NCBI GenBank assembly: GCA_039190745.1
Contig: JBCCXZ010000001.1
Location: forward strand, 64,001-128,000
DNA from: Planctomycetota bacterium
GTDB taxonomy: Bacteria; Planctomycetota; Planctomycetia; Pirellulales; Lacipirellulaceae
Length of the DNA: 64,000 nucleotides
Direction: 5' to 3'
Part shown: piece after piece, positions 1 through 64,000 of the stretch
How the letters are laid out: each line of letters opens with the position of its first letter
How positions within the stretch are numbered: position 1 is the first letter of the stretch
The notes under the pieces: generated by a model
Seen by the model: only the letters and a program-made list of their open reading frames with translations
Told to the model about the DNA's origin: nothing
Database searches by the model: none
Translations under genes and position numbers: made by a program

Positions 1-48
1 CCGCCAACGCGAACCTCTCCGCTGAACCAAGACGCTGCCGCCAGGACA

Positions 49-1188
49 ATGACCGAAGACAAGAATCAGCCTGGCATCACCTTCGCCGGGGCTTTGCCGC
101 CCCCGGTGACCGGCAAGACCGTATTCTCTGCCGCAGTGGTCGATGCATTGGCAGAACGCCTACCCGTCCAGCGGCTAACGTGGTCGCGTGAAAAGGCCTT
201 CTCCTCGCTGCGCTGGCGGCTGACTCGGACGCGGGGGGTGTTGTCTGCGATGCTTACTCTGCTGCTCGGCGGCCGACGTTCGGGCAGACTGCTGATGCAG
301 CCCGTGAACTCGGGTTGGGGGCTCCTCTTTAACTTGGCTCTCGCCGCCGTGGGTAAACTGCTGGGCTATCGATTGGTCTTGCACCACCACGGCTACAAGT
401 ACATCGACCGACGCGATTGGCGTACCGCACTGCTCGAACGGCTTGTCGGCCCCCGGGACATCCACATCATGGCGTGCGACCGCATGATGGAGGAGTACAC
501 GGCGTTGTACGCAACGGCAGCGCCGATGCAGAGGCTGCCGCCAACCCTGGTGACCATGGAGGAAGGCTCGCATCAGGCGCCTGCGGCCGAGAGCGGCGGC
601 TTGGCCGCGATTTGCCCGCCGCCCAACGAGTTCACCGTGGGGTTCTTGAGCAACCTGACGCTCGAGAAGGGGATTGCAGAGGTCCTGGAAACGTTCGGCC
701 GGGTTGCCAAGAAACTCGACCACGTCAGGATGGTTGTCGCTGGGCCTTGCCGGGGCGAGTTAGAGCAAGCCCTGCTCGACCGCGTCTTGGAAGACTATCC
801 GGAACAAGTAGAGTACATTGGGCCGGTCTACGGAGAGGACAAAGCCGAATTCTTCCAGAGAATCAGCGTGTTCCTCTTCCCCACCAAGAGCGAGTCGTGG
901 GGGATCGTGCTCAACGAGTCGATGGGGGCCGGCAGGCCGGTGATCGCCTCAGCGAGGGGCTGTATCTGCTCGATGGTTGTGGGCGACGTTGGCGTAGTCG
1001 TTGCTCCGGAAGCCGATTTCGCCGAAGCCGCCGCGGAACAGATCGAGCGTTGGGTGGCAGACCCCTCGACACACGAGTCGGCTTGCCGGGCCGCGTCCGC
1101 CCGCGCGCGGGACCTTGAGGCGGATGCCATCGAGTGCTTGGAGTCGTTTCTAGATACTATGGAACAAGAGGCGGCCCAAAGGCCGTAA
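49..1188 (+). CDS. Glycosyltransferase family 4 (GT-B fold)
   Basis: C-terminal GT4 signature (FLSNLTLEKG, ESWGIVLNESMGAGRPVI); polysaccharide-cluster context. Confidence 0.85.
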   Translation: MTEDKNQPGITFAGALPPPVTGKTVFSAAVVDALAERLPVQRLTWSREKAFSSLRWRLTRTRGVLSAMLTLLLGGRRSGRLLMQPVNSGWGLLFNLALAAVGKLLGYRLVLHHHGYKYIDRRDWRTALLERLVGPRDIHIMACDRMMEEYTALYATAAPMQRLPPTLVTMEEGSHQAPAAESGGLAAICPPPNEFTVGFLSNLTLEKGIAEVLETFGRVAKKLDHVRMVVAGPCRGELEQALLDRVLEDYPEQVEYIGPVYGEDKAEFFQRISVFLFPTKSESWGIVLNESMGAGRPVIASARGCICSMVVGDVGVVVAPEADFAEAAAEQIERWVADPSTHESACRAASARARDLEADAIECLESFLDTMEQEAAQRP

Positions 1189-1233
1189 CGAGTCCGCTCG
1201 TGCGGACGTATCTCGAAAACAATACGAATCAAG

Positions 1234-2112
1234 ATGCTCACCGCAGGACTGCACCACAAGAACGGCTTCATTAGAAAGGGGAGCGCATTTGCGCTCCAGT
1301 TCCCCAAGGCGGTTGCGAGGTTCGCTGTCGACGCCAAGGCGTTGCAGCAGAGGCCCCCCGTTCTGGCTAACTCGTTCCCCAAGAGCGGCACGCACTTGCT
1401 CGACCAGATTGTCGACGGACTGCCGGGGATCAGAAACTACGGCGCCTTCCTCTCCTCGATGACAAGTTCGTTCCGCTTCACCGAGCGGAGCGACGCAGAG
1501 GTGCACGCCTTTATCGAAAGGTTTGTGCCCTCGGAGATGATCCGCGGCCACTTGTTTTACGGCCCGGAGGCCGCGGAGTGGCTCAGCAAACGCCACACCG
1601 TTCACTACTTTATCTACCGAGACCCGCGAGACGTGGTCCTCTCAGAAACGCACTACCTACGGTCTCTCAACCGGTGGCACAAGATGCACCCGTACTTCCG
1701 AGACGCTCCCTCGATGGACGCGGCGATCAGTCTATCGATCCTCGGGCTGCAAGGCAGTGTGACCGGGCTGAACTACCAGAATGCCAACGACCGCTTCCAA
1801 CGTTACGCGGGTTGGATCGACCGCAACGATGTTTGTGCGCTGAAGTTCGAAGACTTGACTTCGGAGAGACGGGAGCAGGAGGTCCGACGCATGCTCGACT
1901 TCTACAACGAACGGGCGGGCGACCCAGTAGAGATCCAGAGCGTACTGCCGAGAATGCTAGATGGGATGCGGCCGGAGAAATCTCACACGTACCGCAAAGG
2001 CAAATCAGGTGGCTGGCGTGAGAAATTCTCCGAGGAGCACAAGGTGCAGTTCAAAGAGGTAGCAGGCCAGACGTTAATCGACCTCGGGTATGAGAGCGAC
2101 CTTGAGTGGTGA
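1234..2112 (+). CDS. PAPS-dependent sulfotransferase domain protein
   Basis: 5'-PSB loop NSFPKSGTHLL, 3'-PB motif YRDPRDVVLS, C-terminal RKGKSGGW. Confidence 0.88.
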   Translation: MLTAGLHHKNGFIRKGSAFALQFPKAVARFAVDAKALQQRPPVLANSFPKSGTHLLDQIVDGLPGIRNYGAFLSSMTSSFRFTERSDAEVHAFIERFVPSEMIRGHLFYGPEAAEWLSKRHTVHYFIYRDPRDVVLSETHYLRSLNRWHKMHPYFRDAPSMDAAISLSILGLQGSVTGLNYQNANDRFQRYAGWIDRNDVCALKFEDLTSERREQEVRRMLDFYNERAGDPVEIQSVLPRMLDGMRPEKSHTYRKGKSGGWREKFSEEHKVQFKEVAGQTLIDLGYESDLEW

Positions 2113-2381
2113 TCTGGCTCGTTTTCCCCGCCGGCGTCGAGCAGCTCTTGCGGGGCTGCCGCGATCCTAGTTGGGGGCCTCCAGCCCAGCTGCCGAGATA
2201 GAGCATCCAGGCTGAACGATCCCACGAACAGACTAGGCACTAGACCAAGGCCGCCGAGCAAGCGATGATTCTTCCGCCAAGAGTGTCGGGCTCTTGGCAG
2301 AACATGTTGGCCTGCCCACCCAGCGTCCGCGGGGTCACCGCGACCTTCGTTTGAGTACCCCGCCAGCGCCGGAGCGGCCGA

Positions 2382-3809
2382 ATGCTGTTCAACAGCCTCC
2401 CCTTCCTGGTCTTCCTGCCGGTCTTCTGTGCACTCTATTTCGGCACTAGCGGCCGACTGCGGTTGCTGGTCTGCCTGGCGGGGAGCTACTTCTTCTACGG
2501 TTGCTGGGACCCGCGATTCCTCTCGCTGATCGTCCTGTCGACGGTCGTCGACTACTCGATCGGAATCGCGCTGCAGTCGACCGAAGCCGAGTCTCGTCGC
2601 AAGGCCCTGCTAATGCTCAGCCTGACGGTCAACCTCGGGCTGCTGGCAATCTTTAAGTACTTCGGCTTCTTCGTCGAATCGTTCGTTGCCATGGCGTCCG
2701 CAGTCGGTTGGCAAGTGTCGGGCCCTACCGTCGAGATACTCCTTCCCGTAGGGATCTCGTTCTACACGTTCCAGACGCTTAGCTACTCGATCGATGTTTA
2801 CCACCGAAAGATCCCAGTTGAGCGCGACGGGCTCGTGTTCGCGACGTTCGTGGCGTTCTTCCCCCAACTCGTTGCGGGGCCGATTGTCCGTGCGAGCACG
2901 CTCCTGCCGCAGCTGCATATCGATCAGCCCTTCCGGTGGAGCGCACTCGTTAGCGGCGGTCAGCTCATGATCCTTGGGCTGTTCAAGAAGATCGTGATCG
3001 CCGACGCCGCGGCCCCAATCGTCGACGTGATCTTTGCCAACCCCGAGAACCACACCTCGCTGACGCTGCTCGTGGGCGTCTACCTCTACGCCTTTCAGAT
3101 CTACTGCGACTTCTCCGGGTACTCAGACGTGGCGATCGGGGTTGGGCGGATCCTCGGGTTCGACTTCGGCTTGAACTTCCGCAGGCCGTACTTCGCGATC
3201 AGCTTCAGCGACTTCTGGACGCGGTGGCACGTTTCGCTCTCCAGCTGGCTGCGCGACTATCTTTACATCCCTCTGGGAGGCAACCGTCACGGCACGTTCA
3301 ACACCTACCGGAACCTCACACTGACGATGTTGCTCGGCGGCTTGTGGCACGGGGCCGCTTGGACGTTCGTAGTCTGGGGGTCGCTGCACGGCGTCTACCT
3401 TGTCATCCAGCGTCTTTTCGGTGCTGGTTTGAACGAAGCGGCTCGTCGGCTCCGGGTCCCGGCATTGATCCAACGGGTCGTCATGATGCTCCTGGTCTTC
3501 CATCTCGTGTGCTTCGCATGGGTTTTTTTCCGGGCACAGAGCTTCGAGCAGGCGTCGGCCTATCTCTCCGGCATAGCGGCCGTGGATTCGTTCAATCCGA
3601 TGCTGCTGCCGTCGCTGCCCATGACGGCCCGTTTGGTTCTGTTGATCCTGGCCATGATTGTCGTCGAAGCGTTGCACGAGCGGTTCGACCTGGGCGAGCG
3701 GATCAGCCGTTTCCCCGCAGTCCAAATGCTTTGCTACGCATCGCTGATCTGGGGAATCGCCCTGCTCGGCAACTTTACCGGGCAGAATTTCATCTACTTC
3801 CAGTTCTGA
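2382..3809 (+). CDS. MBOAT family O-acyltransferase (AlgI/PatA/DltB type)
   Basis: LPVGISFYTFQ, DFSGYSD, FWTRWHVSLSSWLRDYLYIPLGG, GLWHGA, C-terminal FIYFQF; many TM segments. Confidence 0.93.
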   Translation: MLFNSLPFLVFLPVFCALYFGTSGRLRLLVCLAGSYFFYGCWDPRFLSLIVLSTVVDYSIGIALQSTEAESRRKALLMLSLTVNLGLLAIFKYFGFFVESFVAMASAVGWQVSGPTVEILLPVGISFYTFQTLSYSIDVYHRKIPVERDGLVFATFVAFFPQLVAGPIVRASTLLPQLHIDQPFRWSALVSGGQLMILGLFKKIVIADAAAPIVDVIFANPENHTSLTLLVGVYLYAFQIYCDFSGYSDVAIGVGRILGFDFGLNFRRPYFAISFSDFWTRWHVSLSSWLRDYLYIPLGGNRHGTFNTYRNLTLTMLLGGLWHGAAWTFVVWGSLHGVYLVIQRLFGAGLNEAARRLRVPALIQRVVMMLLVFHLVCFAWVFFRAQSFEQASAYLSGIAAVDSFNPMLLPSLPMTARLVLLILAMIVVEALHERFDLGERISRFPAVQMLCYASLIWGIALLGNFTGQNFIYFQF

Positions 3810-3831
3810 GCAGGCATAAACCCTCAAAACC

Positions 3832-4740
3832 ATGAACCCTCAAACAACGAAGCGCCTGATCGCGGTGGCGGTGTTTGTGCTGTTGCTGTTCGTCGGCGAC
3901 CGCGGGCTCTCGGCTTTGCTCTCTCGCGCTGAGATTGCTTCGGGGTTCCGCTACTCCCGCATGTACCGAGGCGGCAACGATTTCGATGTCTTGATCCTGG
4001 GCAACAGCCGCTCGATCCACTCGATGCACGCCCCGACGATCAGCGAGAAGACTGGCAAGCGGGCGTTCCACCTCGGGTTTAACGGCCTGCCGATGGTGAT
4101 GAGCGGGGTCTGGCTCGCCGACTACCTCGAGCATAACGACCCGCCCGAGACCGTGCTCCTTGAAGTGAGCAGCCTCGGCACCGAGTCGGTCGACGCGGTG
4201 CGTAAGTTCAGCTTTTACCAGGCCAGCTCGAGTCTGCTCGCCCCGTTGCTGAAGGAGTCTTCTGCTGAGGACTACTGGGCGACGAGGGTCTCGCACTTGT
4301 ATCGGCACAACGGTGATGCTGTGGTGCGGTGCTTGTACTTTCTTGGCAGGAGCGACCAAGCCCGCGCGTTCCCGTCGTCGCAAGTGGGTAGTGAAGCGAT
4401 GCTTCGTTCGCCGCTGGGTGCGGACTACTCGGGTTTCGTTATCCGTGAAGGTGACAACCTGCCGGCGCTCAAGCGGGTGGTTCAACTCTGTCGGGAGAAC
4501 GGCATCGAGCTTCGGTTGATGCTGGCTCCACTCAGCCCGCAAGCGATCGACACCCCGGAGGTGCGGGATGCGTTCTTGGAGCGGGTTGCTGACGAGACGG
4601 GGCAGCCGGTACTGGACTTCTCAGAGGCGGTTACCGACCTCTCGGCGTTCCGGGACCGGGTCCATATGAACAAGAAGGGTCTCGAGCTGTTCGCTGACGT
4701 ACTGATCAGCCGCGGCATTCTGCCTGCGTCGGGCTCGTGA
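3832..4740 (+). CDS. Membrane-anchored SGNH-like (DltD/AlgJ-type) partner of the MBOAT
   Basis: N-terminal TM, ILGNSR block-I motif, DRVH (DxxH) near C-terminus; directly downstream of the MBOAT gene. Confidence 0.7.
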   Translation: MNPQTTKRLIAVAVFVLLLFVGDRGLSALLSRAEIASGFRYSRMYRGGNDFDVLILGNSRSIHSMHAPTISEKTGKRAFHLGFNGLPMVMSGVWLADYLEHNDPPETVLLEVSSLGTESVDAVRKFSFYQASSSLLAPLLKESSAEDYWATRVSHLYRHNGDAVVRCLYFLGRSDQARAFPSSQVGSEAMLRSPLGADYSGFVIREGDNLPALKRVVQLCRENGIELRLMLAPLSPQAIDTPEVRDAFLERVADETGQPVLDFSEAVTDLSAFRDRVHMNKKGLELFADVLISRGILPASGS

Positions 4741-4742
4741 CG

Positions 4743-5240
4743 CTACACGCTTAGCGGCTCGGGCCGGGCGGCGAAGATTTCGGCCATCACCCGCTGGCGG
4801 TACTCGAAGATATTCTTCACGTCCTTCTCGACGAGCAACGCGTTGATGATCGCCCCTCCCGGAACGCCGTAGTGCACGTTGTCGATCACCCGGGTTCCAT
4901 CGTCGACTTCTTCGAACAGGTGCTCGTGGTGCCACCAGCTGTAGGGGCCTTTGAGCTGCTCGTCGACGAAGCGGCGGTTGGGCTCCCATGCGGAGATGAG
5001 CGAACGCCAGCGGATAGGTATGCCACGCAGCTTGAGCTTGTAGTCGAGCGTGAGCCCCTCGCGCATCTCGATCGGCTTGGGGGTGAGAACGCTGAAGTGG
5101 AGAATCGGCGGGGTGATCCGCTCAAGCTCGTATGCGTCAGCGAAGAACGGGAAGACCTCGTCGATCGGACGGGGAACGACGAAGTCAGCCTTCAGCAGCC
5201 AGCCTTTGCGGGTGGTCGCTCGTTCTACGGTTACGCTCAT
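4743..5240 (-). CDS. SRPBCC (START-like) family protein
   Basis: VFPFFAD..LERITPP, FVDEQLKGPYSWWHHEHLF, IFEYR motifs. Confidence 0.85.
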   Translation of the reverse strand: MSVTVERATTRKGWLLKADFVVPRPIDEVFPFFADAYELERITPPILHFSVLTPKPIEMREGLTLDYKLKLRGIPIRWRSLISAWEPNRRFVDEQLKGPYSWWHHEHLFEEVDDGTRVIDNVHYGVPGGAIINALLVEKDVKNIFEYRQRVMAEIFAARPEPLSV

Positions 5241-5276
5241 CTTAGGCTCCGGGTTACGGTTCGGAGCAGGAACCGT

Positions 5277-5307
5277 CCCGGGCCGCCGGGGTTAACGGCG
5301 GCCCGGG
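5277..5307. repeat. Perfect GC-rich hairpin (REP-like or terminator) downstream of the HMA gene
   Basis: CCCGGGCCGCCG-GGGTTAA-CGGCGGCCCGGG, 12-bp stem. Confidence 0.6.
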
Positions 5308-5337
5308 TTTGAGGCTGTGAAATCAGAGGTATGCGGG

Positions 5338-5778
5338 TTAAGCGGCCTGTTTGGCGGGCTCGGCTTTGACCGGCGCCTTGGTCTCGGTGTCGGGGACGTA
5401 GACGCCGGCGGGGCCGACGAGCCTCAGCGGCTGGAAGCCCGCGTCCTGCGAGGCCTTCCACAGCTTCTCGATGTCCAGCTGCTTGCTCTTCTGCGGCGTC
5501 ACGATGGCGTAGTCTTTCTTCACGTGGGTGCGGACCTTGGCGACGCTCTTCACTGCGTAGAGCTTGCCGGAGATCTTCTTCGCGCAGGTCTTGCAGTGGA
5601 GGTCGTCGACGAAGAGGACCGTCTCGGTCTTGGCCATCTTGAGGCCCTTCTCGGGCGTCTTGTTCACCAAGGAGGTCAGTTCGGATGCTTCCTTGTCGGA
5701 GCCGTGCTTGTCTTCCGCGTTGGCGGGAGTCAGCAGGAGGGCGGAGAGGAGGAAGGCCGTGGGGATGATTCTAAGCAT
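5338..5778 (-). CDS. Secreted heavy-metal-associated (HMA) domain protein
   Basis: Signal peptide; DLHCKTCAKKI metal-binding loop. Confidence 0.75.
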   Translation of the reverse strand: MLRIIPTAFLLSALLLTPANAEDKHGSDKEASELTSLVNKTPEKGLKMAKTETVLFVDDLHCKTCAKKISGKLYAVKSVAKVRTHVKKDYAIVTPQKSKQLDIEKLWKASQDAGFQPLRLVGPAGVYVPDTETKAPVKAEPAKQAA

Positions 5779-5846
5779 GGGGGGGACTCCTGTTCCCGGT
5801 TGGGTTGTGGTTTGCTTGAGTGGGTGTGTGTGGTTTAGCTGATTAG

Positions 5847-6515
5847 TTAGCGGCGGATGTAGATGCCATCGGCTTCGACGACGAGCATGCCGGTTTCGGC
5901 GTCGCCGGTGAAGCTGGCCTCACCCCGGACGACAACGGTGTCGAGCGGCTTGAGGTCGAGCAGGTCGGTCGCTTCGATGGTGATTGGTTTGCCGTCTTGC
6001 TTGAACCGGATCATGGCGAGCATGGCGGAGTTGTCGCCGGCGTGGGCGGCGCAGAAGGGGCATTCCTCGCCGGGGGCGTGGACGTGGCCGGAGGCTTCGT
6101 TCTCGGCGACTGCGCCGGCGTCGGCGAGGAAGAAGGCGGCCTCGCCGGGGACGAAGGGGTATTCGGGGCGGGTTTCTTGCCAAGGGTTGGTCAGCCCGCC
6201 GACGCGGCCGACGATGACGACCGGGCCCTCGGGCGTCGTGGGTGAGGCTGGTTCGTCTGCGGAGGGTTGTTCGGTGGATTCGGAGGTCTCGGTGACTTCG
6301 ACGGCGCCGGCCTCGGGCTCACTGGAAGTACCGGTGAAGGCTTCGCGGAGCTCGATGACGGTGAGGATTCCGTCGGGTTCGTCGTCCATCATCAGCCGCT
6401 GGCGGTGCTGGGCGACGACTTCGGGGTCGGGGCCCTTTTGGCATCCGGCGGCCGCGGCGAGCAGCATTGCGAGGGCCGCGATGCAAGTGGCTGTTGTCGT
6501 TGGGTTTCGGGACAC
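5847..6515 (-). CDS. Hypothetical lipoprotein with His/Cys cluster and OB-fold-like C-terminus
   Basis: GTG at 6515 preceded by GGAG; lipobox AAAGC; HVHAPGEECPFC motif. The ORF-track start at 6731 is probably too long. Confidence 0.6.
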   Translation of the reverse strand: MSRNPTTTATCIAALAMLLAAAAGCQKGPDPEVVAQHRQRLMMDDEPDGILTVIELREAFTGTSSEPEAGAVEVTETSESTEQPSADEPASPTTPEGPVVIVGRVGGLTNPWQETRPEYPFVPGEAAFFLADAGAVAENEASGHVHAPGEECPFCAAHAGDNSAMLAMIRFKQDGKPITIEATDLLDLKPLDTVVVRGEASFTGDAETGMLVVEADGIYIRR

Positions 6516-6917
6516 GTCTTGCGCTCCGCTACCTGGTGGAATGAATGGTTTTGGCGGGGTCGCGGAGCCTAGCAGCTCGCGCAAATTTTCGGTATGTCGT
6601 TGTACGAACGTGGTTTGAGGTCGGTTCGGTTTAGGCCCCTCAGGGCGAACTCGAGGCGATACGCCAGGAGTGAGTGGGGGCGAGAGGTGGAGGTGGGAGA
6701 AAGGGCTTGTTTTGTAGGGGGTGGCGATCACTGGGTGGCGGGCCCGGGCGGCGGGGTTGTGTCCTGGATCGGGTGGTTGTGGAGACGGAAGCGGTTGCTA
6801 GCTGCGGGTGGATGAGGGATGCACAGCGGCCAGCCTTGTGTGTACCAAATGGGGTGGCCAATCGCAGTAGGCAAAACGGGCGAAGGGCTGCAACGGTAGA
6901 AGCGGTTTGCTTGGCTT

Positions 6918-6942
6918 CCAGACGGGCGTAGCCCGGCGGCTA
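6918..6942. repeat. Dispersed hairpin repeat, family A
   Basis: CCAGACGGGCGTAGCCCGGCGGCTA, 24 of 25 nt identical to 11706-11730. Confidence 0.7.
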
Positions 6943-7000
6943 GTTGCCGGGTACTAGGCTTGGCGTCGACCGCCTATTCATGCCGGGGGCAGCGGCTAAG

Positions 7001-8254
7001 ATGGCAGCCCTCCGACCCGGACTGAGCAAACCCTCCGCAACAGACCCACAGGATCGAGCCCCTGCTTTGCGAATCTTGTTGCACGATTTCGGCGCGTACC
7101 CCTTCATCCTGCAGCTTGCGCACGAGTTGGCCCGGCGCGGGCACGAGGTGACGTTCGCCTACTCCGAGGACAAGGTGGGCCCCAATTCTCGGTTCGACCA
7201 AGGCGATCGATCGGCCGAACGGCTGGATATCCACGGGGTGCGGGTGCCGCCGAGCCGGAATAAGCAGACGCTGCCTTGGCGGTTTTTCTTCGAGTCGGCC
7301 TACGCCAAGCAGCTCGCCGGCCTGGTGCGGTCGCTCGAGCCGGAAGTGGTGATCTCGGCGAACTGCCCATCGCTGGTCTCGGGGGCCCTGGCGAAGCTGC
7401 GCCGCAAGGGGGGCTTCCGCTTCATCGATTGGCGACAGGACCTTTACGGCTTGGCCGCGAAGCTGATCCTTGCCGAGAAGCTCGGCCCGTTGGGCTCGGC
7501 GGTCGGCAACTACCTGATGCGCCTGGACCGCGACGCGTTCCGGGCGGCGGACCACGTGGTCGCCATCTCCGACGATTTTATCCCGATGTTGATCGAAGCG
7601 GGGGTCGACCGGGGCGACATCACGGTGGTGCACAACTGGGCCCCGTTGGAGGAGTGCGACGTGCAGCCTCGCGACAACGACTGGTCGCGGGGGCGGCAGT
7701 TGTCTGAGGGGCCGCGTTTCGTTTACTCAGGGACGCTGGCGATGAAGCACAACCCGGCCATCCTGCTGGGGTTGGCGGAGTGGCTGGACCGGCAGGGGAA
7801 CGGTCAGCTGGTGGTGGTGTCTGAGGGGAGCGGCTCGGACTGGCTGCGGCAGCAGGCGGAGGAGCGGGGCGTGCGGAGCCTGAAGCTGCTGGGGTTCCAG
7901 CCCTACGAAGAGCTGCCCCTGGTGCTGGGGAGCGCGGACGTGCTGGTGGTGATCCTCGAGCCGGACGCGAGCGTGTTCTCGGTGCCCTCGAAGGTGTTGA
8001 GTTACATGTGCGCGGGTCGGCCGATCTTGGGGGCCGTCAACCGGGAGAATCTGGCGGCCAAGACCGTGCTGGGTTCGGACGCCGGTCGGGTGGTTTCTCC
8101 GGAAGATGAGGAGGGTTTTGTGGCCGCGGCGGGGGAGTTGTTGGAGTCGGAGGGCCTCCGCGAGCGGTTGGGGGCCAACGGCAGGCGTTTTGCCGAGTCC
8201 CACTTCGACCTTGGTAGAATCGCGGACCAGTTTGAGGCTATAATGGGGGGCTAA
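7001..8254 (+). CDS. Glycosyltransferase family 4 (WcaI-like)
   Basis: YSGTLAMKH, SVPSKVLSYMCAGRPIL; upstream of gmd-fcl; start uncertain (6980, 7001 or later). Confidence 0.85.
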   Translation: MAALRPGLSKPSATDPQDRAPALRILLHDFGAYPFILQLAHELARRGHEVTFAYSEDKVGPNSRFDQGDRSAERLDIHGVRVPPSRNKQTLPWRFFFESAYAKQLAGLVRSLEPEVVISANCPSLVSGALAKLRRKGGFRFIDWRQDLYGLAAKLILAEKLGPLGSAVGNYLMRLDRDAFRAADHVVAISDDFIPMLIEAGVDRGDITVVHNWAPLEECDVQPRDNDWSRGRQLSEGPRFVYSGTLAMKHNPAILLGLAEWLDRQGNGQLVVVSEGSGSDWLRQQAEERGVRSLKLLGFQPYEELPLVLGSADVLVVILEPDASVFSVPSKVLSYMCAGRPILGAVNRENLAAKTVLGSDAGRVVSPEDEEGFVAAAGELLESEGLRERLGANGRRFAESHFDLGRIADQFEAIMGG

Positions 8255-8408
8255 CCTGAAAACGGCCTCCCCGGCCACTGCGTCGACCCCGACGGGTCCC
8301 TAGGGGCGAAATCGCCTCGGGGTGTTCGTCTGGCAGCGGGCCTCTCGGACACGTCGGTCCTGCCCCGAAGCGATCCTTCAGCACCACCGCCTGATCCCAA
8401 CAAACCCT

Positions 8409-9491
8409 ATGTCGAACAACCCCACGCGTCGCCGGGCCCTCATCACCGGAATCACAGGCCAAGACGGCTCCTACTTGGCGGAACTGCTGCTCAAGAAGGA
8501 CTACGAGGTCTGGGGCGTGATCCGCCGCTCGTCCAGTTTCAATACGGGGCGGATCGATCACGTTTACCAAGACCCGCACGAAGACAATGTCAGGCTGCAC
8601 CTGCGATATGGCGACCTGACGGACGCGTCCTCGATCAACTCGATCCTCAAGGCGGTCCGACCGGACGAGATTTACAACCTCGGCGCGCAGTCGCACGTGA
8701 AGGTTTCTTTCGACGTGCCGGAGTACACGGCGGAGGTGACCGGCCTGGGCGCCTTGCGGATGCTCGAAGCGATGCGGGACCTCGGGCTGGAGAATTCGCG
8801 GTTCTATCAGGCCTCTTCTTCGGAGCTGTACGGCAAGGTGGTCGAGACGCCACAGACCGAGGAGACGCCGTTCTACCCCCGGAGCCCGTACGCGGTTGCG
8901 AAGGCGTACGCCTTCCACATCACGCGCAACTACCGCGAGTCGTACGGCGTGTTCGCGGTCAACGGGATTCTGTTCAATCACGAGTCGCCGCGTCGGGGTG
9001 CCACATTCGTCACGCGCAAGATTACGCGGGCCGTGGCCGCCATCGCCGCGGGTAAGCAGGACTGCCTCCACTTGGGCAACCTCGACGCGAAACGCGACTG
9101 GGGTTTTGCGGGCGAGTACGTCGAGGCGATGTGGATGATGCTGCAGGTGGACGAGCCGCAGGACTACGTGGTTGCCACAGGGGAGACGCACACGGTTCGC
9201 GAATTTTGCGAGCTGGCGTTCGCCCGGGTGGGGATGCCGATCGAGTGGAAGGGCGAGGGCCTGGAGGAGACGGGCGTGGGCCCCGACGGGCGGACGCTGA
9301 TCCGGATCGACCCCCGCTACTTCCGGCCCGCCGAGGTCGACCTGCTGCTGGGCGACGCGAGCAAGGCGAAGCGGCTGCTCGGGTGGGAGCCGAAGGTTTC
9401 GTTCCGCGGTTTGGTGGAGCTGATGGTCGACGCCGATGTCGCCGCTCTGCAGGGGGCTCCCGACGGGGGCCTGCTGCCGGCGATGGCCTGA
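8409..9491 (+). CDS. gmd: GDP-mannose 4,6-dehydratase
   Basis: [49 protein letters not shown]. Confidence 0.97.
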
Positions 9492-9502
9492 GGGGGAGAG
9501 CG

Positions 9503-10468
9503 ATGAGCACAAGCCGCGCCGGAGAATCGGCAGGGGCTACCCTGGTGACCGGCCATCGGGGCATGGTCGGGTCGGGGCTGACGCGGCGTGCGGAGGCCGC
9601 GGGCGACGCGGTCCTCACGGCCACGCGGCAAGAGCTAGACCTCCGCGACCTCGAAGCGGTGGACCGGTGGTTCGGCGAGCACAAGCCGGCCCGGGTGATC
9701 CACGCGGCGGGGACGGTTGGCGGCATCCACGCGAACAATTCTCGGCCGGCCGACTTCCTGCACGACAACGCCCTGCTCTACCTGACGGTGTTGCGGGCGG
9801 CCTGGCGGCACGGCGTGGAGAAGCTTCTGTACCTCGGCAGCTCGTGCATCTACCCGAGGGACTGCCCGCAGCCGATCAAAGAAGAGTACCTGCTGACCGG
9901 CCCGCTGGAGCCGACCAACGACGCCTACGCGATCGCCAAGATCGGGGGCCTGGTGGCCTGCCGCTCGTACCGCCGCCAGCACGGCTGCCGGTTCGTTTCG
10001 GCCATGCCGACCAACCTCTACGGGCCGAACGACAACTTCAGCCTGGAAGGGTCGCACGTCTTGCCCGCGTTGATCCGCAAGTTTCACGACGCGAAGGTGG
10101 AAGACGCCCGCAAGGTGACCGTCTGGGGCTCTGGCAAGCCGCGGCGTGAGTTCTTGCACGTGGACGACCTGAGCGAGGCGTGCTGGGTGCTGCTGGAGCG
10201 TTACGACGACCCGATGACGATCAACGTGGGGACGGGCGAGGACGTTTCGATCGCGGAGCTGGCGGACACGGTCCGGTCGATTGTGTACCCGGAGGCGGAG
10301 ATCGTTTACGACGCCTCGAAGCCGGACGGGACGCCCCGCAAGCTGCTGGACGTGAGCCGGATCAACGACCTGGGGTGGAAGGCGAAGATCTCGCTGCCCG
10401 AGGGCATCCGCCAGACCTACGACTGGTTCCTGGAGCACCACGGCGAACTGGCGGCGGGGCGGGTGTAG
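9503..10468 (+). CDS. fcl: GDP-L-fucose synthase
   Basis: [48 protein letters not shown]; follows gmd with an RBS. Confidence 0.96.
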
Positions 10469-10510
10469 CGGGGCAGCGGCTTCTTTTTCCCACGTGTTTC
10501 TTGCGGCCTC

Positions 10511-10533
10511 AGCCGCGTGTCGCCCGGCGGCTA
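10511..10533. repeat. Hairpin repeat family A (degenerate), overlapping the PEP-CTERM stop codon
   Basis: AGCCGCGTGTCGCCCGGCGGCTA shares the GCCCGGCGGCTA 3' half. Confidence 0.55.
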
Positions 10534-11601
10534 CTTCTTGGTGAGCAAACGGCGGGCTCGGCGGCGGGGCGTTGCCGCGGCGACGAGCAGGAGGAGTGCC
10601 GCGGCGGGCTCGGGGACAAGGTGCAGCGTGACGTTGGCGTCGACGGGGAAGAAGTTGTCGGGGTTCCCGCTGGCGTCGGGTTCGAGGTCGAAGCTGAACG
10701 GGCTGCCGTCGGCGAAGAAGCCGGTGAGGGTTTGGTTGCGCTCGGTGAGCTGATAGGGCACGCCGGGGGTGAGGCCGGGGATGGGCTGGCCGTCGAGGAG
10801 GAACTCGGTTCCGAAGAGCTTGATCGGGCTGTTGGGGCCGACGCCTAGTCCGTTGATCGTGCCGCCTGAGATGGTTGACGGGGCGTTTTCCCGGACGAAG
10901 ATGCCGCCGAACTCGCCGCCAGATATGGCGAGGCTTCCATTCGAGATGGTAAGGCCTCCGAAGATGCCGCCCGAGATATCTATGTCGCTGTTGAAGGGTG
11001 AAAAGATAGCCTCAGTGACATTCCCGCCCGTGATTGTGATCTTGCTGGTGAAGGCATCGATGCTCTGGACCTCGCCTGCCGACATTGTGAGATCTGCACC
11101 CAGACCTACGGATACCCTTCCTATTGAACCCCCGGAGATTGCTGCCGAGGTGCCCGGGTTGTCGAATGACGCTGTCGAGACCGTCCCGCCTGAGAGCGTG
11201 AACTGAGCGCCGTCGGTCAGCATGAGAGCCGACTGTACTTCGCCGCCGGAGACGTTGATTGCCGTGCCTTCGGACAGTTCCAACAGGAGAGTGCTAAGGA
11301 TTCCGGACTCGACGTTGATAGTGCTGCCTTCGAAGGCATCGTTGATGCTTAAGTCTCCGCCCTGGAGATTGACCACGATGTTGGTGCCGGGAGCTAATCG
11401 GTCGCCGAGTGTCAGTCGGGCGACGTCGCTCCCCAGGAGGACGTTGAGCGTGGTATCCGATACCAGCGTCGTCCCGTTTGGCACGATGGTCGGCGGCGTG
11501 TCGAAGACGCCGGGGCCGAGCGTTTGGGCCGGTGCGGGGGAGGCGAGCAGCGACGAGACGACGAGCGTGGCGAGCCACGCCGCTTGGCGGGTGTGGTGCA
11601 T
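10531..11601 (-). CDS. PEP-CTERM sorting domain surface protein with Gly-rich beta-helix-like repeats
   Basis: Signal peptide, repeated I/LSGG units, C-terminal VPEP + hydrophobic stretch + Arg cluster. Confidence 0.88.
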   Translation of the reverse strand: MHHTRQAAWLATLVVSSLLASPAPAQTLGPGVFDTPPTIVPNGTTLVSDTTLNVLLGSDVARLTLGDRLAPGTNIVVNLQGGDLSINDAFEGSTINVESGILSTLLLELSEGTAINVSGGEVQSALMLTDGAQFTLSGGTVSTASFDNPGTSAAISGGSIGRVSVGLGADLTMSAGEVQSIDAFTSKITITGGNVTEAIFSPFNSDIDISGGIFGGLTISNGSLAISGGEFGGIFVRENAPSTISGGTINGLGVGPNSPIKLFGTEFLLDGQPIPGLTPGVPYQLTERNQTLTGFFADGSPFSFDLEPDASGNPDNFFPVDANVTLHLVPEPAAALLLLVAAATPRRRARRLLTKK

Positions 11602-11705
11602 ATGAGTGCCCCTGTGTTCTTTGTTCCGTCCCTCAGGGTACGGGATTGGGGGCGTGCGGGCAAAGAAACGCGGGTTTCACGCTGTTTCTTCGTGTTCTTC
11701 GGGCT

Positions 11706-11730
11706 CCAGCCGGGCGTAGCCCGGCGGCTA
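11706..11730. repeat. Dispersed hairpin repeat, family A
   Basis: CCAGCCGGGCGTAGCCCGGCGGCTA. Confidence 0.7.
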
Positions 11731-11933
11731 TTGCGGCTCTTGTCGGAGGCCATTTCTGAGGGCTCTTGGCGGCACTTCAGAAAAAAACTCGCGATTGCCC
11801 AAGATTGCTGGCAGGGGGGCGAAGAGACCTGTGGAAGCCGGGCCCGAGGCTCGGCGGACGTTTGTTTTCATTCGCTTTTTGATGCCCAGGCCCGCCGGCC
11901 GGGCCGGACGCTTTTTCTCGGAGGGCAAGTGCC

Positions 11934-12746
11934 ATGTTTAAGAAGTTGTTTGTGACGGTTTTGGGGACGGGCGTCGTGGCCGGCATGCTGTTCGGCTCGA
12001 GCGCGATGAGCTATCTGGGCACCTCGTGCGAGCGGGTTTCCGACGCGGTCGAAGACAGCGTGCCGGTGGAGTTCCAGATCGACCGGGCACGCAAGATGGT
12101 GCGCGATCTAGAGCCGGAGATCCGGCGTTCGATGCACGTGATCGCCAAGGAAGAGGTGGAGGTGGCTGAGATCCAGAAGCGGATCGCCGCCCGCGAGGAG
12201 AAGGCCGCCAAGGCGAAGGGCGACATCATGAAGCTGCAGGCCGACCTGTCGACGGGCGACACGCGGTTCCGCTACGCGGGGCACACGTACAGCGCCGACG
12301 AGGTGAAGAAGGACCTGGCCCGCCGCTTCGAGCGGTTCAAGACTTCCGACGCAACGCTCGCCAGCCTCCGCGACATGCGGGACGCGCGGCAGCGGAACCT
12401 CGACGCGGCCCGGCAGAAACTCACTGCCATGATGAGCTCGCAGCGTCAGCTCGAGGTGGAGGTGGAGAACCTCGACGCGCAGCTGAAGCTGGTTGAGGTG
12501 GCCGAGGCTTCGAGCGACCTGCAGTTCGACAACAGCCGGCTGGCCCGTGCGAAGAAGCTGATGAGCGACATCCGCACGCGGCTGGACGTGGCCTCGAAGC
12601 TGGCGAACGCCGACACCGAGTTCCACGACGAGATCCAGCTAGACGAGACCGCGCCGGAGGACATCAGCGATCAGGTGGCCGAGTACTTCGGGATCGGCAT
12701 CTCGCTGGACGCGGTTGCAGTGAGCGAGACGAAGACTCGCGAGTAG
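11934..12746 (+). CDS. N-terminally anchored long coiled-coil protein, PspA/IM30-like
   Basis: RBS GGAGG; hydrophobic N-terminus then a nearly continuous heptad-rich helix; first gene of the kinase/ECF operon. Confidence 0.6.
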   Translation: MFKKLFVTVLGTGVVAGMLFGSSAMSYLGTSCERVSDAVEDSVPVEFQIDRARKMVRDLEPEIRRSMHVIAKEEVEVAEIQKRIAAREEKAAKAKGDIMKLQADLSTGDTRFRYAGHTYSADEVKKDLARRFERFKTSDATLASLRDMRDARQRNLDAARQKLTAMMSSQRQLEVEVENLDAQLKLVEVAEASSDLQFDNSRLARAKKLMSDIRTRLDVASKLANADTEFHDEIQLDETAPEDISDQVAEYFGIGISLDAVAVSETKTRE

Positions 12747-12811
12747 AATGCCCTCGTTGACGCCGCGGCGGTTTCGTTCGAGGAGAGCGGGGCTGCCGCG
12801 GCGATTTGTGT

Positions 12812-12842
12812 GAATGACGAAGCACGAATGACGAAGTCCGAA
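12812..12842. repeat. Short tandem repeat
   Basis: GAATGACGAAGCAC GAATGACGAAGTCC GAA. Confidence 0.6.
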
Positions 12843-12896
12843 AAGGCTGGTTGTGGGCCGGCTTCTCTTTAAGGCGGACTTGTTCAGGAGCCTCTT

Positions 12897-14306
12897 GTGA
12901 TGTTGCCCGGTTGGCGTAGGAAGGTCTGGGAGGCGAAGACGGCGGTCCGAGACGGCCGCTGGGACGACGCCGAGCAGCTGTTGAGCCGGGAATCGGTGCG
13001 CGGGTTCCTGCCGGCGAAGAAACTCTCGGACGAGCTGGCGCGTCGACTCGTAGAGCGGTGCGAAGAGCAGCTCGCGGCGGGCGACTGGGTCGCGTCGCTG
13101 CGGAGCGCGGAGCGGGCCGTGTCGCTGGGGTTGGCGGCGGAGGCGCTCGCGGGAGTTCGGGCTCGGCAAGCCGAGCAGGCAGTCGCAGAGCTGAGGGATC
13201 ATCTGATGAGGGGCGACACCGAGGCGGCGTCGCGGCCGATCAAGCGGCTGCGGAAGCACGGGCTGGAGCCCGACCGCACGGCGGGCTGGGCGTTGGTGGT
13301 CGACTTGATCGAACGCGCCCGGGCGGCCGAGGAGGTGGGCGAGGCGTCGCGAGCGGCCGGCTTGCTGGAGCGGGCTGGGCGGGCGGTGCCGGTCGCCGGC
13401 GACCCGTTGGCTGCGGAGATCGACCGGCGGCGTGAGGCGCTGCTGCAAGAAAGCGAACAACTGGGCCGGCTGACGACCGACCTGCACCGGGCGGTGTCGG
13501 GCGAGCGTTGGAGCGACGTGCTGCGGCTGGCGGAGGAAGTGCTAAAATCGGCTCCTCGGCACCCGCAGGCGCGGAAGGCCCGCGACGCGGCGTGGCGTGC
13601 GGTGGGCGTGCAGGCGACGCAGGCGTTTCCGGCGAGGGCCCGCAAGTTGAGCACGCGCGGCCCGCGGCAGGCGAGCAAGCAGGACACGGTGAGCGGCATG
13701 GCGGACCCCGGGCGGCGGATGGTGGCTTGGATCGACTCGGTAGGTTCGTACCTGCTGTGCCTGGCGGACGAGGTGGACCTCGGCCAGCCGTCGGGCCCGG
13801 GCGGGGCGGCGGTTGCTATCTTCGGCGACCTTTCGCGTCGGCACGCATCCATCCGCCGCGAGGGCGAGAGCTACGTCCTCAAGCCGGTGCACAAGGTTTC
13901 GGTCGACGGGCAGCGGATCGCCGGGCCGACCGTTCTGAAACACGATTCGGTGATTCAGCTGGGCGACACGGTGAAGCTGCGGTTCCGGAAGCCGCACGCC
14001 CTGAGTGCGTCGGCGGTGCTCACGTTCGAGTCGCACCACAAGGCCGAGCCCGCTGTGGATGGCGTGGTGTTAATGGCCGAAAGCTGCGTGATCGGCCCGA
14101 AGCCGGTGAGCCACGTGGTTTGCCGGGGCTGGTCGTCGGACGTGGTTTTCTTCCGACGGGGCGATGGCGTGTGCTGCCGGGGGGCCTCGGGCCTGCTGGT
14201 GGACGGCGAGGAAGCCGCAGGCGCATCAGAAATTGCGGACGGAACCCGGATTGAAGGGGAAGATTTCGCGTTATCGATCGAAGAACTGTCTAGTGGGCGG
14301 CCATGA
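12897..14306 (+). CDS. Helical-repeat plus FHA-like domain protein
   Basis: Ala/Arg-rich TPR-like N-terminal half; DLSRRHASI and VIQLGDTVKLRF FHA-type segments; second FHA-like repeat at C-terminus. Confidence 0.75.
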   Translation: MMLPGWRRKVWEAKTAVRDGRWDDAEQLLSRESVRGFLPAKKLSDELARRLVERCEEQLAAGDWVASLRSAERAVSLGLAAEALAGVRARQAEQAVAELRDHLMRGDTEAASRPIKRLRKHGLEPDRTAGWALVVDLIERARAAEEVGEASRAAGLLERAGRAVPVAGDPLAAEIDRRREALLQESEQLGRLTTDLHRAVSGERWSDVLRLAEEVLKSAPRHPQARKARDAAWRAVGVQATQAFPARARKLSTRGPRQASKQDTVSGMADPGRRMVAWIDSVGSYLLCLADEVDLGQPSGPGGAAVAIFGDLSRRHASIRREGESYVLKPVHKVSVDGQRIAGPTVLKHDSVIQLGDTVKLRFRKPHALSASAVLTFESHHKAEPAVDGVVLMAESCVIGPKPVSHVVCRGWSSDVVFFRRGDGVCCRGASGLLVDGEEAAGASEIADGTRIEGEDFALSIEELSSGRP

Positions 14307-14368
14307 CCTGGCGCCTGCACCGCAGTTACAATTGACTACCGCCGCCACCCTCCACTCACGCGAGAGCA

Positions 14369-16348
14369 GTGAACGCACTCCCGACATCGATCGCCATGGA
14401 CCTTCCTCAAGCCGACGCCGACCAAGACGCCCTGACGCAGCGGCCGGCGCGCTTCACGTACCCGAGCGGCTCGAGGCCGCTTGAGGGGTACACGATCAAG
14501 CGCGGTGTCGGGCGGGGCGGGTTCGGTGAGGTGTACTTCGCGGTGAGCGACGCGGGGAAAGAAGTCGCGCTGAAGCTGATCCGTCGGAACCTCGACGTCG
14601 AGCTCCGCGGGGTGACGCAGTGCTTGAACCTGAAGCACCAGAACCTGATCGCGCTGTACGACATCCGCACCGACGACACCGACGACCGGTGGGTGGTGAT
14701 GGAGTTCGTCGCTGGCGAGTCGCTGGAGGACGCGATCGAGCGGCACCCGGAGGGGATGCCCGAGGATTTGCTCGTGAGCTGGTTCGCCGGCGTCTGCAAG
14801 GGCGTGGCCTACCTGCACGACCACGGCATTGTGCACCGCGACCTGAAGCCGGCGAACATCTTTATCGACGACGGCGTGGTGAAGATCGGCGACTACGGGC
14901 TGAGCAAGTTCATCTCGTGCAGCCGGCGGAGCGGGCAGACCGAGAGCGTCGGCACGGTGCACTACATGGCGCCGGAGATCGCTAACGGGCGGTACGGGCG
15001 TGAGATCGACACGTACGCTTTGGGCGTGATGCTCTACGAGATGCTCACCGGCAAGGTGCCGTTCGAGGGCGAGAGCGTCGGCGAGGTGCTGATGAAGCAC
15101 CTGACGGCCGAGGCCGACCTGGCGAGCGTCTCGGAGAACTACCGGGGCATCGTCTCGTCGCTGCTGACCAAAGACCCGGACGCCCGGGTGAAGAACGTCG
15201 GCGAGCTTCTGGAGAAGCTGCCCGAGGGTGTTGCTTCGGGGCCGGCGCGGGTGGTCGATCCCTTGAATCCCGATGCGTCTGCAAAGACGGCTCCGGCGGC
15301 AATGGACGAAGAGCCGATCCTCGCGAGCCTGCGTGCGGGTTGGCGGCACCTGGAAGACAAGTTCCGCACGAACGAGTGGCACCCTGTCTTAAAGGCGATG
15401 GCCGGCGTGGGCATCGTGTTCTTCATGGTGATGGCGACGCCGTTCTCGTTTGGGGCGTTGTTCACGCTTGCATTTGCATACGTGATCTACCGCGGCGTGC
15501 GGTTGGTGGTGCTGCAGCCCGGCAAGCCGCCGATCGCCCAGCCGGCTTCCCAGGCGTCGGCGCCGCTCAAGTCGACGAAGCGCAAAACGCCCGCGCACCT
15601 GAAACGCACTGCGCGGTACCCGCGACGCCGGCACAGCGTGCGGCAGCGGCTGAACGAGCACGTGGCGAACAAGTCGACGCAGGAGCGGCTCACCGAGCTG
15701 TTGGGCGGGATGCTGCTGGCCGCGCTGGTGGCGTCGCTCGCTTCGCTGCTGGTGCTGCCCGGCGCTGCAGACGGCTCGGCCGTCGAGCTGTACGTGTGGG
15801 CCGCGGTGGTGACGACGCTCGCGGCGTGGGCGGCAATGGCGCCGGCGCGGATGATGGAGGGCCGCGTGGAAGACCAGGCGCCGCTCCGCTTCACGCAGAT
15901 GGTGCTCGGAGCAATCGTCGGCGTGGTCGCTTGGGCGCTGGCCGACCTGCTGATGCTTCGCCTGCCGGTGAACAACCAGCTTGAGTTCGGCATGAACCCC
16001 TCCGACACGATTATCTCGGGCAGCATCGGCCAGGGCTTCGGGTACCTAGACAGCTCGCTGGCGGCAGGCTCGGTGGCGGTGCCGCTATCGCTGTTCGCAG
16101 GCTACTTCGCGGGGCTGTTCCTGCTGTACGGCTTCTGGAAGGGCGCCGACTCGATCCGCAGCAGTCGGGTGAGCGTGTGGTCAGTCGCGTGGTGTGTGCT
16201 CGTGGCTTGGTTCTTGCACATCTTCTGGTGGTTCCCGCAGCCGCTGGGCGCGGTGCTCGCTGGGGCGATCGCGTTCACGGTGCAGTTCAGCAGCCCGTGG
16301 ATGCCGCCGAGTCAGCGGCGGAAGCTGGTGGAGGCCGCTGAGCTATGA
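14369..16348 (+). CDS. Hanks-type Ser/Thr protein kinase with multi-pass membrane C-terminus
   Basis: GRGGFGEVY, VALK, HRDLKPAN, KIGDYG, YMAPE; several C-terminal TM helices; alternative ATG at 14396. Confidence 0.93.
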   Translation: MNALPTSIAMDLPQADADQDALTQRPARFTYPSGSRPLEGYTIKRGVGRGGFGEVYFAVSDAGKEVALKLIRRNLDVELRGVTQCLNLKHQNLIALYDIRTDDTDDRWVVMEFVAGESLEDAIERHPEGMPEDLLVSWFAGVCKGVAYLHDHGIVHRDLKPANIFIDDGVVKIGDYGLSKFISCSRRSGQTESVGTVHYMAPEIANGRYGREIDTYALGVMLYEMLTGKVPFEGESVGEVLMKHLTAEADLASVSENYRGIVSSLLTKDPDARVKNVGELLEKLPEGVASGPARVVDPLNPDASAKTAPAAMDEEPILASLRAGWRHLEDKFRTNEWHPVLKAMAGVGIVFFMVMATPFSFGALFTLAFAYVIYRGVRLVVLQPGKPPIAQPASQASAPLKSTKRKTPAHLKRTARYPRRRHSVRQRLNEHVANKSTQERLTELLGGMLLAALVASLASLLVLPGAADGSAVELYVWAAVVTTLAAWAAMAPARMMEGRVEDQAPLRFTQMVLGAIVGVVAWALADLLMLRLPVNNQLEFGMNPSDTIISGSIGQGFGYLDSSLAAGSVAVPLSLFAGYFAGLFLLYGFWKGADSIRSSRVSVWSVAWCVLVAWFLHIFWWFPQPLGAVLAGAIAFTVQFSSPWMPPSQRRKLVEAAEL

Positions 16349-17397
16349 ACGGACTCGCAACCTTGGCCGTGGCGGTCCCGATGGTGGGGGTTTCCCTCGT
16401 CGGCCTGGTCCTGGTCGTGTTTCTGGCTTTGGCTGTGCTCGCGCTGGCCCGAAAACACCCGAAGACGGTGATCTTTGGGGGCCTGCTGTTTGGGGTGCTG
16501 TTGCTGCTGTTCACTTTCGCGGCCCGTGTGAGACACGTGGAGGTGGTCGAGGCTAGGGCGCGAGCCGAGGCCAAAGTCGCCGCTGCGCGGGCTTCTCGTT
16601 CCACGGGGATTCCGACCCCCTTGATCGAAGAGTGGGAGCTGCTGAACAAGCCGGAGATCGAACTGGAAGAGAACGCCGTAGAGCCCACGGTCACCGAGAC
16701 GGCCGCAACCCAAGAGGTTGACGAGGCGAGCGAGCCAGACCAGGCCGAGGAGCCAGGCGAGACCGGTTCCGCCGAAGACGACGCGGCCGAGGCCGAGGAA
16801 ACAGAAACTGAGGCGCCAAGCAGCGAAACGAAGAAGGCCGAAGCGGCTGATCGACGGCCTGAGTGGGTCGACTCCGACTACAAGATGGTCGGGCACGTCG
16901 TGCGGCGGGTGATCCACTCGGGGCCCTACAAGACGGTCGAAGAGTGCCGGCTGGCCCTGGAACCGATGATCGCCGAGGCGGTGCGGAAACGGGTGCGGCG
17001 CCTGGCGACAACCACGCCCGGCTCCGCAACGCACGACGTGCCGCCGGTGAGCGAGATGGGCATCGGGTTGGGCTATATCTTCCGCGACCTGTGCGTGGAC
17101 GACTACGTTGAGGACTACGAAGCTTCAATCGGCGACATGAAGAAGGTGCACGTGCTGATGGAGTTCCGCCCGGCGGAGGACGAGTTCCTGCTCGGCGCGT
17201 ACCAGAAGTACCAGCGGCGGCAGAGCCTTTGGGTGGTGGCGGCGTTTTCCACGCTGGCGGTCTCCGTGGTCGCCGCGGCCTATGGCCTGTTGAAGATCGA
17301 CACTTGGTCGCGGGGCTACTACACACAGCGGTTGCTCCTGGGCGGCGGCGGGGCAATACTGGTTTTGGTCGCGATCGGGATCATGATCGCCCTGTAG
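16345..17397 (+). CDS. Hypothetical membrane protein with acidic extracytoplasmic region
   Basis: ATGA overlap with the kinase stop; N- and C-terminal TM segments; Glu/Ala-rich linker. Confidence 0.7.
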   Translation: MNGLATLAVAVPMVGVSLVGLVLVVFLALAVLALARKHPKTVIFGGLLFGVLLLLFTFAARVRHVEVVEARARAEAKVAAARASRSTGIPTPLIEEWELLNKPEIELEENAVEPTVTETAATQEVDEASEPDQAEEPGETGSAEDDAAEAEETETEAPSSETKKAEAADRRPEWVDSDYKMVGHVVRRVIHSGPYKTVEECRLALEPMIAEAVRKRVRRLATTTPGSATHDVPPVSEMGIGLGYIFRDLCVDDYVEDYEASIGDMKKVHVLMEFRPAEDEFLLGAYQKYQRRQSLWVVAAFSTLAVSVVAAAYGLLKIDTWSRGYYTQRLLLGGGGAILVLVAIGIMIAL

Positions 17398-17506
17398 CCG
17401 CTCTTGGCGATCTCAGCAGCCGCCCTTGGCTGTCTGCGTTGAGGGCCGGACGGGGGCGCCTCGCGGCCGGTTGAACGCACACTGCTCTCTTCGCCGCACG
17501 GAGCCT

Positions 17507-18175
17507 ATGGCCGCACGCATTCAATCATCTGGGCAGCCCAACCCCGATACGCTGCTGGTGGAGGAGATCCGCACCGGGAAGGCCGATGCGTGGAGCGAGT
17601 TGATCGCCCGCTACGAAGGGCGGCTGCTGTCGTTCGTCGAGAGCCGCCTCCGCCGACGGGCGGCGAGCGAGGACGTGGTGCAGGAGACGTTCATCGGCTT
17701 TTTGAACAGCCTGCCGAATTACGACGTGCGGCGTCCGCTGGAAGGGTGGCTGTTTTCGATCGCCGCGCACAAGCTTACCGACCACCTCCGCCGCGAGGGC
17801 CGGCGGCCGACCGTATCGCTCAATGCGGCGGGGGACGACTCCAGCGGCGGCTGGGAGCCGATGGGCTCCGCCTCCCGCGCCAGCAGCATCGCCCGCAGCG
17901 GCGAGCGGCGCGGGCTCGAGGAGGAGGCGCTGGCCGACGCGATCGGGCAGCAGATCGACAAGTGGCGCGACGCGGGCGATTGGCAGAAGGTGCAGTGCAT
18001 GGAGCTGCTGTTCGTGCTCGGTCAGCCGAACAAGGCGGTCGCGGGCGAGCTGGGCCTGAGCGAGCAGCAGGTGGCTAATTTCAAGCATGACTTCCTCGAG
18101 CGGCTCCGCAAGCTGGTGCGGGCTCAGCGGCTGAACGAGGACGTGTTCCCCGAGCTTTCCGGGAGCGGCGGATGA
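17507..18175 (+). CDS. ECF-type RNA polymerase sigma factor (kinase-associated)
   Basis: Region 2 (SEDVVQETF, WLFSIAAHKLTDHLRR) and region 4 HTH (NKAVAGELGLSEQQV); GGAG RBS before 17507. Confidence 0.9.
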   Translation: MAARIQSSGQPNPDTLLVEEIRTGKADAWSELIARYEGRLLSFVESRLRRRAASEDVVQETFIGFLNSLPNYDVRRPLEGWLFSIAAHKLTDHLRREGRRPTVSLNAAGDDSSGGWEPMGSASRASSIARSGERRGLEEEALADAIGQQIDKWRDAGDWQKVQCMELLFVLGQPNKAVAGELGLSEQQVANFKHDFLERLRKLVRAQRLNEDVFPELSGSGG

Positions 18176-18582
18176 GTGAGCCGGTGACCGACGCCGAGCT
18201 GGAGTCGTATCTCGACGAGGCGCTCTCCGAAGGCCGGATGGCCGAGGTCGAGGATTCTTTGCGCGACGAGGAGGGGCTGACTCGGCGTCTGTCGGCGGTG
18301 GCCGGCCGCCGCGACGCGGGCGTGCACTCGTTGGGCGCGGTGTGGCGCCGCCGCCGGCTGAGCTGCCCCACGCGGGAGCAGCTGGGCAGCTATCTCTTGG
18401 GCGTCCTCGAACCGAAACACGCGGCGTACGTGAAGTTCCACGTTGAGCGCGTGGGGTGCCGCTACTGCCGGGCGAGCCTGGCCGACCTGCGTGCGCAGCA
18501 CGAGGCGGAGGAGCAGACCGAGACGGTCACGCGGCGGAAGAAGTATTTTCAGTCGAGCGTGGGGCACTTGGGGGGCGGGTAG
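18172..18582 (+). CDS. Soluble zinc-finger (zf-HC2/ZAS-like) putative anti-sigma protein
   Basis: ATGA overlap with the sigma stop; CPTREQLGSYLLG...FHVERVGCRYC. Confidence 0.7.
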   Translation: MSEPVTDAELESYLDEALSEGRMAEVEDSLRDEEGLTRRLSAVAGRRDAGVHSLGAVWRRRRLSCPTREQLGSYLLGVLEPKHAAYVKFHVERVGCRYCRASLADLRAQHEAEEQTETVTRRKKYFQSSVGHLGGG

Positions 18583-18647
18583 CCTTTACTCGGAACCAGG
18601 CCAACCATTCTTTCGACCGGTCCGAAGACTCTTGGGGGTGAAGCGTC

Positions 18648-19094
18648 TTGCGTTTCAGCACGAGGACACTCCTTGTTGGTGTTGCTGTCGCGGCTGTCTT
18701 GGCCGCTGTCGTCGGTTCTATCTTTCGTTCAGTTGAGAACTCTCTCGGTGCACTCAAAGAGTTCTACGTCCTGGAACAGACTCGAATGATGCTGATTGAA
18801 TTCGTTCAGGAAAACCAAGGAGCATGGCCTTCAGGTTGGGATGACCTGAGTCCCCACTATAGGAAGTACCAGAACCTTGGGTGGTCGCAGAGTCTTGAGT
18901 CACACCAGGAGATGGTTGACGTAGATTTCACGTTCGATCCTGATGGCTATTTCGGTGAGGACACCCGGAAGAACTCGGCTTCGCCACAACTCGTCTTGCT
19001 GAAGTCTCGCTGGCCAGATCTCCATGCGGAAGAAGTCGACGAAATCAACCGTCTGCTTCTTGCGATGTTGCGTTCGATGTACCTGGCGGAGTAG
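18648..19094 (+). CDS. Hypothetical membrane-anchored protein (lower GC)
   Basis: RFSTRTLL + hydrophobic anchor; visibly AT-richer than its neighbours; start uncertain. Confidence 0.6.
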   Translation: MRFSTRTLLVGVAVAAVLAAVVGSIFRSVENSLGALKEFYVLEQTRMMLIEFVQENQGAWPSGWDDLSPHYRKYQNLGWSQSLESHQEMVDVDFTFDPDGYFGEDTRKNSASPQLVLLKSRWPDLHAEEVDEINRLLLAMLRSMYLAE

Positions 19095-19158
19095 CAGGAT
19101 CGCTCTAATCGGCGGCACTAATGGCTTGCCCAGCAGCGTGAGTCAGAGGCTCCCGTAT

Positions 19159-19183
19159 GCCGCCGACGCGTCGGTCGGCGGCT
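19159..19183. repeat. Hairpin repeat family A, GAC/GTC variant
   Basis: GCCGCCGACGCGTCGGTCGGCGGCT, one mismatch from 37668-37692. Confidence 0.7.
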
Positions 19184-19209
19184 GAGGTCTGAGTCGCACG
19201 TCGGGTACC

Positions 19210-19548
19210 TCAATCGGTTTTCTCTGGTAGTTCCTCCTCCTCGATATCGAACCGAGACGAGTGGCGGATGCGTAGCACATAGACCGTGCCGCCGTCGATC
19301 GTGAAGAGGATGCGGTGCTTCTGTCGCTTCGCGGTGCGGTAAACGAGTTGCCGCACGTCCATGCTCAGGCGTTCGTTTTCGTGAACAAGCCCGCAGCGCT
19401 CTGGGTTGTTCCGGAGCGAAGCGATTGCTAGCTCGATGCCATCGTTCCAACGCTTGGCGAACGGCTTAGAGTAGTGCTCAGCGTACCAGCAGACGGCGTC
19501 GCGCTGATCTCGCTTCGCAGTGCTGGTGACTTGGAGGACGTAGGTCAT
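19210..19548 (-). CDS. Type II TA toxin, RelE/ParE family
   Basis: TSTAKRD...WY, LRNNPERC, HRILFTI..VYVLRIRHS; overlaps the antitoxin stop. Confidence 0.85.
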   Translation of the reverse strand: MTYVLQVTSTAKRDQRDAVCWYAEHYSKPFAKRWNDGIELAIASLRNNPERCGLVHENERLSMDVRQLVYRTAKRQKHRILFTIDGGTVYVLRIRHSSRFDIEEEELPEKTD

Positions 19549-19781
19549 TCGTCCTTGAGGAAGGGCAGCTCCCGGCGAAGCTCGGCCTGCACCTCTTCGA
19601 AACGCTGAGTGCGGCCGGCCCGCAGGTCGGCGATGCCTTCCTCGATGGCGGCGACCTCTTCGTCTTGGGCTTGCAGCGAACGGATTGCCTGCAGCAGCAC
19701 GTCGGCCTCGGATGCGTACTCGCCCGACGCGACTTTCTGCTTCACGATGCGTTCGACAGGTTCTGGGAGTTCCATGGCCAT
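19545..19781 (-). CDS. Type II TA antitoxin, ParD-like ribbon-helix-helix
   Basis: KVASGEYASEADVLLQAIR, AIEEGIADLRAGR; start 19781 or 19775. Confidence 0.85.
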   Translation of the reverse strand: MAMELPEPVERIVKQKVASGEYASEADVLLQAIRSLQAQDEEVAAIEEGIADLRAGRTQRFEEVQAELRRELPFLKDE

Positions 19782-19829
19782 GCTTTCACTATAGCACGCA
19801 CAACACGCCCACACCCAGCTCTGTGGCGG

Positions 19830-21209
19830 CTACAGCCGCAGCAGCTCTAGCGGCGACTGCCAGAAGACCGTCGGCGGGAAGAGCACGCCGGCTAGGGTTT
19901 GCGTCGCCTCGTCGGGGAGCAGCTCGGCATTCTGCGGGCCACGGGTGTTGCCGGTGAGGAGGTCGTAGAGGGCGGCGTCGTTCGGGGGCGGGGCGCCGTT
20001 GGAGGCGGTGTGCTCGAGGCGGGAACTGCGGCGCGTGACGACCACGGTGCTCTGTGCACTGCCGCGTTGGAGGTTGAGCGACACCGGTCGAGGGATGTCG
20101 GCCGCGCGGGTGCGTTCTTGCAGCACGGGGTAGAGCCGCTCGACCCAACGCTCGGGGGAGAGCATGCGGTAGAGCCAACGCCGGTCTTGCGGGGCGCGGG
20201 GAGAGACCCACTCGCCGCCGGCGGTGACGACCATCACCTGGTGGAGCGGGTCGCTCGCGGGGGTGTGCAGCGAAAGGAAGTGGTGGTTGCGGTCGATCGC
20301 GTCGCGGCCGGCGCGGATCATCAGGGCCTTGGCGGCGTTGGGGTACTCGGGCAGCGTGTGCATCTCGACGATGCGCCAGTCCCGGATAGCCGCGTAGCCG
20401 ACGACGTCGCCGCGGGGCACGCCCGAGTCGGGGTCGTCCGACGGAGTGGCGGGAGTTTCTCGCGACCCCGGGTCGACCGCGACCAGGATGTGGTCGATCG
20501 CCTTACGCCCGACGAGCCATTGCCAGTGCTGCTCGCAGCGGTACTCGCACCCCCAGTGGGCGGGGGCGACGCGGTCGTAGACGTTGCGTAGGGCGTCGAG
20601 CTCGACGTGCCGCCAGGTGCGGACTTCGAGCTTCTGCATCTTGTCATGCTGCAGCAGCGACTGCTTGGGCGGCGGGGCGTCGAGGTGCGCCAGCAAGGCA
20701 CGGGTATCGGCGCGGGAGAAGCCTTGGCTGCGCCAGGGGAGCCACTGCCGGTCGGCGAGCACCCGGTGGGAGTCGGTGCAGGCGATGGCGAGGACGGCGC
20801 CTTCCTGGACGGCGCAGGCTTCGGCTTGATTGAAGAGCTCCTGCTCACCGGGCCCGCCGCGGTACTCGGGGAGGACGGCAACGTCGCGGAGCGCGACGAT
20901 CGGCACCCGCACGCCCTGGAACCAGAGCGTCTGGTTCACGAGGTGGACGTGGCCGACCGGGCGTTGGTCGTGCATCAAGAGGAGGCGGTCGCAGGCGTCG
21001 TAGCCCGGCCGATCGAGTCGGCTGGCGAAGTCCTCGCTATTGTCGCCGCCGCGGGCGGAGTCGAGCAGCTTGAGGATGAGGCCGTGGTCGCCGAAGTTGC
21101 CGGTGACGACCTTGAGCCCGCCTCTCGCGACGCCTAGCAGCGTGCGTTCGACGCCGGGCACGCCCTGAGGGTTGCCCGTCACGCTCTGCGGGTCAGTCGT
21201 GTTGCTCAT
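19830..21209 (-). CDS. GNAT-family N-acetyltransferase with tandem GNAT domains (Eis-like)
   Basis: VGHVHL...LRDVAVLPEYRGG acetyl-CoA-binding motif A; second GNAT-like unit (VVGYAAI). Confidence 0.7.
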   Translation of the reverse strand: MSNTTDPQSVTGNPQGVPGVERTLLGVARGGLKVVTGNFGDHGLILKLLDSARGGDNSEDFASRLDRPGYDACDRLLLMHDQRPVGHVHLVNQTLWFQGVRVPIVALRDVAVLPEYRGGPGEQELFNQAEACAVQEGAVLAIACTDSHRVLADRQWLPWRSQGFSRADTRALLAHLDAPPPKQSLLQHDKMQKLEVRTWRHVELDALRNVYDRVAPAHWGCEYRCEQHWQWLVGRKAIDHILVAVDPGSRETPATPSDDPDSGVPRGDVVGYAAIRDWRIVEMHTLPEYPNAAKALMIRAGRDAIDRNHHFLSLHTPASDPLHQVMVVTAGGEWVSPRAPQDRRWLYRMLSPERWVERLYPVLQERTRAADIPRPVSLNLQRGSAQSTVVVTRRSSRLEHTASNGAPPPNDAALYDLLTGNTRGPQNAELLPDEATQTLAGVLFPPTVFWQSPLELLRL

Positions 21210-21428
21210 CGGCGCGAGTCACCCGGTCCTTGGACGAGCTGCCGCGGTCTGCCTGGAAGGCCTTCCGCAACGCTGTTCAACGCGGCGTGTCGCTTGTGCC
21301 GTGGTTCCGTAGAAGTGCGCGTCGCAGGCCGCGTGGTGCGGCTTGTCGGTCGGCACGACGCCGAAAGCAGGACGGCTCAAGTCCGCCTCGTCCCAGCATG
21401 CCCTATATCGAGCCTATGCGATGGGCGT

Positions 21429-23030
21429 TCAGAAATCTAGCAGGAAGTTCCGTACAACGTCTTCGGGGAATAGGCAGAATGAGTACTCTCGCGAGCCTAG
21501 CACGCGAGCGTTTCGTGCGGCGCATCGGGCTTGTTCGAGGGACTCTTCGATCTTCGACCGCTCGGGGTCGATCAGTTGTCGCAGCGACGCGTTGGCTTGG
21601 TCGATGGCCCGGTGGCGCTCGGCCGCGTTCGCTGCGGTCTTCTCGGTTGCGATCCATTCGGCCTTGGTCTTGGAGAGCAGCTCTGCTTCGCGGCGTGCTT
21701 CGACGGGCAAATGCACCGAGGGCAATAGACGCTCTGGGTGGAACCGCGCATCGCGGAGCCGCATCGCTGCCTCGGCTGCGCGTTGGTTGGCGCGGGTGTC
21801 GATCTCCGTCGGCAGACGCAGCGTTCCGGAGAGCGTGGCGTGCGGGGGCGGGGGAGAGCCGAAGAGCTGCTGGCAGACGCGGTCGGTGATCTGGTCGTAC
21901 TTGGCGCCGCCGATGCCGTGGATAAACAAGTCGCTGACGAAGTAGCGGAAGAAGGCGGTCGTCATCAGGGCACGCGTGCGGACCTTGATGCCTCTGTCCG
22001 CGAGAACCGCGAGGGCGTCTGCAATTGCCGCGGCGTCTCCGGCCGGCAGCGTGGCGAGCGGCTGTTGGCGGTTGGACAGTTCAATGTCGTTGCCTAGGCG
22101 GCGTGCGACCACGCCGCGGCGGGTGGGGTCGGCATCGGTCCAGGCCCAGAGCGGCAGTTCGTGCCAGCCGTCTTCCACGGCGAGGTCGGGCATAGGCTGG
22201 GCGTTAGTCCGCAGGCGGTGGGCGCGGCGGTAGTCGGCCAGGCATTCGTTGTACACCGGGGCGACCCGTTCGTGCTGGTGGATCAGAGAGGCGACTAGCC
22301 AGCGGAAGCCCGAGGTCTCTGCAAGACCGCTTAGCGGGACCTGCAGGAGGGGGATGCCCCAGTCGCTTTCGCGGCGGTGGCGGGCCTCGGCGATGCCGCG
22401 GGAAAGGCAATCCGTCGCCTTGCAACGATCAACGACCGTCGGCCACCAGCCTTGGACAAGCGGGTTTTCGAGAACGCTCGCCCCGGACTCGGCGACGCGG
22501 GCTGCAAACGAGTCGAGGAGGCCGTGATCGCGGACTCGGCGCTGCTCGTGAGGGACGGGTGTGTCTGAGGCGTCGAAGGCTACGGGCGTGTACGCGGCGT
22601 TGCCGTTGTCGATGAGGGGGACCCGGATCGACGGGGTGCGGGCGAGGTCGCTGTCGATAACGACGTTGAGTGCGGCGCCGCCCAGCTGCTGGGCAAGCTG
22701 CGACGCAGCGGAGTTCTTCAGCCAGACGCCGGGGTGATATAGCTCGGGCTGGTGGCCCGTGACGATCAACGGCTGCGCCGGGTCGGCGTTGGGGAGCGCG
22801 TCGAGGTACTGTGAGGAGCCGCGTTTTGCCGCTTGGAGGGTCTCTTGACGGGTCTCGCGGGCAAGCTCGGCGAGCGGGCGGCCGAGCAACTCGGCGCGGT
22901 TCGCCTGGATCGCTTCGCGGTTGTGTTGGATAAGGCTTGGCCAGTCTTGCCAGCGCGGGACGGCGAGTCTCTCGCCGTCTTCGGTGGGCGCCCGGAAACG
23001 GCAGTATCCCTCGCCGCCGGTCATGAACAC
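21429..23030 (-). CDS. Conserved hypothetical protein, distantly BshC-like
   Basis: IVTGHQPELYHPGVWLK, NVVIDSD, FIHGIGGAKYD and a C-terminal coiled coil, echoing BshC motif order; overlaps the GT2 stop. Confidence 0.55.
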   Translation of the reverse strand: MFMTGGEGYCRFRAPTEDGERLAVPRWQDWPSLIQHNREAIQANRAELLGRPLAELARETRQETLQAAKRGSSQYLDALPNADPAQPLIVTGHQPELYHPGVWLKNSAASQLAQQLGGAALNVVIDSDLARTPSIRVPLIDNGNAAYTPVAFDASDTPVPHEQRRVRDHGLLDSFAARVAESGASVLENPLVQGWWPTVVDRCKATDCLSRGIAEARHRRESDWGIPLLQVPLSGLAETSGFRWLVASLIHQHERVAPVYNECLADYRRAHRLRTNAQPMPDLAVEDGWHELPLWAWTDADPTRRGVVARRLGNDIELSNRQQPLATLPAGDAAAIADALAVLADRGIKVRTRALMTTAFFRYFVSDLFIHGIGGAKYDQITDRVCQQLFGSPPPPHATLSGTLRLPTEIDTRANQRAAEAAMRLRDARFHPERLLPSVHLPVEARREAELLSKTKAEWIATEKTAANAAERHRAIDQANASLRQLIDPERSKIEESLEQARCAARNARVLGSREYSFCLFPEDVVRNFLLDF

Positions 23031-23797
23031 CCGGCGAGCGTCGGGGCGGATTGGCCCGCGCGCTCGCGGGAGCGGCGCTGCGCTCGCCGCATCGCGTCCT
23101 CAATCACTTGGCGGTAGTAGGACAGGCGCGTCTCGGAGTCGTCGAGGTTGCCGCCGAAGGATCGCTCTTCGTCGAGGTAGATCAGCGGGACAGCGACCTC
23201 GCGGACGGTGAGCCCGGCGCAGGCGGCCTGGACCCATAGTTCGAGGGGCATGGCGTAGCCGGTCTCTTGCAGGCTGAGCTTCGCGAGGGCCGCGACGCGG
23301 TAGGCTTTGAAGCCACAGAAGGCGTCGGTGAGTTCGAGCCCGAGCTGCTGGTTGAGTTCGGCGGTGATCGTTTGGTTGATGCGTCGGCGGTCGGCGGGAG
23401 CCAGGTTGGGGTCGGTGTCCAGGCCGAGGTACCGGCTGCCGGAGACGATGTCCGCACCCCCGCAGGCCTGGGCGAGCTGCTGGATGCGTTGGGGTTCGTG
23501 CTGGCCGTCGCAGTCGATGGTGACCAGCATGTCGTAGCGGTGGAGTATGGCGAACTCGAAGGCCGTGCGGAGGGCGGCCCCGTAGCCCTGGTTCTCTGGG
23601 TGGAGGTGGACGAAGACGTCATTGCGCTTGGCGAGACGCTCGCGGGTTCCGTCGGTCGACCCGTCGTCGATCACGAGCACATCGGTCGCGTGCTTGACAA
23701 CCTCGTCGAGCACTTCGGTGACGTGGGCGGCTTCGTTGTAGACGGGCAGGGCGGTGAGGAATCGCGCAGAGCAATCAGCGGGAAACGGATTCGGCAT
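23021..23797 (-). CDS. Glycosyltransferase family 2 (DPM/DPG-synthase-like)
   Basis: LPVYNE, IDDGSTD, NQGYGAA, TIDCDGQH, GSRY, DAFCGFKAY. Confidence 0.9.
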   Translation of the reverse strand: MPNPFPADCSARFLTALPVYNEAAHVTEVLDEVVKHATDVLVIDDGSTDGTRERLAKRNDVFVHLHPENQGYGAALRTAFEFAILHRYDMLVTIDCDGQHEPQRIQQLAQACGGADIVSGSRYLGLDTDPNLAPADRRRINQTITAELNQQLGLELTDAFCGFKAYRVAALAKLSLQETGYAMPLELWVQAACAGLTVREVAVPLIYLDEERSFGGNLDDSETRLSYYRQVIEDAMRRAQRRSRERAGQSAPTLAGCS

Positions 23798-24006
23798 GCG
23801 GGGAGCACCGGGGGGAGCAAAACGGGTGAACGACTCGGCCGGATCAGACGCTCCCGGGCCGCTGTCGCTGCCGACCCCGAGCCGGTTTCGCGGCTGGGCG
23901 TGGGCGGGCTCCAAGAATCGGTGCTCTGCCAAGACCCACTTATTTTAGGCGTGCCGGTCGGACGGAACAAGCAAGCACGCTGGGCGGCCGGACCTGGGCG
24001 CCTGAT

Positions 24007-24801
24007 TCAGGCCTGGCGGAGGGGGTCGCGTTCGTCTTGGCTTGCCCAGACACGGACGTCGGGGAGCTGTTCGCCGAGGTAGTCGGCCAGCGCTTCCATC
24101 GCGAAGCGTTCGCTGGCGTAGTGCCCGGGCAAGATAAGCGAGATCCCCAACGCCTCGGCTTCGAGGCAGGTGTGGAAGGCTGCCTCGCCGGTGAGCATGC
24201 AATCGCAACGGCGGCTGGCCGCGTGGGCGAGCATCGACCCACCGCTGCCGCAGGCGATGGCCACGCTCTGCACGGTTCGGTCGTCGGGCCCGACTACCCG
24301 GAGTGTCGGGATGCCGAGGAAAGACTTCACGCGGGCGACCAGCTCTTCGAGCCTCACCGATTCGCCGACCAGTCCGTACCGACCGGCTCCGACATCGGCG
24401 GCGTGCGGGCTATCGGCGACCGCGAGCGGCTGGATGCCGTGCAGGTCGAGCCCGAGGGCGAGGTGGGCGTTGATGCCGGTTTCGGCGGAGTCGAAAGCGG
24501 TGTGCGCGCTGTAGACGGCGACGCCCGCTCCGGCGAGGTCCAGGAGGAGTTTGCCCTGAGGGTCGGCGGTGGTGAGCCGTTGCACGGGCCGGAACATGAC
24601 CGGGTGGTGCGAGACGACGAGCTGGGCCGACTCGCGGACCGCCTCGGCGGCGGTTGCCGGCGTGAGCGTGAGACAGGTCATCACACGCTGGACGGGCCGC
24701 TCGGGGTCGCCGACCAAGAGTCCGACGTTGTCCCAGTCTTCGGCGAGTTCGAGGGGGGCGAACTGCTTAAGGATGTCGACGACGTGGCTGACTTGGGGCA
24801 T
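24007..24801 (-). CDS. Nif3-like dinuclear metal-centre protein (DUF34/YbgI)
   Basis: AEDWDNVGLLVG, VSHHP, YSAHTAFD, ACGSGG, GHYASE. Confidence 0.93.
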   Translation of the reverse strand: MPQVSHVVDILKQFAPLELAEDWDNVGLLVGDPERPVQRVMTCLTLTPATAAEAVRESAQLVVSHHPVMFRPVQRLTTADPQGKLLLDLAGAGVAVYSAHTAFDSAETGINAHLALGLDLHGIQPLAVADSPHAADVGAGRYGLVGESVRLEELVARVKSFLGIPTLRVVGPDDRTVQSVAIACGSGGSMLAHAASRRCDCMLTGEAAFHTCLEAEALGISLILPGHYASERFAMEALADYLGEQLPDVRVWASQDERDPLRQA

Positions 24802-25048
24802 CGTGCTGGTGTGCCGGAGGACGGGATGCGCTAGGCGGCGCATGGTACTTGCTGGCAAAGCGGCCGGCAAGCTGCGCGTCTTCTGGGTGGCGCCGACTGT
24901 CGGTGTCGTTTGCGACACGAGGTGATTGATTCTCGGAAGTAGAACGGTCCGCCTCTTGTGCTGCGCACACGGACAATCGGCCGACAGGCATTTGCTCGAT
25001 GGCGTGCGTTTCGCGGCCGACAGTCCGTGCCACCCGGGGGGGCGGCCG

Positions 25049-27667
25049 CTACTCCTCGGCGATGATCCGGTGATTGAAGACCCGCGGGCCGTCGACTTCT
25101 TCGATCCGGAGCCACAGTTCCTTGCCGAGCAGTTCCTTGCCGTTGGCGTAGCGGTAGGTCTTCAGGTCGTACTCGGGGCCGAGCTTGAAGACGCGCATCT
25201 GCTGCCGGCGCCTGCTCTCTGCGTAGAGCGAGCACTTGAAGTCGAGGAACTCGCCGGAGTGGTTGATCATCCGCTGCTCGATAATGAGGTTGCCGTCGTC
25301 GGTCAGGCGGGTGTGGACGTCGAGCTCGATCTCCGCGTCTCCGACTTCCAGGTTTCGGAAGACGCTGAACTCGTAGTCGGTGTCGGCGACGAAACGCAGG
25401 GTGGCGGTGATCGGGGCGTCGCCGCTGTCGGCGTTGAAGGGCAGCACGACCTCGAAGGGCCTGCGGGTGGTCTCTCCGGCGGCGAGCTTGAACTCAATCT
25501 TCTGCGGCACGATCTGCCAGCCGTCGGGCCCCTGGAGTTCGACCGTGCCGCCGGCGCCCTGCTTGAAGTTGTTGGTGATGACGATCTGGTTGCGGTGCGC
25601 GATGCCGAAGACGCTGGGGATACGCGGGCTCTCGAAGCCGACGCTGAGCCGCATCTTCGCGACGTGCGGGTTGACGCCGACGACGAAGGTGGGCTGGGGC
25701 GAGACCTCGATCAACTGCCGGGCGCCCCGGGTTTTGTGCGGCTTGACCCGGCCCCAGATATCGAGCTGCTGGACCGAGCGGTCGTCGCCGAGGAAGATTT
25801 CTTCGGTGGTCGGGTTGCGGTTCCAGACGACCATCAGGACGCGGCCGTCGGTGGTCTGAAAGAGCCGGTTCTCGCTGTCGCCCTTCAGGCGGATCTGCCC
25901 CAGGTACTCGGCTCCGCTGAGCAGGAAGGCGGTAGTCCGCCAGGGCAGGAACAGTTCGCCGGGCGTGCCCTCGGTCTCCATGATGCCCTTGTCCGAGTCG
26001 AAAGGCCGCGAGATGAAGATGCCCTCGGCCCCGTGGATCTTCGCGGCGAGCATCTGGTCGACCAGATCGCGGGAACGGTCTTCCAGCGAGTAGTGCTGCC
26101 GTGAGAGCGGTTCGACCAACACCCAGCGGAGCGTCTGTTCGCGCTTGGGTAGTTGGAGGTAAGTGCCCAGCTCTTGGCCGGTGAGCGCGGGGGAGGCGGA
26201 GAACTGCTGGAACTCCCAGGTGGCGGTCCTCTCCGACTCGGTGGACTCGTTCCATGGCCAGCCGAAGCCGATGTTCACGTCCTGGCCGAAGCGGAACAGC
26301 TGGCTGCGGAGCTTGCGGATTTCGGTTTCGAGGTCGTTGAAGTCGGCGAAGCTGGTGTCGTCGTCCAGGCCGAACTGCCACCACCGCACGCGGAGCGAGA
26401 GCCGTGTGAGCACCGCGTCGAGCGACGGGAGCCAGCTGGAGGGTTCGACCGAGAGGAGGTCGGCGATGGTGATGCTGCGGTCGACCTTTTGGCCCAGCTC
26501 GAGGTCAGAGGGCGGGCGGTCGACGACGCCGACCACCTCGATTTCGTCGGCCCCGAGCAGCTCGGTAAATACCACGAGCTCGTCGCCCCGTTCCGGCTCG
26601 GACTGTCCGTACCAGACGGGCAGCTTGACCCAGCTGACCGCGGCGCGGGGCAGGAGCAGGCGGAGGTGCTCGAAGGAGAGCGGGATGTCTTGCCCGGCAA
26701 GCGACCAGCCGAACTCGCCGCGGTCGGGTTTGGTCAAAGGCGGCACGACGGCGATGGACTTGATGCGTTGGTCCATCCGCCCGCGGTCGGTCTGCATGGT
26801 GACCCGCACGCGGTAGAAACCGTGGGTTTTGATCGGCGGGTGCCAGGAGGTGCTGCCCTCGTAGCTCTTGCGTTGCGAGTCGGGGTCGACGATCTCGGAG
26901 GCCTTGCTGCGCTTCTCGGTGATGAGCTTGCCCTGGATCTGCAGCGAGCTCTTCGATTTGATGTGGCTGCTCGCGTCGAGCAGCTCGAACAGGATGTCGG
27001 GGTCCTGCTCACGGATTCCAGATAGGGAGCAGGTGACCATCACCTTGCTGGGGTCGTCGTAGACGTTGAAGGGGCTTCCCGTAACGACGGACATCTTGGG
27101 GAGCCGCGCGATCCAGATGTCGTCGATGGCGACCTCGCCTTCGAGGTCGGCGTGCTGGCCGCGTTCGACCTCGAGCGTGAACCGGGCGAGGGTCGCGTCG
27201 GGGTTGGCGTCTTTGACCGGGCCGATGTGCAGGTTGACCCAGCCGTTGGTGTTCTGGACCCACTCGCTGGGGAACGAGCTGAGCACCTCGTGCTTGTCGT
27301 TGCAGAAGTCGAGCCGGACCCGGGAGCGGGCGTACTGGATGCCCGAGGCGCGGATCCTCGCCTCCATGGCGTAGCTGAATTTGCGGGACATCGAGGCGAG
27401 CGGGCCGCTCACCAGGGCGCTGCCGCCGTTCATGTGCACGGTGAGGCATCGGCCCGCTTGGGCGGTTTCGTCGTCCTCGAGCAGCACATCGACGTAGCGG
27501 GGGTGATCGGTGCTGTAATGCCGGCGCCACTTGTCGGGCCAGTTGTCGTAGTTGACGTCGCGGGTGAAGTTGCACTCGTAGACGACCACCGCGTCGGGGT
27601 GGCGGTCTTGGCTACCGCGGGCAACGGGAGCGGCTAGAATCAGGGCCAGGATGCAGAGGGGACGCAT
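25049..27667 (-). CDS. Large secreted multidomain hypothetical protein (carbohydrate-binding-like, barrel-like and Ig/NEW3-like regions)
   Basis: Signal peptide MRPLCILALILAAPVARG; long ORF with typical codon bias; C-terminal GPDGWQIVP...LAAGETT Ig-like segment. Confidence 0.65.
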   Translation of the reverse strand: MRPLCILALILAAPVARGSQDRHPDAVVVYECNFTRDVNYDNWPDKWRRHYSTDHPRYVDVLLEDDETAQAGRCLTVHMNGGSALVSGPLASMSRKFSYAMEARIRASGIQYARSRVRLDFCNDKHEVLSSFPSEWVQNTNGWVNLHIGPVKDANPDATLARFTLEVERGQHADLEGEVAIDDIWIARLPKMSVVTGSPFNVYDDPSKVMVTCSLSGIREQDPDILFELLDASSHIKSKSSLQIQGKLITEKRSKASEIVDPDSQRKSYEGSTSWHPPIKTHGFYRVRVTMQTDRGRMDQRIKSIAVVPPLTKPDRGEFGWSLAGQDIPLSFEHLRLLLPRAAVSWVKLPVWYGQSEPERGDELVVFTELLGADEIEVVGVVDRPPSDLELGQKVDRSITIADLLSVEPSSWLPSLDAVLTRLSLRVRWWQFGLDDDTSFADFNDLETEIRKLRSQLFRFGQDVNIGFGWPWNESTESERTATWEFQQFSASPALTGQELGTYLQLPKREQTLRWVLVEPLSRQHYSLEDRSRDLVDQMLAAKIHGAEGIFISRPFDSDKGIMETEGTPGELFLPWRTTAFLLSGAEYLGQIRLKGDSENRLFQTTDGRVLMVVWNRNPTTEEIFLGDDRSVQQLDIWGRVKPHKTRGARQLIEVSPQPTFVVGVNPHVAKMRLSVGFESPRIPSVFGIAHRNQIVITNNFKQGAGGTVELQGPDGWQIVPQKIEFKLAAGETTRRPFEVVLPFNADSGDAPITATLRFVADTDYEFSVFRNLEVGDAEIELDVHTRLTDDGNLIIEQRMINHSGEFLDFKCSLYAESRRRQQMRVFKLGPEYDLKTYRYANGKELLGKELWLRIEEVDGPRVFNHRIIAEE

Positions 27668-27731
27668 AGCTGGGGGCCGCCGTGGGGCGATCCGGCGGGG
27701 GCTACGTTTGGCGGGCGGGGAGGATCGGCAC

Positions 27732-28514
27732 GTGCATAGCTTGAAGACCGCGGCGCAGACCGGCTGCTTCCGGCAGACCTTCAGGAAAGCATTGCACACC
27801 GCTGCGCAGATCGGGTGTACCGGCGTGGAAATCGATGCCCGCGAGGAGCTGCGGCCTTCCGATTTGAGCGATACGGGGCTGCGGCAGCTGCGGAAATTGC
27901 TGGATGATCTGAATCTGAGGGTCGCGGCGGTCGCTTTCCCAACCCGCGGAGGCTTCGGCGAGCCGGCCCGGCAGCAGCAGCGAGTGGACGCGGCGCTGGC
28001 GGCAATGCAGATGGCGTCGCGGCTCGGGTGCCGCGCGATGCTGGTGAACGTGCAAGACGCTGACCGGGCGGAAAAGGGCGGGCCGCTGCACGCGGCGTTG
28101 GAGCTGCTCGCCGACCGGGGGCTGCATTACGGCGTGCAATTGGTCGGACGCGGCGGGGCCGTCCCGGCGGCTGCGCTCGGCACGCTTGCGGAGTCGCTGC
28201 CCGAGCACGGATTGCTCTTCGACATCGATCCCGGAGAGATCGTTTCTTCCGGCGGCAGCGTGGCCGAGCAGCTCGGCGGGCTGGGCGCTCGGGTGGGTTC
28301 GGTCCACGCGACCGACGCCTACCGCGACCTGGGGGCTGGGGCCGGCGTGGAAGTGCAGCTCGGACGGGGGGCGGTCGACTACGCCGAGGTGCTGGGGCTG
28401 CTGGAAGAGTTTGACTACCGAGGCTGGCTGACCGTGGCACGACGCGGCGGAGACCAGCCGGCCCAGGACATGGCCGCGGCGGTGAAGTTCCTCGAAGCCG
28501 TGGCCCGGGGGTAG
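27732..28514 (+). CDS. Sugar phosphate isomerase/epimerase family (xylose isomerase-like TIM barrel)
   Basis: GTG after GGAGGA; AAQIGCTGVEI, DIDPG, VHATD, LGRGAVDY, YRGWL. Confidence 0.8.
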   Translation: MHSLKTAAQTGCFRQTFRKALHTAAQIGCTGVEIDAREELRPSDLSDTGLRQLRKLLDDLNLRVAAVAFPTRGGFGEPARQQQRVDAALAAMQMASRLGCRAMLVNVQDADRAEKGGPLHAALELLADRGLHYGVQLVGRGGAVPAAALGTLAESLPEHGLLFDIDPGEIVSSGGSVAEQLGGLGARVGSVHATDAYRDLGAGAGVEVQLGRGAVDYAEVLGLLEEFDYRGWLTVARRGGDQPAQDMAAAVKFLEAVARG

Positions 28515-28521
28515 CGCGACG

Positions 28522-29469
28522 ATGCCGACGCGGGAGGCCGCCACCGGGTACTTGTTCGCCTTGCCGTGGCTGGCGGGGTTCGCGTTGTTCGTGGCGTACC
28601 CGTTCGCGGCGACGTTGTGGTGGAGCTTCTGCGATTACGACCTGCTATCTTCGCCGCGGTTTGTGGGGTGGGAGAACTACCGGCGTCTGGCGTCGGAGTT
28701 AGCCGGGGGCGGGCGGCTGTGGCTGGCGGTGGTGAACACGGCCTACTACTGCGTGGCGAGTGTTGCTGCGTCGGTGGCGGTTGGCGTGGGGTTGGCGACG
28801 ATGCTGTCGTGGAAGGTGCGCGGTCAGGCCGTGTACCGCACGCTTTGCTACTTGCCGTCGGTCGTGCCGGTGGTGGCTTCGGCCGTGCTGTGGGTCTGGC
28901 TGCTCGACCCGCAGTCTGGGCTGGTGAACGGCGTTCTCGGTGCGCTGCACCTGCCGGGGCAGGACTGGTTCCAGAGTACTAGCGCCGCCGCGCTGCCGGG
29001 GAGCTGGCCGACCGACGAGCCGGGCCGCGTCTTTGGCAGCAAAGACGGGCTGGTGTTGATGAGCGTGTGGGGCATCGGCAACCTGCTCATCATTTATTTG
29101 GCGGCGATCGCCGACGTGCCGGCGGAGCTGTACGAGGCGGCGGTGATCGACGGCGCCTCGCGGGCCCGTCGGTTCTGGCACGTGACGCTGCCGATGCTCA
29201 CGCCGGTGGTGTTCTTCAATGTGGTGATGGGGCTGATTCAGTCGGTGCAGGCTTTCACGGAGGTGTATCTGGTCAGCGACGGCCAGGGCGACCCGGCGGG
29301 GGCGACGTTGACGCTCTCGCTGCACTTGTTCCTGGTGGCGTTCAAGGAACTCGACATGGGGTATGCCTCGGCGATCGCTTGGGTGCTGTTCGTTGTCGTG
29401 ACGTTGGTGACGGCGTGGTTGTTCCGTTCCTCTCGGCATTGGGTGCATACATATGGAGTGATCGTCTGA
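28522..29469 (+). CDS. Carbohydrate ABC transporter permease
   Basis: FVGWENY, EAA loop ELYEAAVIDGA, MGYASAIAW. Confidence 0.92.
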   Translation: MPTREAATGYLFALPWLAGFALFVAYPFAATLWWSFCDYDLLSSPRFVGWENYRRLASELAGGGRLWLAVVNTAYYCVASVAASVAVGVGLATMLSWKVRGQAVYRTLCYLPSVVPVVASAVLWVWLLDPQSGLVNGVLGALHLPGQDWFQSTSAAALPGSWPTDEPGRVFGSKDGLVLMSVWGIGNLLIIYLAAIADVPAELYEAAVIDGASRARRFWHVTLPMLTPVVFFNVVMGLIQSVQAFTEVYLVSDGQGDPAGATLTLSLHLFLVAFKELDMGYASAIAWVLFVVVTLVTAWLFRSSRHWVHTYGVIV

Positions 29470-30759
29470 TTGAGCCTTTCGACTAACGCCGCCCACGCAC
29501 GGGAAGAAGTGGTGTTCTGGCACTTCTGGGGCGGGGCGGACCGGCCGGTGGTGGAGCGGATTGTCGAGGGGTTCAATGCGTCGCAGGACCGCTACCGCGT
29601 GCGGGCGATCGCGATGCCGGGGGCGAACCTCGACCTGAAGTTCTTCCTGAGCGTTGCGGGCGGCAGCCCGCCGGACGTCATGAACCAGGACGACCCGGTG
29701 GTGGCCGACTGGGCGCACCGCGGGCTCTTGGCGTCGCTCGAGGAGATGGCTTCCGCGGAAGAGCTTGAGCGGCTCGAGGGTTGGCTGTTCCCGGCGGCGC
29801 GGCGGCTGGGCTCTTTTGACGGGCGGCTGTACGCGCTGTGCAACGGCTTGGATATCCGCGCGTTGTACTGCAACCAGACTTTGCTGGCCGAGCACGGGCT
29901 CTCGCCGCCGCGGACGTTGGAGGAACTCGATCGGATCGCGGAGACGATCGCGCCGCACCACGCCGAGGGCGACCGCACGCGGATGGGCTACCTGCCCGAC
30001 CCTAGGCGGCTGTGGGCGTGGGGCGCGGCGTTCGGCGGCAGCTTCTATGACTCGGACGCGGAAGACGTGGAAGCGATGATCACGGCAGACTCGCCGCGTG
30101 TGCTCGACGCGCTGCGCTGGATGGGCGGCTACGCCGATCGTTACGGCCCCAGTGCGCTGGCGCGGTTCCGCTCGGGGGAGCAGGCGCTCACGGGGGCGAG
30201 CTTCACGCTGCTCAACAACCGCCGGTACGCCGTGCAGATGGACGGCCAGTGGCGGCTGCGGGACGTGGCTGCGGTGCGGGCCCGGGCCGCGGAGCGGGGC
30301 GAGGCGTGCGACGAGATCACGGTCGTGCCGCTGCCGCGCCCGGCGGGCGGGGTAGCCAACGCCGGGTGGGTGAACGGCAACTTCTTCGTCGTGCCGCACA
30401 ACGCTCGGTCCAAAGACGGGGCGTGGGCTTTCATGAAATACTGGGCCGGCTTCGGAAACGAAGCGGCGGCCGGCGAAGCTTGTGCCGCGGGGGGGTGGAT
30501 CCCGGCGTCGGAGCGGGTCGTCGCGAGCGAGGCGTACCAGGCGGCCATCGAGCGGGAACCGCTGCTGCGGGTGTTCGTCGACCTTGCCGCTAGCGAATAC
30601 CAACAACCCGTGCCGCCGCTGCCTGTTGCTTCGCACTACTACCAGGAGGTGATCGGCGCCGCGCAGGACGTATTGTACCGCGGCGCGGACCCCGACGAGA
30701 GCCTGCGCGGGGCGGCTGAGCGTGTGCGGCGAAGGCTGCGGGGGGTGATGCAGCGATGA
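29470..30759 (+). CDS. Carbohydrate ABC solute-binding protein (possibly the C-terminal part of a permease fusion)
   Basis: VFWHFWGG, GGSPPDV, DGRLYAL, MDGQW; in frame with and immediately after the permease TGA; no signal peptide of its own. Confidence 0.85.
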   Translation: MSLSTNAAHAREEVVFWHFWGGADRPVVERIVEGFNASQDRYRVRAIAMPGANLDLKFFLSVAGGSPPDVMNQDDPVVADWAHRGLLASLEEMASAEELERLEGWLFPAARRLGSFDGRLYALCNGLDIRALYCNQTLLAEHGLSPPRTLEELDRIAETIAPHHAEGDRTRMGYLPDPRRLWAWGAAFGGSFYDSDAEDVEAMITADSPRVLDALRWMGGYADRYGPSALARFRSGEQALTGASFTLLNNRRYAVQMDGQWRLRDVAAVRARAAERGEACDEITVVPLPRPAGGVANAGWVNGNFFVVPHNARSKDGAWAFMKYWAGFGNEAAAGEACAAGGWIPASERVVASEAYQAAIEREPLLRVFVDLAASEYQQPVPPLPVASHYYQEVIGAAQDVLYRGADPDESLRGAAERVRRRLRGVMQR

Positions 30760-31601
30760 GCACGCCCACTAGTGAAAACGTCGTCGACCGACCGCCGCGC
30801 GGCGCCCACTTGTGGCTGGTCTTGGCGGCGGGGCTGTTCGCGCTGCCGCTGGTCTGGATGGTGCTCACGTCTCTGAAGACGCCGGACCAGATCAAGGCCG
30901 AGCCCTACGCCTGGCTGCCTCAGCCGCTGGCGGCGGGCAACTACGCGGAGAGCCTCTCGGCGATGCCGCTGGCGAGGTACCTCGGCAACACCCTGCTGCT
31001 GTGCATGGGGAGCGTCGCGGGGACGCTCGTCTCCTGCACCTGCGCCGCCTACGCGTTCGCGTTGTTGCGGTGGCCGGGGCGGGACGTTTGGTTCGGCGTG
31101 CTGATCGCCACGATGCTGCTGCCGTGGCAGGTGACGATGGCGCCGCGGTTTGAGATCATCCGCGCGGTCGGCCTCTACAACACGCTGGGTGAGCTCATCG
31201 TGCCGACTCTTTTTGGGAACGCGTTTTACGTCTTCCTGCTGCGGCAGTTTTTTCTCACGGTTCCGCGGGAGACGCTCGACGCGGCGCGGATCGACGGCTG
31301 CGGCGAGGCGGCGGTGCTGTGGCGGATCGTGCTGCCGGTGGCGAGGCCGGCGTTGGCGACGGTGGCGCTCTTGCAGTTCGTGGCGGCGTGGAACGACTAC
31401 GGCGGTCCGCTTCTGTACCTGAGCGACCCGCGGAAGTTCCCGCTCGCTTACGGGCTGGAGCAGTTCGTGAGCGCCCACTCGAGCGAGACGCACCTGATGT
31501 TGGCCGCGGCGGTGGTGTTCACGCTGCCGATTTTGGTGCTGTTCTTCCTGACGCAGCGGGTGTTCATCCGCGGCATCGCCACGACGGGGCTCAAGGGTTA
31601 G
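30756..31601 (+). CDS. Carbohydrate ABC transporter permease
   Basis: FLLRQFF, ETLDAARIDGC, AAWNDY, FIRGIATTGLKG. Confidence 0.93.
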   Translation: MSTPTSENVVDRPPRGAHLWLVLAAGLFALPLVWMVLTSLKTPDQIKAEPYAWLPQPLAAGNYAESLSAMPLARYLGNTLLLCMGSVAGTLVSCTCAAYAFALLRWPGRDVWFGVLIATMLLPWQVTMAPRFEIIRAVGLYNTLGELIVPTLFGNAFYVFLLRQFFLTVPRETLDAARIDGCGEAAVLWRIVLPVARPALATVALLQFVAAWNDYGGPLLYLSDPRKFPLAYGLEQFVSAHSSETHLMLAAAVVFTLPILVLFFLTQRVFIRGIATTGLKG

Positions 31602-31935
31602 AGCCCTGGGCGCATGCACCTACGGCGGTTGGTCCGCTGGGGGTTGCGTCGAGAGGCGACGCGGAGACTTTGCGGGCGGCTGAGGCGACTCAGGCCCGCG
31701 GCAAGAAGGCTACTTCTTGCGGTGACGGATCTTGGCCCGCATGCGGCGCTTTTTGCGACCGAGCTTGCGGCGGCCCTTTCCGGATTTCTTCGTTCCCAAT
31801 TTCGGCTCCGAATACGAGGTTTGACAAACCAACAGGCTTGCCAAACCACAAGATTTGGTAGTGACGCTTGCCCCGCTCTGCCCGGCGCCCGGGCCAAACA
31901 GGCCGGGCTTGTGGGCCCCGCATCAGCGGGTTGAG

Positions 31936-32009
31936 TGGGCGATGCAGGGCTCGAACCTGCGACCCCTAGCTTGTCGAGCTAGTGCTCTAGCCAACTGAGC
32001 TAATCGCCC
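31936..32009 (-). tRNA. tRNA-Val(GAC)
   Basis: GGGCGAT acceptor stem, TAGCTCAG D arm, anticodon arm CTAGC-TCGACAA-GCTAG, GGTTCGAG T loop; CCA not encoded. Confidence 0.93.
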
Positions 32010-32247
32010 TAGACGGGGCCCGTGAGCCCCGACCAGACCCAACAGAATAGCACGGCCCCCGGGGTTCGGCCAGTAGCAAACCCCGGCGGGGGCAAACAGC
32101 CGCTCCGGAGGATCCGTATTGTGTGTGGCCGCCGATTGCGTTCTATTTGCAGGCTACGGAAATCTGGTGCCGGCCAGGGCCGCCCTAGTGCAGAGGGTTT
32201 TTCGGAAAGGTCCAGCAAGCCGGCGCCGCTCACCCCGCCCATTTGCC

Positions 32248-32412
32248 ATGCGTGCTCACCTGTACAAACTTGTGCTGGCGGTTGAACTGGCCTGCTTCTT
32301 AGCGGCCTGGGCGGTGGGTTTGGGCGTCTGCTTCTACGGCGACATCGCCGGCAGGCTGAAGGCCGAGAACAACTCGGTGGCGGCGTCTTCTGTGCGGTTG
32401 CCGGCGAAGTAG
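32248..32412 (+). CDS. Possible small single-TM protein (54 aa)
   Basis: ATG-started ORF with hydrophobic core LVLAVELACFLAAWAVGLGVCFY. Confidence 0.35.
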   Translation: MRAHLYKLVLAVELACFLAAWAVGLGVCFYGDIAGRLKAENNSVAASSVRLPAK

Positions 32413-32430
32413 CGGTAGCGGTTGGTCGCG

Positions 32431-32970
32431 ATGGCTGAACCACGCACCGCCATCCGATTTGGGCTTCGCTCCCTCTTGGCACTTACCGCGTTGATAGCGG
32501 TGTTGATGGGCTGCCTTGTCTCATACTGGCGTTGGTGGGAAAGGGGTTGGAATGACCCCCAGACTGGCCCCGTGACGTCTATGGAGGATTGGCCTCTGCC
32601 ATTGGAGGAGCTCACGCAAGTGCAGGAAGGCGTGGAGGTGCAGTTGGATGGCTCTAACGTTCAGGTCTACTGCATTGAGAGTTTCTTCAACGACAAGTAC
32701 ATCTGGCGCATGCCGACCTCTCGTCGTCTCTTCGAGAAGTTAAAGGTAGACTGGAAGTTGTCGGAAGAGCTGGAGCAACCAGATTGGCCGACCTTCTTAT
32801 ACGTCTGGAACAACCTTTTGGAGATTCCTGAGTGGTGGTCCGCGAAGGATGCGAGGGCTGAAGAGTTGATATACCTAAGGACTCCGGAAGCGAAGGGCGA
32901 CTACATCTACTGGGTGGCATGGGACGAAGAGCAAGAGCTGTTGTACGTGTGCTACTCGTTCCAATGGTAA
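32431..32970 (+). CDS. Hypothetical membrane-anchored protein (lower GC)
   Basis: RFGLRSLL + hydrophobic anchor; Trp-rich; AT-richer than flanks. Confidence 0.65.
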   Translation: MAEPRTAIRFGLRSLLALTALIAVLMGCLVSYWRWWERGWNDPQTGPVTSMEDWPLPLEELTQVQEGVEVQLDGSNVQVYCIESFFNDKYIWRMPTSRRLFEKLKVDWKLSEELEQPDWPTFLYVWNNLLEIPEWWSAKDARAEELIYLRTPEAKGDYIYWVAWDEEQELLYVCYSFQW

Positions 32971-33007
32971 CGAGGCCCTCCCGGCGTGAATCAGACACCG
33001 ATAAGGA

Positions 33008-34399
33008 TCACGTCGCGGTGGTAACGTCGTTCTCCGGCAGGTCGCCGATTTCTTCGAGCGTTTCGACCCCCGACGGTCCGTCGCTCGGCTGCCGCTTGCG
33101 GAGGTAGAGCTTGATGGGCACCTCCTCGAACTGCAGCTGGTCGCGTACGGCGCCCAGCAGGTAGCGCTGGTAGGGCTTGGAGATCGCCCGCGGCTCGTTG
33201 CAGAAGAGCACGAGCGTAGGCGGCTGCGTGCCGACCTGCGTGCCGTAGTAGACCTTCGGCCGGCGGTTCTGGTGCAGCGGCGGCGGGTTGCGGCCGATGG
33301 CGTCGCGCAACAGGCGGTTGAGCTGGCCGGTAGAGACGCGTTGCCGCGACTGGTTGAAGAGCATCTGCCCGTGGTTCAAGAGCGCTTTGACGTTCTTGCC
33401 GGTCTCGCCGGTGATGAAGGCGATCGGCGCGTAGCGCATCGTGCGGAACGTGTCGTGCAGGTACCGGACCCACTTCTCGGTGGGCATGCTCTTGGCCATC
33501 AGGTCCCACTTGTTGACGACGAAGATGCACGGCTTGTACTGCTGGGCGATGTAGTCGCTGAGCTGTTTGTCGACCTTGCTGATGCGCTGCCCGGCGTCGA
33601 GGAACAAGAACACGACGTCGGCGCGGCGGATGCTGCGCTGGGCTCGGTGCGTGCCGTAGAAGTCGATCGAGGCGCCGCGGCTCTGGGGGCGGCGGAGGCC
33701 GGGCGTGTCGATCGCGACGAAGCCCTTGCCGTCGAGCTCGAACCGCACGTCGACGCTGTCGCGGGTGGTGCCGGGCACCTCGCTCACAATCATGCGGGCC
33801 GCCTCGGCCAGCGTGTTGACGAAGGTGCTCTTGCCGACGTTGCGGCGGCCGACGATGGCGACGCGCATCTCGGGTTCCGCCTCGCCGTCGTCGTCGCTCT
33901 CGGGGGGGAGGCGCTCGACGATCATGTTCAAGAGCTGGGCCCGGTTGCGGTTCTGCAGCGTGCTCACCGGCAGGATCCGGCCCTTGCCGAGGCGGTAGAA
34001 GTCGTTGGCTTGGTCGTCGAACTTCTTGTCGTCGGTCTTGTTGGCGACGCAGATCACCGGGACGTCGAAGCTGCGGAGGCGTTGGGCGACTTCCTCGTCG
34101 AGCGGCGTGAGGCCGGCCTTGGTGTCGACGACAAAGAGGATGACGTCGGCCGACTCCATGGCGGTGCGGATCTGGTCTTCGATGTGCTGGGTGAGGTTGT
34201 CCTCGTCCTGGATGCCGATGCCGCCGGTGTCGACCAGCTCGAAGTACCGCTCGTCGTGGCTGGTGAGGTGGTCGACCCGGTCGCGGGTGACGCCGGGGCG
34301 GTCTTCGACGATGGCGATCCGGATGCCGGCCAGCCAGTTGAGCAGGCTGCTCTTGCCCACGTTCGGGCGTCCGACGATGACAACCTGGGGGACCGGCAT
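33008..34399 (-). CDS. der: Ribosome biogenesis GTPase Der (EngA)
   Basis: Two GTPase domains (GRPNVGKS/DTGG/NKTD; GRRNVGKS/DTPG/NKWD) plus a KH-like C-terminus. Confidence 0.96.
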   Translation of the reverse strand: MPVPQVVIVGRPNVGKSSLLNWLAGIRIAIVEDRPGVTRDRVDHLTSHDERYFELVDTGGIGIQDEDNLTQHIEDQIRTAMESADVILFVVDTKAGLTPLDEEVAQRLRSFDVPVICVANKTDDKKFDDQANDFYRLGKGRILPVSTLQNRNRAQLLNMIVERLPPESDDDGEAEPEMRVAIVGRRNVGKSTFVNTLAEAARMIVSEVPGTTRDSVDVRFELDGKGFVAIDTPGLRRPQSRGASIDFYGTHRAQRSIRRADVVFLFLDAGQRISKVDKQLSDYIAQQYKPCIFVVNKWDLMAKSMPTEKWVRYLHDTFRTMRYAPIAFITGETGKNVKALLNHGQMLFNQSRQRVSTGQLNRLLRDAIGRNPPPLHQNRRPKVYYGTQVGTQPPTLVLFCNEPRAISKPYQRYLLGAVRDQLQFEEVPIKLYLRKRQPSDGPSGVETLEEIGDLPENDVTTAT

Positions 34400-34590
34400 A
34401 GAGGAGCTCGCGGGCGGAGTACAGAGGAACGCTTTAGCATAGTCGACAGGCGCGGCGGACCCAAACGGTTCCGACGCGGGGCCGCAAGCGGGCCAGGCAC
34501 GCGCCCCCCTGCCCTTTCCTGCTGTAGGACGTAAACTCAGGCCCGAGGGTTCGGAAATCTGTTCGTTCGGAGTGTTTCCACCCCCTCTTC

Positions 34591-34681
34591 TGTAGGAGGG
34601 CTCTCCGAGCCCGATGCCGTGCTGTGTTGGTACGGGTAATCGGGTTGGTACGGGGAATCGCCCTCGGAGAGGGCTCCTACA
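34591..34681. repeat. Inverted pair of GTAG-type REP-like palindromes (REPIN-like), family B
   Basis: TGTAGGAGGGCTCTCCGAGCCCGA ... TCGCCCTCGGAGAGGGCTCCTACA; spacer carries GTTGGTACGGG twice. Confidence 0.8.
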
Positions 34682-34711
34682 GGTCCCGTAAAACCGACTC
34701 CGCCTCAGAGC

Positions 34712-35506
34712 ATGCCCGGTATGAGTTCGAACGACGCCTACTACCGAGCGGTCCGGCAGCAATTGGAGAGCCTTGCCGCTGCCGGTGTGCGGGACCTGCC
34801 TCGGGGCCGGGCGTTGCCGGTTCCGCAAGCTGCTTCTCAGCAGCCCGCCCAACCGCCCGCGGGGGCGGCCCCAACGGTCGCGGCCTCGGCGGCCAGCCAA
34901 CAAACGATTGAGATGCCGTCTATGAGCGATTCTGAGGTGTCGGACGCCCCCTCGTTGGAGGTGCTGCGGCAGGAAGTGGCTGCCTGCACGCGGTGCGATG
35001 AATTGGCCGCCGGGCGGACGCAGACGGTGTTTGGTGTGGGCGATTCCAACGCACGGCTCTGCTTTCTGGGCGAGGCGCCGGGGGCGGACGAGGATCGGCT
35101 GGGCGAGCCGTTCGTCGGGCGGGCCGGGCAGCTGCTCAACAAGATCCTCGAAGCGTGCGGCCTGAAGCGGGAAGAGGTTTACATCCTGAACATCCTCAAG
35201 TGCCGGCCCCCGGGGAATCGCAACCCCCTGCCGAGCGAGGCGGACAACTGCCGGCGGTTCTTGGACCGGCAGCTGGAGCTGATCTCGCCCGAGTTTGTGT
35301 GCTGCCTGGGGGCGGTTGGGGCGCAGAACTTCCTGGAAACCCAGACCGCGATCGGCAAGCTCCGCGGCGAGGTGCACCATGCACGGGGCGTGAAGGTGGT
35401 CTGCACCTACCACCCGGCGTACTTGTTGCGGAACCCTTCGGCGAAGAAGCAGACGTGGGAAGACATGAAGCTGCTGATGCGGGAGATGGGGACGCCCGTC
35501 GACTGA
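34712..35506 (+). CDS. Uracil-DNA glycosylase, family 4 (Fe-S type)
   Basis: [33 protein letters not shown]. Confidence 0.94.
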
Positions 35507-35523
35507 GTTGCAGGGGACACAGT

Positions 35524-35555
35524 GCGGACTGCGGATTGCGGACTGCGGATTGGAA
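35524..35555. repeat. Heptamer tandem repeat
   Basis: GCGGACT GCGGATT GCGGACT GCGGATT GGAA; related tract at 58549-58585. Confidence 0.7.
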
Positions 35556-35574
35556 GAAAGAGCAGGTGTTTGCT

Positions 35575-35599
35575 AGTCGCCGACCTACGCGTCGGCGGT
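35575..35599. repeat. Hairpin repeat family A variant (reverse orientation)
   Basis: AGTCGCCGACCTACGCGTCGGCGGT. Confidence 0.65.
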
Positions 35600-35886
35600 C
35601 CGCTTTTAGGGGCGATTTGCTAGCGACGCCGGCACCGGCACGACTCGCACGAAGCGTGCGGATTCTCGGCCGTTCTGAGGAACCTTGCGGGTCGTACCGG
35701 TCGTGTGATTCTGCTTCTCGAATCTCTCAGCAGTGGGGCCGCCAAAGTGTTTGCAGGGGGGCGGCCCGTTGTTAGAGTCGAATCCGTTGCGGGGCGTTTC
35801 CCCTGCCCCACGCGAACGGAGTGAGCCGCGACGCCCATTCGGGCGATCCGGCGGCGTGACACAACGGACGACCAGCGGACAGCGAT

Positions 35887-36471
35887 ATGGCATCTGCGCG
35901 ACCTACCCCTTTCGACCAAGCCCCTCGCGACGAGGTGGACCACTTGCTCCGCAACGCCCAGTTGCGCGACGCGCTCGAGCCGCTCTACGACGAGTCGATC
36001 GTGCGGGTGAACGTGAGCAGGATGACCACGTCGAGCGAGAACGCATTCCTGGAGTCGATGCTCGAGTGGGAGCGGGCTCCGATCCTGCCGATCTGCGACT
36101 GGTTCTCGCCTCGGCTGGAGCTGCCGCCGCCGCAGGAGCTGGCCGACCACGAGCTGGCAGTGCTGCTGCACCAGACGATCGGGCGGCTGTTCGAGGAGCA
36201 CGTGGTGCTCGACTTCACCGACCACCTCAGCGACCGCGAGCTGTACCGCATCCTGTTCCGCGACATCCTGCCGGCGCAGGAGAAGCGGATCAAGCGCAGC
36301 AAGAGCTACCTGCATTGGGACTGCGCAAACACCGACGACGACCCGACGACGTGGCTGCGCTACTACGCCAGCGAAGAAGACCGCGAGTCGTGGGCGCGCG
36401 AGACGGGCGAAGAGCTGCCGCCGGTTGACCAGCCGCCTTACCGCCGGCGGCTGCCGCGGGCGCCGATGTAG
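35887..36471 (+). CDS. Hypothetical protein
   Basis: Strong GC3 codon bias; DHLSDRELY and WLRYYAS segments; no function assignable. Confidence 0.75.
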   Translation: MASARPTPFDQAPRDEVDHLLRNAQLRDALEPLYDESIVRVNVSRMTTSSENAFLESMLEWERAPILPICDWFSPRLELPPPQELADHELAVLLHQTIGRLFEEHVVLDFTDHLSDRELYRILFRDILPAQEKRIKRSKSYLHWDCANTDDDPTTWLRYYASEEDRESWARETGEELPPVDQPPYRRRLPRAPM

Positions 36472-36479
36472 GCTCCTCG

Positions 36480-36511
36480 GTGCCGTTCCCGCGCGAGCGT
36501 GGGCATGGCAC
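36480..36511. repeat. Palindromic repeat family C
   Basis: GTGCCGTTCCCGCGCGAGCGTGGGCATGGCAC between convergent genes; related to 50892-50917. Confidence 0.6.
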
Positions 36512-36524
36512 TAGACAGTTATCA

Positions 36525-37658
36525 CTAGAGCAGCTCGGGCCAGAGCGCGTCGCTCACCATCAGGCCCTCGCGGGTGAGTCGGACGCGGTCGCCGTCGTCG
36601 GTGAGCAGGCCTTCTGCCACAAAGCGTGCGATCGGTTCGCCGGCGACCTCTTCCAGCGGTTTTCCCGCCGCGGCTTGGAAATCTACCCGGCCGACGCCCT
36701 CGATCCGCCGCAGGGCAAAGACGAGGTGCTCGCGGGCGCGTTCTTCGTCGGAGAGCCGCTCCATCTCGGCGATCGGTAGGCCGCCTTCCCGTGTGCGTTT
36801 GATATAGGTCGTGGGGCTGCGGTGGTTCGTCGATCGCACGCCAGCAACGTAACGCGCGGCACCGCACCCGGCCGCGAAGTAGGGGGCGCCCGACCAATAA
36901 ACCTGGTTGTGCCTGCTGCGGCGTCCGGGCTTCGCGAAGTTCGAGACCTCGTAGTGCTCTAGCCCGGCGGCGGTGAGCGTGTCGATCGCCAGTTCGTACA
37001 TCTGCCGTTCGAGCGTCTCGGGCGACTGCGGCAGGGCGCCCTGCTCGCGGCGGTTCCAGAACGACGTGCCCTTCTCGAATGTGAGGCCGTAGGTCGAGAC
37101 GTGGTCTGGCTCGAGCTCCAAGAGCGCGGCGACGTCGGCACGCCACACTCCGAGGGTCTCGCCGGGCGCGGCGAAGATCAGGTCCACCGCCGTCCGCATG
37201 CCGTGCCGCTTGGCGAGCGCCATCGCCGCGGCGGTATCGAAGCCGGTGTGGCCGCGTTCGAGCGTGCCAAGCTTGGCGTTGTCGAACGATTGGGCGCCGA
37301 GGCTGAGCCGATTCACGCCCCAGGCGGCTAGCCTTTCGACGCGGGCGGGGTCGAGGTCTTCGGGGTTGGCCTCGAAGGTGTACTCGCCGCCCGGGGCGAG
37401 CGGGTGCCAGTGGGCCAGCGTTTCGCACAGCCGGTCGAGCTGCTCCACCGAGAGCCGCGTGGGGGTGCCGCCGCCGACGTAGAGCGTGTCGACCGGCTGC
37501 GGCGTGCCCAGCAGGGAGAGCTCTGTGGCGAGCGCGGCAAGGTAGTCGTCGGCGAGCTCGTCGCGGCCGGCGATCACCGAGAAGTTGCAGTAGCCGCAGC
37601 GGTGGCGGCAGAAGGGCACGTGGACGTAGGCGGAGCGGGGCGTGGCGAGGTGGATCAT
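36525..37658 (-). CDS. hemW: Radical SAM heme chaperone HemW (HemN-like)
   Basis: YVHVPFCRHRCGYCNF, GGGTP, HYEVSNFA, HNQVYW (HNxxYW). Confidence 0.9.
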   Translation of the reverse strand: MIHLATPRSAYVHVPFCRHRCGYCNFSVIAGRDELADDYLAALATELSLLGTPQPVDTLYVGGGTPTRLSVEQLDRLCETLAHWHPLAPGGEYTFEANPEDLDPARVERLAAWGVNRLSLGAQSFDNAKLGTLERGHTGFDTAAAMALAKRHGMRTAVDLIFAAPGETLGVWRADVAALLELEPDHVSTYGLTFEKGTSFWNRREQGALPQSPETLERQMYELAIDTLTAAGLEHYEVSNFAKPGRRSRHNQVYWSGAPYFAAGCGAARYVAGVRSTNHRSPTTYIKRTREGGLPIAEMERLSDEERAREHLVFALRRIEGVGRVDFQAAAGKPLEEVAGEPIARFVAEGLLTDDGDRVRLTREGLMVSDALWPELL

Positions 37659-37667
37659 GCCGGTTGG

Positions 37668-37692
37668 GCCGCCGACGCGTAGGTCGGCGGCT
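37668..37692. repeat. Hairpin repeat family A variant
   Basis: GCCGCCGACGCGTAGGTCGGCGGCT between tRNA-Ala and hemW. Confidence 0.7.
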
Positions 37693-37720
37693 GCCAAGAA
37701 CCGACCGCCCGGCGAGCGAG

Positions 37721-37793
37721 TGGAGCGGAGGAGAGTCGAACTCCCGACCTCTGCATTGCGAACGCAGCGCTCTCCCAACTGAGCTACCGCCCC
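37721..37793 (-). tRNA. tRNA-Ala(CGC)
   Basis: GGGGCGG acceptor with G3:U70, anticodon arm CTGCG-TTCGCAA-TGCAG, GTTCGAC T loop. Confidence 0.95.
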
Positions 37794-37861
37794 AAGTAAG
37801 CCCCGAATTCTAGGTCGATCGCGGGGGGCTGTCTACTCTGCTGGCTTGCCGCATTGATTTC

Positions 37862-38030
37862 AAGGAGATGGGGAGATGTTGGGGATGGAGGGGGACAGGG
37901 ACGAGGATGTTCTGGGGAGTTCGTCTGCGGCTGTTTAGGGGAATAATCGCAGAGCGAATTCGGCGTCGGAGACGCCTCCCACAATCCCGTTCCTTCATCG
38001 CCCGTATCTCCGACATCCCCCTATCTCCTT
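37862..38030. repeat. Composite palindromic element: purine/pyrimidine-skewed inverted arms around a family-B REP
   Basis: Left AAGGAGATGGGGAGATGTTGGGGAT, right ATCTCCGACATCCCCCTATCTCCTT; REP at 37960-37983. Confidence 0.7.
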
Positions 38031-38055
38031 CGAGTCAATCGACTCTCCCGAGAGA

Positions 38056-38526
38056 CTAACGCGGGGAGCGTTTCGATTCGCCCAGGAAGGGGCGGAGTTC
38101 TTCGAAGAAGTCGCCCGCGTCTTCGAACTGGCGGTAGACGCTAGCGAAGCGGACGAACGCCACCTCGTCGAGGTCGCGGAGGTGGTCCATCACCAGCTCG
38201 CCTAGCCGCTGGCTGTCTATCTCGGTATCGAACGAAGAATAGACGTCGTTCTCGATCGCGGCAACGGAGCGTTCGATGTCGCGGTCGGAGATGGGCCGCT
38301 TCCAGCAGGCGCGTTCGAGGCCCCGCTTGATTTTTTCACGCACGAAGGGCACGCGGGAGCCGTCCCGCTTGACGACCTTGATGGCCGACTCTTCGATGCG
38401 CTCGTAGGTGGTGTACCTGCGTCGGCAGCTGAGGCACTCGCGGCGGCGGCGGATCGCGAAGCCGTCCTGGCAGGCGCGGGAATCGATCACGCGGTCGTTG
38501 TCTTTGCGGCAGAAGGGGCACTTCAT
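38056..38526 (-). CDS. nrdR: Transcriptional repressor NrdR
   Basis: MKCPFC...IRRRRECLSC..RYTTYE, ATP cone, VAFVRFASVYRQF. Confidence 0.97.
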   Translation of the reverse strand: MKCPFCRKDNDRVIDSRACQDGFAIRRRRECLSCRRRYTTYERIEESAIKVVKRDGSRVPFVREKIKRGLERACWKRPISDRDIERSVAAIENDVYSSFDTEIDSQRLGELVMDHLRDLDEVAFVRFASVYRQFEDAGDFFEELRPFLGESKRSPR

Positions 38527-38632
38527 AGCCGCCACTATAACGGTCTGCGCGAACCGGTAAACCGCTTGACGGGTGCGGCGGCTAGCGTTTTGCCGCAACG
38601 CAGATAGCTAAGAGGACGCAGAGGCAGCTGCG

Positions 38633-40147
38633 TTACTTCTTGGCGGCGGTCCAGTCGCGGCGTTGGCGGCTAGAAGGGATGTCCATCGCCTTGCGGTACT
38701 TTGTGACCGTGCGGCGGGCGACCGTGATGCCGTGCTTGGCGAGTTCGGCGACGAGGGCGTCGTCGCTGTAGGGCTTGGTCTTGTCTTCATTGTCGACGAT
38801 CTCTTGCAGCTTAAGTCGCACCTTGTCCCAGGCGACCTCCTCGCCGTCGGCGCTGGTGGTGCCGCCCACGAAGAAACGTTTTAGCGGCAGGATGCCCCGC
38901 GGGGTCTGCATCCACTTGTCGTCCACCGCTCGGCTAACGGTGGTGACGTGCACGCCGACCTTGTCGGCGATCTGCTGCATCTTGAGCGGCTCGATGTGCT
39001 CGGGGCCGCTGTCGAGGAACTTGGTCTGGTGGTCGACGATCGCCTGCGAGACGCGGGTGAGCGTGCTGCGGCGTTGCTCGATGGCCTCGATGAGCCACTG
39101 GGCCGAGTTGACTTTGCGTTTGATGTAGTCGCGGGTCTCGCCGGTGGTGCCCTCTTCTTGCAGCAGCCGGCGGTAGTAGGGGCTGATGTAGAGCGAGGGG
39201 AGGTCGCCCTCGGGCAGGCGCACCTCGTAGCCGCCCCCCTCGCGGCGGTCGACGTACACGTCGGGCGTGACGGCGGGGGCGAGCGTGTCGTTGAACTCGG
39301 CGCCCGGCTTGGGCTTGAGCGTGCGGAGGTCTTCCCACGCCTCTTGGATGGTCTCGATCGAGAACCCGGTCTTCTTCGAGATCAGGGGCAGGCGGTTGTT
39401 CTCGAGGTCCTCGAGGTGATTCTCGATAAGCACCTGCAGCTCTTCGTAGAACAACAGTCCCGGCGTAAGCTGCAGCTGTAAACACTCCTTGAGGCTTCGG
39501 GCCGCGACGCCTGGGGGGTCGAGCCGCTGCACGATAGCTAGCGCCGTTTCGGCCGCTTCGAGCTGCGCTTTGCGCCAGGCGTCGGCCTCGCCGTTGAGTT
39601 CGACGGGCGCGGGCGGCAGCAGGTCTTCCAAAGAGGTCTTTAGGTATCCGTTGCTGTCGAGGTTGTAGATGATGCGGTCGCAGAACCAGCGGACGTCGTC
39701 CTGCAGCTCGTACCAGCTGAGCTGGTGGTGGAGGTAGTCGAGCAGCGACTCGGGCCGGGCGACCATGTTGGCCATGGTGTCGTGCCGGCGGTCGGACTCA
39801 GCCTCGATCTGCCCGCGTGAGGGGCGGCTCGCCTCCTCGTACTCGTCGGGCAGGTTCTCCGACATGTTCAGCAGGCGCTCGAAGTCGTCCTCGTTGTTGT
39901 TGTTCTCATCAACAACGAGTTCCTTCTCGCTCTCGGACGGCGCGTCGGGCGCCTCGGTTTCCTCGACGCCCTGCGACTCCTCGGTGGGCTCGATCTGATC
40001 GAGCACCGGGTTGTCTTCCATCTCCTGCTCGATCCGCTCCTGCAGCGCCAGCACCGGGAGCTGCAAGATCTCCATCGACTGGATCATCCGCGGTGCAAGC
40101 ACCTGCTTCTGAGCCATCTGCATTTGTTGGCCGAGGGACAGTCGCAT
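38633..40147 (-). CDS. rpoN: RNA polymerase sigma-54 factor
   Basis: Gln/Leu-rich region I, DPPGVAAR, HVTTVSRA, RpoN box ARRTVTKYR. Confidence 0.97.
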   Translation of the reverse strand: MRLSLGQQMQMAQKQVLAPRMIQSMEILQLPVLALQERIEQEMEDNPVLDQIEPTEESQGVEETEAPDAPSESEKELVVDENNNNEDDFERLLNMSENLPDEYEEASRPSRGQIEAESDRRHDTMANMVARPESLLDYLHHQLSWYELQDDVRWFCDRIIYNLDSNGYLKTSLEDLLPPAPVELNGEADAWRKAQLEAAETALAIVQRLDPPGVAARSLKECLQLQLTPGLLFYEELQVLIENHLEDLENNRLPLISKKTGFSIETIQEAWEDLRTLKPKPGAEFNDTLAPAVTPDVYVDRREGGGYEVRLPEGDLPSLYISPYYRRLLQEEGTTGETRDYIKRKVNSAQWLIEAIEQRRSTLTRVSQAIVDHQTKFLDSGPEHIEPLKMQQIADKVGVHVTTVSRAVDDKWMQTPRGILPLKRFFVGGTTSADGEEVAWDKVRLKLQEIVDNEDKTKPYSDDALVAELAKHGITVARRTVTKYRKAMDIPSSRQRRDWTAAKK

Positions 40148-40503
40148 CGCTTCGGGCGGTTTCGCTTCCTGGAGTGGGTGAGGAGGTTTTCAGGCGGCTT
40201 CGTGGCCGCGGCGTGTGTAGCATACTGGGGCGTTCGACCGAAGGTCAAACAACCGCACGGGCCTTGCGGCTAGCACTCCGCCGGGCGCGGCGCTCGTGGC
40301 CTGCCGCCTTGATGGCCGCCTAAATGAAAGCGGAACAAACGTGTGCCCGGGGCAATGAATTCTATGCCATCGGTCGCGTAGAAGCGTTGAAGAAGCGCTG
40401 AAGAAACGTCGCGTTGAGCGGAACAAACGCAGGCGCCTTCGGGCCCGACCGGCACGACAATCGGAGCGATCGGCACGAACCGGCCCGGCACGCTCCGGAG
40501 CGG

Positions 40504-40863
40504 CTACCCATTGCCGCCGGGGTTGATCTGGCCGAGCGCCTCGGAGAGCCCCGGGAGGTTCATGCCGCCGGTGAGGCCCTGCATTTTCTCGGCGTGCAGT
40601 TCTTTGGTCTTCTGGTGGGCGGCGTTGATCGCCGCGGGCAGGAGGTCTTCGAGCAGCTCGCGGTCTTGCTTTTCGATCAGGCCGGGGTCGATCCGAACGG
40701 CGAGCACTTCGCCCACGCCGTTGGCGTCGACCTCCACCATGCCGGCCCCGCTGGAGCCGGTGACCTTCTCGCCGCGGAGCTCCTCCTGGAGCTGCTGCAT
40801 CTTGCCGCCCATTTCCTGGGCCTGCTTCAGGATCGAGCCGATGTTGCCGAGGCCTTTGAGCAT
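40504..40863 (-). CDS. ybaB: YbaB/EbfC nucleoid-associated protein
   Basis: KQAQEM, GSSGAGMV, LEDLLPAAINAA; downstream of dnaX. Confidence 0.92.
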   Translation of the reverse strand: MLKGLGNIGSILKQAQEMGGKMQQLQEELRGEKVTGSSGAGMVEVDANGVGEVLAVRIDPGLIEKQDRELLEDLLPAAINAAHQKTKELHAEKMQGLTGGMNLPGLSEALGQINPGGNG

Positions 40864-40899
40864 GGTCTTGCCTGTCGGGTGTGGGGTTTGCCGGGCCGG

Positions 40900-42720
40900 C
40901 TAGGGTTTGTCTCGCGGCGGGACGTAACGCAGCCCCGTCGCGTCGGCGTTGAACAGCTCGACGGCCTTCTGCACCATCGGCTCGGCGGCGACTTCCGCGT
41001 CGGTGCGTCGGCGTGGTTTCGGTGTTTCGGGTTGGGAGTCGTCCTTCGTGGGCGCGAACGTTTCAAACCGCAGCTTGATCGGCCGGCCGGCGGCAGCGGC
41101 GAGCAAGGCTTCGAGCCGCTCGGTGTTGGCCGGCTCTTGGCAGCGGTCGTAGGCCATCGCGTCTGCCTCTGAGAACCCTACCACAACTTCGCTGTCGGCG
41201 ACGGAGAACCGCGCCGCCTGCGCGGCGAAACCGCCGAGCAGGCCTTCGAGCTGCTCGGTGGCTGTTTGCCAGAGTGTCGGCAGCTGAGCTGTATCGAGCG
41301 GGCTTTGTTTGTTTCCCGGCGAAGCCGGGGGCGGCGTCGGAGCGGCGGCGGCCTGCGGTTCGTCCGCTGATTGGGTTTCGGCAACGGCTTGGGGTTCGGT
41401 CGGCGCGGGCGGCGGGCTTGGTGGTTCTTTAGATTCGAGCGCCGATGGCTCAGCCTGCGGCTTCGGTAGGGAAGGCTTCGGGCTGGCCGGCTGGATTTGC
41501 GGGCGGGGCGGGGCCGTCGGCAGCGGCTCGCCTGTCTTGAGTGTTTCGACCAAGCCCGCGATCGCGTCGAGGTCTTCCAGCCGGCAGATCCGCACCAACG
41601 CCATCTCCGCGAGGGTGCGGGCCTGCGTCGTGAGGCGCATGCGGGCGGTGGTTTGGTCGAGCACCTGAATCACCGCGAGCAGCGTGTCGACGCCCCAGGC
41701 GCGGCCGATGTCGGCGATCTCCGCGTGCTGGGCGGGCAGGGTGTTCAGCATCTGCTCCGGCGGGCATCCGACCGCTTGGGTCAGCGCGTCGCGTGCCGCG
41801 GCGAGCAATTGGTCGATCACCTGCCCCACCTCCGAGCCGTCGGCCAACGCTCCGTCGAACGCGGCGAGCGCGGCGGCCGCGTCTCGGTTGACCAGCGGAC
41901 GGACGATGGCGGTCAGGCGGGCAGCCGGGGCGAGTCCTAGCAGGCTGGTGACATCGGCGGAGGTGATCTCACTGCCGCCGGTGGCGAGCAGTTGCTCCAA
42001 GAGCGACTGGCTGTCGCGCATCGAGCCGGCTGCCCGCATGGCCAGGAGGGCGACCGCTTCGTCGTCGATCCGCACGCCCTCAGCCTCGGCGATCTGCATG
42101 AGCCGCTCTTGGATCGACCCGGTCTCGATGCCGGCAAAGTCGAACCGCTGGCAGCGGGAGAGGATGGTGATCGGGATCTTGTTGGGCTCGGTTGTGGCGA
42201 AGACAAACTTCACGTGCTCGGGCGGCTCTTCGAGCGTCTTCAAGAGGGCGTTGAATGCCTCTTTGGTGAGCATGTGTACTTCGTCGATGATGTACACCTT
42301 GTGCCGGGCGCGGCTGGGGCGGACGGCGACGTTCTGGCGGAGCTGTCGGATCTCGTCGATGCCGCGGTTGCTCGCGCCGTCGATCTCGAGCACGTCGACG
42401 TCGCCGCCGGCGGAGACGCTCTCGCAGAGCTCGCACTTGCACGGGGCGGCGACAGCGCTAGGGCAGTTGATCGCCTTGGCGAAGATGCGGGCGGCGGAGG
42501 TCTTGCCGACGCCACGGGCTCCGGTGAAGAGGTATGCGTGCCCGACGCGGCCGGAGAGGATCGCGGCCCGGAGGGCGTCCGCCACGTGCTCCTGGCCGAT
42601 GAGGTCGTCGAATGTCTGGGGCCGATAGCGGCGGGCGACGACGACGTAGGGTTTTGCCGCGTTGGTTGCTGCGGTGGCCGGCGGGGAGGTCTCGGCGTGG
42701 TTTTCCGGGCCGTCGTTCAT
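40900..42720 (-). CDS. dnaX: DNA polymerase III subunit gamma/tau
   Basis: ARRYRPQTF, GARGVGKT, EIDGASN, IIDEVHML, SRCQRF; Pro-rich linker. Confidence 0.96.
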   Translation of the reverse strand: MNDGPENHAETSPPATAATNAAKPYVVVARRYRPQTFDDLIGQEHVADALRAAILSGRVGHAYLFTGARGVGKTSAARIFAKAINCPSAVAAPCKCELCESVSAGGDVDVLEIDGASNRGIDEIRQLRQNVAVRPSRARHKVYIIDEVHMLTKEAFNALLKTLEEPPEHVKFVFATTEPNKIPITILSRCQRFDFAGIETGSIQERLMQIAEAEGVRIDDEAVALLAMRAAGSMRDSQSLLEQLLATGGSEITSADVTSLLGLAPAARLTAIVRPLVNRDAAAALAAFDGALADGSEVGQVIDQLLAAARDALTQAVGCPPEQMLNTLPAQHAEIADIGRAWGVDTLLAVIQVLDQTTARMRLTTQARTLAEMALVRICRLEDLDAIAGLVETLKTGEPLPTAPPRPQIQPASPKPSLPKPQAEPSALESKEPPSPPPAPTEPQAVAETQSADEPQAAAAPTPPPASPGNKQSPLDTAQLPTLWQTATEQLEGLLGGFAAQAARFSVADSEVVVGFSEADAMAYDRCQEPANTERLEALLAAAAGRPIKLRFETFAPTKDDSQPETPKPRRRTDAEVAAEPMVQKAVELFNADATGLRYVPPRDKP

Positions 42721-42884
42721 ACTAGGACCCGCTTTGAGGAACCCGACCCGTTCTGAGGAAGCCCGCCTGTTGCGGGTCGCGGCCGGGGCGGCGATCGGCG
42801 ATACTTGGTTTTGTCGGGGGAGGCGTTTCGTCGAGAGTGGTCCGTCGAGCGGGCCCGTCGCTGCGGCGTGGCCGCCGGCCCCGC

Positions 42885-42994
42885 GGCCGCCGGCGAGAGG
42901 CCCCCACACAAAGAAGCACAAGCTTATGGCTGCTGTGTTTCCACCCTGACCAGGTTCGCAAGGCCCCCATTGCAGGGACCTCTCGCCAGCGGCC
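42885..42994 (-). ncRNA. ffs: Signal recognition particle RNA (small bacterial SRP, 4.5S)
   Basis: Minus strand GTCAGG-GTG-GAAA-CAC-AGCAGC domain IV inside a long terminal stem (GGCGAGAGG/CCTCTCGCC); typical position upstream of dnaX; ends approximate. Confidence 0.9.
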
Positions 42995-43091
42995 GGGGAA
43001 AGCTCCCGGCAAGCACATTATCGTAGGAGTTTGCGGAGGGGCCGTCAAAGGCCGCCCCGCTCGGATGTAGCCCCGCAAGCGGCCCGCAGAG

Positions 43092-43991
43092 ATGCACGAT
43101 TGGCGTAACCTGTACCCGTTCGAATCCCACCGGTTGGACCTGGACGGCGGCGCACTGCACTACCTGGACGAGGGCCCGGCCGACGCGGAAGAAACCCTGC
43201 TGTTTGTGCACGGCAACCCGACCTGGTCGTTCCACTGGCGGGATTTCATCCTCTCCCTCCGCGACCAACGGCGCTGCGTGGCGCCCGACCACTTGGGCTG
43301 CGGGCTGAGCGATCCGCAGCCGCGGCCGCTGCGCTTGGCGGACCACGTGGAAAACCTCGTCGCGCTCGTCGAGCGGCTCGACCTCCGCCGGGTGACGCTC
43401 GTGGCGCAGGACTGGGGCGGGGCGATCGGGCTGGGTACTGTGCTGCGGCAGCGGGAGCGGTTTGAGCGGTTGGTGCTGCTGAACACCGGGGCGTTCCCGC
43501 CGTGGTTCATCCCGTGGCGGATCCGCGTGTGCCGGTGGCCAGTGTTTGGCAAGCTCGCTCTGCAGGGGGCGAACGCTTTCTCGCGGGCGGCGTTAACGAT
43601 GACGCTCAGCCGCACGCGGAGGCTGTCGCCGGAGGTCGCGGCCGGGTACCTGGCCCCGTACGACAGCTGGTCACGCCGGGCGGCCGTGTACCAGTTTGTG
43701 AAAGACATCCCGCTCGGTCCGTCGCACCCCACATGGCAGACGCTCGCCGAGATCGACGCGGGGTTGCCGGGGCTGGCAGGTGTGCCCGCGCTCTTGTGCT
43801 GGGGGATGCGTGACTGGTGCTTTACGCCGGAGTGTTTGGAAAAGTTCCGCGGCTATTGGCCGGGGGCGCGGGTGTTGGAAATCGCCGATGCCGGGCACTG
43901 GGTGGTCGAGGACGCTGCCGAGGAGTGTTTGCAGGAACTGCAAGGTTTCTTGAGCAATACGCGGCAGCCCGCGGCGGGGGCGGCGACATGA
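43092..43991 (+). CDS. oleB: Alpha/beta hydrolase, haloalkane-dehalogenase-like; probable OleB
   Basis: HYLDEG, HGNPTWSF, PDHLGCGLS, QDWGG, WGMRDWCF, AGHW; oleC/oleD present in the same window. Confidence 0.7.
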   Translation: MHDWRNLYPFESHRLDLDGGALHYLDEGPADAEETLLFVHGNPTWSFHWRDFILSLRDQRRCVAPDHLGCGLSDPQPRPLRLADHVENLVALVERLDLRRVTLVAQDWGGAIGLGTVLRQRERFERLVLLNTGAFPPWFIPWRIRVCRWPVFGKLALQGANAFSRAALTMTLSRTRRLSPEVAAGYLAPYDSWSRRAAVYQFVKDIPLGPSHPTWQTLAEIDAGLPGLAGVPALLCWGMRDWCFTPECLEKFRGYWPGARVLEIADAGHWVVEDAAEECLQELQGFLSNTRQPAAGAAT

Positions 43992-44899
43992 GCGGGGCGG
44001 CGACCGAACGAGCGATCGCGGGTGCGCCGCCGCTGACGCTGGGCGGGCAGGTGACGCTCGCCTGCCTCTGGGAGGCAACGGCCCCCAAGCCGGGCAATGT
44101 CTACCGCGGCGCCGACTTCGAGGACCTGACGTACGCCGACTTCGTGACCAGCGCGGCGGTGGCGGGGCCGGCGATCGAATCAACGATCACGCAAGGCGTC
44201 GGTCGTGCTATGTTCGAGGCGGTGCGCGCCACGCAAGCGGCGGTGGCTACGAACACCAATCTTGGGCTGGTGCTGCTGATCGGCCCGCTGGCCGCGGTGG
44301 AGGACGAGGCTGTTTCACAAGAGGCGGTGCTCGGCGTGCTCGACCGGCTTGACGCGGAGGACACCCGCTGGGTGTACGAGGCGATCCGCGCCGCTACGCC
44401 CGGCGGCCTGGGGGAGGCCGAGGAGGCCGACGTCCGCGATGCACCGCCGGAGGAGCCGCTGCGGGACGTGATGGCGCTGGCCGCCGAGCGTGACTTAGTG
44501 GCCCGGCAGTACGCCAACGGTTTTGCGGAAGTGCGGCGGCTGGCGGAGCGGATCGGCGACGCCGCGGCGGCCGGGACGCCGCTTGCGGACGCGATTGTGG
44601 ACGCCTTTGTTGGGCAAATTGCCGAGTGCCCAGACACGCTTATCTCGCGGAAGCTCGGCGCAGAGGTGGCCGCCGAGGCGTCGGCCCACGCCGGGCGAGC
44701 TGCGGCATCAAAGAAGCTCGGGCCCGACGCCTACCGTGCGGCGCTGGGCGACCTCGATTTCTGGCTGCGTGCGGACGGCCACCGACGCAACCCCGGGGCG
44801 ACGGCCGACTTGATCGGGGCGGCGTTGTTTGTGCTCCTGCGACGCGGGCGGCTGCGGTGGCCGGTGCGGTTCTATGGCACAGAAGGGGGCGAGCGGTGA
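43988..44899 (+). CDS. CitG-family protein (triphosphoribosyl-dephospho-CoA synthase-like; Orf7-type of C1-transfer clusters)
   Basis: EATAPKPGNV, TNTNLG, DTLISRK, NPGATADL; ATGA overlap with the upstream gene. Confidence 0.8.
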   Translation: MSGAATERAIAGAPPLTLGGQVTLACLWEATAPKPGNVYRGADFEDLTYADFVTSAAVAGPAIESTITQGVGRAMFEAVRATQAAVATNTNLGLVLLIGPLAAVEDEAVSQEAVLGVLDRLDAEDTRWVYEAIRAATPGGLGEAEEADVRDAPPEEPLRDVMALAAERDLVARQYANGFAEVRRLAERIGDAAAAGTPLADAIVDAFVGQIAECPDTLISRKLGAEVAAEASAHAGRAAASKKLGPDAYRAALGDLDFWLRADGHRRNPGATADLIGAALFVLLRRGRLRWPVRFYGTEGGER

Positions 44900-45390
44900 G
44901 CGAGCGTTACCACGTCCGGCTGGAGAAAGAGCGGCACGTCTTCTCCGCGGCCCACTTCATCACCTACGGCGACGACGTGTGCGAGCCGCTGCACGGCCAC
45001 AACTACCGCGTGGGGGTCGAGGTCCACGGCCCGCTGGAGCAGAACCAGTACGTGGTGGACTTCATCCTGCTGCGGGACCGGCTGCAGGAGATCGTCGACG
45101 CGCTCGACCACAAGATGCTGCTGCCGACCGGGCACCCGACCATCTCGGTGCGTGCCGAGGGCGCCGAGGTCGTGGCTCGGCACGGCGAGCGGCGGTGGGT
45201 GTTCCCTGCTGAGGAGTGCGTTCTGCTGCCGGTGGAGAACACCACAGCGGAGCGGCTGGCGTGGTACATCGGCGGGCGGCTGCGCGAGTTGTTGCCGGTT
45301 GAAGCGGTTGCAGCGATCGATCGGATGCGGGTCGCCGTCGACGAGTGCGACGGGCAGTGGGGCGTTTGTGAGTTCGACGGCACGGCCTGA
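44896..45390 (+). CDS. 6-pyruvoyl-tetrahydropterin synthase family protein (COG0720)
   Basis: FSAAHF, CEPLHGHNY, VDF, LDH, NTTAE; GTGA overlap. Confidence 0.9.
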   Translation: MSERYHVRLEKERHVFSAAHFITYGDDVCEPLHGHNYRVGVEVHGPLEQNQYVVDFILLRDRLQEIVDALDHKMLLPTGHPTISVRAEGAEVVARHGERRWVFPAEECVLLPVENTTAERLAWYIGGRLRELLPVEAVAAIDRMRVAVDECDGQWGVCEFDGTA

Positions 45391-45530
45391 GCATGGCGCG
45401 GGTGAGAAAACACACAATCGCGTTGACGACCTAGGTGGGTGACCTAAGTTTTCCCCGGCGGGTAAGAACGCCAGGCGGGCCCTGTAAGCGACGTGGTCGG
45501 CCGTAGAACTGCCTTTACTGGGGAGCCGCA

Positions 45531-46010
45531 ATGCAAGCTGAGTACATCAACCCCTTCGTGCGTTCGGTCATCGACACGTTCTCGACGATGGTGGAGTGCG
45601 ACGCCCGCCGGGGAGAGCTCGGCCTCGACAAACAAGGGCCCCGCCCGTACCCCGTGAGCGGGGTGATCGGCCTCTCGGGCCGCGCCGCGGGCACGGTGGT
45701 GATCAACCTGTCGGAAGAGGTGGCCCTGAAGGTCGCCTCGACGATGCTGATGACCGAGTACACCGAGGTCGACGCCGACGTGGTGGACGCGGTCGGCGAG
45801 CTGGCGAACGTTGTCGCCGGCGGAGCCAAGGCCGAGCTCGAGGAGTTTGCCCTCTCGGTGAGCTTGCCGAACGTCGTGACCGGCGTCGGCCACGAGGTGC
45901 GATTCCCATCGAACACCACCCCGATCGCCGTGCCGTTCGACACCGACTTCGGGCCATTCGAGCTGCAGGTTGGGTTTGAGGCGGTCGAAGAGCCGCTGAC
46001 GACCTGCTAG
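45531..46010 (+). CDS. cheX: Chemotaxis phosphatase CheX
   Basis: EYINPF, VSGVIGLSG, DAVGELANVVAG (ExxN), SLPNVVTG. Confidence 0.92.
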   Translation: MQAEYINPFVRSVIDTFSTMVECDARRGELGLDKQGPRPYPVSGVIGLSGRAAGTVVINLSEEVALKVASTMLMTEYTEVDADVVDAVGELANVVAGGAKAELEEFALSVSLPNVVTGVGHEVRFPSNTTPIAVPFDTDFGPFELQVGFEAVEEPLTTC

Positions 46011-46036
46011 TCCGAATCGGCAACTAAGAACAGACA

Positions 46037-46068
46037 AGCCGGCGCTGCTAGCAGTGCCGGCTTTTTCT
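46037..46068 (+). terminator. Intrinsic terminator after cheX
   Basis: AGCCGGCGCTGC-TA-GCAGTGCCGGCT followed by a T tract. Confidence 0.75.
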
Positions 46069-46245
46069 TGCGCGGCTTGCAATCGACGTCTGTCGTTAAA
46101 GTCTGCTCAAGTTGCCTAGGCCGGTCATTCGATGGAAAGAGCGAAGGCCCGTACTGAGCACGCTGCTGCGCGCGGACGGGCGATTGGCTCTTCGTGTCGA
46201 ACTCTTCAACCCGACCGCCGCAACCTGTCTGCAGGCGAAACCAAG

Positions 46246-47238
46246 ATGTCGAACATCCGCCGGGCCGCGATTCTGCTCACCTCGCTCCCAGAGGAGGACG
46301 CGGCGGACTTGATGACGCACCTCGACCAGAAGGAGATCGAGCTGGTCTCGATCGAGATTGCCAAGCTGCAGGCGATTAGTGCGGCCGAACAGGAGGCGGC
46401 GATCCTGCAGTTCGCCGAGTCGAACCCCAACGTGGTGGGCTCCGAGCCGGGCGGGCTGGACAGGGCCCGGGCGCTGGTGCAGAAGGCGCTCGGCAAAGAG
46501 GCGGGTCAGGCGATCGAGAACATTAGGCACTCGATCGAGGCCGTGCCGTTCGCGTTCCTACGTCAGGTCGACAGCCAGAACGTGCTCACCTACCTGGTGG
46601 ACGAGCACCCGCAGACGATCGCGTTGGTGCTTTCGCACCTGCCGCCGCCCGAGGCGTCGGCGATCCTCGCCGGCCTGCCGCCCGACCGGCAGTTGAGCGT
46701 CGTGCAGCGCATCGCTGAGATGGGGCAGACCAACCCTGAGATCATCGAGGAGGTCGAACGCGGGTTGGAGAAGCGGATGTCGAGCGTGATGAGCCAGAGC
46801 TTCGAGAACGCCGGCGGCGTCGGCGCCGTCGCCGAGATGCTCAACGTCACCGACCGCGCCACCGAGCGGAACCTGCTGGAGAATCTCTCGCAGGAGGACC
46901 CCGACCTGGTCGAGGAGATCCGCCGGCTGATGTTCGTGTTCGAGGACGTCGCCAAGTTCAACGACAAGGACATCCAGACCATCCTGAAGAGCGTCGAGAA
47001 CTCGCAGTGGGGGATGGCCCTGAAGGGCGCGAGCCCCGAACTGAAGCAGAAGGTCTTCCGCAACATGTCGCAGCGGGCCGGCGAGATGCTAAAGGAGGAG
47101 ATGGAGTTCATCGGCGCGGTGAAGCTCTCGGCGGTCGAGGAGAAGCAGCAGGAGATTGTCGACATCATCCGCAACCTCGAAGACACCGGCGAGATCGAGA
47201 TCAACGCCGGCGGCGAGGAGGAAGAGCTGGTTCAGTAG
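46246..47238 (+). CDS. fliG: Flagellar motor switch protein FliG
   Basis: AAILL, EHPQTIALVLS, GGVGAVAEMLN, MFVFED, NMSQRA. Confidence 0.95.
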   Translation: MSNIRRAAILLTSLPEEDAADLMTHLDQKEIELVSIEIAKLQAISAAEQEAAILQFAESNPNVVGSEPGGLDRARALVQKALGKEAGQAIENIRHSIEAVPFAFLRQVDSQNVLTYLVDEHPQTIALVLSHLPPPEASAILAGLPPDRQLSVVQRIAEMGQTNPEIIEEVERGLEKRMSSVMSQSFENAGGVGAVAEMLNVTDRATERNLLENLSQEDPDLVEEIRRLMFVFEDVAKFNDKDIQTILKSVENSQWGMALKGASPELKQKVFRNMSQRAGEMLKEEMEFIGAVKLSAVEEKQQEIVDIIRNLEDTGEIEINAGGEEEELVQ

Positions 47239-47254
47239 TTGTGTCGATTGTCAC

Positions 47255-47417
47255 AAGGAGATGGGGGGTGGTTGGGGATAAGGGGGTGAAAGAACGGAAG
47301 ACTGTAGGAGGCCTCTCTGAGGCCGATTTCGCTTCGCTGAGTTTTCTCTAGTCGGCTTCAGAGAGGCCTCCTACAGAAAACGATCCCCGTCATTTCCAAC
47401 ATCTCCCCTATCCCCTT
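47255..47417. repeat. Composite palindromic element with an inverted family-B REP pair
   Basis: REPs at 47303-47326 and 47352-47375 (TGTAGGAGGCCTCTCTGAGGCCGA and its inverse) inside G-rich/C-rich arms like those at 37862-38030. Confidence 0.8.
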
Positions 47418-47512
47418 CTCTTCCATGCGCCTCGTAAGCTAGGGCTCCTTGGACCGCTTGAGGCGTTCGGTTAGCATCGGCGTTCTTCCGCCCGCAGTGA
47501 GGACGCCCGCCG

Positions 47513-50131
47513 ATGGCTTCGGCTTCGAAACCACCCACCCCGATGATGCAGCAGTACCACGAGGCCAAAGAGGCCGCGGGGGACGCGCTTTTGCTCTTCC
47601 GGATGGGCGACTTCTACGAACTCTTCTTCGAGGACGCGAAGACCGCCGCGGCGATGCTGGGTCTGTCTCTCACCAGCCGCGACAAGGGCGAAAACCCCGT
47701 GCCGATGGCGGGGTTCCCACACCACCAGCTCGACCAGTACCTGGCGAAGATCATCGCCGCCGGCCGCCGCGCCGCGGTGTGCGAGCAGGTCGAGGACCCC
47801 CGGCAGGCGAAGGGCATCGTCCGCCGCGAGGTGACGCGCGTGGTGTCTCGGGGTACAGTGACCGACGACGCGCTGCTCGACCCCGCGGAGAACAATTTCC
47901 TGTTGGCCGTGGCACCGGGCGAGCCGTGCGGGCTGGCTTGGATCGACGTCAGCACCGGCCGGTTCGAGGCGGGCGTGTGCGACCCGTTCTGCCTGCCGGA
48001 CGAGGTGGCGCGGCTGGAGCCGGCGGAGCTGCTCACTTCGGACGATGCCGCCCCGCTGCCGGCGGCGTGCAGCGAGAAGCGTATGGTCACCGGCCGGCCG
48101 GGCTGGGCGTTCGGCGTCGACGCAGCGTACGACGCATTGCGGAAGCAATTCGGCGTGCAGACGCTCGACGGGTTCGGATTCACCGAAGACGACGCCCCGG
48201 CGGTGCGTGCGGCGGGCGCCGTGATCGATTACCTCAACGAGACCCAGCCGGGGCTCTTGGCGAACGTCGACCGCGTAACGCCGTACCGCGTGGGGCAGTC
48301 CCTGGAGATCGACGCCGCTTCGCGTCGGAGTTTGGAGATCACTCAGACGCTGCGTGACGGCCGGCGGGAGGGTTCGCTGTGGGCCGTGATCGACCGGACG
48401 GTCACGTCGGCGGGCGCGCGGCTCTTGGGCGATTGGCTCGCCAACCCGCTGACCGACCCGCGGCGGATCGAGGCGCGGCTTGAGGCGGTCGATGAGCTAG
48501 TCGGGGACGAGTCGCTCACCAAGGCCATCCGTGAGCAGTTGCGCGGCGTCTACGACACGCAGCGGCTGCTCTCGCGCGTGGTGAGCGGCCGGGCGTCGCC
48601 CCGGGATCTGTCGTTTGTGGGGCGGACGCTCGCGCTGCTGCCCAAGCTGAAGGCGAAGCTCACCGGCCGGACGTCGGCCAGGCTGGGGCAGCTCGAGTCG
48701 CGGATCGACCTGTGCGGCGAGCTGCGCGACCGGCTCGACGGGGCGCTCGCGGACGACTGCCCGCTGACCAGCCGCGAGGGTGGCTTCATCCGCACCGAGT
48801 ATAGCGAAGAGCTCGATCAACTCCGCGAGCTGATGAAGGGCGGCAAGCGGTGGATGGCCGAGTACCAGGCGAAGGCTGTCGCCGAGAGCGGCATCCCCAA
48901 CATCAAGGTCGGTTTCAACAAAGTCTTTGGCTACTACCTGGAAGTCACGCACGCACACCGCGACAAGGTGCCGGCCGAGTTCATCCGCAAGCAGACGCTG
49001 AAGAACGCCGAGCGGTACATCACGCCGGAGCTGAAGGAGTACGAAGAGAAGGTGCTCACCGCCCAGGAGCGGGCATTTGATCTCGAGCACGAGCTGTTTG
49101 TTGAGCTCCGCGGCGTGGTGGCCGATGCGGCGAAGCGGCTGCAAGCGACGGCGGCGGCGCTGGCGGAAATCGACGTGCTTGCGGGGCTCGCCGACCTCGC
49201 GCGTTCGAGCGGCTACGTCCGGCCGACAATCGTCGACGAGCCGGTCTTGGACATCACGGCCGGCCGGCACCCGGTGCTCGATGTGCTCGAGCCGGCCGGG
49301 ACTTTCGTTCCGAATGACATAGCGGTTAGCTCACAGTCCGAAGAATCCGCAATTCTGCTGATTACGGGCCCCAACATGGCGGGGAAGAGCACTTACATCC
49401 GGCAGGCGGCGCTCTTGCAGTTGCTCGCGCAGATCGGCAGCTTTGTGCCGGCCGAGCGGGCGACCGTCGGCGTGGCGGACCGGATTTTCGCCCGCGTGGG
49501 GGCGAGCGACGACCTGGCCGGCGGGCGGAGCACGTTTATGGTCGAGATGACCGAGACGGCCCGCATTCTCAACACGGCCACGCGGCGCAGCTTAGTGATC
49601 CTCGATGAGATCGGCCGCGGCACGAGCACCTACGACGGGCTCTCGCTGGCGTGGGCGGTGGTCGAGCACCTGCACAACGAGGTCGGCTGCCGGACCCTAT
49701 TCGCCACGCACTACCACGAGCTAACCGAGCTGGCCGACGAGCTGCCGCGCGCCGGGAACCTCAACGTGGCGGTGAAGGAGTGGGAGGGCACAGTGGTGTT
49801 CCTGCACCGCATCGTGGCGGGGGCGGCGGACAAGAGCTACGGCATCCACGTGGCGGAGCTGGCCGGCGTGCCGCGGGGGGTCAATCGGCGAGCGGAGGAG
49901 ATCCTTGCCGACCTGGAAGGCGGCCGCCGCCGGGTCGACGCGCCGCAGAACGGGGCGCCGCGTCCGTCGGGCGCTTATCAGATGAAGCTGTTCGAGACGG
50001 TCGACCACCCGCTCTTGGAGGCGATCCGCTCGGCCGACCTGGAGCAGACGACGCCGCTGGAGGCGCTGCAGCTGGTGGCGGCGTGGCAGCGGCAGCTCGA
50101 GGGCGAAGCGGCGAAGGCGAAGCCGCGCTAG
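47513..50131 (+). CDS. mutS: DNA mismatch repair protein MutS
   Basis: TPMMQQY, FRMGDFYELF, GPNMAGKST, STFMVEM, DEIGRGTST, FATHYHE. Confidence 0.98.
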   Translation: MASASKPPTPMMQQYHEAKEAAGDALLLFRMGDFYELFFEDAKTAAAMLGLSLTSRDKGENPVPMAGFPHHQLDQYLAKIIAAGRRAAVCEQVEDPRQAKGIVRREVTRVVSRGTVTDDALLDPAENNFLLAVAPGEPCGLAWIDVSTGRFEAGVCDPFCLPDEVARLEPAELLTSDDAAPLPAACSEKRMVTGRPGWAFGVDAAYDALRKQFGVQTLDGFGFTEDDAPAVRAAGAVIDYLNETQPGLLANVDRVTPYRVGQSLEIDAASRRSLEITQTLRDGRREGSLWAVIDRTVTSAGARLLGDWLANPLTDPRRIEARLEAVDELVGDESLTKAIREQLRGVYDTQRLLSRVVSGRASPRDLSFVGRTLALLPKLKAKLTGRTSARLGQLESRIDLCGELRDRLDGALADDCPLTSREGGFIRTEYSEELDQLRELMKGGKRWMAEYQAKAVAESGIPNIKVGFNKVFGYYLEVTHAHRDKVPAEFIRKQTLKNAERYITPELKEYEEKVLTAQERAFDLEHELFVELRGVVADAAKRLQATAAALAEIDVLAGLADLARSSGYVRPTIVDEPVLDITAGRHPVLDVLEPAGTFVPNDIAVSSQSEESAILLITGPNMAGKSTYIRQAALLQLLAQIGSFVPAERATVGVADRIFARVGASDDLAGGRSTFMVEMTETARILNTATRRSLVILDEIGRGTSTYDGLSLAWAVVEHLHNEVGCRTLFATHYHELTELADELPRAGNLNVAVKEWEGTVVFLHRIVAGAADKSYGIHVAELAGVPRGVNRRAEEILADLEGGRRRVDAPQNGAPRPSGAYQMKLFETVDHPLLEAIRSADLEQTTPLEALQLVAAWQRQLEGEAAKAKPR

Positions 50132-50335
50132 CCGCTCGTAGCAATATGCCTGACTCAGAGCCCCGAGCGTCAGCGAGGGGGCAAAAGGCGTGTGAACCGC
50201 GGAGGACGTGGAGGCAGTCAGAGAGGGGGGCTGGTTGGGGCGTTTACTCCGGTTGCTGGAATCTGCCCGAGGCGTACTCTAGGATGCAGGGGTGAGGCCT
50301 GCGGCAACCCATCCAAGTGACGAGAGCGAACCTCC

Positions 50336-50590
50336 ATGAGCCCCAACGCCGAGAGCATTCTTGCTTCCGCGATGGAGTTGCCCGCCGAAGAGCGGGCGGC
50401 GCTGATCGATGCTCTGAACCTGAGTCTGCTCCGCTCGGGTGTCGATGAGGGGCAGGCTGAAGAAGTGCAGAGCGCGTGGGGTGATGAGATCGCCCGGCGG
50501 CTGGAGGAGATCGAGAGCGGCAGGGTGAAGCTCGTGCCCGCGGACGAAGCCGAGAGGATGATCCGCGGCGATGAGCGACCTCAAGTTTGA
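50336..50590 (+). CDS. Addiction-module antitoxin
   Basis: AMELPAEERAALIDAL...AWGDEIARRLEEIESG; overlaps the toxin start. Confidence 0.85.
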   Translation: MSPNAESILASAMELPAEERAALIDALNLSLLRSGVDEGQAEEVQSAWGDEIARRLEEIESGRVKLVPADEAERMIRGDERPQV

Positions 50591-50876
50591 GTACCACTCT
50601 GAGGCGATCATAGAGGCGCACGAAGCGTACCATTGGTACGCGTCTAAGAGCGAAGAAGTCGCCGATCGCTTCTGGTTGCGGCTACAGAGCAGACGGATTG
50701 CAGTCACACGGAACCCAGCCGTGTGGACGCCCTACCTGCGCGGCACGCGCTGCGTTCTGCTGAGGCCGTTTCCCTACGGCTTGGTATTCGTCGAGCGAGC
50801 CGACACGATTGTTGGCGTGGCGGTTGCTCATCTTCACCGCAGGCCGGGCTATTGGCGCGGTCGGCTTGAGGATTGA
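50571..50876 (+). CDS. RelE/ParE family toxin
   Basis: EA...WY, RF, RPFPYGLVF, VAVAHLHRRPGYW. Confidence 0.87.
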   Translation: MSDLKFEYHSEAIIEAHEAYHWYASKSEEVADRFWLRLQSRRIAVTRNPAVWTPYLRGTRCVLLRPFPYGLVFVERADTIVGVAVAHLHRRPGYWRGRLED

Positions 50877-50891
50877 TCGAGCACTTCTTTG

Positions 50892-50917
50892 GTGCCATGC
50901 CCACGCTTGCGTGGGCA
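50892..50917. repeat. Palindromic repeat family C
   Basis: GTGCCATGCCCACGCTTGCGTGGGCA. Confidence 0.65.
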
Positions 50918-50986
50918 ACCATCAACCGATTATCGTCATGGCCATGAAGGTGTGGACATAGTCCGGAGCACGGGAAGGAATGGTTT

Positions 50987-51853
50987 GTGGGTACTTTTTC
51001 TGAACGAATGGGCATAGTCGAAGTGCCGGCAATGCTTCAATTGGACGAGATGCCTCCAGCTCTCAAGAACTCACTCTGGAACGTTCTTCTCCTGACCTTC
51101 CAAGACAAGAACTGGAGCAACTGGAACATAGTTTGTCGACACGCGGCGATTGGCTTCTACAAGGTGCCAGCGGATGAGTTGCCAATGCAAGAACACCAGA
51201 GTCTAGATTGGTTCAAGGTGCGCTTTTTCGCATTGCCCTGGTATCACGTCTACGATCTTGTAGAGTTCATAGTCACGCGACAGACCCTATTCGGTGAGAT
51301 ATCTGGCGGGAAGTCAGAAACTCGGCTCCAGATTCTTCTTTCTGGAACCAATCGCGTGTTAGAGGAAGAGAGGGCCGGTTATCGTTTAACGCAAGGTGTA
51401 TTCGCAGCGATAACAAGTAACACTGAAACGGGAGAGATTCAAGAGGCGGTCCAGAACGCCAGTGCTCATGGTGTGCAAGGTGCTTCTACGCATCTTGACA
51501 CTGCAATTAGGCATTTCAGCAAGCGACCCGATCCCGATTATCGAAACGCGATTAAGGAAGCAATAAGTGCGGTAGAATCGGCGGCGAAAGTGCTCTCTGG
51601 TGAGGCGGCCGGTGGTCTAGAGTCAGCACTGTCTGCGTTGTCTGAGAAGACAGAGCTTCATAGTGCACTCCGCAGCGCGTTCTGCAAGCTTTACGGTTAT
51701 ACGAGCGATGAGGATGGTATCCGGCACGCCATTCTGGAAGAGAAAGACGTTGGGTTTGATGAAGCGAAGTACATGATTGTGTCATGCTCAGCATTCGTGA
51801 ACTTCCTTATCGCGAAAGCAGTTAAGGCGGGAGTTATTGAGAGTGGACGGTAA
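50987..51853 (+). CDS. AbiJ N-terminal-domain-like protein with a putative HEPN-like C-terminus
   Basis: FSERMG, LKNSLWN, WYHVYDLVEF, PDYRNAIKEAISAVE, LYGYTSDEDGIRHA; markedly AT-richer. Confidence 0.7.
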   Translation: MGTFSERMGIVEVPAMLQLDEMPPALKNSLWNVLLLTFQDKNWSNWNIVCRHAAIGFYKVPADELPMQEHQSLDWFKVRFFALPWYHVYDLVEFIVTRQTLFGEISGGKSETRLQILLSGTNRVLEEERAGYRLTQGVFAAITSNTETGEIQEAVQNASAHGVQGASTHLDTAIRHFSKRPDPDYRNAIKEAISAVESAAKVLSGEAAGGLESALSALSEKTELHSALRSAFCKLYGYTSDEDGIRHAILEEKDVGFDEAKYMIVSCSAFVNFLIAKAVKAGVIESGR

Positions 51854-51936
51854 GTCAGGCGGCTGCAAAACCCATGCTTTCGTTGGTACTCACGACCGGA
51901 CAGCATAGCGATTCAAGAATTGCCATGGCGTACAGG

Positions 51937-54333
51937 TCAGTTGGTTGCCGGTGAGATCAGCAACTCCCGCAACCGCTCCTCAAACGCAACCCACGCTTCT
52001 CCTGTTAGGTACTCGTCCTGCGACACGCTCGATACCGTGCGGCGCTCGCCGGCGCGCACTTCGACCAGCGCGTTGCCCAGCGTGTTGACGGGGGTTTTCT
52101 TGAAAGCCTCAGAAGAGAGCCGACCCAGGTAGAACCGCTCGGCGGTGTCGGCCGTGAGCAGCTCGGCGTCGTCGATCCGGCCCGATTCTTTGAGCGCTAG
52201 GCGGCGTTCGGGCAGGCCGGCCAGGTCGAGCCGACCGGTTTTCATTCCGACCAGCCCGAGCATCGGGTTGTCCGCGTTGTGGTTCGCCCGGATCAGTTCG
52301 GCGTCGGGGTACGCCCGCAAGAAGCTGGCGGCGATGATGGCGAACTGCTCTTCGGTGAGTTGGTACATCGGCAGCCACTGGCAGAAGACGCCACCGTCGC
52401 GGAGCGCACGCCGGGCGGCCGTGAAGTGCTCGACGCTGAACAGCCGGCCCTCGCCGGCGCCGTAGGGGCGGTAGAGGTCGCCGGCGATGACGTCGTACTG
52501 GTCGACCGACGCGGCGACGTAGGTGCGGCCGTCTTCGACCACGGCCCGGGCCTGCGGGTTCTCGAAGAACCGCGCGTTGTAGTCCCCGAAGTGCAGCTGA
52601 GCGGCTTCGGCCACCAGCGGCGAGAGCTCGATGGCGGTCATCTCGCACGACGCGGAGAAGTCGAGGGCGGCGCCGGCAGAGATGCCGGTCGCCAGCCCGA
52701 CGCAGCAGACCCGCTCGGGGTTGGGGTGCAGTAGCAGCGGCAGCAGCACTTGGCGCCGCTCGTCGCGCATCGAGCCGCTGCTGCCGAGCAGGTACTGGTT
52801 GTTGACGACGATGGCCCGGCCCCGCGAGCGGCTCTCGGTGACCATCAGCACGCCGTCGCGGCCAAACCGTGTGTCCAGCACTTCGGCGCCTTCGAGGGCC
52901 CGCGGGTTCAGGTAGGGGATCCTTGGCAGCAGCGATCCGCCGAACGCGAGCGGGGTCGCGAACACGCCGAGGCCGATCGCCGTGCGCACGACGCCGGATC
53001 GGGCCCAAGGTCGGAGCACCAGCACCGCGGCGGAACCGTAGATCGCACCCACGGCGGCGAAGCCGGCGTAGACGCCAAAGAGCGGCAGGACGGCGAGGTT
53101 CGTGAGCTCGGCCCCAACGATGCCGCCGACGCCGTTGGCGGCGAGCAGCAGGCCGAGCCGCTCGCCGCGGCTGTCGCCCTCCTCGCTGCCGGTCCAGGCG
53201 AAGACGGTTGGCATCACCATCCCGCCAAGCAGCAGCGCGGGGCCTACGGTGGTGAAGGCGAGCGCCCCGACCGCGAGCGTGAACCCGAGGGTGGTCGTCG
53301 CGAGCGCAGTGGGCAGCAGGTCTGCGGCGGAGACCTGATACAGCCCGCTGCTGCGGTAGAGCAGCCAGGGGGTGATCGCCGAGGTGATCGCGGCCCCCGC
53401 CAGGGCCAGCAGCAGCCACCCTTTCGGCGACGAGCGGAACCTGAGAAGCAGTGGGAAGGCAATCGCCGCAACCGCGAGCAGCAGGATGACAACCGCCAGA
53501 ACTGCGACGGTCGCTTGCAGCGACGAGGGCACGACCATGCCGAGGAGCCGGATCGCGAGGATCTCGAGCGTGAGCATGGCGGCGCCCGAACCGAACGAAA
53601 GCAGGAGCGCGGGGCGGAGCATGAGCGGCGGTTCGGTTGCGGCGGGTTTTGCGCGGCCGCTCTTCCTGCGGTCTCGCTTCGCCGATCTCGTGGGTTGCGG
53701 TTGGGCCGCGGGCGTATTCTCGGAGCGACGTAAGAACAGCGCAGCGGCGCCGATGGCAAGGTTCACCAGCGCGGCCGCCGCCATGCTGCCTACCACGCCG
53801 AACCGTCCCAAGAGCACGGTGCTGGTGACTAGCAACCCGATGACGCCTCCGAGCGTGTTCACGCCGTACAGCAGCACCCCCTGACGCGACAGTGTGGCCC
53901 GGCCGTCTAAGAGCGCTGCGGCGAAGAAGGGCAGGGTCATGCCCATCGGGATCGCGGGCGGCAGGACCACTACGATGCTCAGCAGCGTCTTGATCGAAGC
54001 GCCCTGCCAGCCGACGAGCCGGTCGGGGCCGAGGGCGGGCCAGATCCAGTCGGTCCACCAGGGCAGCGTCAGCGCGGGGACCGTAAGCAGGGCGATGGCC
54101 GCCTCGCAGCAGGCGATGGCGAGCCAGGCGGACTTGACCTTCGGCAGCAACCTTGCGGCGACGACCCCCCCGATGGCCAGGCCCAGGAAGAAACACCCGA
54201 AGACGCGTGAAGTGGCCTCACCGGTGGCGCCCATGAGGTCGATCAGCCGCCGGGTCCACAGCAGCTCGTGGGAGAGCGCAGCCGCCCCGCTGAACAGAGC
54301 AAGCGTAAGCGTGAGGCGGGTGAGCTTGGCCAT
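51937..54333 (-). CDS. Fused multi-TM (MFS-like)/spermidine synthase-like protein
   Basis: SGAAALSHELLWTR, LYGVNTLGG, HPNPERVCCVGLATG, EDGR, YDVIAGD, QWLP. Confidence 0.85.
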   Translation of the reverse strand: MAKLTRLTLTLALFSGAAALSHELLWTRRLIDLMGATGEATSRVFGCFFLGLAIGGVVAARLLPKVKSAWLAIACCEAAIALLTVPALTLPWWTDWIWPALGPDRLVGWQGASIKTLLSIVVVLPPAIPMGMTLPFFAAALLDGRATLSRQGVLLYGVNTLGGVIGLLVTSTVLLGRFGVVGSMAAAALVNLAIGAAALFLRRSENTPAAQPQPTRSAKRDRRKSGRAKPAATEPPLMLRPALLLSFGSGAAMLTLEILAIRLLGMVVPSSLQATVAVLAVVILLLAVAAIAFPLLLRFRSSPKGWLLLALAGAAITSAITPWLLYRSSGLYQVSAADLLPTALATTTLGFTLAVGALAFTTVGPALLLGGMVMPTVFAWTGSEEGDSRGERLGLLLAANGVGGIVGAELTNLAVLPLFGVYAGFAAVGAIYGSAAVLVLRPWARSGVVRTAIGLGVFATPLAFGGSLLPRIPYLNPRALEGAEVLDTRFGRDGVLMVTESRSRGRAIVVNNQYLLGSSGSMRDERRQVLLPLLLHPNPERVCCVGLATGISAGAALDFSASCEMTAIELSPLVAEAAQLHFGDYNARFFENPQARAVVEDGRTYVAASVDQYDVIAGDLYRPYGAGEGRLFSVEHFTAARRALRDGGVFCQWLPMYQLTEEQFAIIAASFLRAYPDAELIRANHNADNPMLGLVGMKTGRLDLAGLPERRLALKESGRIDDAELLTADTAERFYLGRLSSEAFKKTPVNTLGNALVEVRAGERRTVSSVSQDEYLTGEAWVAFEERLRELLISPATN

Positions 54334-54736
54334 GGCGGGAGGCGGGTTCCTAGCGGTCTGGCTCGGTGGAGCGGATAGCGTTCTCAACGTCGCGGCGGGC
54401 CAAGCAGCCGTTTAGATCACAAATCGCTGCTCGGTGCTACTGGGACGCCAGGTGACCGTTCCGGTACACAAGAAACGACCATCGCCGCGCCTTGCGCAGC
54501 TATGGACTGAGGCAAGTTGTTGGGGAGCGAGACTGCCGCCTGGGAGTCGCAGACAAACGGAGTCGGCGGTCGACGCCCCGCCGCACCGGCGCCACTCGGC
54601 GTACGGGGGCGACGCGGCGGACCGGCGTCGCCAAGCGAGAGGTTGCAACCTAAGCGCGGGCGACCGGGCGGCGGACCGGCGGTTTGGCCACGAACGGGTC
54701 GCCCGTGGCGACCGCAGGGCCGGGTTGTGCCGTGGG

Positions 54737-55501
54737 CTAGGCTGGGCTTCTCTCGAAGAGACCGACATTGTCGAGGGCAGCGGTGAGCTCGAAGCCTTCC
54801 CTTCGGATCGTGTCGATGATCTGCAGTTGCTTCTCGACGCCGTAGATCTCGGGGTGGAACTCAACGACAGCCGTCCGGATGCAGTCGGGCAGATTCGGCT
54901 TGGCGAGCAGCATAGTCTCTTCGGAGCCCTCGATGTCGAGGACCAAGGCGTCTGGTCGCAGGTTGTGCTCACGCATCACGTCGCTGATGAAGATGCGGTT
55001 GTCGCACTCGTTGTCGCTGGGAGAGTCCGCGACGCCTTCTCCAAAGACGACGGTGCCGCCTAGCGAGCCGCCGGATTCGTCGAAGTCGAAAGAGAGCGGG
55101 ATGCGCTCCATCAAGGGGAATGCGAATCCCGTGAGAATCTCGACGTTGGGGCTGCTGCCCAGCCACTGCGACGAGTACTCGGTGATGGAAGGCGAGGCCT
55201 CGACGCTCACAACCCTTCCCGAGTCGCCGACGAGCTGCTGCAACACAGCCGTGACGATTCCGATAGAGCCGCCGAACTCAAGTACCTGATCGCCCGGTCG
55301 TATCGACCGTTTGCAGAGAGCCCTCTCGGCGAGCTCGTAGCCCTGCGGGTCGCGGCTGAGCAGCCGTTTCACCCCGAAGGAGTACGGTGCATTTCGGATC
55401 TGGATGCGGGCGGACTCGACCTCGCAACTCTCTGGCCAGACCGATTCCGGCACCAAGTGCTTGAGGAGGAACCTCCGAGCGTAGAGTGCGGACTTGAGCA
55501 T
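54737..55501 (-). CDS. FkbM family methyltransferase
   Basis: VLEFGGSIG, VSVEASP, LDIEGSE, VEFH. Confidence 0.8.
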   Translation of the reverse strand: MLKSALYARRFLLKHLVPESVWPESCEVESARIQIRNAPYSFGVKRLLSRDPQGYELAERALCKRSIRPGDQVLEFGGSIGIVTAVLQQLVGDSGRVVSVEASPSITEYSSQWLGSSPNVEILTGFAFPLMERIPLSFDFDESGGSLGGTVVFGEGVADSPSDNECDNRIFISDVMREHNLRPDALVLDIEGSEETMLLAKPNLPDCIRTAVVEFHPEIYGVEKQLQIIDTIRREGFELTAALDNVGLFERSPA

Positions 55502-55514
55502 TGGTGGTCCTGGG

Positions 55515-57296
55515 TTACTGATCGAGCTTGATGCCCAGCTCGCGGAGCTGCTTGAGGTCGACCGTGCCGGGGGCCTCGGTCATCAGGTCGGTCGCCTTCT
55601 GGGTCTTGGGGAAGGCGATCACGTCGCGGATGCTCTCGAACTTGCCGCGGCTGAAGAGCATGACCCAGCGGTCGATGCCCAGGGCGATGCCGCCGTGCGG
55701 CGGGGCGCCGTACTGGAGGGCCTCGAGCAGGAAGCCGAACCGCTCTTTGGCGGTCTCCTCATCGATGCCCAAGAGGCCAAAGACCTGGCTCTGGACGCCG
55801 GCGTCGTGGATCCGGATCGTGCCGCCGCCGGCCTCGCTGCCGTTGATCACCAGGTCGTACGCCTTCGCCCGGCACTTGCCGGGATCGGAGTCGAGCAGCT
55901 CGACGTGTTCGTCGAGCGGGGCGGTGAACGGGTGGTGCATCGCCTGCCAGCGCTTCTCGTCCGCGTCGTACTCGAACATGGGGAACTCGGTCACCCACGA
56001 GAAGTGCATCGCCTCTTTATCGTAGAGTTGCATCTCGCGTCCGATCTTGGTCCGCAGGGCGTGCAGCACCTTGCAGGTGGCGGCCCAGTCAGCGGCGGAG
56101 AAGAGGATCAGGTCGCCTGGCTCGGCGCCCATCCGCTCGCTGAACTCCTGCAGCAACTCGGGCGTGAAGAACTTGGCGATCGTGCCGCCGAGCGAGCCGT
56201 CTTCCTCCACCTTGAACCAGGCGAGGCCCTTAGCGCCGTGCTCCTTGACGAACTCGGTGAGGGCGTCGATGCCGCGGCGACTGTAGTGGCTCTGGCCGTT
56301 CTTGACGCACAGCGCGCGGACGGCGCTGCCCTCGGCCTCGGCGACGTTCTTGAACACAGCGAACTCGCTCTTGGCGGCCAGGTCGGTGCAGTCGACGATT
56401 TCCAGGCCGAAACGCAGGTCGGGGGCGTCGTGGCCGAAGCGACGCATCGCCTCGTCGTAGGTCATGCAGGGCAGCGGCGTGGTGACCTCGACGCCCAGCA
56501 CCTCCTGGGCGAGCTGGGCGACCAGGCCGTCGATCTCGCCGGTGACGTCGTCCTGCTCGACGAACGACATCTCGAGGTCGAGCTGGGTGAACTCGGGCTG
56601 CCGGTCGGCGCGGAGGTCTTCGTCGCGGAAGCAGCGGGCGACCTGCACGTAGCGGTCGTAGCCAGCGATCATCAGGATCTGTTTGTAGAGCTGCGGCGAC
56701 TGTGGCAGGGCATAGAAGGCTCCGTTGTGCACGCGGCTGGGCACGAGGTAGTCGCGGGCGCCCTCTGGGGTGCTGCGGCCGAGGACGGGCGTCTCGACGT
56801 CGATGAAGCCGCGCTCCTCAAAGTAGTCGCGCATGCCCTTCACCAGCCGGGCGCGGAGGAGGATGGCCTCCTGCATCTCGGGCCGCCGGAGGTCGAGGTA
56901 GCGGTGCTTCAGGCGGAGGTCTTCGCCGGGCAGCTCCTTCACGGTGGGGCTCGGCGAGACGGGCGGGGTGAGGCTCTTGTTGAGCAGCTCCAGCTTCGTG
57001 ACCCGTACTTCGATCGCGCCGGTCTTCAGTTTGGGGTTGGCCATCCCCTCGGGCCGCGCGGCGACGTTGCCTTCGACGCGGATGACGTACTCGGCACGGA
57101 GCACCTTGCTCTCCTCGATCACCTCAGCCGACGAGTCGGGCGGGTTGAACACCACCTGCGTCAGGCCGTAGCGGTCGCGGAGGTCGACGAAGAGCCCGCC
57201 GCCGTGGTCGCGGTAGGTGTCGACCCATCCGCAGAGGGTGACGGTTTGGCCGATGGCGGCGTCGGTGAGCTCGCCGCAGGTGTGGGACCTAAGCAC
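55515..57296 (-). CDS. aspS: Aspartate--tRNA ligase
   Basis: GTG start LRSHTCGEL, DLRDRYG, STPEGARDY, QSPQLYKQ, FRDEDLRADRQPEFTQ, PPHGGIALG; DHGG suggests the non-discriminating Asp/Asn type. Confidence 0.97.
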   Translation of the reverse strand: MLRSHTCGELTDAAIGQTVTLCGWVDTYRDHGGGLFVDLRDRYGLTQVVFNPPDSSAEVIEESKVLRAEYVIRVEGNVAARPEGMANPKLKTGAIEVRVTKLELLNKSLTPPVSPSPTVKELPGEDLRLKHRYLDLRRPEMQEAILLRARLVKGMRDYFEERGFIDVETPVLGRSTPEGARDYLVPSRVHNGAFYALPQSPQLYKQILMIAGYDRYVQVARCFRDEDLRADRQPEFTQLDLEMSFVEQDDVTGEIDGLVAQLAQEVLGVEVTTPLPCMTYDEAMRRFGHDAPDLRFGLEIVDCTDLAAKSEFAVFKNVAEAEGSAVRALCVKNGQSHYSRRGIDALTEFVKEHGAKGLAWFKVEEDGSLGGTIAKFFTPELLQEFSERMGAEPGDLILFSAADWAATCKVLHALRTKIGREMQLYDKEAMHFSWVTEFPMFEYDADEKRWQAMHHPFTAPLDEHVELLDSDPGKCRAKAYDLVINGSEAGGGTIRIHDAGVQSQVFGLLGIDEETAKERFGFLLEALQYGAPPHGGIALGIDRWVMLFSRGKFESIRDVIAFPKTQKATDLMTEAPGTVDLKQLRELGIKLDQ

Positions 57297-57322
57297 GGGT
57301 GCCTCGCTTTGATTTATGGGGG

Positions 57323-57470
57323 CACCACGGAGGCACGAGGACACGGACGAGAAACAAGTGGGAACACTAATCGACGCTAATCTGCACTAATCTGATTAGT
57401 GAAGATCAGTGCTTATTATTGTTCCTACCTTTCTCTTGTCTCTTTCTGTGTCCTCTGTGCCTCCGTGGTG
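57323..57470. repeat. Long nested palindrome upstream of aspS
   Basis: CACCACGGAGGCAC-GAGGACAC ... GTGTCCTC-T-GTGCCTCCGTGGTG outer arms; inner CTAATC x3 and CACTAATC-T-GATTAGTG. Confidence 0.8.
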
Positions 57471-57541
57471 AACGCTCTCTTCTCTCGACTCGACCGGGGC
57501 GGCCGAAAACCTGGGATTGTATTTCCCCGGCGTCCCAGCCG

Positions 57542-58546
57542 CTAGGCTTGGGTCTGGAGCCATTGGCCCAGTCGTTCCATGCCTTCTCCGGTAGATACAG
57601 TGGGCCGGTACCCGAGGTCGCGTTCTGCGGCGGCGGTGCTGAACCAGTGGCTGTGGGCGAGCTGGGCGGCGAGGAAGCGGGTCATCGGCGGTTCGCTTTT
57701 CAGACCCAGCGTGCGGTAGGCGAGTTCGCAGGCGTGGCCCAGGCGGCTGGCGGTGCTGAGGGAGATCGACTTCTTGACGGGCGGGACATCGGCGAGAGCG
57801 AGGATCTCGTCGATCCACTGCCAGCAGTTCACCGGCTCGGCCTGGGAGATGAAGTACGCCTTGCCGGCTGCGGCAGGGTTTGGGGCGGCGAGTGCGTTGA
57901 TCGCAAACAAGTGCGCAGCGGCGGCGTTCTCGACGTAGACCATCGCCACGCGGTTCGTGCCGTCGCCCACGCGGCGGAGCCGGCCGGACTTCGCGCGAGC
58001 GATGAGTCGGGGGATGAGGTGGTTGTCGCGCGGGCCCCAGATCAGGTGCGGGCGGAGCGCGCAGGTCTTCAGGCCGTCACCATTGGCCACGAGCACCTCG
58101 GCTTCGGCCATCGCCTTCGAGCGGGAGTAGTGGCCGGCGTTTTTGGCGAGCCACTCAGTGCCGTAGGGGACCGACTCGTCGACGCCTTCGTGATCACGGC
58201 CGTCGAACACCACGCTTGGGCTGGAGGTGTAGACCAGCCGGCCGACGCCGTGCTCGCGGCAGGCGGCGAGCACGTTGCGCGTGCCGAGGAGGTTCGTGTC
58301 GTGGTAGGGCTGCCACCGCATGGCGATGCCGGGCAACGCGGCGGTGTGGACGACGCACTCGCAGTCGGCGACCGCTCGGGAGACGGTATCGGCGTCGGTG
58401 ACGTCGCCGCGGACGACCTCGGCGCCGAGCGCTTCCAGCTCCGGGTAGGCGCCACGCGCGAACACGCGCACCGCGTCGCCGCGGGCCAGGAGCTGCTCGA
58501 CGATGTAGCGGCCGAGGAACCCGCCGCCGCCGGTCACGAGAAACAT
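57542..58546 (-). CDS. oleD: NAD(P)-dependent 3-beta-HSD-like reductase, probable OleD
   Basis: TGGGGFLG, YTSSPSVVF, YSRSK, LRPHLIWGPRD, PPMTRFLA; directly downstream of oleC. Confidence 0.8.
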   Translation of the reverse strand: MFLVTGGGGFLGRYIVEQLLARGDAVRVFARGAYPELEALGAEVVRGDVTDADTVSRAVADCECVVHTAALPGIAMRWQPYHDTNLLGTRNVLAACREHGVGRLVYTSSPSVVFDGRDHEGVDESVPYGTEWLAKNAGHYSRSKAMAEAEVLVANGDGLKTCALRPHLIWGPRDNHLIPRLIARAKSGRLRRVGDGTNRVAMVYVENAAAAHLFAINALAAPNPAAAGKAYFISQAEPVNCWQWIDEILALADVPPVKKSISLSTASRLGHACELAYRTLGLKSEPPMTRFLAAQLAHSHWFSTAAAERDLGYRPTVSTGEGMERLGQWLQTQA

Positions 58547-58548
58547 AC

Positions 58549-58585
58549 GATTGCGGATATCGGATTGCGGAATGCGGATTGGAAG
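58549..58585. repeat. Heptamer tandem repeat
   Basis: GATT GCGGATA TCGGATT GCGGAAT GCGGATT GGAAG. Confidence 0.65.
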
Positions 58586-58604
58586 CGGGTGGGGCGTCTC
58601 TTGG

Positions 58605-60344
58605 TCATTTAGCCCCGGGCGACTCGCCCGGGGCTATGTGATTGGAGTACAGCCTGCGGGTCGGATGAGTCTTGGGCCAGTCGTTGGCCAATTCTTTCGC
58701 GGCCCATTCGGCCAGTTGTTCTCGGTTGATCTTCGAGTTGTGGCGTACGTCGACGGGCAGTGATTTACGGATCAAGAACACGTTGATCGACCGTGTGTGC
58801 TCGTGCTGCTCTGCCAACGAGGCGAGTTCTTCCACCAGTGTCGTGCGGATGCTGGATTCTGGTTCCACTACTAACACGGGCGTCTTGCCTTCGGACGGGC
58901 CTGTACCCACCAGCGCGGATCGCTTCACTCTCGGGTGGGTGTTGAAGACCGCTTCGACGGGGATGGTGAAGAGCGTACCCTCCTTTGTCTCGACACGCTG
59001 TGATTTACGGCCGCAGTACCAGAAGTACTCTTGGTCGTCGAAGTAGCCGACGTCGCCCATGCGGTGCCAGACGGCGTTGCCGTCGGCGATCTTCGCCAGG
59101 TCGTTGGCCCGCTCTGCCAAGAGATAGTTCGGGCTTACTTGGGGGGCTCGTACGATCAACTCGCCGATCTCACCCGTTGGCAGCTCCTCCACTTCGCTGA
59201 TGTCCGCGATCGGATCGTCGGTGATGCGAATGACCTTCCACTCTGCCGAGTCGTACTTGCGGCCGACGCAAACGCCGGCGCCCCTGGTGGTCTTCTCGGC
59301 CGTTCCGTTCAGTACTTTCTTGGCTTCGATCGTGGCGACCGGCAGCGCCTCGGTGGCGCCGTAGGGGGTGTGCATTTCCGCCTCGGGGTGGACGCACTGG
59401 AGCGTGCGGTGGAGCACCTCGGCGGGGACTGGCGCGCCGCAGGAGAAGACGCGGCGGAGTGTGGGGATGCTGTCGCCCGTCCGCTCGCAGTGGCGGCTCA
59501 GCTTGTCCCACACCGCGGGGGAGGCGAAGGCGTTGGTCACCCGCCAATCGTTGGCCGCGGCGAGCAGGTTCTTGCACTCGGCCGACGCGGGGCGCGAGAA
59601 GTCCATCTTGGGGAAGACGGTCGTCACTCCCATCGCCGAGTTGAACAGCCCGAACAACGCGAAACAGGAGAGGTCCACCCCGCCGGCGGCGAGGCCGTAC
59701 TGGTGCTGGATGTCGGCCGCTTGCTGGTCGAACATCCGGTGCGTGTAGAGCACGCCCTTGGGCGGGCCGGTGCTGCCGGAGGTGAAGATGATCGCGGCGG
59801 GGGCGTCGGCGGCCGTGGCCGGCAGCGGCGTGGAGGAGTTCATCCCATCGCGGAGCAGTTGGCCATAGGTCGACCCGCCCCAGAACCAGCGGCGGCCGAC
59901 GGTGACGTTCAGCTTGGCTTGGGGGAACCGCTGCCGCAGCACCGTGCGGACCGCCTGGGCGGGGCTGATCGCAACGAAGCCGGCCGGCTCGACCGACGCC
60001 AGGCACCGCAGCAGGTGCTGGCGGCCCATGCCGGGGTCGATCATCACGGTGGTCGCCCCCGAGCGGAGCAGGGCGAACACGAGCTTCACAAACTCCACGC
60101 CCGGCTTCACGAGCAGCGCGAGCCGCGTCTGCGGCGTGACGCCGAGGTCGACCAAACCGCGTGCGAGGGCGGTTGCGTCGCGGTCGAGCTCGGCAAAGGT
60201 ACAGGTGCGGTAAGAGTTGTTGCCCGCGGGTGTGTCCCCGCCGGGGTGCGCAACGGCGATCGCATCGGGCGACGCCGCGGCGACCGCGGCGAGGCGGTCG
60301 GCGACGTTGACGGCAGGGGCTTCGAGGGTCGCGGGGCTGGCCAT
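58605..60344 (-). CDS. oleC: AMP-dependent ligase, probable OleC (beta-lactone synthetase)
   Basis: IDPGMG, IFTSGSTGPPKG, TPYGATEALP, WHRMGD, CGRKS, PVDVRHNSKI. Confidence 0.85.
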   Translation of the reverse strand: MASPATLEAPAVNVADRLAAVAAASPDAIAVAHPGGDTPAGNNSYRTCTFAELDRDATALARGLVDLGVTPQTRLALLVKPGVEFVKLVFALLRSGATTVMIDPGMGRQHLLRCLASVEPAGFVAISPAQAVRTVLRQRFPQAKLNVTVGRRWFWGGSTYGQLLRDGMNSSTPLPATAADAPAAIIFTSGSTGPPKGVLYTHRMFDQQAADIQHQYGLAAGGVDLSCFALFGLFNSAMGVTTVFPKMDFSRPASAECKNLLAAANDWRVTNAFASPAVWDKLSRHCERTGDSIPTLRRVFSCGAPVPAEVLHRTLQCVHPEAEMHTPYGATEALPVATIEAKKVLNGTAEKTTRGAGVCVGRKYDSAEWKVIRITDDPIADISEVEELPTGEIGELIVRAPQVSPNYLLAERANDLAKIADGNAVWHRMGDVGYFDDQEYFWYCGRKSQRVETKEGTLFTIPVEAVFNTHPRVKRSALVGTGPSEGKTPVLVVEPESSIRTTLVEELASLAEQHEHTRSINVFLIRKSLPVDVRHNSKINREQLAEWAAKELANDWPKTHPTRRLYSNHIAPGESPGAK

Positions 60345-60389
60345 CGGGCCATTGTGGCGGATCGGGGCCCCGCCCGCGAGCGGCCTGGT

Positions 60390-60869
60390 CTACATCACCG
60401 AGTCTTTGATTAGCAGCAGCTGCTCACTAGCCATCTGCCCGAACTCTTTGAACGAGATCAGATTCTGCCCGACGCCCTCGTTGACGATGCCCATTTGGCA
60501 GAGGCCGTAGCGGGCCACGGCGAACTGGGCGATTGCCCAGCGGGCGATCGTGAACTGCGCCAGGCTGAACATGCCGATGCCGAACTGGGAGATGTTCACC
60601 AACCCCACCCCGAACTGGCCGATGGCGACTACGCCTTTAGCGACCACCGGCCTGGAACATATCTGGCCCGGTTGCTTGCGGTACTTGAAGGCAATGTGCA
60701 GCAGCGGGATGCCGAAGATTGCGGCCTTCGATTTGTACTCGAAGCCGTAGGAAAGCCGCTTCTTGGCCGGGAGAGCGACCCCACACTGGGGGCAGATGGC
60801 CGCGTTGACGCTCACGCGGTGGTCGCAGTCGCGGCATTGGACCATCTTCGTGGCGGCGGTTGCGGTCAT
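60390..60869 (-). CDS. Zinc-ribbon protein with Gly-rich hydrophobic repeats
   Basis: CRDC/CPQC; EYKSK..FGIPLLHI; repeated xQF units (GQF, SQF, AQF). Confidence 0.7.
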   Translation of the reverse strand: MTATAATKMVQCRDCDHRVSVNAAICPQCGVALPAKKRLSYGFEYKSKAAIFGIPLLHIAFKYRKQPGQICSRPVVAKGVVAIGQFGVGLVNISQFGIGMFSLAQFTIARWAIAQFAVARYGLCQMGIVNEGVGQNLISFKEFGQMASEQLLLIKDSVM

Positions 60870-60964
60870 CTGCTCTGCTTCGTTCTAAGCGTTTAACCAG
60901 ACGCGATGCCCCCGCCAGCCCGGCGGCGGAGCCTCCCCCGCCGAGCAGCTTACCCGCGGCCGCC

Positions 60965-62602
60965 TCAAGTCTCCTGGGGCGGCGTCTGCTGCAAGGGGGC
61001 GCCGTTCTCGGGGACATTCGCGGCCGCTTCGGCGATCTTGGAACTTTTATCGCCTTCTCCGGCAAGTTTTGCCAGCGCTTCCGGGATCTCGACCCCGCCG
61101 ATGTCCCGCATCACCTGCATCATGGGGGGCAGCGTGCCGGCCATGCCGTGCAGGAAGTCGGCCGTGTTGGTGCGTCCGTCCTTGCCGCCGCCGTTCTCCC
61201 AGACGACGACCTTGTCGAACTTGATGTTCGAGATCGCCTGGGCCGACGACTCGGCGAGGTTGTCGAGGTGCTCGAGCATCATGAGCTGGAAGGCCTCGGT
61301 GGCCCCGCCGCAGGCCTCGACGATCTGCTTTAGGCCGTCGCCCTTCTTGGCGAGGATCTCGTACTGACCGCGGGCCTCGGCTTCGAGCTTGGCGTAGATC
61401 GCCGCGGCCTGGCCTTCGGCCTCCAGCCGGCGCTTCTCGGCCTCGGCCTCGGCCTCGACGACGATCTTGGCCTTCTCCGCCTTGGCGGGGGCCTCGAGTT
61501 TGGCACGCTGCTCCGCCTCGACGCGTTGGGCCTCGGCCAGTGCGGCCTTGGCCATCGCGTGGGCCTCCGTCTCCAGCACGGCCGCCTCGGCCTCACGCTT
61601 GCGGGACTCGCCCCGTTCGTAGGCTTCGGACTTCTCGGTGAGCAGCGTCGCCTGCGACTGGGCGACCTTCGCCTCGGCGACGTTCTCGCCGTCGACCGCC
61701 GCGGCGTTCGCCTCGGCGACCGAGATACGCTTCTCACGCTCGGCGTCTTTCACCTGCATCTCGCGTTGGAACTCGGCCGCACGCTCCCCGACGATCTGCT
61801 CTTTGTCGAGCTCCGCCACGCGGACGGCCTGCTCGCGGGCGGCCTCGCGGGTGCCGATCTCGCGGAGCTTCGTGGCGTTGGCGACGGAGACTTCCTTCTC
61901 GCGATTGGCGTCGGCGACGCGGATCTCGCCCTGCTTCTCTTCGTCGGCGACGTCGCCGCGGGCCTGCTGGATCGCCTGCGAGGCGGCCTTCTGGCCGATC
62001 GCGTCGATGTAGCCCGACTCGTCGGTGATGTCGGTGATGTTCACGTTGATCAGCACCAGGCCGATCTTTTTCAGCTCCGGCTCGACCGAGCCCTGGATGT
62101 GCTGCAGGAAGTTGTCGCGGTCACGGTTGATGTCCTCGATCCGCATCGAGGCGATCACCTGGCGGAGCTGGCCGAAGATGATCTCCTCGGCCTGCTGGCG
62201 GATCTCGTCGGTGGTGAGGTCCAGCAGGCGGATGGCGGCGTTGGTCATCACCTCCGGCTGCGTGCCGACGGCGACGGTGAACACGCTGGGGACGTTCACA
62301 CGGATGTTCTCGATGGAGAGCGCGCCGCGGAGGGAGATCTCGATCTGGATCGGTTCGAGGCTGAGGTAGCGGTAGTCTTGGAACAGGGGCCAGACGAACG
62401 AGGCGCCGCCGTGCACGGTCTTGGCGGCCGAGCCCTTGGCGGTCTTACCGAAGATCACCAGCACCTGGTTGGACGAGCAGCGTTTATAGTTGCTCTTCAG
62501 CAAGATTATCGTGGAGAAGAACGAGATCACGATCAGGCCGGCGAGCACGGCGAGCCAAAACATAGTGGCGCCGGTCACTTCGGCGAGCAGGAGCATCGGC
62601 AT
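60965..62602 (-). CDS. Flotillin/SPFH (band 7) family protein
   Basis: N-terminal TM, GGASFVWP, GQLRQVIASM, NVNITDI, AEA-rich coiled coil. Confidence 0.92.
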   Translation of the reverse strand: MPMLLLAEVTGATMFWLAVLAGLIVISFFSTIILLKSNYKRCSSNQVLVIFGKTAKGSAAKTVHGGASFVWPLFQDYRYLSLEPIQIEISLRGALSIENIRVNVPSVFTVAVGTQPEVMTNAAIRLLDLTTDEIRQQAEEIIFGQLRQVIASMRIEDINRDRDNFLQHIQGSVEPELKKIGLVLINVNITDITDESGYIDAIGQKAASQAIQQARGDVADEEKQGEIRVADANREKEVSVANATKLREIGTREAAREQAVRVAELDKEQIVGERAAEFQREMQVKDAEREKRISVAEANAAAVDGENVAEAKVAQSQATLLTEKSEAYERGESRKREAEAAVLETEAHAMAKAALAEAQRVEAEQRAKLEAPAKAEKAKIVVEAEAEAEKRRLEAEGQAAAIYAKLEAEARGQYEILAKKGDGLKQIVEACGGATEAFQLMMLEHLDNLAESSAQAISNIKFDKVVVWENGGGKDGRTNTADFLHGMAGTLPPMMQVMRDIGGVEIPEALAKLAGEGDKSSKIAEAAANVPENGAPLQQTPPQET

Positions 62603-62763
62603 CGGTTTATCCCCCGTTGTTGGTGACGTTCGTTTCGTGTGGGTGTATCGGTGGCGTCGCCCGTCGGAGCGGGCGCGCGGAGTCGCTCCGCAAACATAGC
62701 TCGCGTCCGTGCTACCGCGGGGACCGCCCGAGGCGGCGCGGCCGCTACAACCGCTCCCAGCGG

Positions 62764-63426
62764 TCAGACTTCAGCGACTGATCGGGCCCGGCGGACGCGG
62801 AGCGTGTCCGTGCCGACGATCTCGACCACTTCGACGGTCTCGCCTGTCTTGAGCGGCTCGGCGTCGTCGGTTACCGCAGCGTACTCGACGATGCGGTTCT
62901 GCATTGTGAGCTGGACCTTCCCCACGCCGCCGTCGCCGGCGGGGACGGGGATGTAGACGGTAGCTTCTTTGCCGCGGGCCAAGCCGATCCGCTGGTTGCC
63001 CGAGGAGGTGAGCTTCGAGATCGACAGCATCAGCCAGTACATGCCGTACATGGCGGCGAGGCCGACGGCCGAAGCGATCACCAGCGAGACGCCCTGGGCG
63101 TAGCCGGCGGAGGTGCAGGCCTTGCCGGCGATACCGAAGAAGGCGAGCGCCGCGATAATCGTGCGGAACGAGACCACGCCGAACAGCCAGGAGCTTTGGG
63201 CGGCTTGGTACTCGGCGTCGGCGGCGGTGCGGAGCGAGGTGTCGTGGTCGCCGGCGATGTCGACGTCGCCAAAGTCAGCGTCCCCGCCGATGTCTGCGCC
63301 GCCGTCGAAATCATCGACGCCCAGGTCGGAGCCGTCCTCACCCATGCCGAGCAGGGTCATCAGGAATTGGCACACCATGACGGTCCCGCCGATGACCGCC
63401 GCGACTAAGAAGATCAAATCCAGCAT
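62764..63426 (-). CDS. NfeD-like membrane protein (flotillin partner)
   Basis: TM helices, Asp-rich loop, C-terminal OB-fold-like region (GKEATVYIPVP..GKVQL). Confidence 0.8.
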   Translation of the reverse strand: MLDLIFLVAAVIGGTVMVCQFLMTLLGMGEDGSDLGVDDFDGGADIGGDADFGDVDIAGDHDTSLRTAADAEYQAAQSSWLFGVVSFRTIIAALAFFGIAGKACTSAGYAQGVSLVIASAVGLAAMYGMYWLMLSISKLTSSGNQRIGLARGKEATVYIPVPAGDGGVGKVQLTMQNRIVEYAAVTDDAEPLKTGETVEVVEIVGTDTLRVRRARSVAEV

Positions 63427-63627
63427 CGATCGCGTCCCCCGTTGACCGCTTGGATAAATCGAACGCCTCCCGCTCCGTGTGACGTTGATTGTAGCGTGCT
63501 CGCCGCGTTCCTTGCGCAGAAACCCGGCGGCGGGAGCGGTGTTCTGTGTGAGTTTGGTTCGCTGGTACTTCGCCGGAGCGGGCGGGATCTTGCCCGGAAT
63601 CCCAACCGGGAATTGCCCTGTTTACAG

Positions 63628-64000
63628 CTATTCCGATTGTGCCAGAGAGGCGACGTGTCTCAGTAGTAGCGCCGCCACGTCGACGCCGGTCGCCCGGGCA
63701 AGCCGCTGCCAGCCGGGGCAGGCGTTGACTTCGATCGCGAAGAGGGCTCCGTCGGCCGCGGGCAGCAGGTCGACGCCGGCGACCGTGGCGCCCACCGCCG
63801 CGGCGGCCTGCTGGGCGAGCATGGCCAGCTCGGCCGTCACTTCGAGCGGCGTGCAGACGGCGCCGCGGCTGGCGTTCGTGCGCCAGTCTCCCGGGTTGGC
63901 GCGCTGCATCCCGAGCACACGGTCGCCAATCACCAAGAGCCGCAGGTCGCGCCCGCCGTGGTCGATGAACTCCTGCAGGTAGAGCACCGAGCCGACCTGC
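63628..64000 (-). CDS. RimK-family ATP-grasp ligase (5' end outside the window)
   Basis: YLQEFI, DLRLLVIG, WRTNASRG, AGVDLL, IEVNACPGW. Confidence 0.85.
   Translation of the reverse strand, partial: QVGSVLYLQEFIDHGGRDLRLLVIGDRVLGMQRANPGDWRTNASRGAVCTPLEVTAELAMLAQQAAAAVGATVAGVDLLPAADGALFAIEVNACPGWQRLARATGVDVAALLLRHVASLAQSE

Follow-up and report, generated by a model that had tools for sequence, protein, structure and literature searches.

An ECF61 sigma factor with a predicted zinc-binding anti-sigma factor and a membrane kinase in a conserved six-gene locus of Planctomycetia

Overview of the six-gene locus

The window (the whole 64,000-nucleotide stretch of planctomycete DNA analysed here) contained six genes that were read, with reasonable though not high confidence, as one regulatory circuit: an ECF61 sigma factor would be held by a zinc protein, released via a kinase upon membrane damage, and would then transcribe a membrane-protection regulon. 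The six open reading frames, all on the plus strand, filled positions 11934 to 18582 as first described (Table 1). The sigma-plus-kinase core had already been named as genomic group ECF61, known only from genomics; the literature search agreed with the earlier note that no characterised system has the complete combination.

Table 1. Coordinates of the genes and predicted elements in the window
Feature	Coordinates	Strand	Description
Predicted ECF61 promoter	11799..11830	+	CCAAGAT (-35-like), 14 bases, CGAA (-10-like); 19.1 bits
Coiled-coil gene	11934..12746	+	270 aa
RNA hairpin	12761..12803	+	19 pairs, just 3' of coiled-coil gene
FHA-protein gene	12897/12900-14306	+	soluble product; from 12900, N-terminal helical repeats and C-terminal all-beta region
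Internal weaker motif	14258..14289	+	upstream of kinase gene; 15.7 bits
Kinase gene	14369/14396-16348	+	Hanks-type Ser/Thr kinase
Membrane-protein gene	16345..17397	+	no family recognised
Sigma gene	17426/17507-18175	+	ECF sigma factor
Zinc-protein gene	18172..18582	+	soluble, ZAS-type
Second motif	starts at 61041	-	before gene for 159-aa protein (60393-60869)
Motif with following genes	60968..63593	-	motif starts at 63593; before genes for 220-aa membrane protein (62767-63426) and SPFH/Band_7 protein (60968-62602)

Gene organization and its conservation

The sequence check confirmed both the six co-directional genes and the two ATGA-coupled pairs described earlier: 4-base overlaps were present at 16345-16348 (kinase/membrane) and 18172-18175 (sigma/zinc). 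The ATG at 17507 was preceded by GGAG and agreed with orthologue lengths as the sigma start. Tight coupling of the gene pairs was not general among orthologous loci: with rough start calls, a gap of at most 30 bases was found in 26/59 sigma/zinc pairs and 15/69 kinase/membrane pairs.

The six-gene arrangement was not due to chance, because the identical order recurred in 43/101 loci from 14 families; the claim of a conserved module thus held in the neighbourhood check proposed with it. The module was core to class Planctomycetia. Sigma factor and zinc protein were each present in single copy in 146/151 Planctomycetia genomes, four of the five genomes missing each were common to both, and the genome missing the sigma factor alone carried a frameshifted copy of it; the coiled-coil protein was present in 140/151 genomes, and three near-complete genomes had none of the three.

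The order kinase-membrane-sigma was found in 70/101 loci, 11 loci keeping these three together with neither the coiled-coil nor the FHA gene. In roughly one locus out of three (30/101), sigma and zinc genes lay apart from the kinase gene; where the operon was split, the coiled-coil, FHA, kinase and membrane genes stayed together apart from the sigma gene in 11/20 loci. Two families had the zinc gene unlinked from the sigma gene in all but 3 of 35 sampled loci. Gene order was permuted in classes other than Planctomycetia, whose 24 loci displayed (i) a sigma-zinc fusion in nine, (ii) a kinase gene adjoining the sigma gene in 23, and (iii) the coiled-coil gene inside the locus in 16, mostly directly 3' of the zinc gene. 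The module had been called self-contained, which was not supported because the regulon was predicted to extend beyond the operon (see below) and many lineages had a split operon.

Sigma factor and its assignment to ECF61

The sigma factor shared 53% identity over 209 aa with the ECF61 model protein OJW24604.1, whose best match in this genome it was (E 1e-53; next match 2e-5), and OJW24604.1 fell into one cluster with an orthologue whose locus has all six genes. On this sequence evidence the sigma factor is the orthologue of OJW24604.1, ECF61 membership being judged by identity to that protein. The original ECF61 group reportedly goes back to Jogler et al. 2012. When the genome collection was scanned, the best 24 loci among the matches listed (29-73% identity, E<=7e-16) included 23 titled Planctomycetota, and the remaining one, at 47% identity, was titled 'uncultured Chitinophaga sp.', a distribution in keeping with restriction to Planctomycetes. 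In the available portion of Casas-Pastor et al. 2021 (PMC7826278), ECF61 is planctomycete-only with a kinase of at least five membrane helices at position -2; the kinase gene here lay two genes upstream of the sigma gene, and its product had five hydrophobic segments. That portion describes six proteins, names no anti-sigma factor and calls the promoter 'not conserved', and its main text gives the kinase-linked ECF groups as having no anti-sigma factors except ECF267. Compared to that description, the present locus added four further conserved genes, a partner of ZAS type, a motif that is conserved, and a predicted regulon. The accessible part of the Todor et al. supplements contained no Planctomycete terms.

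Sigma region 2 had a Pfam match (E 2e-15), and region 4 had no sigma-4 match in Pfam. The acidic region-2.2 residues E55-D56 were kept, with E/D at position 55 in 96% and D56 in 100% of 101 orthologues, and the linker serines were conserved (S126 98%, S127 as S/T 99%, S131 92%). Like the ECF43 pairs EcfP-PknT and EcfK-PknS, the locus placed an ECF gene beside that of a membrane Ser/Thr kinase; ECF43 sigma factors, in the excerpts available, have no acidic DAED, become active only once phosphorylated at that place and work without an anti-sigma factor (PMC8999054, PMC8103513). This sigma factor, in contrast, carried no neutral Ser/Thr motif in place of DAED, and a conserved zinc partner co-occurred with it 1:1 and was modelled on it. 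Direct activation of the EcfP type, by phosphorylation of region 2.2, was rejected as the main model because the acidic residues were kept.

Zinc protein as the predicted anti-sigma factor

ZAS zinc sites have the spacing C-x(23-26)-H-x3-C-x2-C. The zinc protein displayed the corresponding site C65-x24-H90-x5-C96-x2-C99, with a His-Cys gap of 5 instead of 3; all four ligands were invariant in 59/59 orthologues. Its Pfam zf-HC2 match was weak (E 0.03), 41/59 orthologues reaching E<=0.05. A conserved Ser-Ser/Thr pair stood at the C terminus (S128/S129 here). The predicted sigma/zinc complex scored 0.83 (best of three controls 0.00), the score mark being one reached by 116/157 solved complexes and 2/215 mismatched pairs; model runs agreed in at least 85% of contacts, with partner pLDDT at least 88. 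The modelled interface comprised sigma residues 55, 59, 62, 63, 66 and 138-173, thus spanning regions 2 and 4, and the most confident contacts were all to residues 142-171. The score may reflect resemblance to solved sigma/ZAS complexes. The zinc protein is predicted to be a soluble, ZAS-type anti-sigma factor; that it acts on the sigma factor, as first proposed, was backed by 1:1 co-occurrence, fusions and the complex model.

The zinc protein could instead be the second subunit of a split sigma factor, propping the divergent region 4 (a part that the C-terminal extension of the fused sigma factors may play in other classes) and needed for activity, with the kinase switching the pair by phosphorylating the Ser-rich sigma linker. 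Fusion in 9/24 other-class loci, restriction of the most confident contacts to sigma 142-171, a region 4 with no Pfam sigma-4 match, conserved S126, S127 and S131, and the listing of ECF61 as phosphorylation-regulated in the part of PMC8999054 available would all accord with this; however, zinc-protein contacts in the model extend to region-2.2 residues, anti-sigma factors have the same kind of C-H-C-C site and zf-HC2 match, and the linker serines may merely cap a helix. We consider a split sigma factor not very likely, and an anti-sigma factor remains the preferred reading of the zinc protein.

Promoter motif and predicted regulon

A motif was derived de novo from 57 orthologous coiled-coil upstream regions (threshold at least 13 bits), with the ECF-type consensus AA(T/G)A(A/T)-N14-CGAA. 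It reached the threshold in 53/57 coiled-coil regions on leave-one-out and in 18/20 held-out loci (0/20 in each of four spacer-shift controls), and the predicted promoter preceded the first gene by 135 bases. The same threshold was reached upstream of 25/69 orthologous kinase genes. Beyond the operon, the motif preceded the SPFH operon in 19/30 cases, counted on orthologues of the 220-aa gene (controls 0, 0, 2 and 2; reverse strand 1), and lemA in 12/30 (controls 0, 0, 1 and 0; reverse strand 0). The two minus-strand sites of the window scored 20.0 and 24.3 bits, and the SPFH protein matched Pfam Band_7 (E 2e-28). Upstream regions of SPFH and lemA genes scored at least 13 bits in 0/25 cases in three sigma-less genomes and in 2/7 in two genomes with the sigma factor. 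On these motif matches, the predicted regulon takes in the coiled-coil gene and, beyond the operon, the SPFH operon and lemA, and the motif before SPFH and lemA genes fitted the membrane-stress theme of the earlier note.

The bases of the motif were compared with the residues expected to read them. We take the sigma-4 register to be one in which N191 should select A at -34; the commonest base there was C (69%), contrary to this. The sigma residue equivalent to the acidic one linked to -11A was Gly. The invariant D92 aligned with RpoE Asn84, and in Dataset S3 of PMC7776599, as far as available, Asp at this position selects CG at -13/-12 with 0.62 of activity; the motif had C 98% and G 98% there, as expected for D92. 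Another of the many ECF sigma factors could read the motif. Genome-wide enrichment was modest (215 matches versus 133 for the spacer+1 pattern, N15, used as spacer control only; 61 genomes), and a looser pattern was swamped by background matches. In other-class loci (L181-L205), the motif reached 13 bits near the coiled-coil gene in 1/16. For another SPFH gene preceded by a strong site (G000 C71), 100 genomes yielded no orthologue at E<=1e-40, and one site near NfeD-NfeD-floA genes lay 570 bases upstream, inside another open reading frame. A sigma70-type promoter scan upstream of the operon found none. The motif stood directly upstream of the sigma gene in 1/101 and of the zinc gene in 1/59 loci, so a sigma gene outside the operon would not be autoregulated.

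These distributions also bear on a redox or zinc switch of SigR-RsrA type. Kinase, membrane protein, FHA protein and coiled-coil protein would then not be the input but would belong to the regulon, as a machine that remodels membranes under the control of its own kinase. Such a switch is hard to square with the 11 loci keeping kinase, membrane and sigma genes together without coiled-coil or FHA genes, with a kinase gene beside the sigma gene in 23/24 other-class loci, and with annotated top motif matches that included no thiol-redox genes; it gains from the soluble four-ligand zinc site, from a motif that goes with the coiled-coil, kinase and membrane genes and not with the sigma gene, from the 11/20 split loci in which the four upstream genes stay together apart from it, and from archaeal ESCRT-III loci that, in the part of PMC10936438 available, carry kinases and FHA proteins without sigma factors. 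We rate it as unlikely.

Coiled-coil protein

The AlphaFold model of the coiled-coil protein had helices 3-19 (the hydrophobic N-terminal one), 22-57, 59-106, 121-196, 202-232 and 244-251 and a beta-hairpin at 111-120, the helix order agreeing with ESCRT-III alpha0, alpha1-alpha2/3 hairpin, alpha4 and alpha5. Foldseek ranks 1-10 were all Vipp1/PspA over 225-239 aligned columns, with high rmsd and a best E of 1.4e-3, so that no match reached E<=0.001. VIA-align did not separate Vipp1 (7o3w: Z 11.5, rmsd 3.5, 156 aligned) from generic hairpins (PI3K iSH2 and Smc, Z 12.4). Against PspA, hhalign gave P 59.6 locally and, with a deeper alignment, 29 locally and 74.6 globally (205 columns); the colinear global profile match scored 33.1 (reversed control 8.8; 40 shuffled controls <=22.9). 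Pfam PspA (PF04012) had no match to this protein (4/57 orthologues E<=0.01) nor anywhere in this genome; Pfam, NCBIfam and PDB sequence searches returned generic coiled-coil matches only, and the ESM Atlas returned planctomycete clusters without names, with a PspA cluster in row 5 (TM 0.47, below the naming bar). The earlier label 'PspA-like' was favoured by the top ten Foldseek rows and the helix order, and weakened by the missing Pfam match, E values all above 0.001 and the VIA-align tie. The modelled fold suggests that the protein is probably a divergent PspA/Vipp1 (ESCRT-III-like) relative. Like PspA/Vipp1/IM30, it had in the model the helix order alpha0, long alpha1-alpha2/3 hairpin, alpha4 and short alpha5, and it had the conserved Pro starting alpha1; unlike them, it fell below the Pfam cut-off, had a more hydrophobic N terminus and a beta-hairpin insert at the hairpin tip, and its polymer is putative.

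A lineage-specific helical hairpin unrelated to PspA, in a module that serves planctomycete housekeeping (budding, for example, or membrane growth in the cell cycle) rather than stress repair, could produce the missing Pfam match, the lack of Foldseek matches at E<=0.001 and the higher VIA-align scores of PI3K iSH2 and Smc (Z 12.4 versus 11.5 for Vipp1); its near-universal single copy, and canonical PspA carried elsewhere in the genome by Planctomycetia of one family, point the same way. We nevertheless regard it as quite improbable, given ten best Foldseek rows that were all Vipp1/PspA (225-239 columns), a global profile match above its reversed and shuffled controls, and co-regulated genes that were SPFH and LemA/M48.

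The coiled-coil protein is likely the main output of the module; this role, assigned to it from the start, agreed with an upstream ECF-type motif kept even with the sigma gene elsewhere. The intergenic region after its gene folded with z -3.7, and z<=-2 was found downstream of 36/57 orthologous coiled-coil genes, against 5-13 of 55-60 for the other five genes; the hairpin there is probably a leaky terminator or stabiliser favouring the first gene's mRNA.

Kinase, membrane protein and FHA protein

The kinase (Pfam Pkinase E 7e-54) had the Gly loop, catalytic Lys, HRDxKPxN, Asp of the DFG position and APE Glu of Hanks-type Ser/Thr kinases; K60, H147, R148, D149, K151, N154, D166, E194 and the activation-loop Thr were each present in 70/70 orthologues. 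Its C-terminal multi-pass membrane domain had no convincing Pfam family in the 29 members scanned, and by a crude hydropathy window at least four hydrophobic segments were found in 51/70 orthologues. The membrane protein had four hydrophobic segments and a conserved C-terminal hairpin motif GYxRxDxATxGYYTxRL, with no Pfam family common to 64 orthologues and only unnamed planctomycetal look-alikes in the Atlas. It was present only alongside the kinase in the loci examined and is likely its partner; the reading of it as an 'acidic' sensor was dropped, the acidic stretch being unconserved and orthologue net charge near zero.

Canonical FHA domains bind phosphate through G-R, S-x-x-H and S-x-N-G. 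The beta region of the FHA protein (Pfam FHA E 9e-7; model pLDDT 91.8) comprised a single FHA domain, non-canonical in type, plus another beta unit of FHA size, and its N-terminal helical-repeat region was missing in many orthologues. Its best matches were EmbR, the EssC FHA domain and the kinesin-3 FHA domain, the last also being the best PDB sequence match. Among 55 orthologues, G295 (53/55), S312 (42/55) and H315 (50/55) were kept, position 296, that of the pThr-binding Arg, was Arg in 22/55 and Gln in 25/55 (Gln in this genome), and no conserved S-x-N was found; the domain thus kept S-x-x-H with Arg in a minority, short of the canonical pThr-binding set. The FHA gene was absent from four loci whose upstream block was otherwise intact. 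The role of phospho-adaptor proposed earlier was not supported, given Arg in 22/55, Gln here and four blocks without FHA. The protein is probably an accessory scaffold rather than a relay that the circuit cannot do without.

Proposed mechanism and comparison with known systems

In the favoured reading, the zinc protein would keep the ECF61 sigma factor inactive by wrapping, as modelled, around the two domains of the sigma factor, the core-binding helix among the parts covered; kinase and membrane partner may sense bilayer stress, and the kinase would phosphorylate the anti-sigma factor, with S128/S129 as candidate sites. The anti-sigma factor is preferred over an EcfP-type target because the sigma factor keeps acidic region-2.2 residues. 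Freed sigma factor would transcribe lemA, the SPFH operon and the genes for the coiled-coil protein and the kinase from motif-bearing promoters. The first gene product would be a membrane-anchored PspA/ESCRT-III-like polymer, and the hairpin that follows its gene would presumably raise its amount above that of the regulators.

Two further known systems offer a comparison. RsiW, an anti-sigma factor in the membrane, restrains sigmaW until proteolysis frees it; here, by contrast, the predicted partner is soluble and the membrane input would be the kinase. In Bacillus subtilis, sigmaW controls pspA-ydjGHI, floA and floT under membrane stress, according to the available part of PMC8581546; the present locus resembled that regulon in an ECF motif before PspA-like and SPFH/flotillin genes, the regulon being predicted here, and its sigma factor resembled sigmaW itself in an xxED motif, in having Asp where RpoE has Asn84, and in the loop of region 2.3. 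The hydrophobic helix at the N terminus and the beta-hairpin tip set the coiled-coil protein apart from the PspA of that regulon, as did its place outside PF04012. PknB of Mycobacterium tuberculosis phosphorylates the anti-sigma factors RseA and RshA (PMC10027907, PMC13147305, as far as available); the predicted circuit shares with SigE-RseA-PknB and SigH-RshA-PknB a soluble anti-sigma factor, Ser/Thr kinase input under surface stress and Psp downstream (there via ClgR). PknB is, however, a global single-pass PASTA kinase encoded elsewhere, whereas the kinase here is a dedicated multi-pass one that shares one operon with the membrane partner, FHA and PspA-like genes and whose target is putative.

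Significance

Planctomycetes build elaborate inner membranes and encode ECF sigma factors by the dozen to which no function has been assigned, and this module is one of the few ECF modules nearly universal in class Planctomycetia. With a list of targets, a promoter sequence and a candidate for its inhibitor now attached to it, the module has become directly testable in those species that are amenable to genetics. The predicted ZAS-type partner speaks against the published rule by which ECF groups linked to kinases go without anti-sigma factors. If the coiled-coil protein is truly ESCRT-III-like, it would be a divergent membrane-anchored branch in genomes without detected PspA, such as this one. 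A broader view is more tentative and would need to be treated as a doubtful possibility: an overlooked membrane-anchored ESCRT-III-like protein, missed by Pfam and present in most Planctomycetia, run by a dedicated kinase-anti-sigma-ECF61 circuit together with flotillin-type and LemA/M48 genes, would be the core membrane-remodelling programme of the phylum. If true, this would provide a first function and a first anti-sigma factor for ECF61 and a candidate for shaping the invaginated inner membranes and for FtsZ-independent budding.

Sigma factor assignment and operon organization

All six co-directional ORFs claimed by the earlier note were present (see the table), and the translational coupling that it proposed for two gene pairs was matched by ATGA overlaps at the kinase/membrane protein and sigma/zinc protein junctions. 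Pfam and NCBIfam recognized the kinase, ECF region 2, and the FHA domain; the zf-HC2 match of the zinc protein was weak, and the first gene gave generic coiled-coil matches only.

By sequence, the sigma factor belongs to ECF61: the model protein of that group, OJW24604.1 (PMC8999054), was 53% identical to it, had it as the only strong match in the genome, and shared a 90% cluster with the sigma factor of the six-gene locus L071. Among the matches listed in a genome-collection scan, the closest named sigma relatives came from Planctomycetota (a Bythopirellula protein, 73% identity). Locus L227, titled 'uncultured Chitinophaga sp.' and possibly a mislabelled bin, encoded a sigma factor 47% identical to that of the window, while the other listed matches carried only Planctomycetota titles. 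Unlike ECF43, the window's sigma factor retained acidic residues in region 2.2, and these aligned with AED of sigmaW. The 2021 ECF classification (PMC7826278) bases ECF61 on six planctomycete proteins, notes a kinase with at least five helices, mostly encoded at position -2, and calls the promoter not conserved; it describes kinase-linked ECF groups, ECF267 excepted, as having no anti-sigma factors.

Features of the window in and around the operon and the motif sites
Feature	Position	Strand	Remarks
Repeat protein gene	10531-11601	-	Divergent; 356 aa, secreted-looking; C-terminal VPEP plus hydrophobic and basic tail, PEP-CTERM-like; no Pfam match
Motif copy	11799		In 330-base intergenic region shared by repeat protein gene and operon
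Coiled-coil protein	11934-12746	+	
FHA protein	12900-14306	+	
Ser/Thr kinase	14396-16348	+	
Membrane protein	16345-17397	+	
ECF sigma factor	17507-18175	+	
Zinc protein	18172-18582	+	
148-aa ORF	18648-19094	+	Immediately 3' of operon; lower GC; no match in Pfam or NCBIfam
ParDE-type toxin-antitoxin pair	19213-19781	-	ParE-family toxin (Pfam E 3e-10) plus 78-aa partner upstream
Genes downstream of SPFH gene	57545-60869	-	159-aa protein with two CxxC pairs, AMP-binding enzyme, 3-beta-HSD-type reductase
Motif site ahead of these genes	61041		24.3 bits
Motif site of SPFH operon	from 63593	-	

Distribution and gene order

Among 151 genomes sampled from the class Planctomycetia, the sigma factor (counted at E<=1e-25) and the zinc protein were each found in 146, one per genome, and the coiled-coil protein in 140, mostly as a single match. 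Both sigma factor and zinc protein were missing from four genomes; three of these (G318, G326, and G201; 97-100% complete) were also without the coiled-coil protein, representing natural module losses, and a deeper search of the three yielded no sigma orthologue (best E 1e-19 to 3e-18). One sigma miss was a frameshifted copy: in the 99% complete genome G261, the ECF61 orthologue lay in three frameshifted pieces (C1:5511327-5511959), through assembly error or as a pseudogene. The coiled-coil gene lay at most 20 kb upstream of sigma, in the same direction, in 69 of 138 genomes having both, and on a different contig in 53 of the remainder.

Gene order was compared across 101 sigma loci, namely the window plus 100 of the 145 others, hand-chosen for family spread and contig size: (i) full order in 43, (ii) all but the zinc gene in 9, (iii) kinase-membrane-sigma in 11, (iv) sigma-zinc in 13, and (v) lone sigma in 17; since kin are not independent, these and the distribution counts carry no statistical test. 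The neighbourhood conservation looked for by the earlier note held for 43 class loci, but the arrangement was incomplete or split in others. In 14 loci of one family (L067, L069, L071-L075, L079-L081, and L083-L086), a second, convergent Ser/Thr kinase gene (~850 aa) directly followed the zinc gene. L127-L129 and relatives (genera g224 and g246) kept sigma-zinc, the coiled-coil protein was not found with the query used, and strong motif sites lay upstream of lemA in this lineage (L325 and L328).

The sample from other classes of the phylum consisted of 29 loci selected on the zinc protein, so that it gives no phylum-wide frequencies; 24 had a sigma orthologue, usually in the order FHA-membrane-kinase-sigma-zinc-coiled coil, with the kinase adjacent or next-but-one to sigma in 23, the coiled-coil gene within the locus in 16, and sigma factor and zinc protein as one ORF in 9.

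Zinc protein and signalling components

Sigma region 2.2 binds core polymerase. The sigma/zinc protein complex model scored 0.83 (best control 0.00), with partner pLDDT of at least 88 and at least 85% of contacts agreeing between runs, although this pass may reflect likeness because solved sigma/ZAS complexes exist; of 157 complexes with solved structures, 116 reached the score mark, as did 2 of 215 mismatched pairs, counts that are only rough for the alignments used here. The modelled interface on sigma comprised region 2 (including residues 55, 59, 62, 63, and 66) and residues 138-173, the latter holding all the most confident contacts. The zinc protein would, in this model, occlude core-binding region 2.2. 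That it instead serves as the activating subunit of a split sigma factor, a reading to be set beside the one-ORF loci as well as this interface, is rather unlikely.

C65, H90, C96, and C99 were invariant across 59 zinc-protein orthologues, and every catalytic residue of the kinase was kept in 70/70 orthologues. Among coiled-coil loci without linkage to sigma, 20 were picked by hand, and 11 of these had the coiled-coil, FHA, kinase, and membrane genes still together. A redox switch with this kinase block as its output, to which the four zinc-protein residues and this linkage are both relevant, is improbable. With the zinc protein taken as an anti-sigma factor, a Ser/Thr pair preceding its C-terminal hydrophobic residues (48/59 class and 21/24 other-class members by a loose pattern) might, at a guess, be a candidate phosphosite. 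The membrane protein was poorly conserved apart from a C-terminal motif. The FHA protein had N-terminal helical repeats, which many orthologues lack, and a beta region that matched FHA folds, in which the phosphate-binding Arg was replaced by Gln in the window and in 25/55 orthologues.

Promoter-like motif and candidate regulon

From the upstream regions (300 bases each) of 57 coiled-coil genes, Gibbs sampling recovered the motif ccAA(T/G)A(A/T)-N14-CGAA (21.9 bits vs. 10 for shuffles). With a matrix built on regex-selected sites in all 57 regions, leave-one-out scores reached at least 13 bits in 53, and the motif was found at 18/20 held-out unlinked coiled-coil loci vs. 0/20 in four spacer-shift controls. 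It preceded 25/69 kinase, 13/71 membrane, and 7/54 FHA genes, 1/101 sigma genes, and 1/59 zinc genes; the matrix failed in most other-class loci.

Genome-wide, in 61 genomes, a simple pattern was enriched only 1.6-fold (215 vs. 133 for the spacer+1 form). In the window's genome, eight sites scored at least 19 bits vs. one in each spacer control. Behind these lay lemA with an M48 peptidase gene, two SPFH genes, the operon itself, and genes for a 159-aa protein, an AAA/TPR protein, and a 141-aa protein, one further site being ambiguous. A 220-aa membrane protein without Pfam match, presumably NfeD-like, was encoded between the motif and one SPFH gene. Footprinting of the best 30 loci for each, the window's genome included, found the motif at lemA in 12/30 and at the SPFH operon in 19/30 (controls 0-2). 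SPFH/lemA upstream windows reached at least 13 bits in 0/25 cases in three sigma-less genomes vs. 2/7 in two sigma-bearing ones, a weak comparison because many windows were not orthologous to the footprinted genes. The genes at 57545-60869 may belong to the regulon. A 17.8-bit site lay ahead of a signal peptidase I gene (L297:555-2534) on contig C11 of the window's genome.

Putative recognition of the motif by ECF61 was compared with RpoE, in a region-4 register in which we take A190 and N191 to correspond to Arg171 and Ser172. Under this register, A190 predicts G/T at -31, in agreement with the motif (T60, G38); for N191 the expected base at -34 is A, a mismatch with the motif, in which C prevails at that position. 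The residue linked to -11A, acidic elsewhere, was Gly in this sigma factor. Invariant D92 aligned with RpoE Asn84, and Asp at that position selects CG (0.62) in Dataset S3 of PMC7776599.

Kinship of the coiled-coil protein

In the AlphaFold model (57 sequences, pLDDT 80), a hydrophobic helix of low confidence at the N-terminus is followed by a long hairpin that carries a beta-hairpin at its tip, and then by two shorter helices. The structural search against PspA/Vipp1 proposed by the earlier note was divided: the ten top Foldseek PDB rows were all Vipp1 or PspA (214-239 columns), but the best E was 1.4e-3 with high rmsd, and VIA-align did not set Vipp1 (Z 11.5, rmsd 3.5, 156 aligned) apart from the hairpins of PI3K iSH2 or Smc (Z up to 12.4). 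When profiles were compared, 23 canonical PspA proteins of the phylum gave a local P of 59.6; deepened to 102 sequences, the profile gave P 29 locally and P 74.6 globally over 205 colinear columns (global score 33.1 vs. 8.8 reversed and a maximum of 22.9 for 40 shuffled; only a thin margin locally, 31.7 vs. 28.3). The genome ORFs, spiked with these 23 proteins and a reversed version of each, were also searched by HMM: PspA proteins took ranks 2, 4, 8, 15, and 37, with no reversal in the top 45. No PF04012 match was found in the window's genome (95% complete). The coiled-coil protein is probably PspA/ESCRT-III kin; a housekeeping role unrelated to PspA, beside which the tied hairpins and the profile ranks are to be weighed, has little probability. 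A stable RNA hairpin followed the coiled-coil gene on its 3' side in 36/57 loci.

Proposed regulation and relation to known systems

A full-text literature search found no paper on the operon, its anti-sigma factor, promoter, or regulon, although Jogler 2012, Wiegand 2020, Iyer 2020, or their supplements may already show gene context or promoter. Planctomycetes were absent, by term search, from the main text of two PSP surveys (PMC11237479 and PMC9239133), and the operon was not described in the available parts of an ESCRT survey and a planctomycete kinase paper.

We lean towards a scheme in which ECF61 would be kept inactive by the zinc protein as anti-sigma factor, its release would go through the membrane kinase, and the freed sigma factor would transcribe a membrane-protection regulon with its own operon among the targets. 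In this scheme, the targets would be like those of Bacillus sigmaW (PMC8581546) and the regulatory logic like that of mycobacterial SigE-RseA-PknB (PMC10027907). ECF61 was already known as a genomic group.
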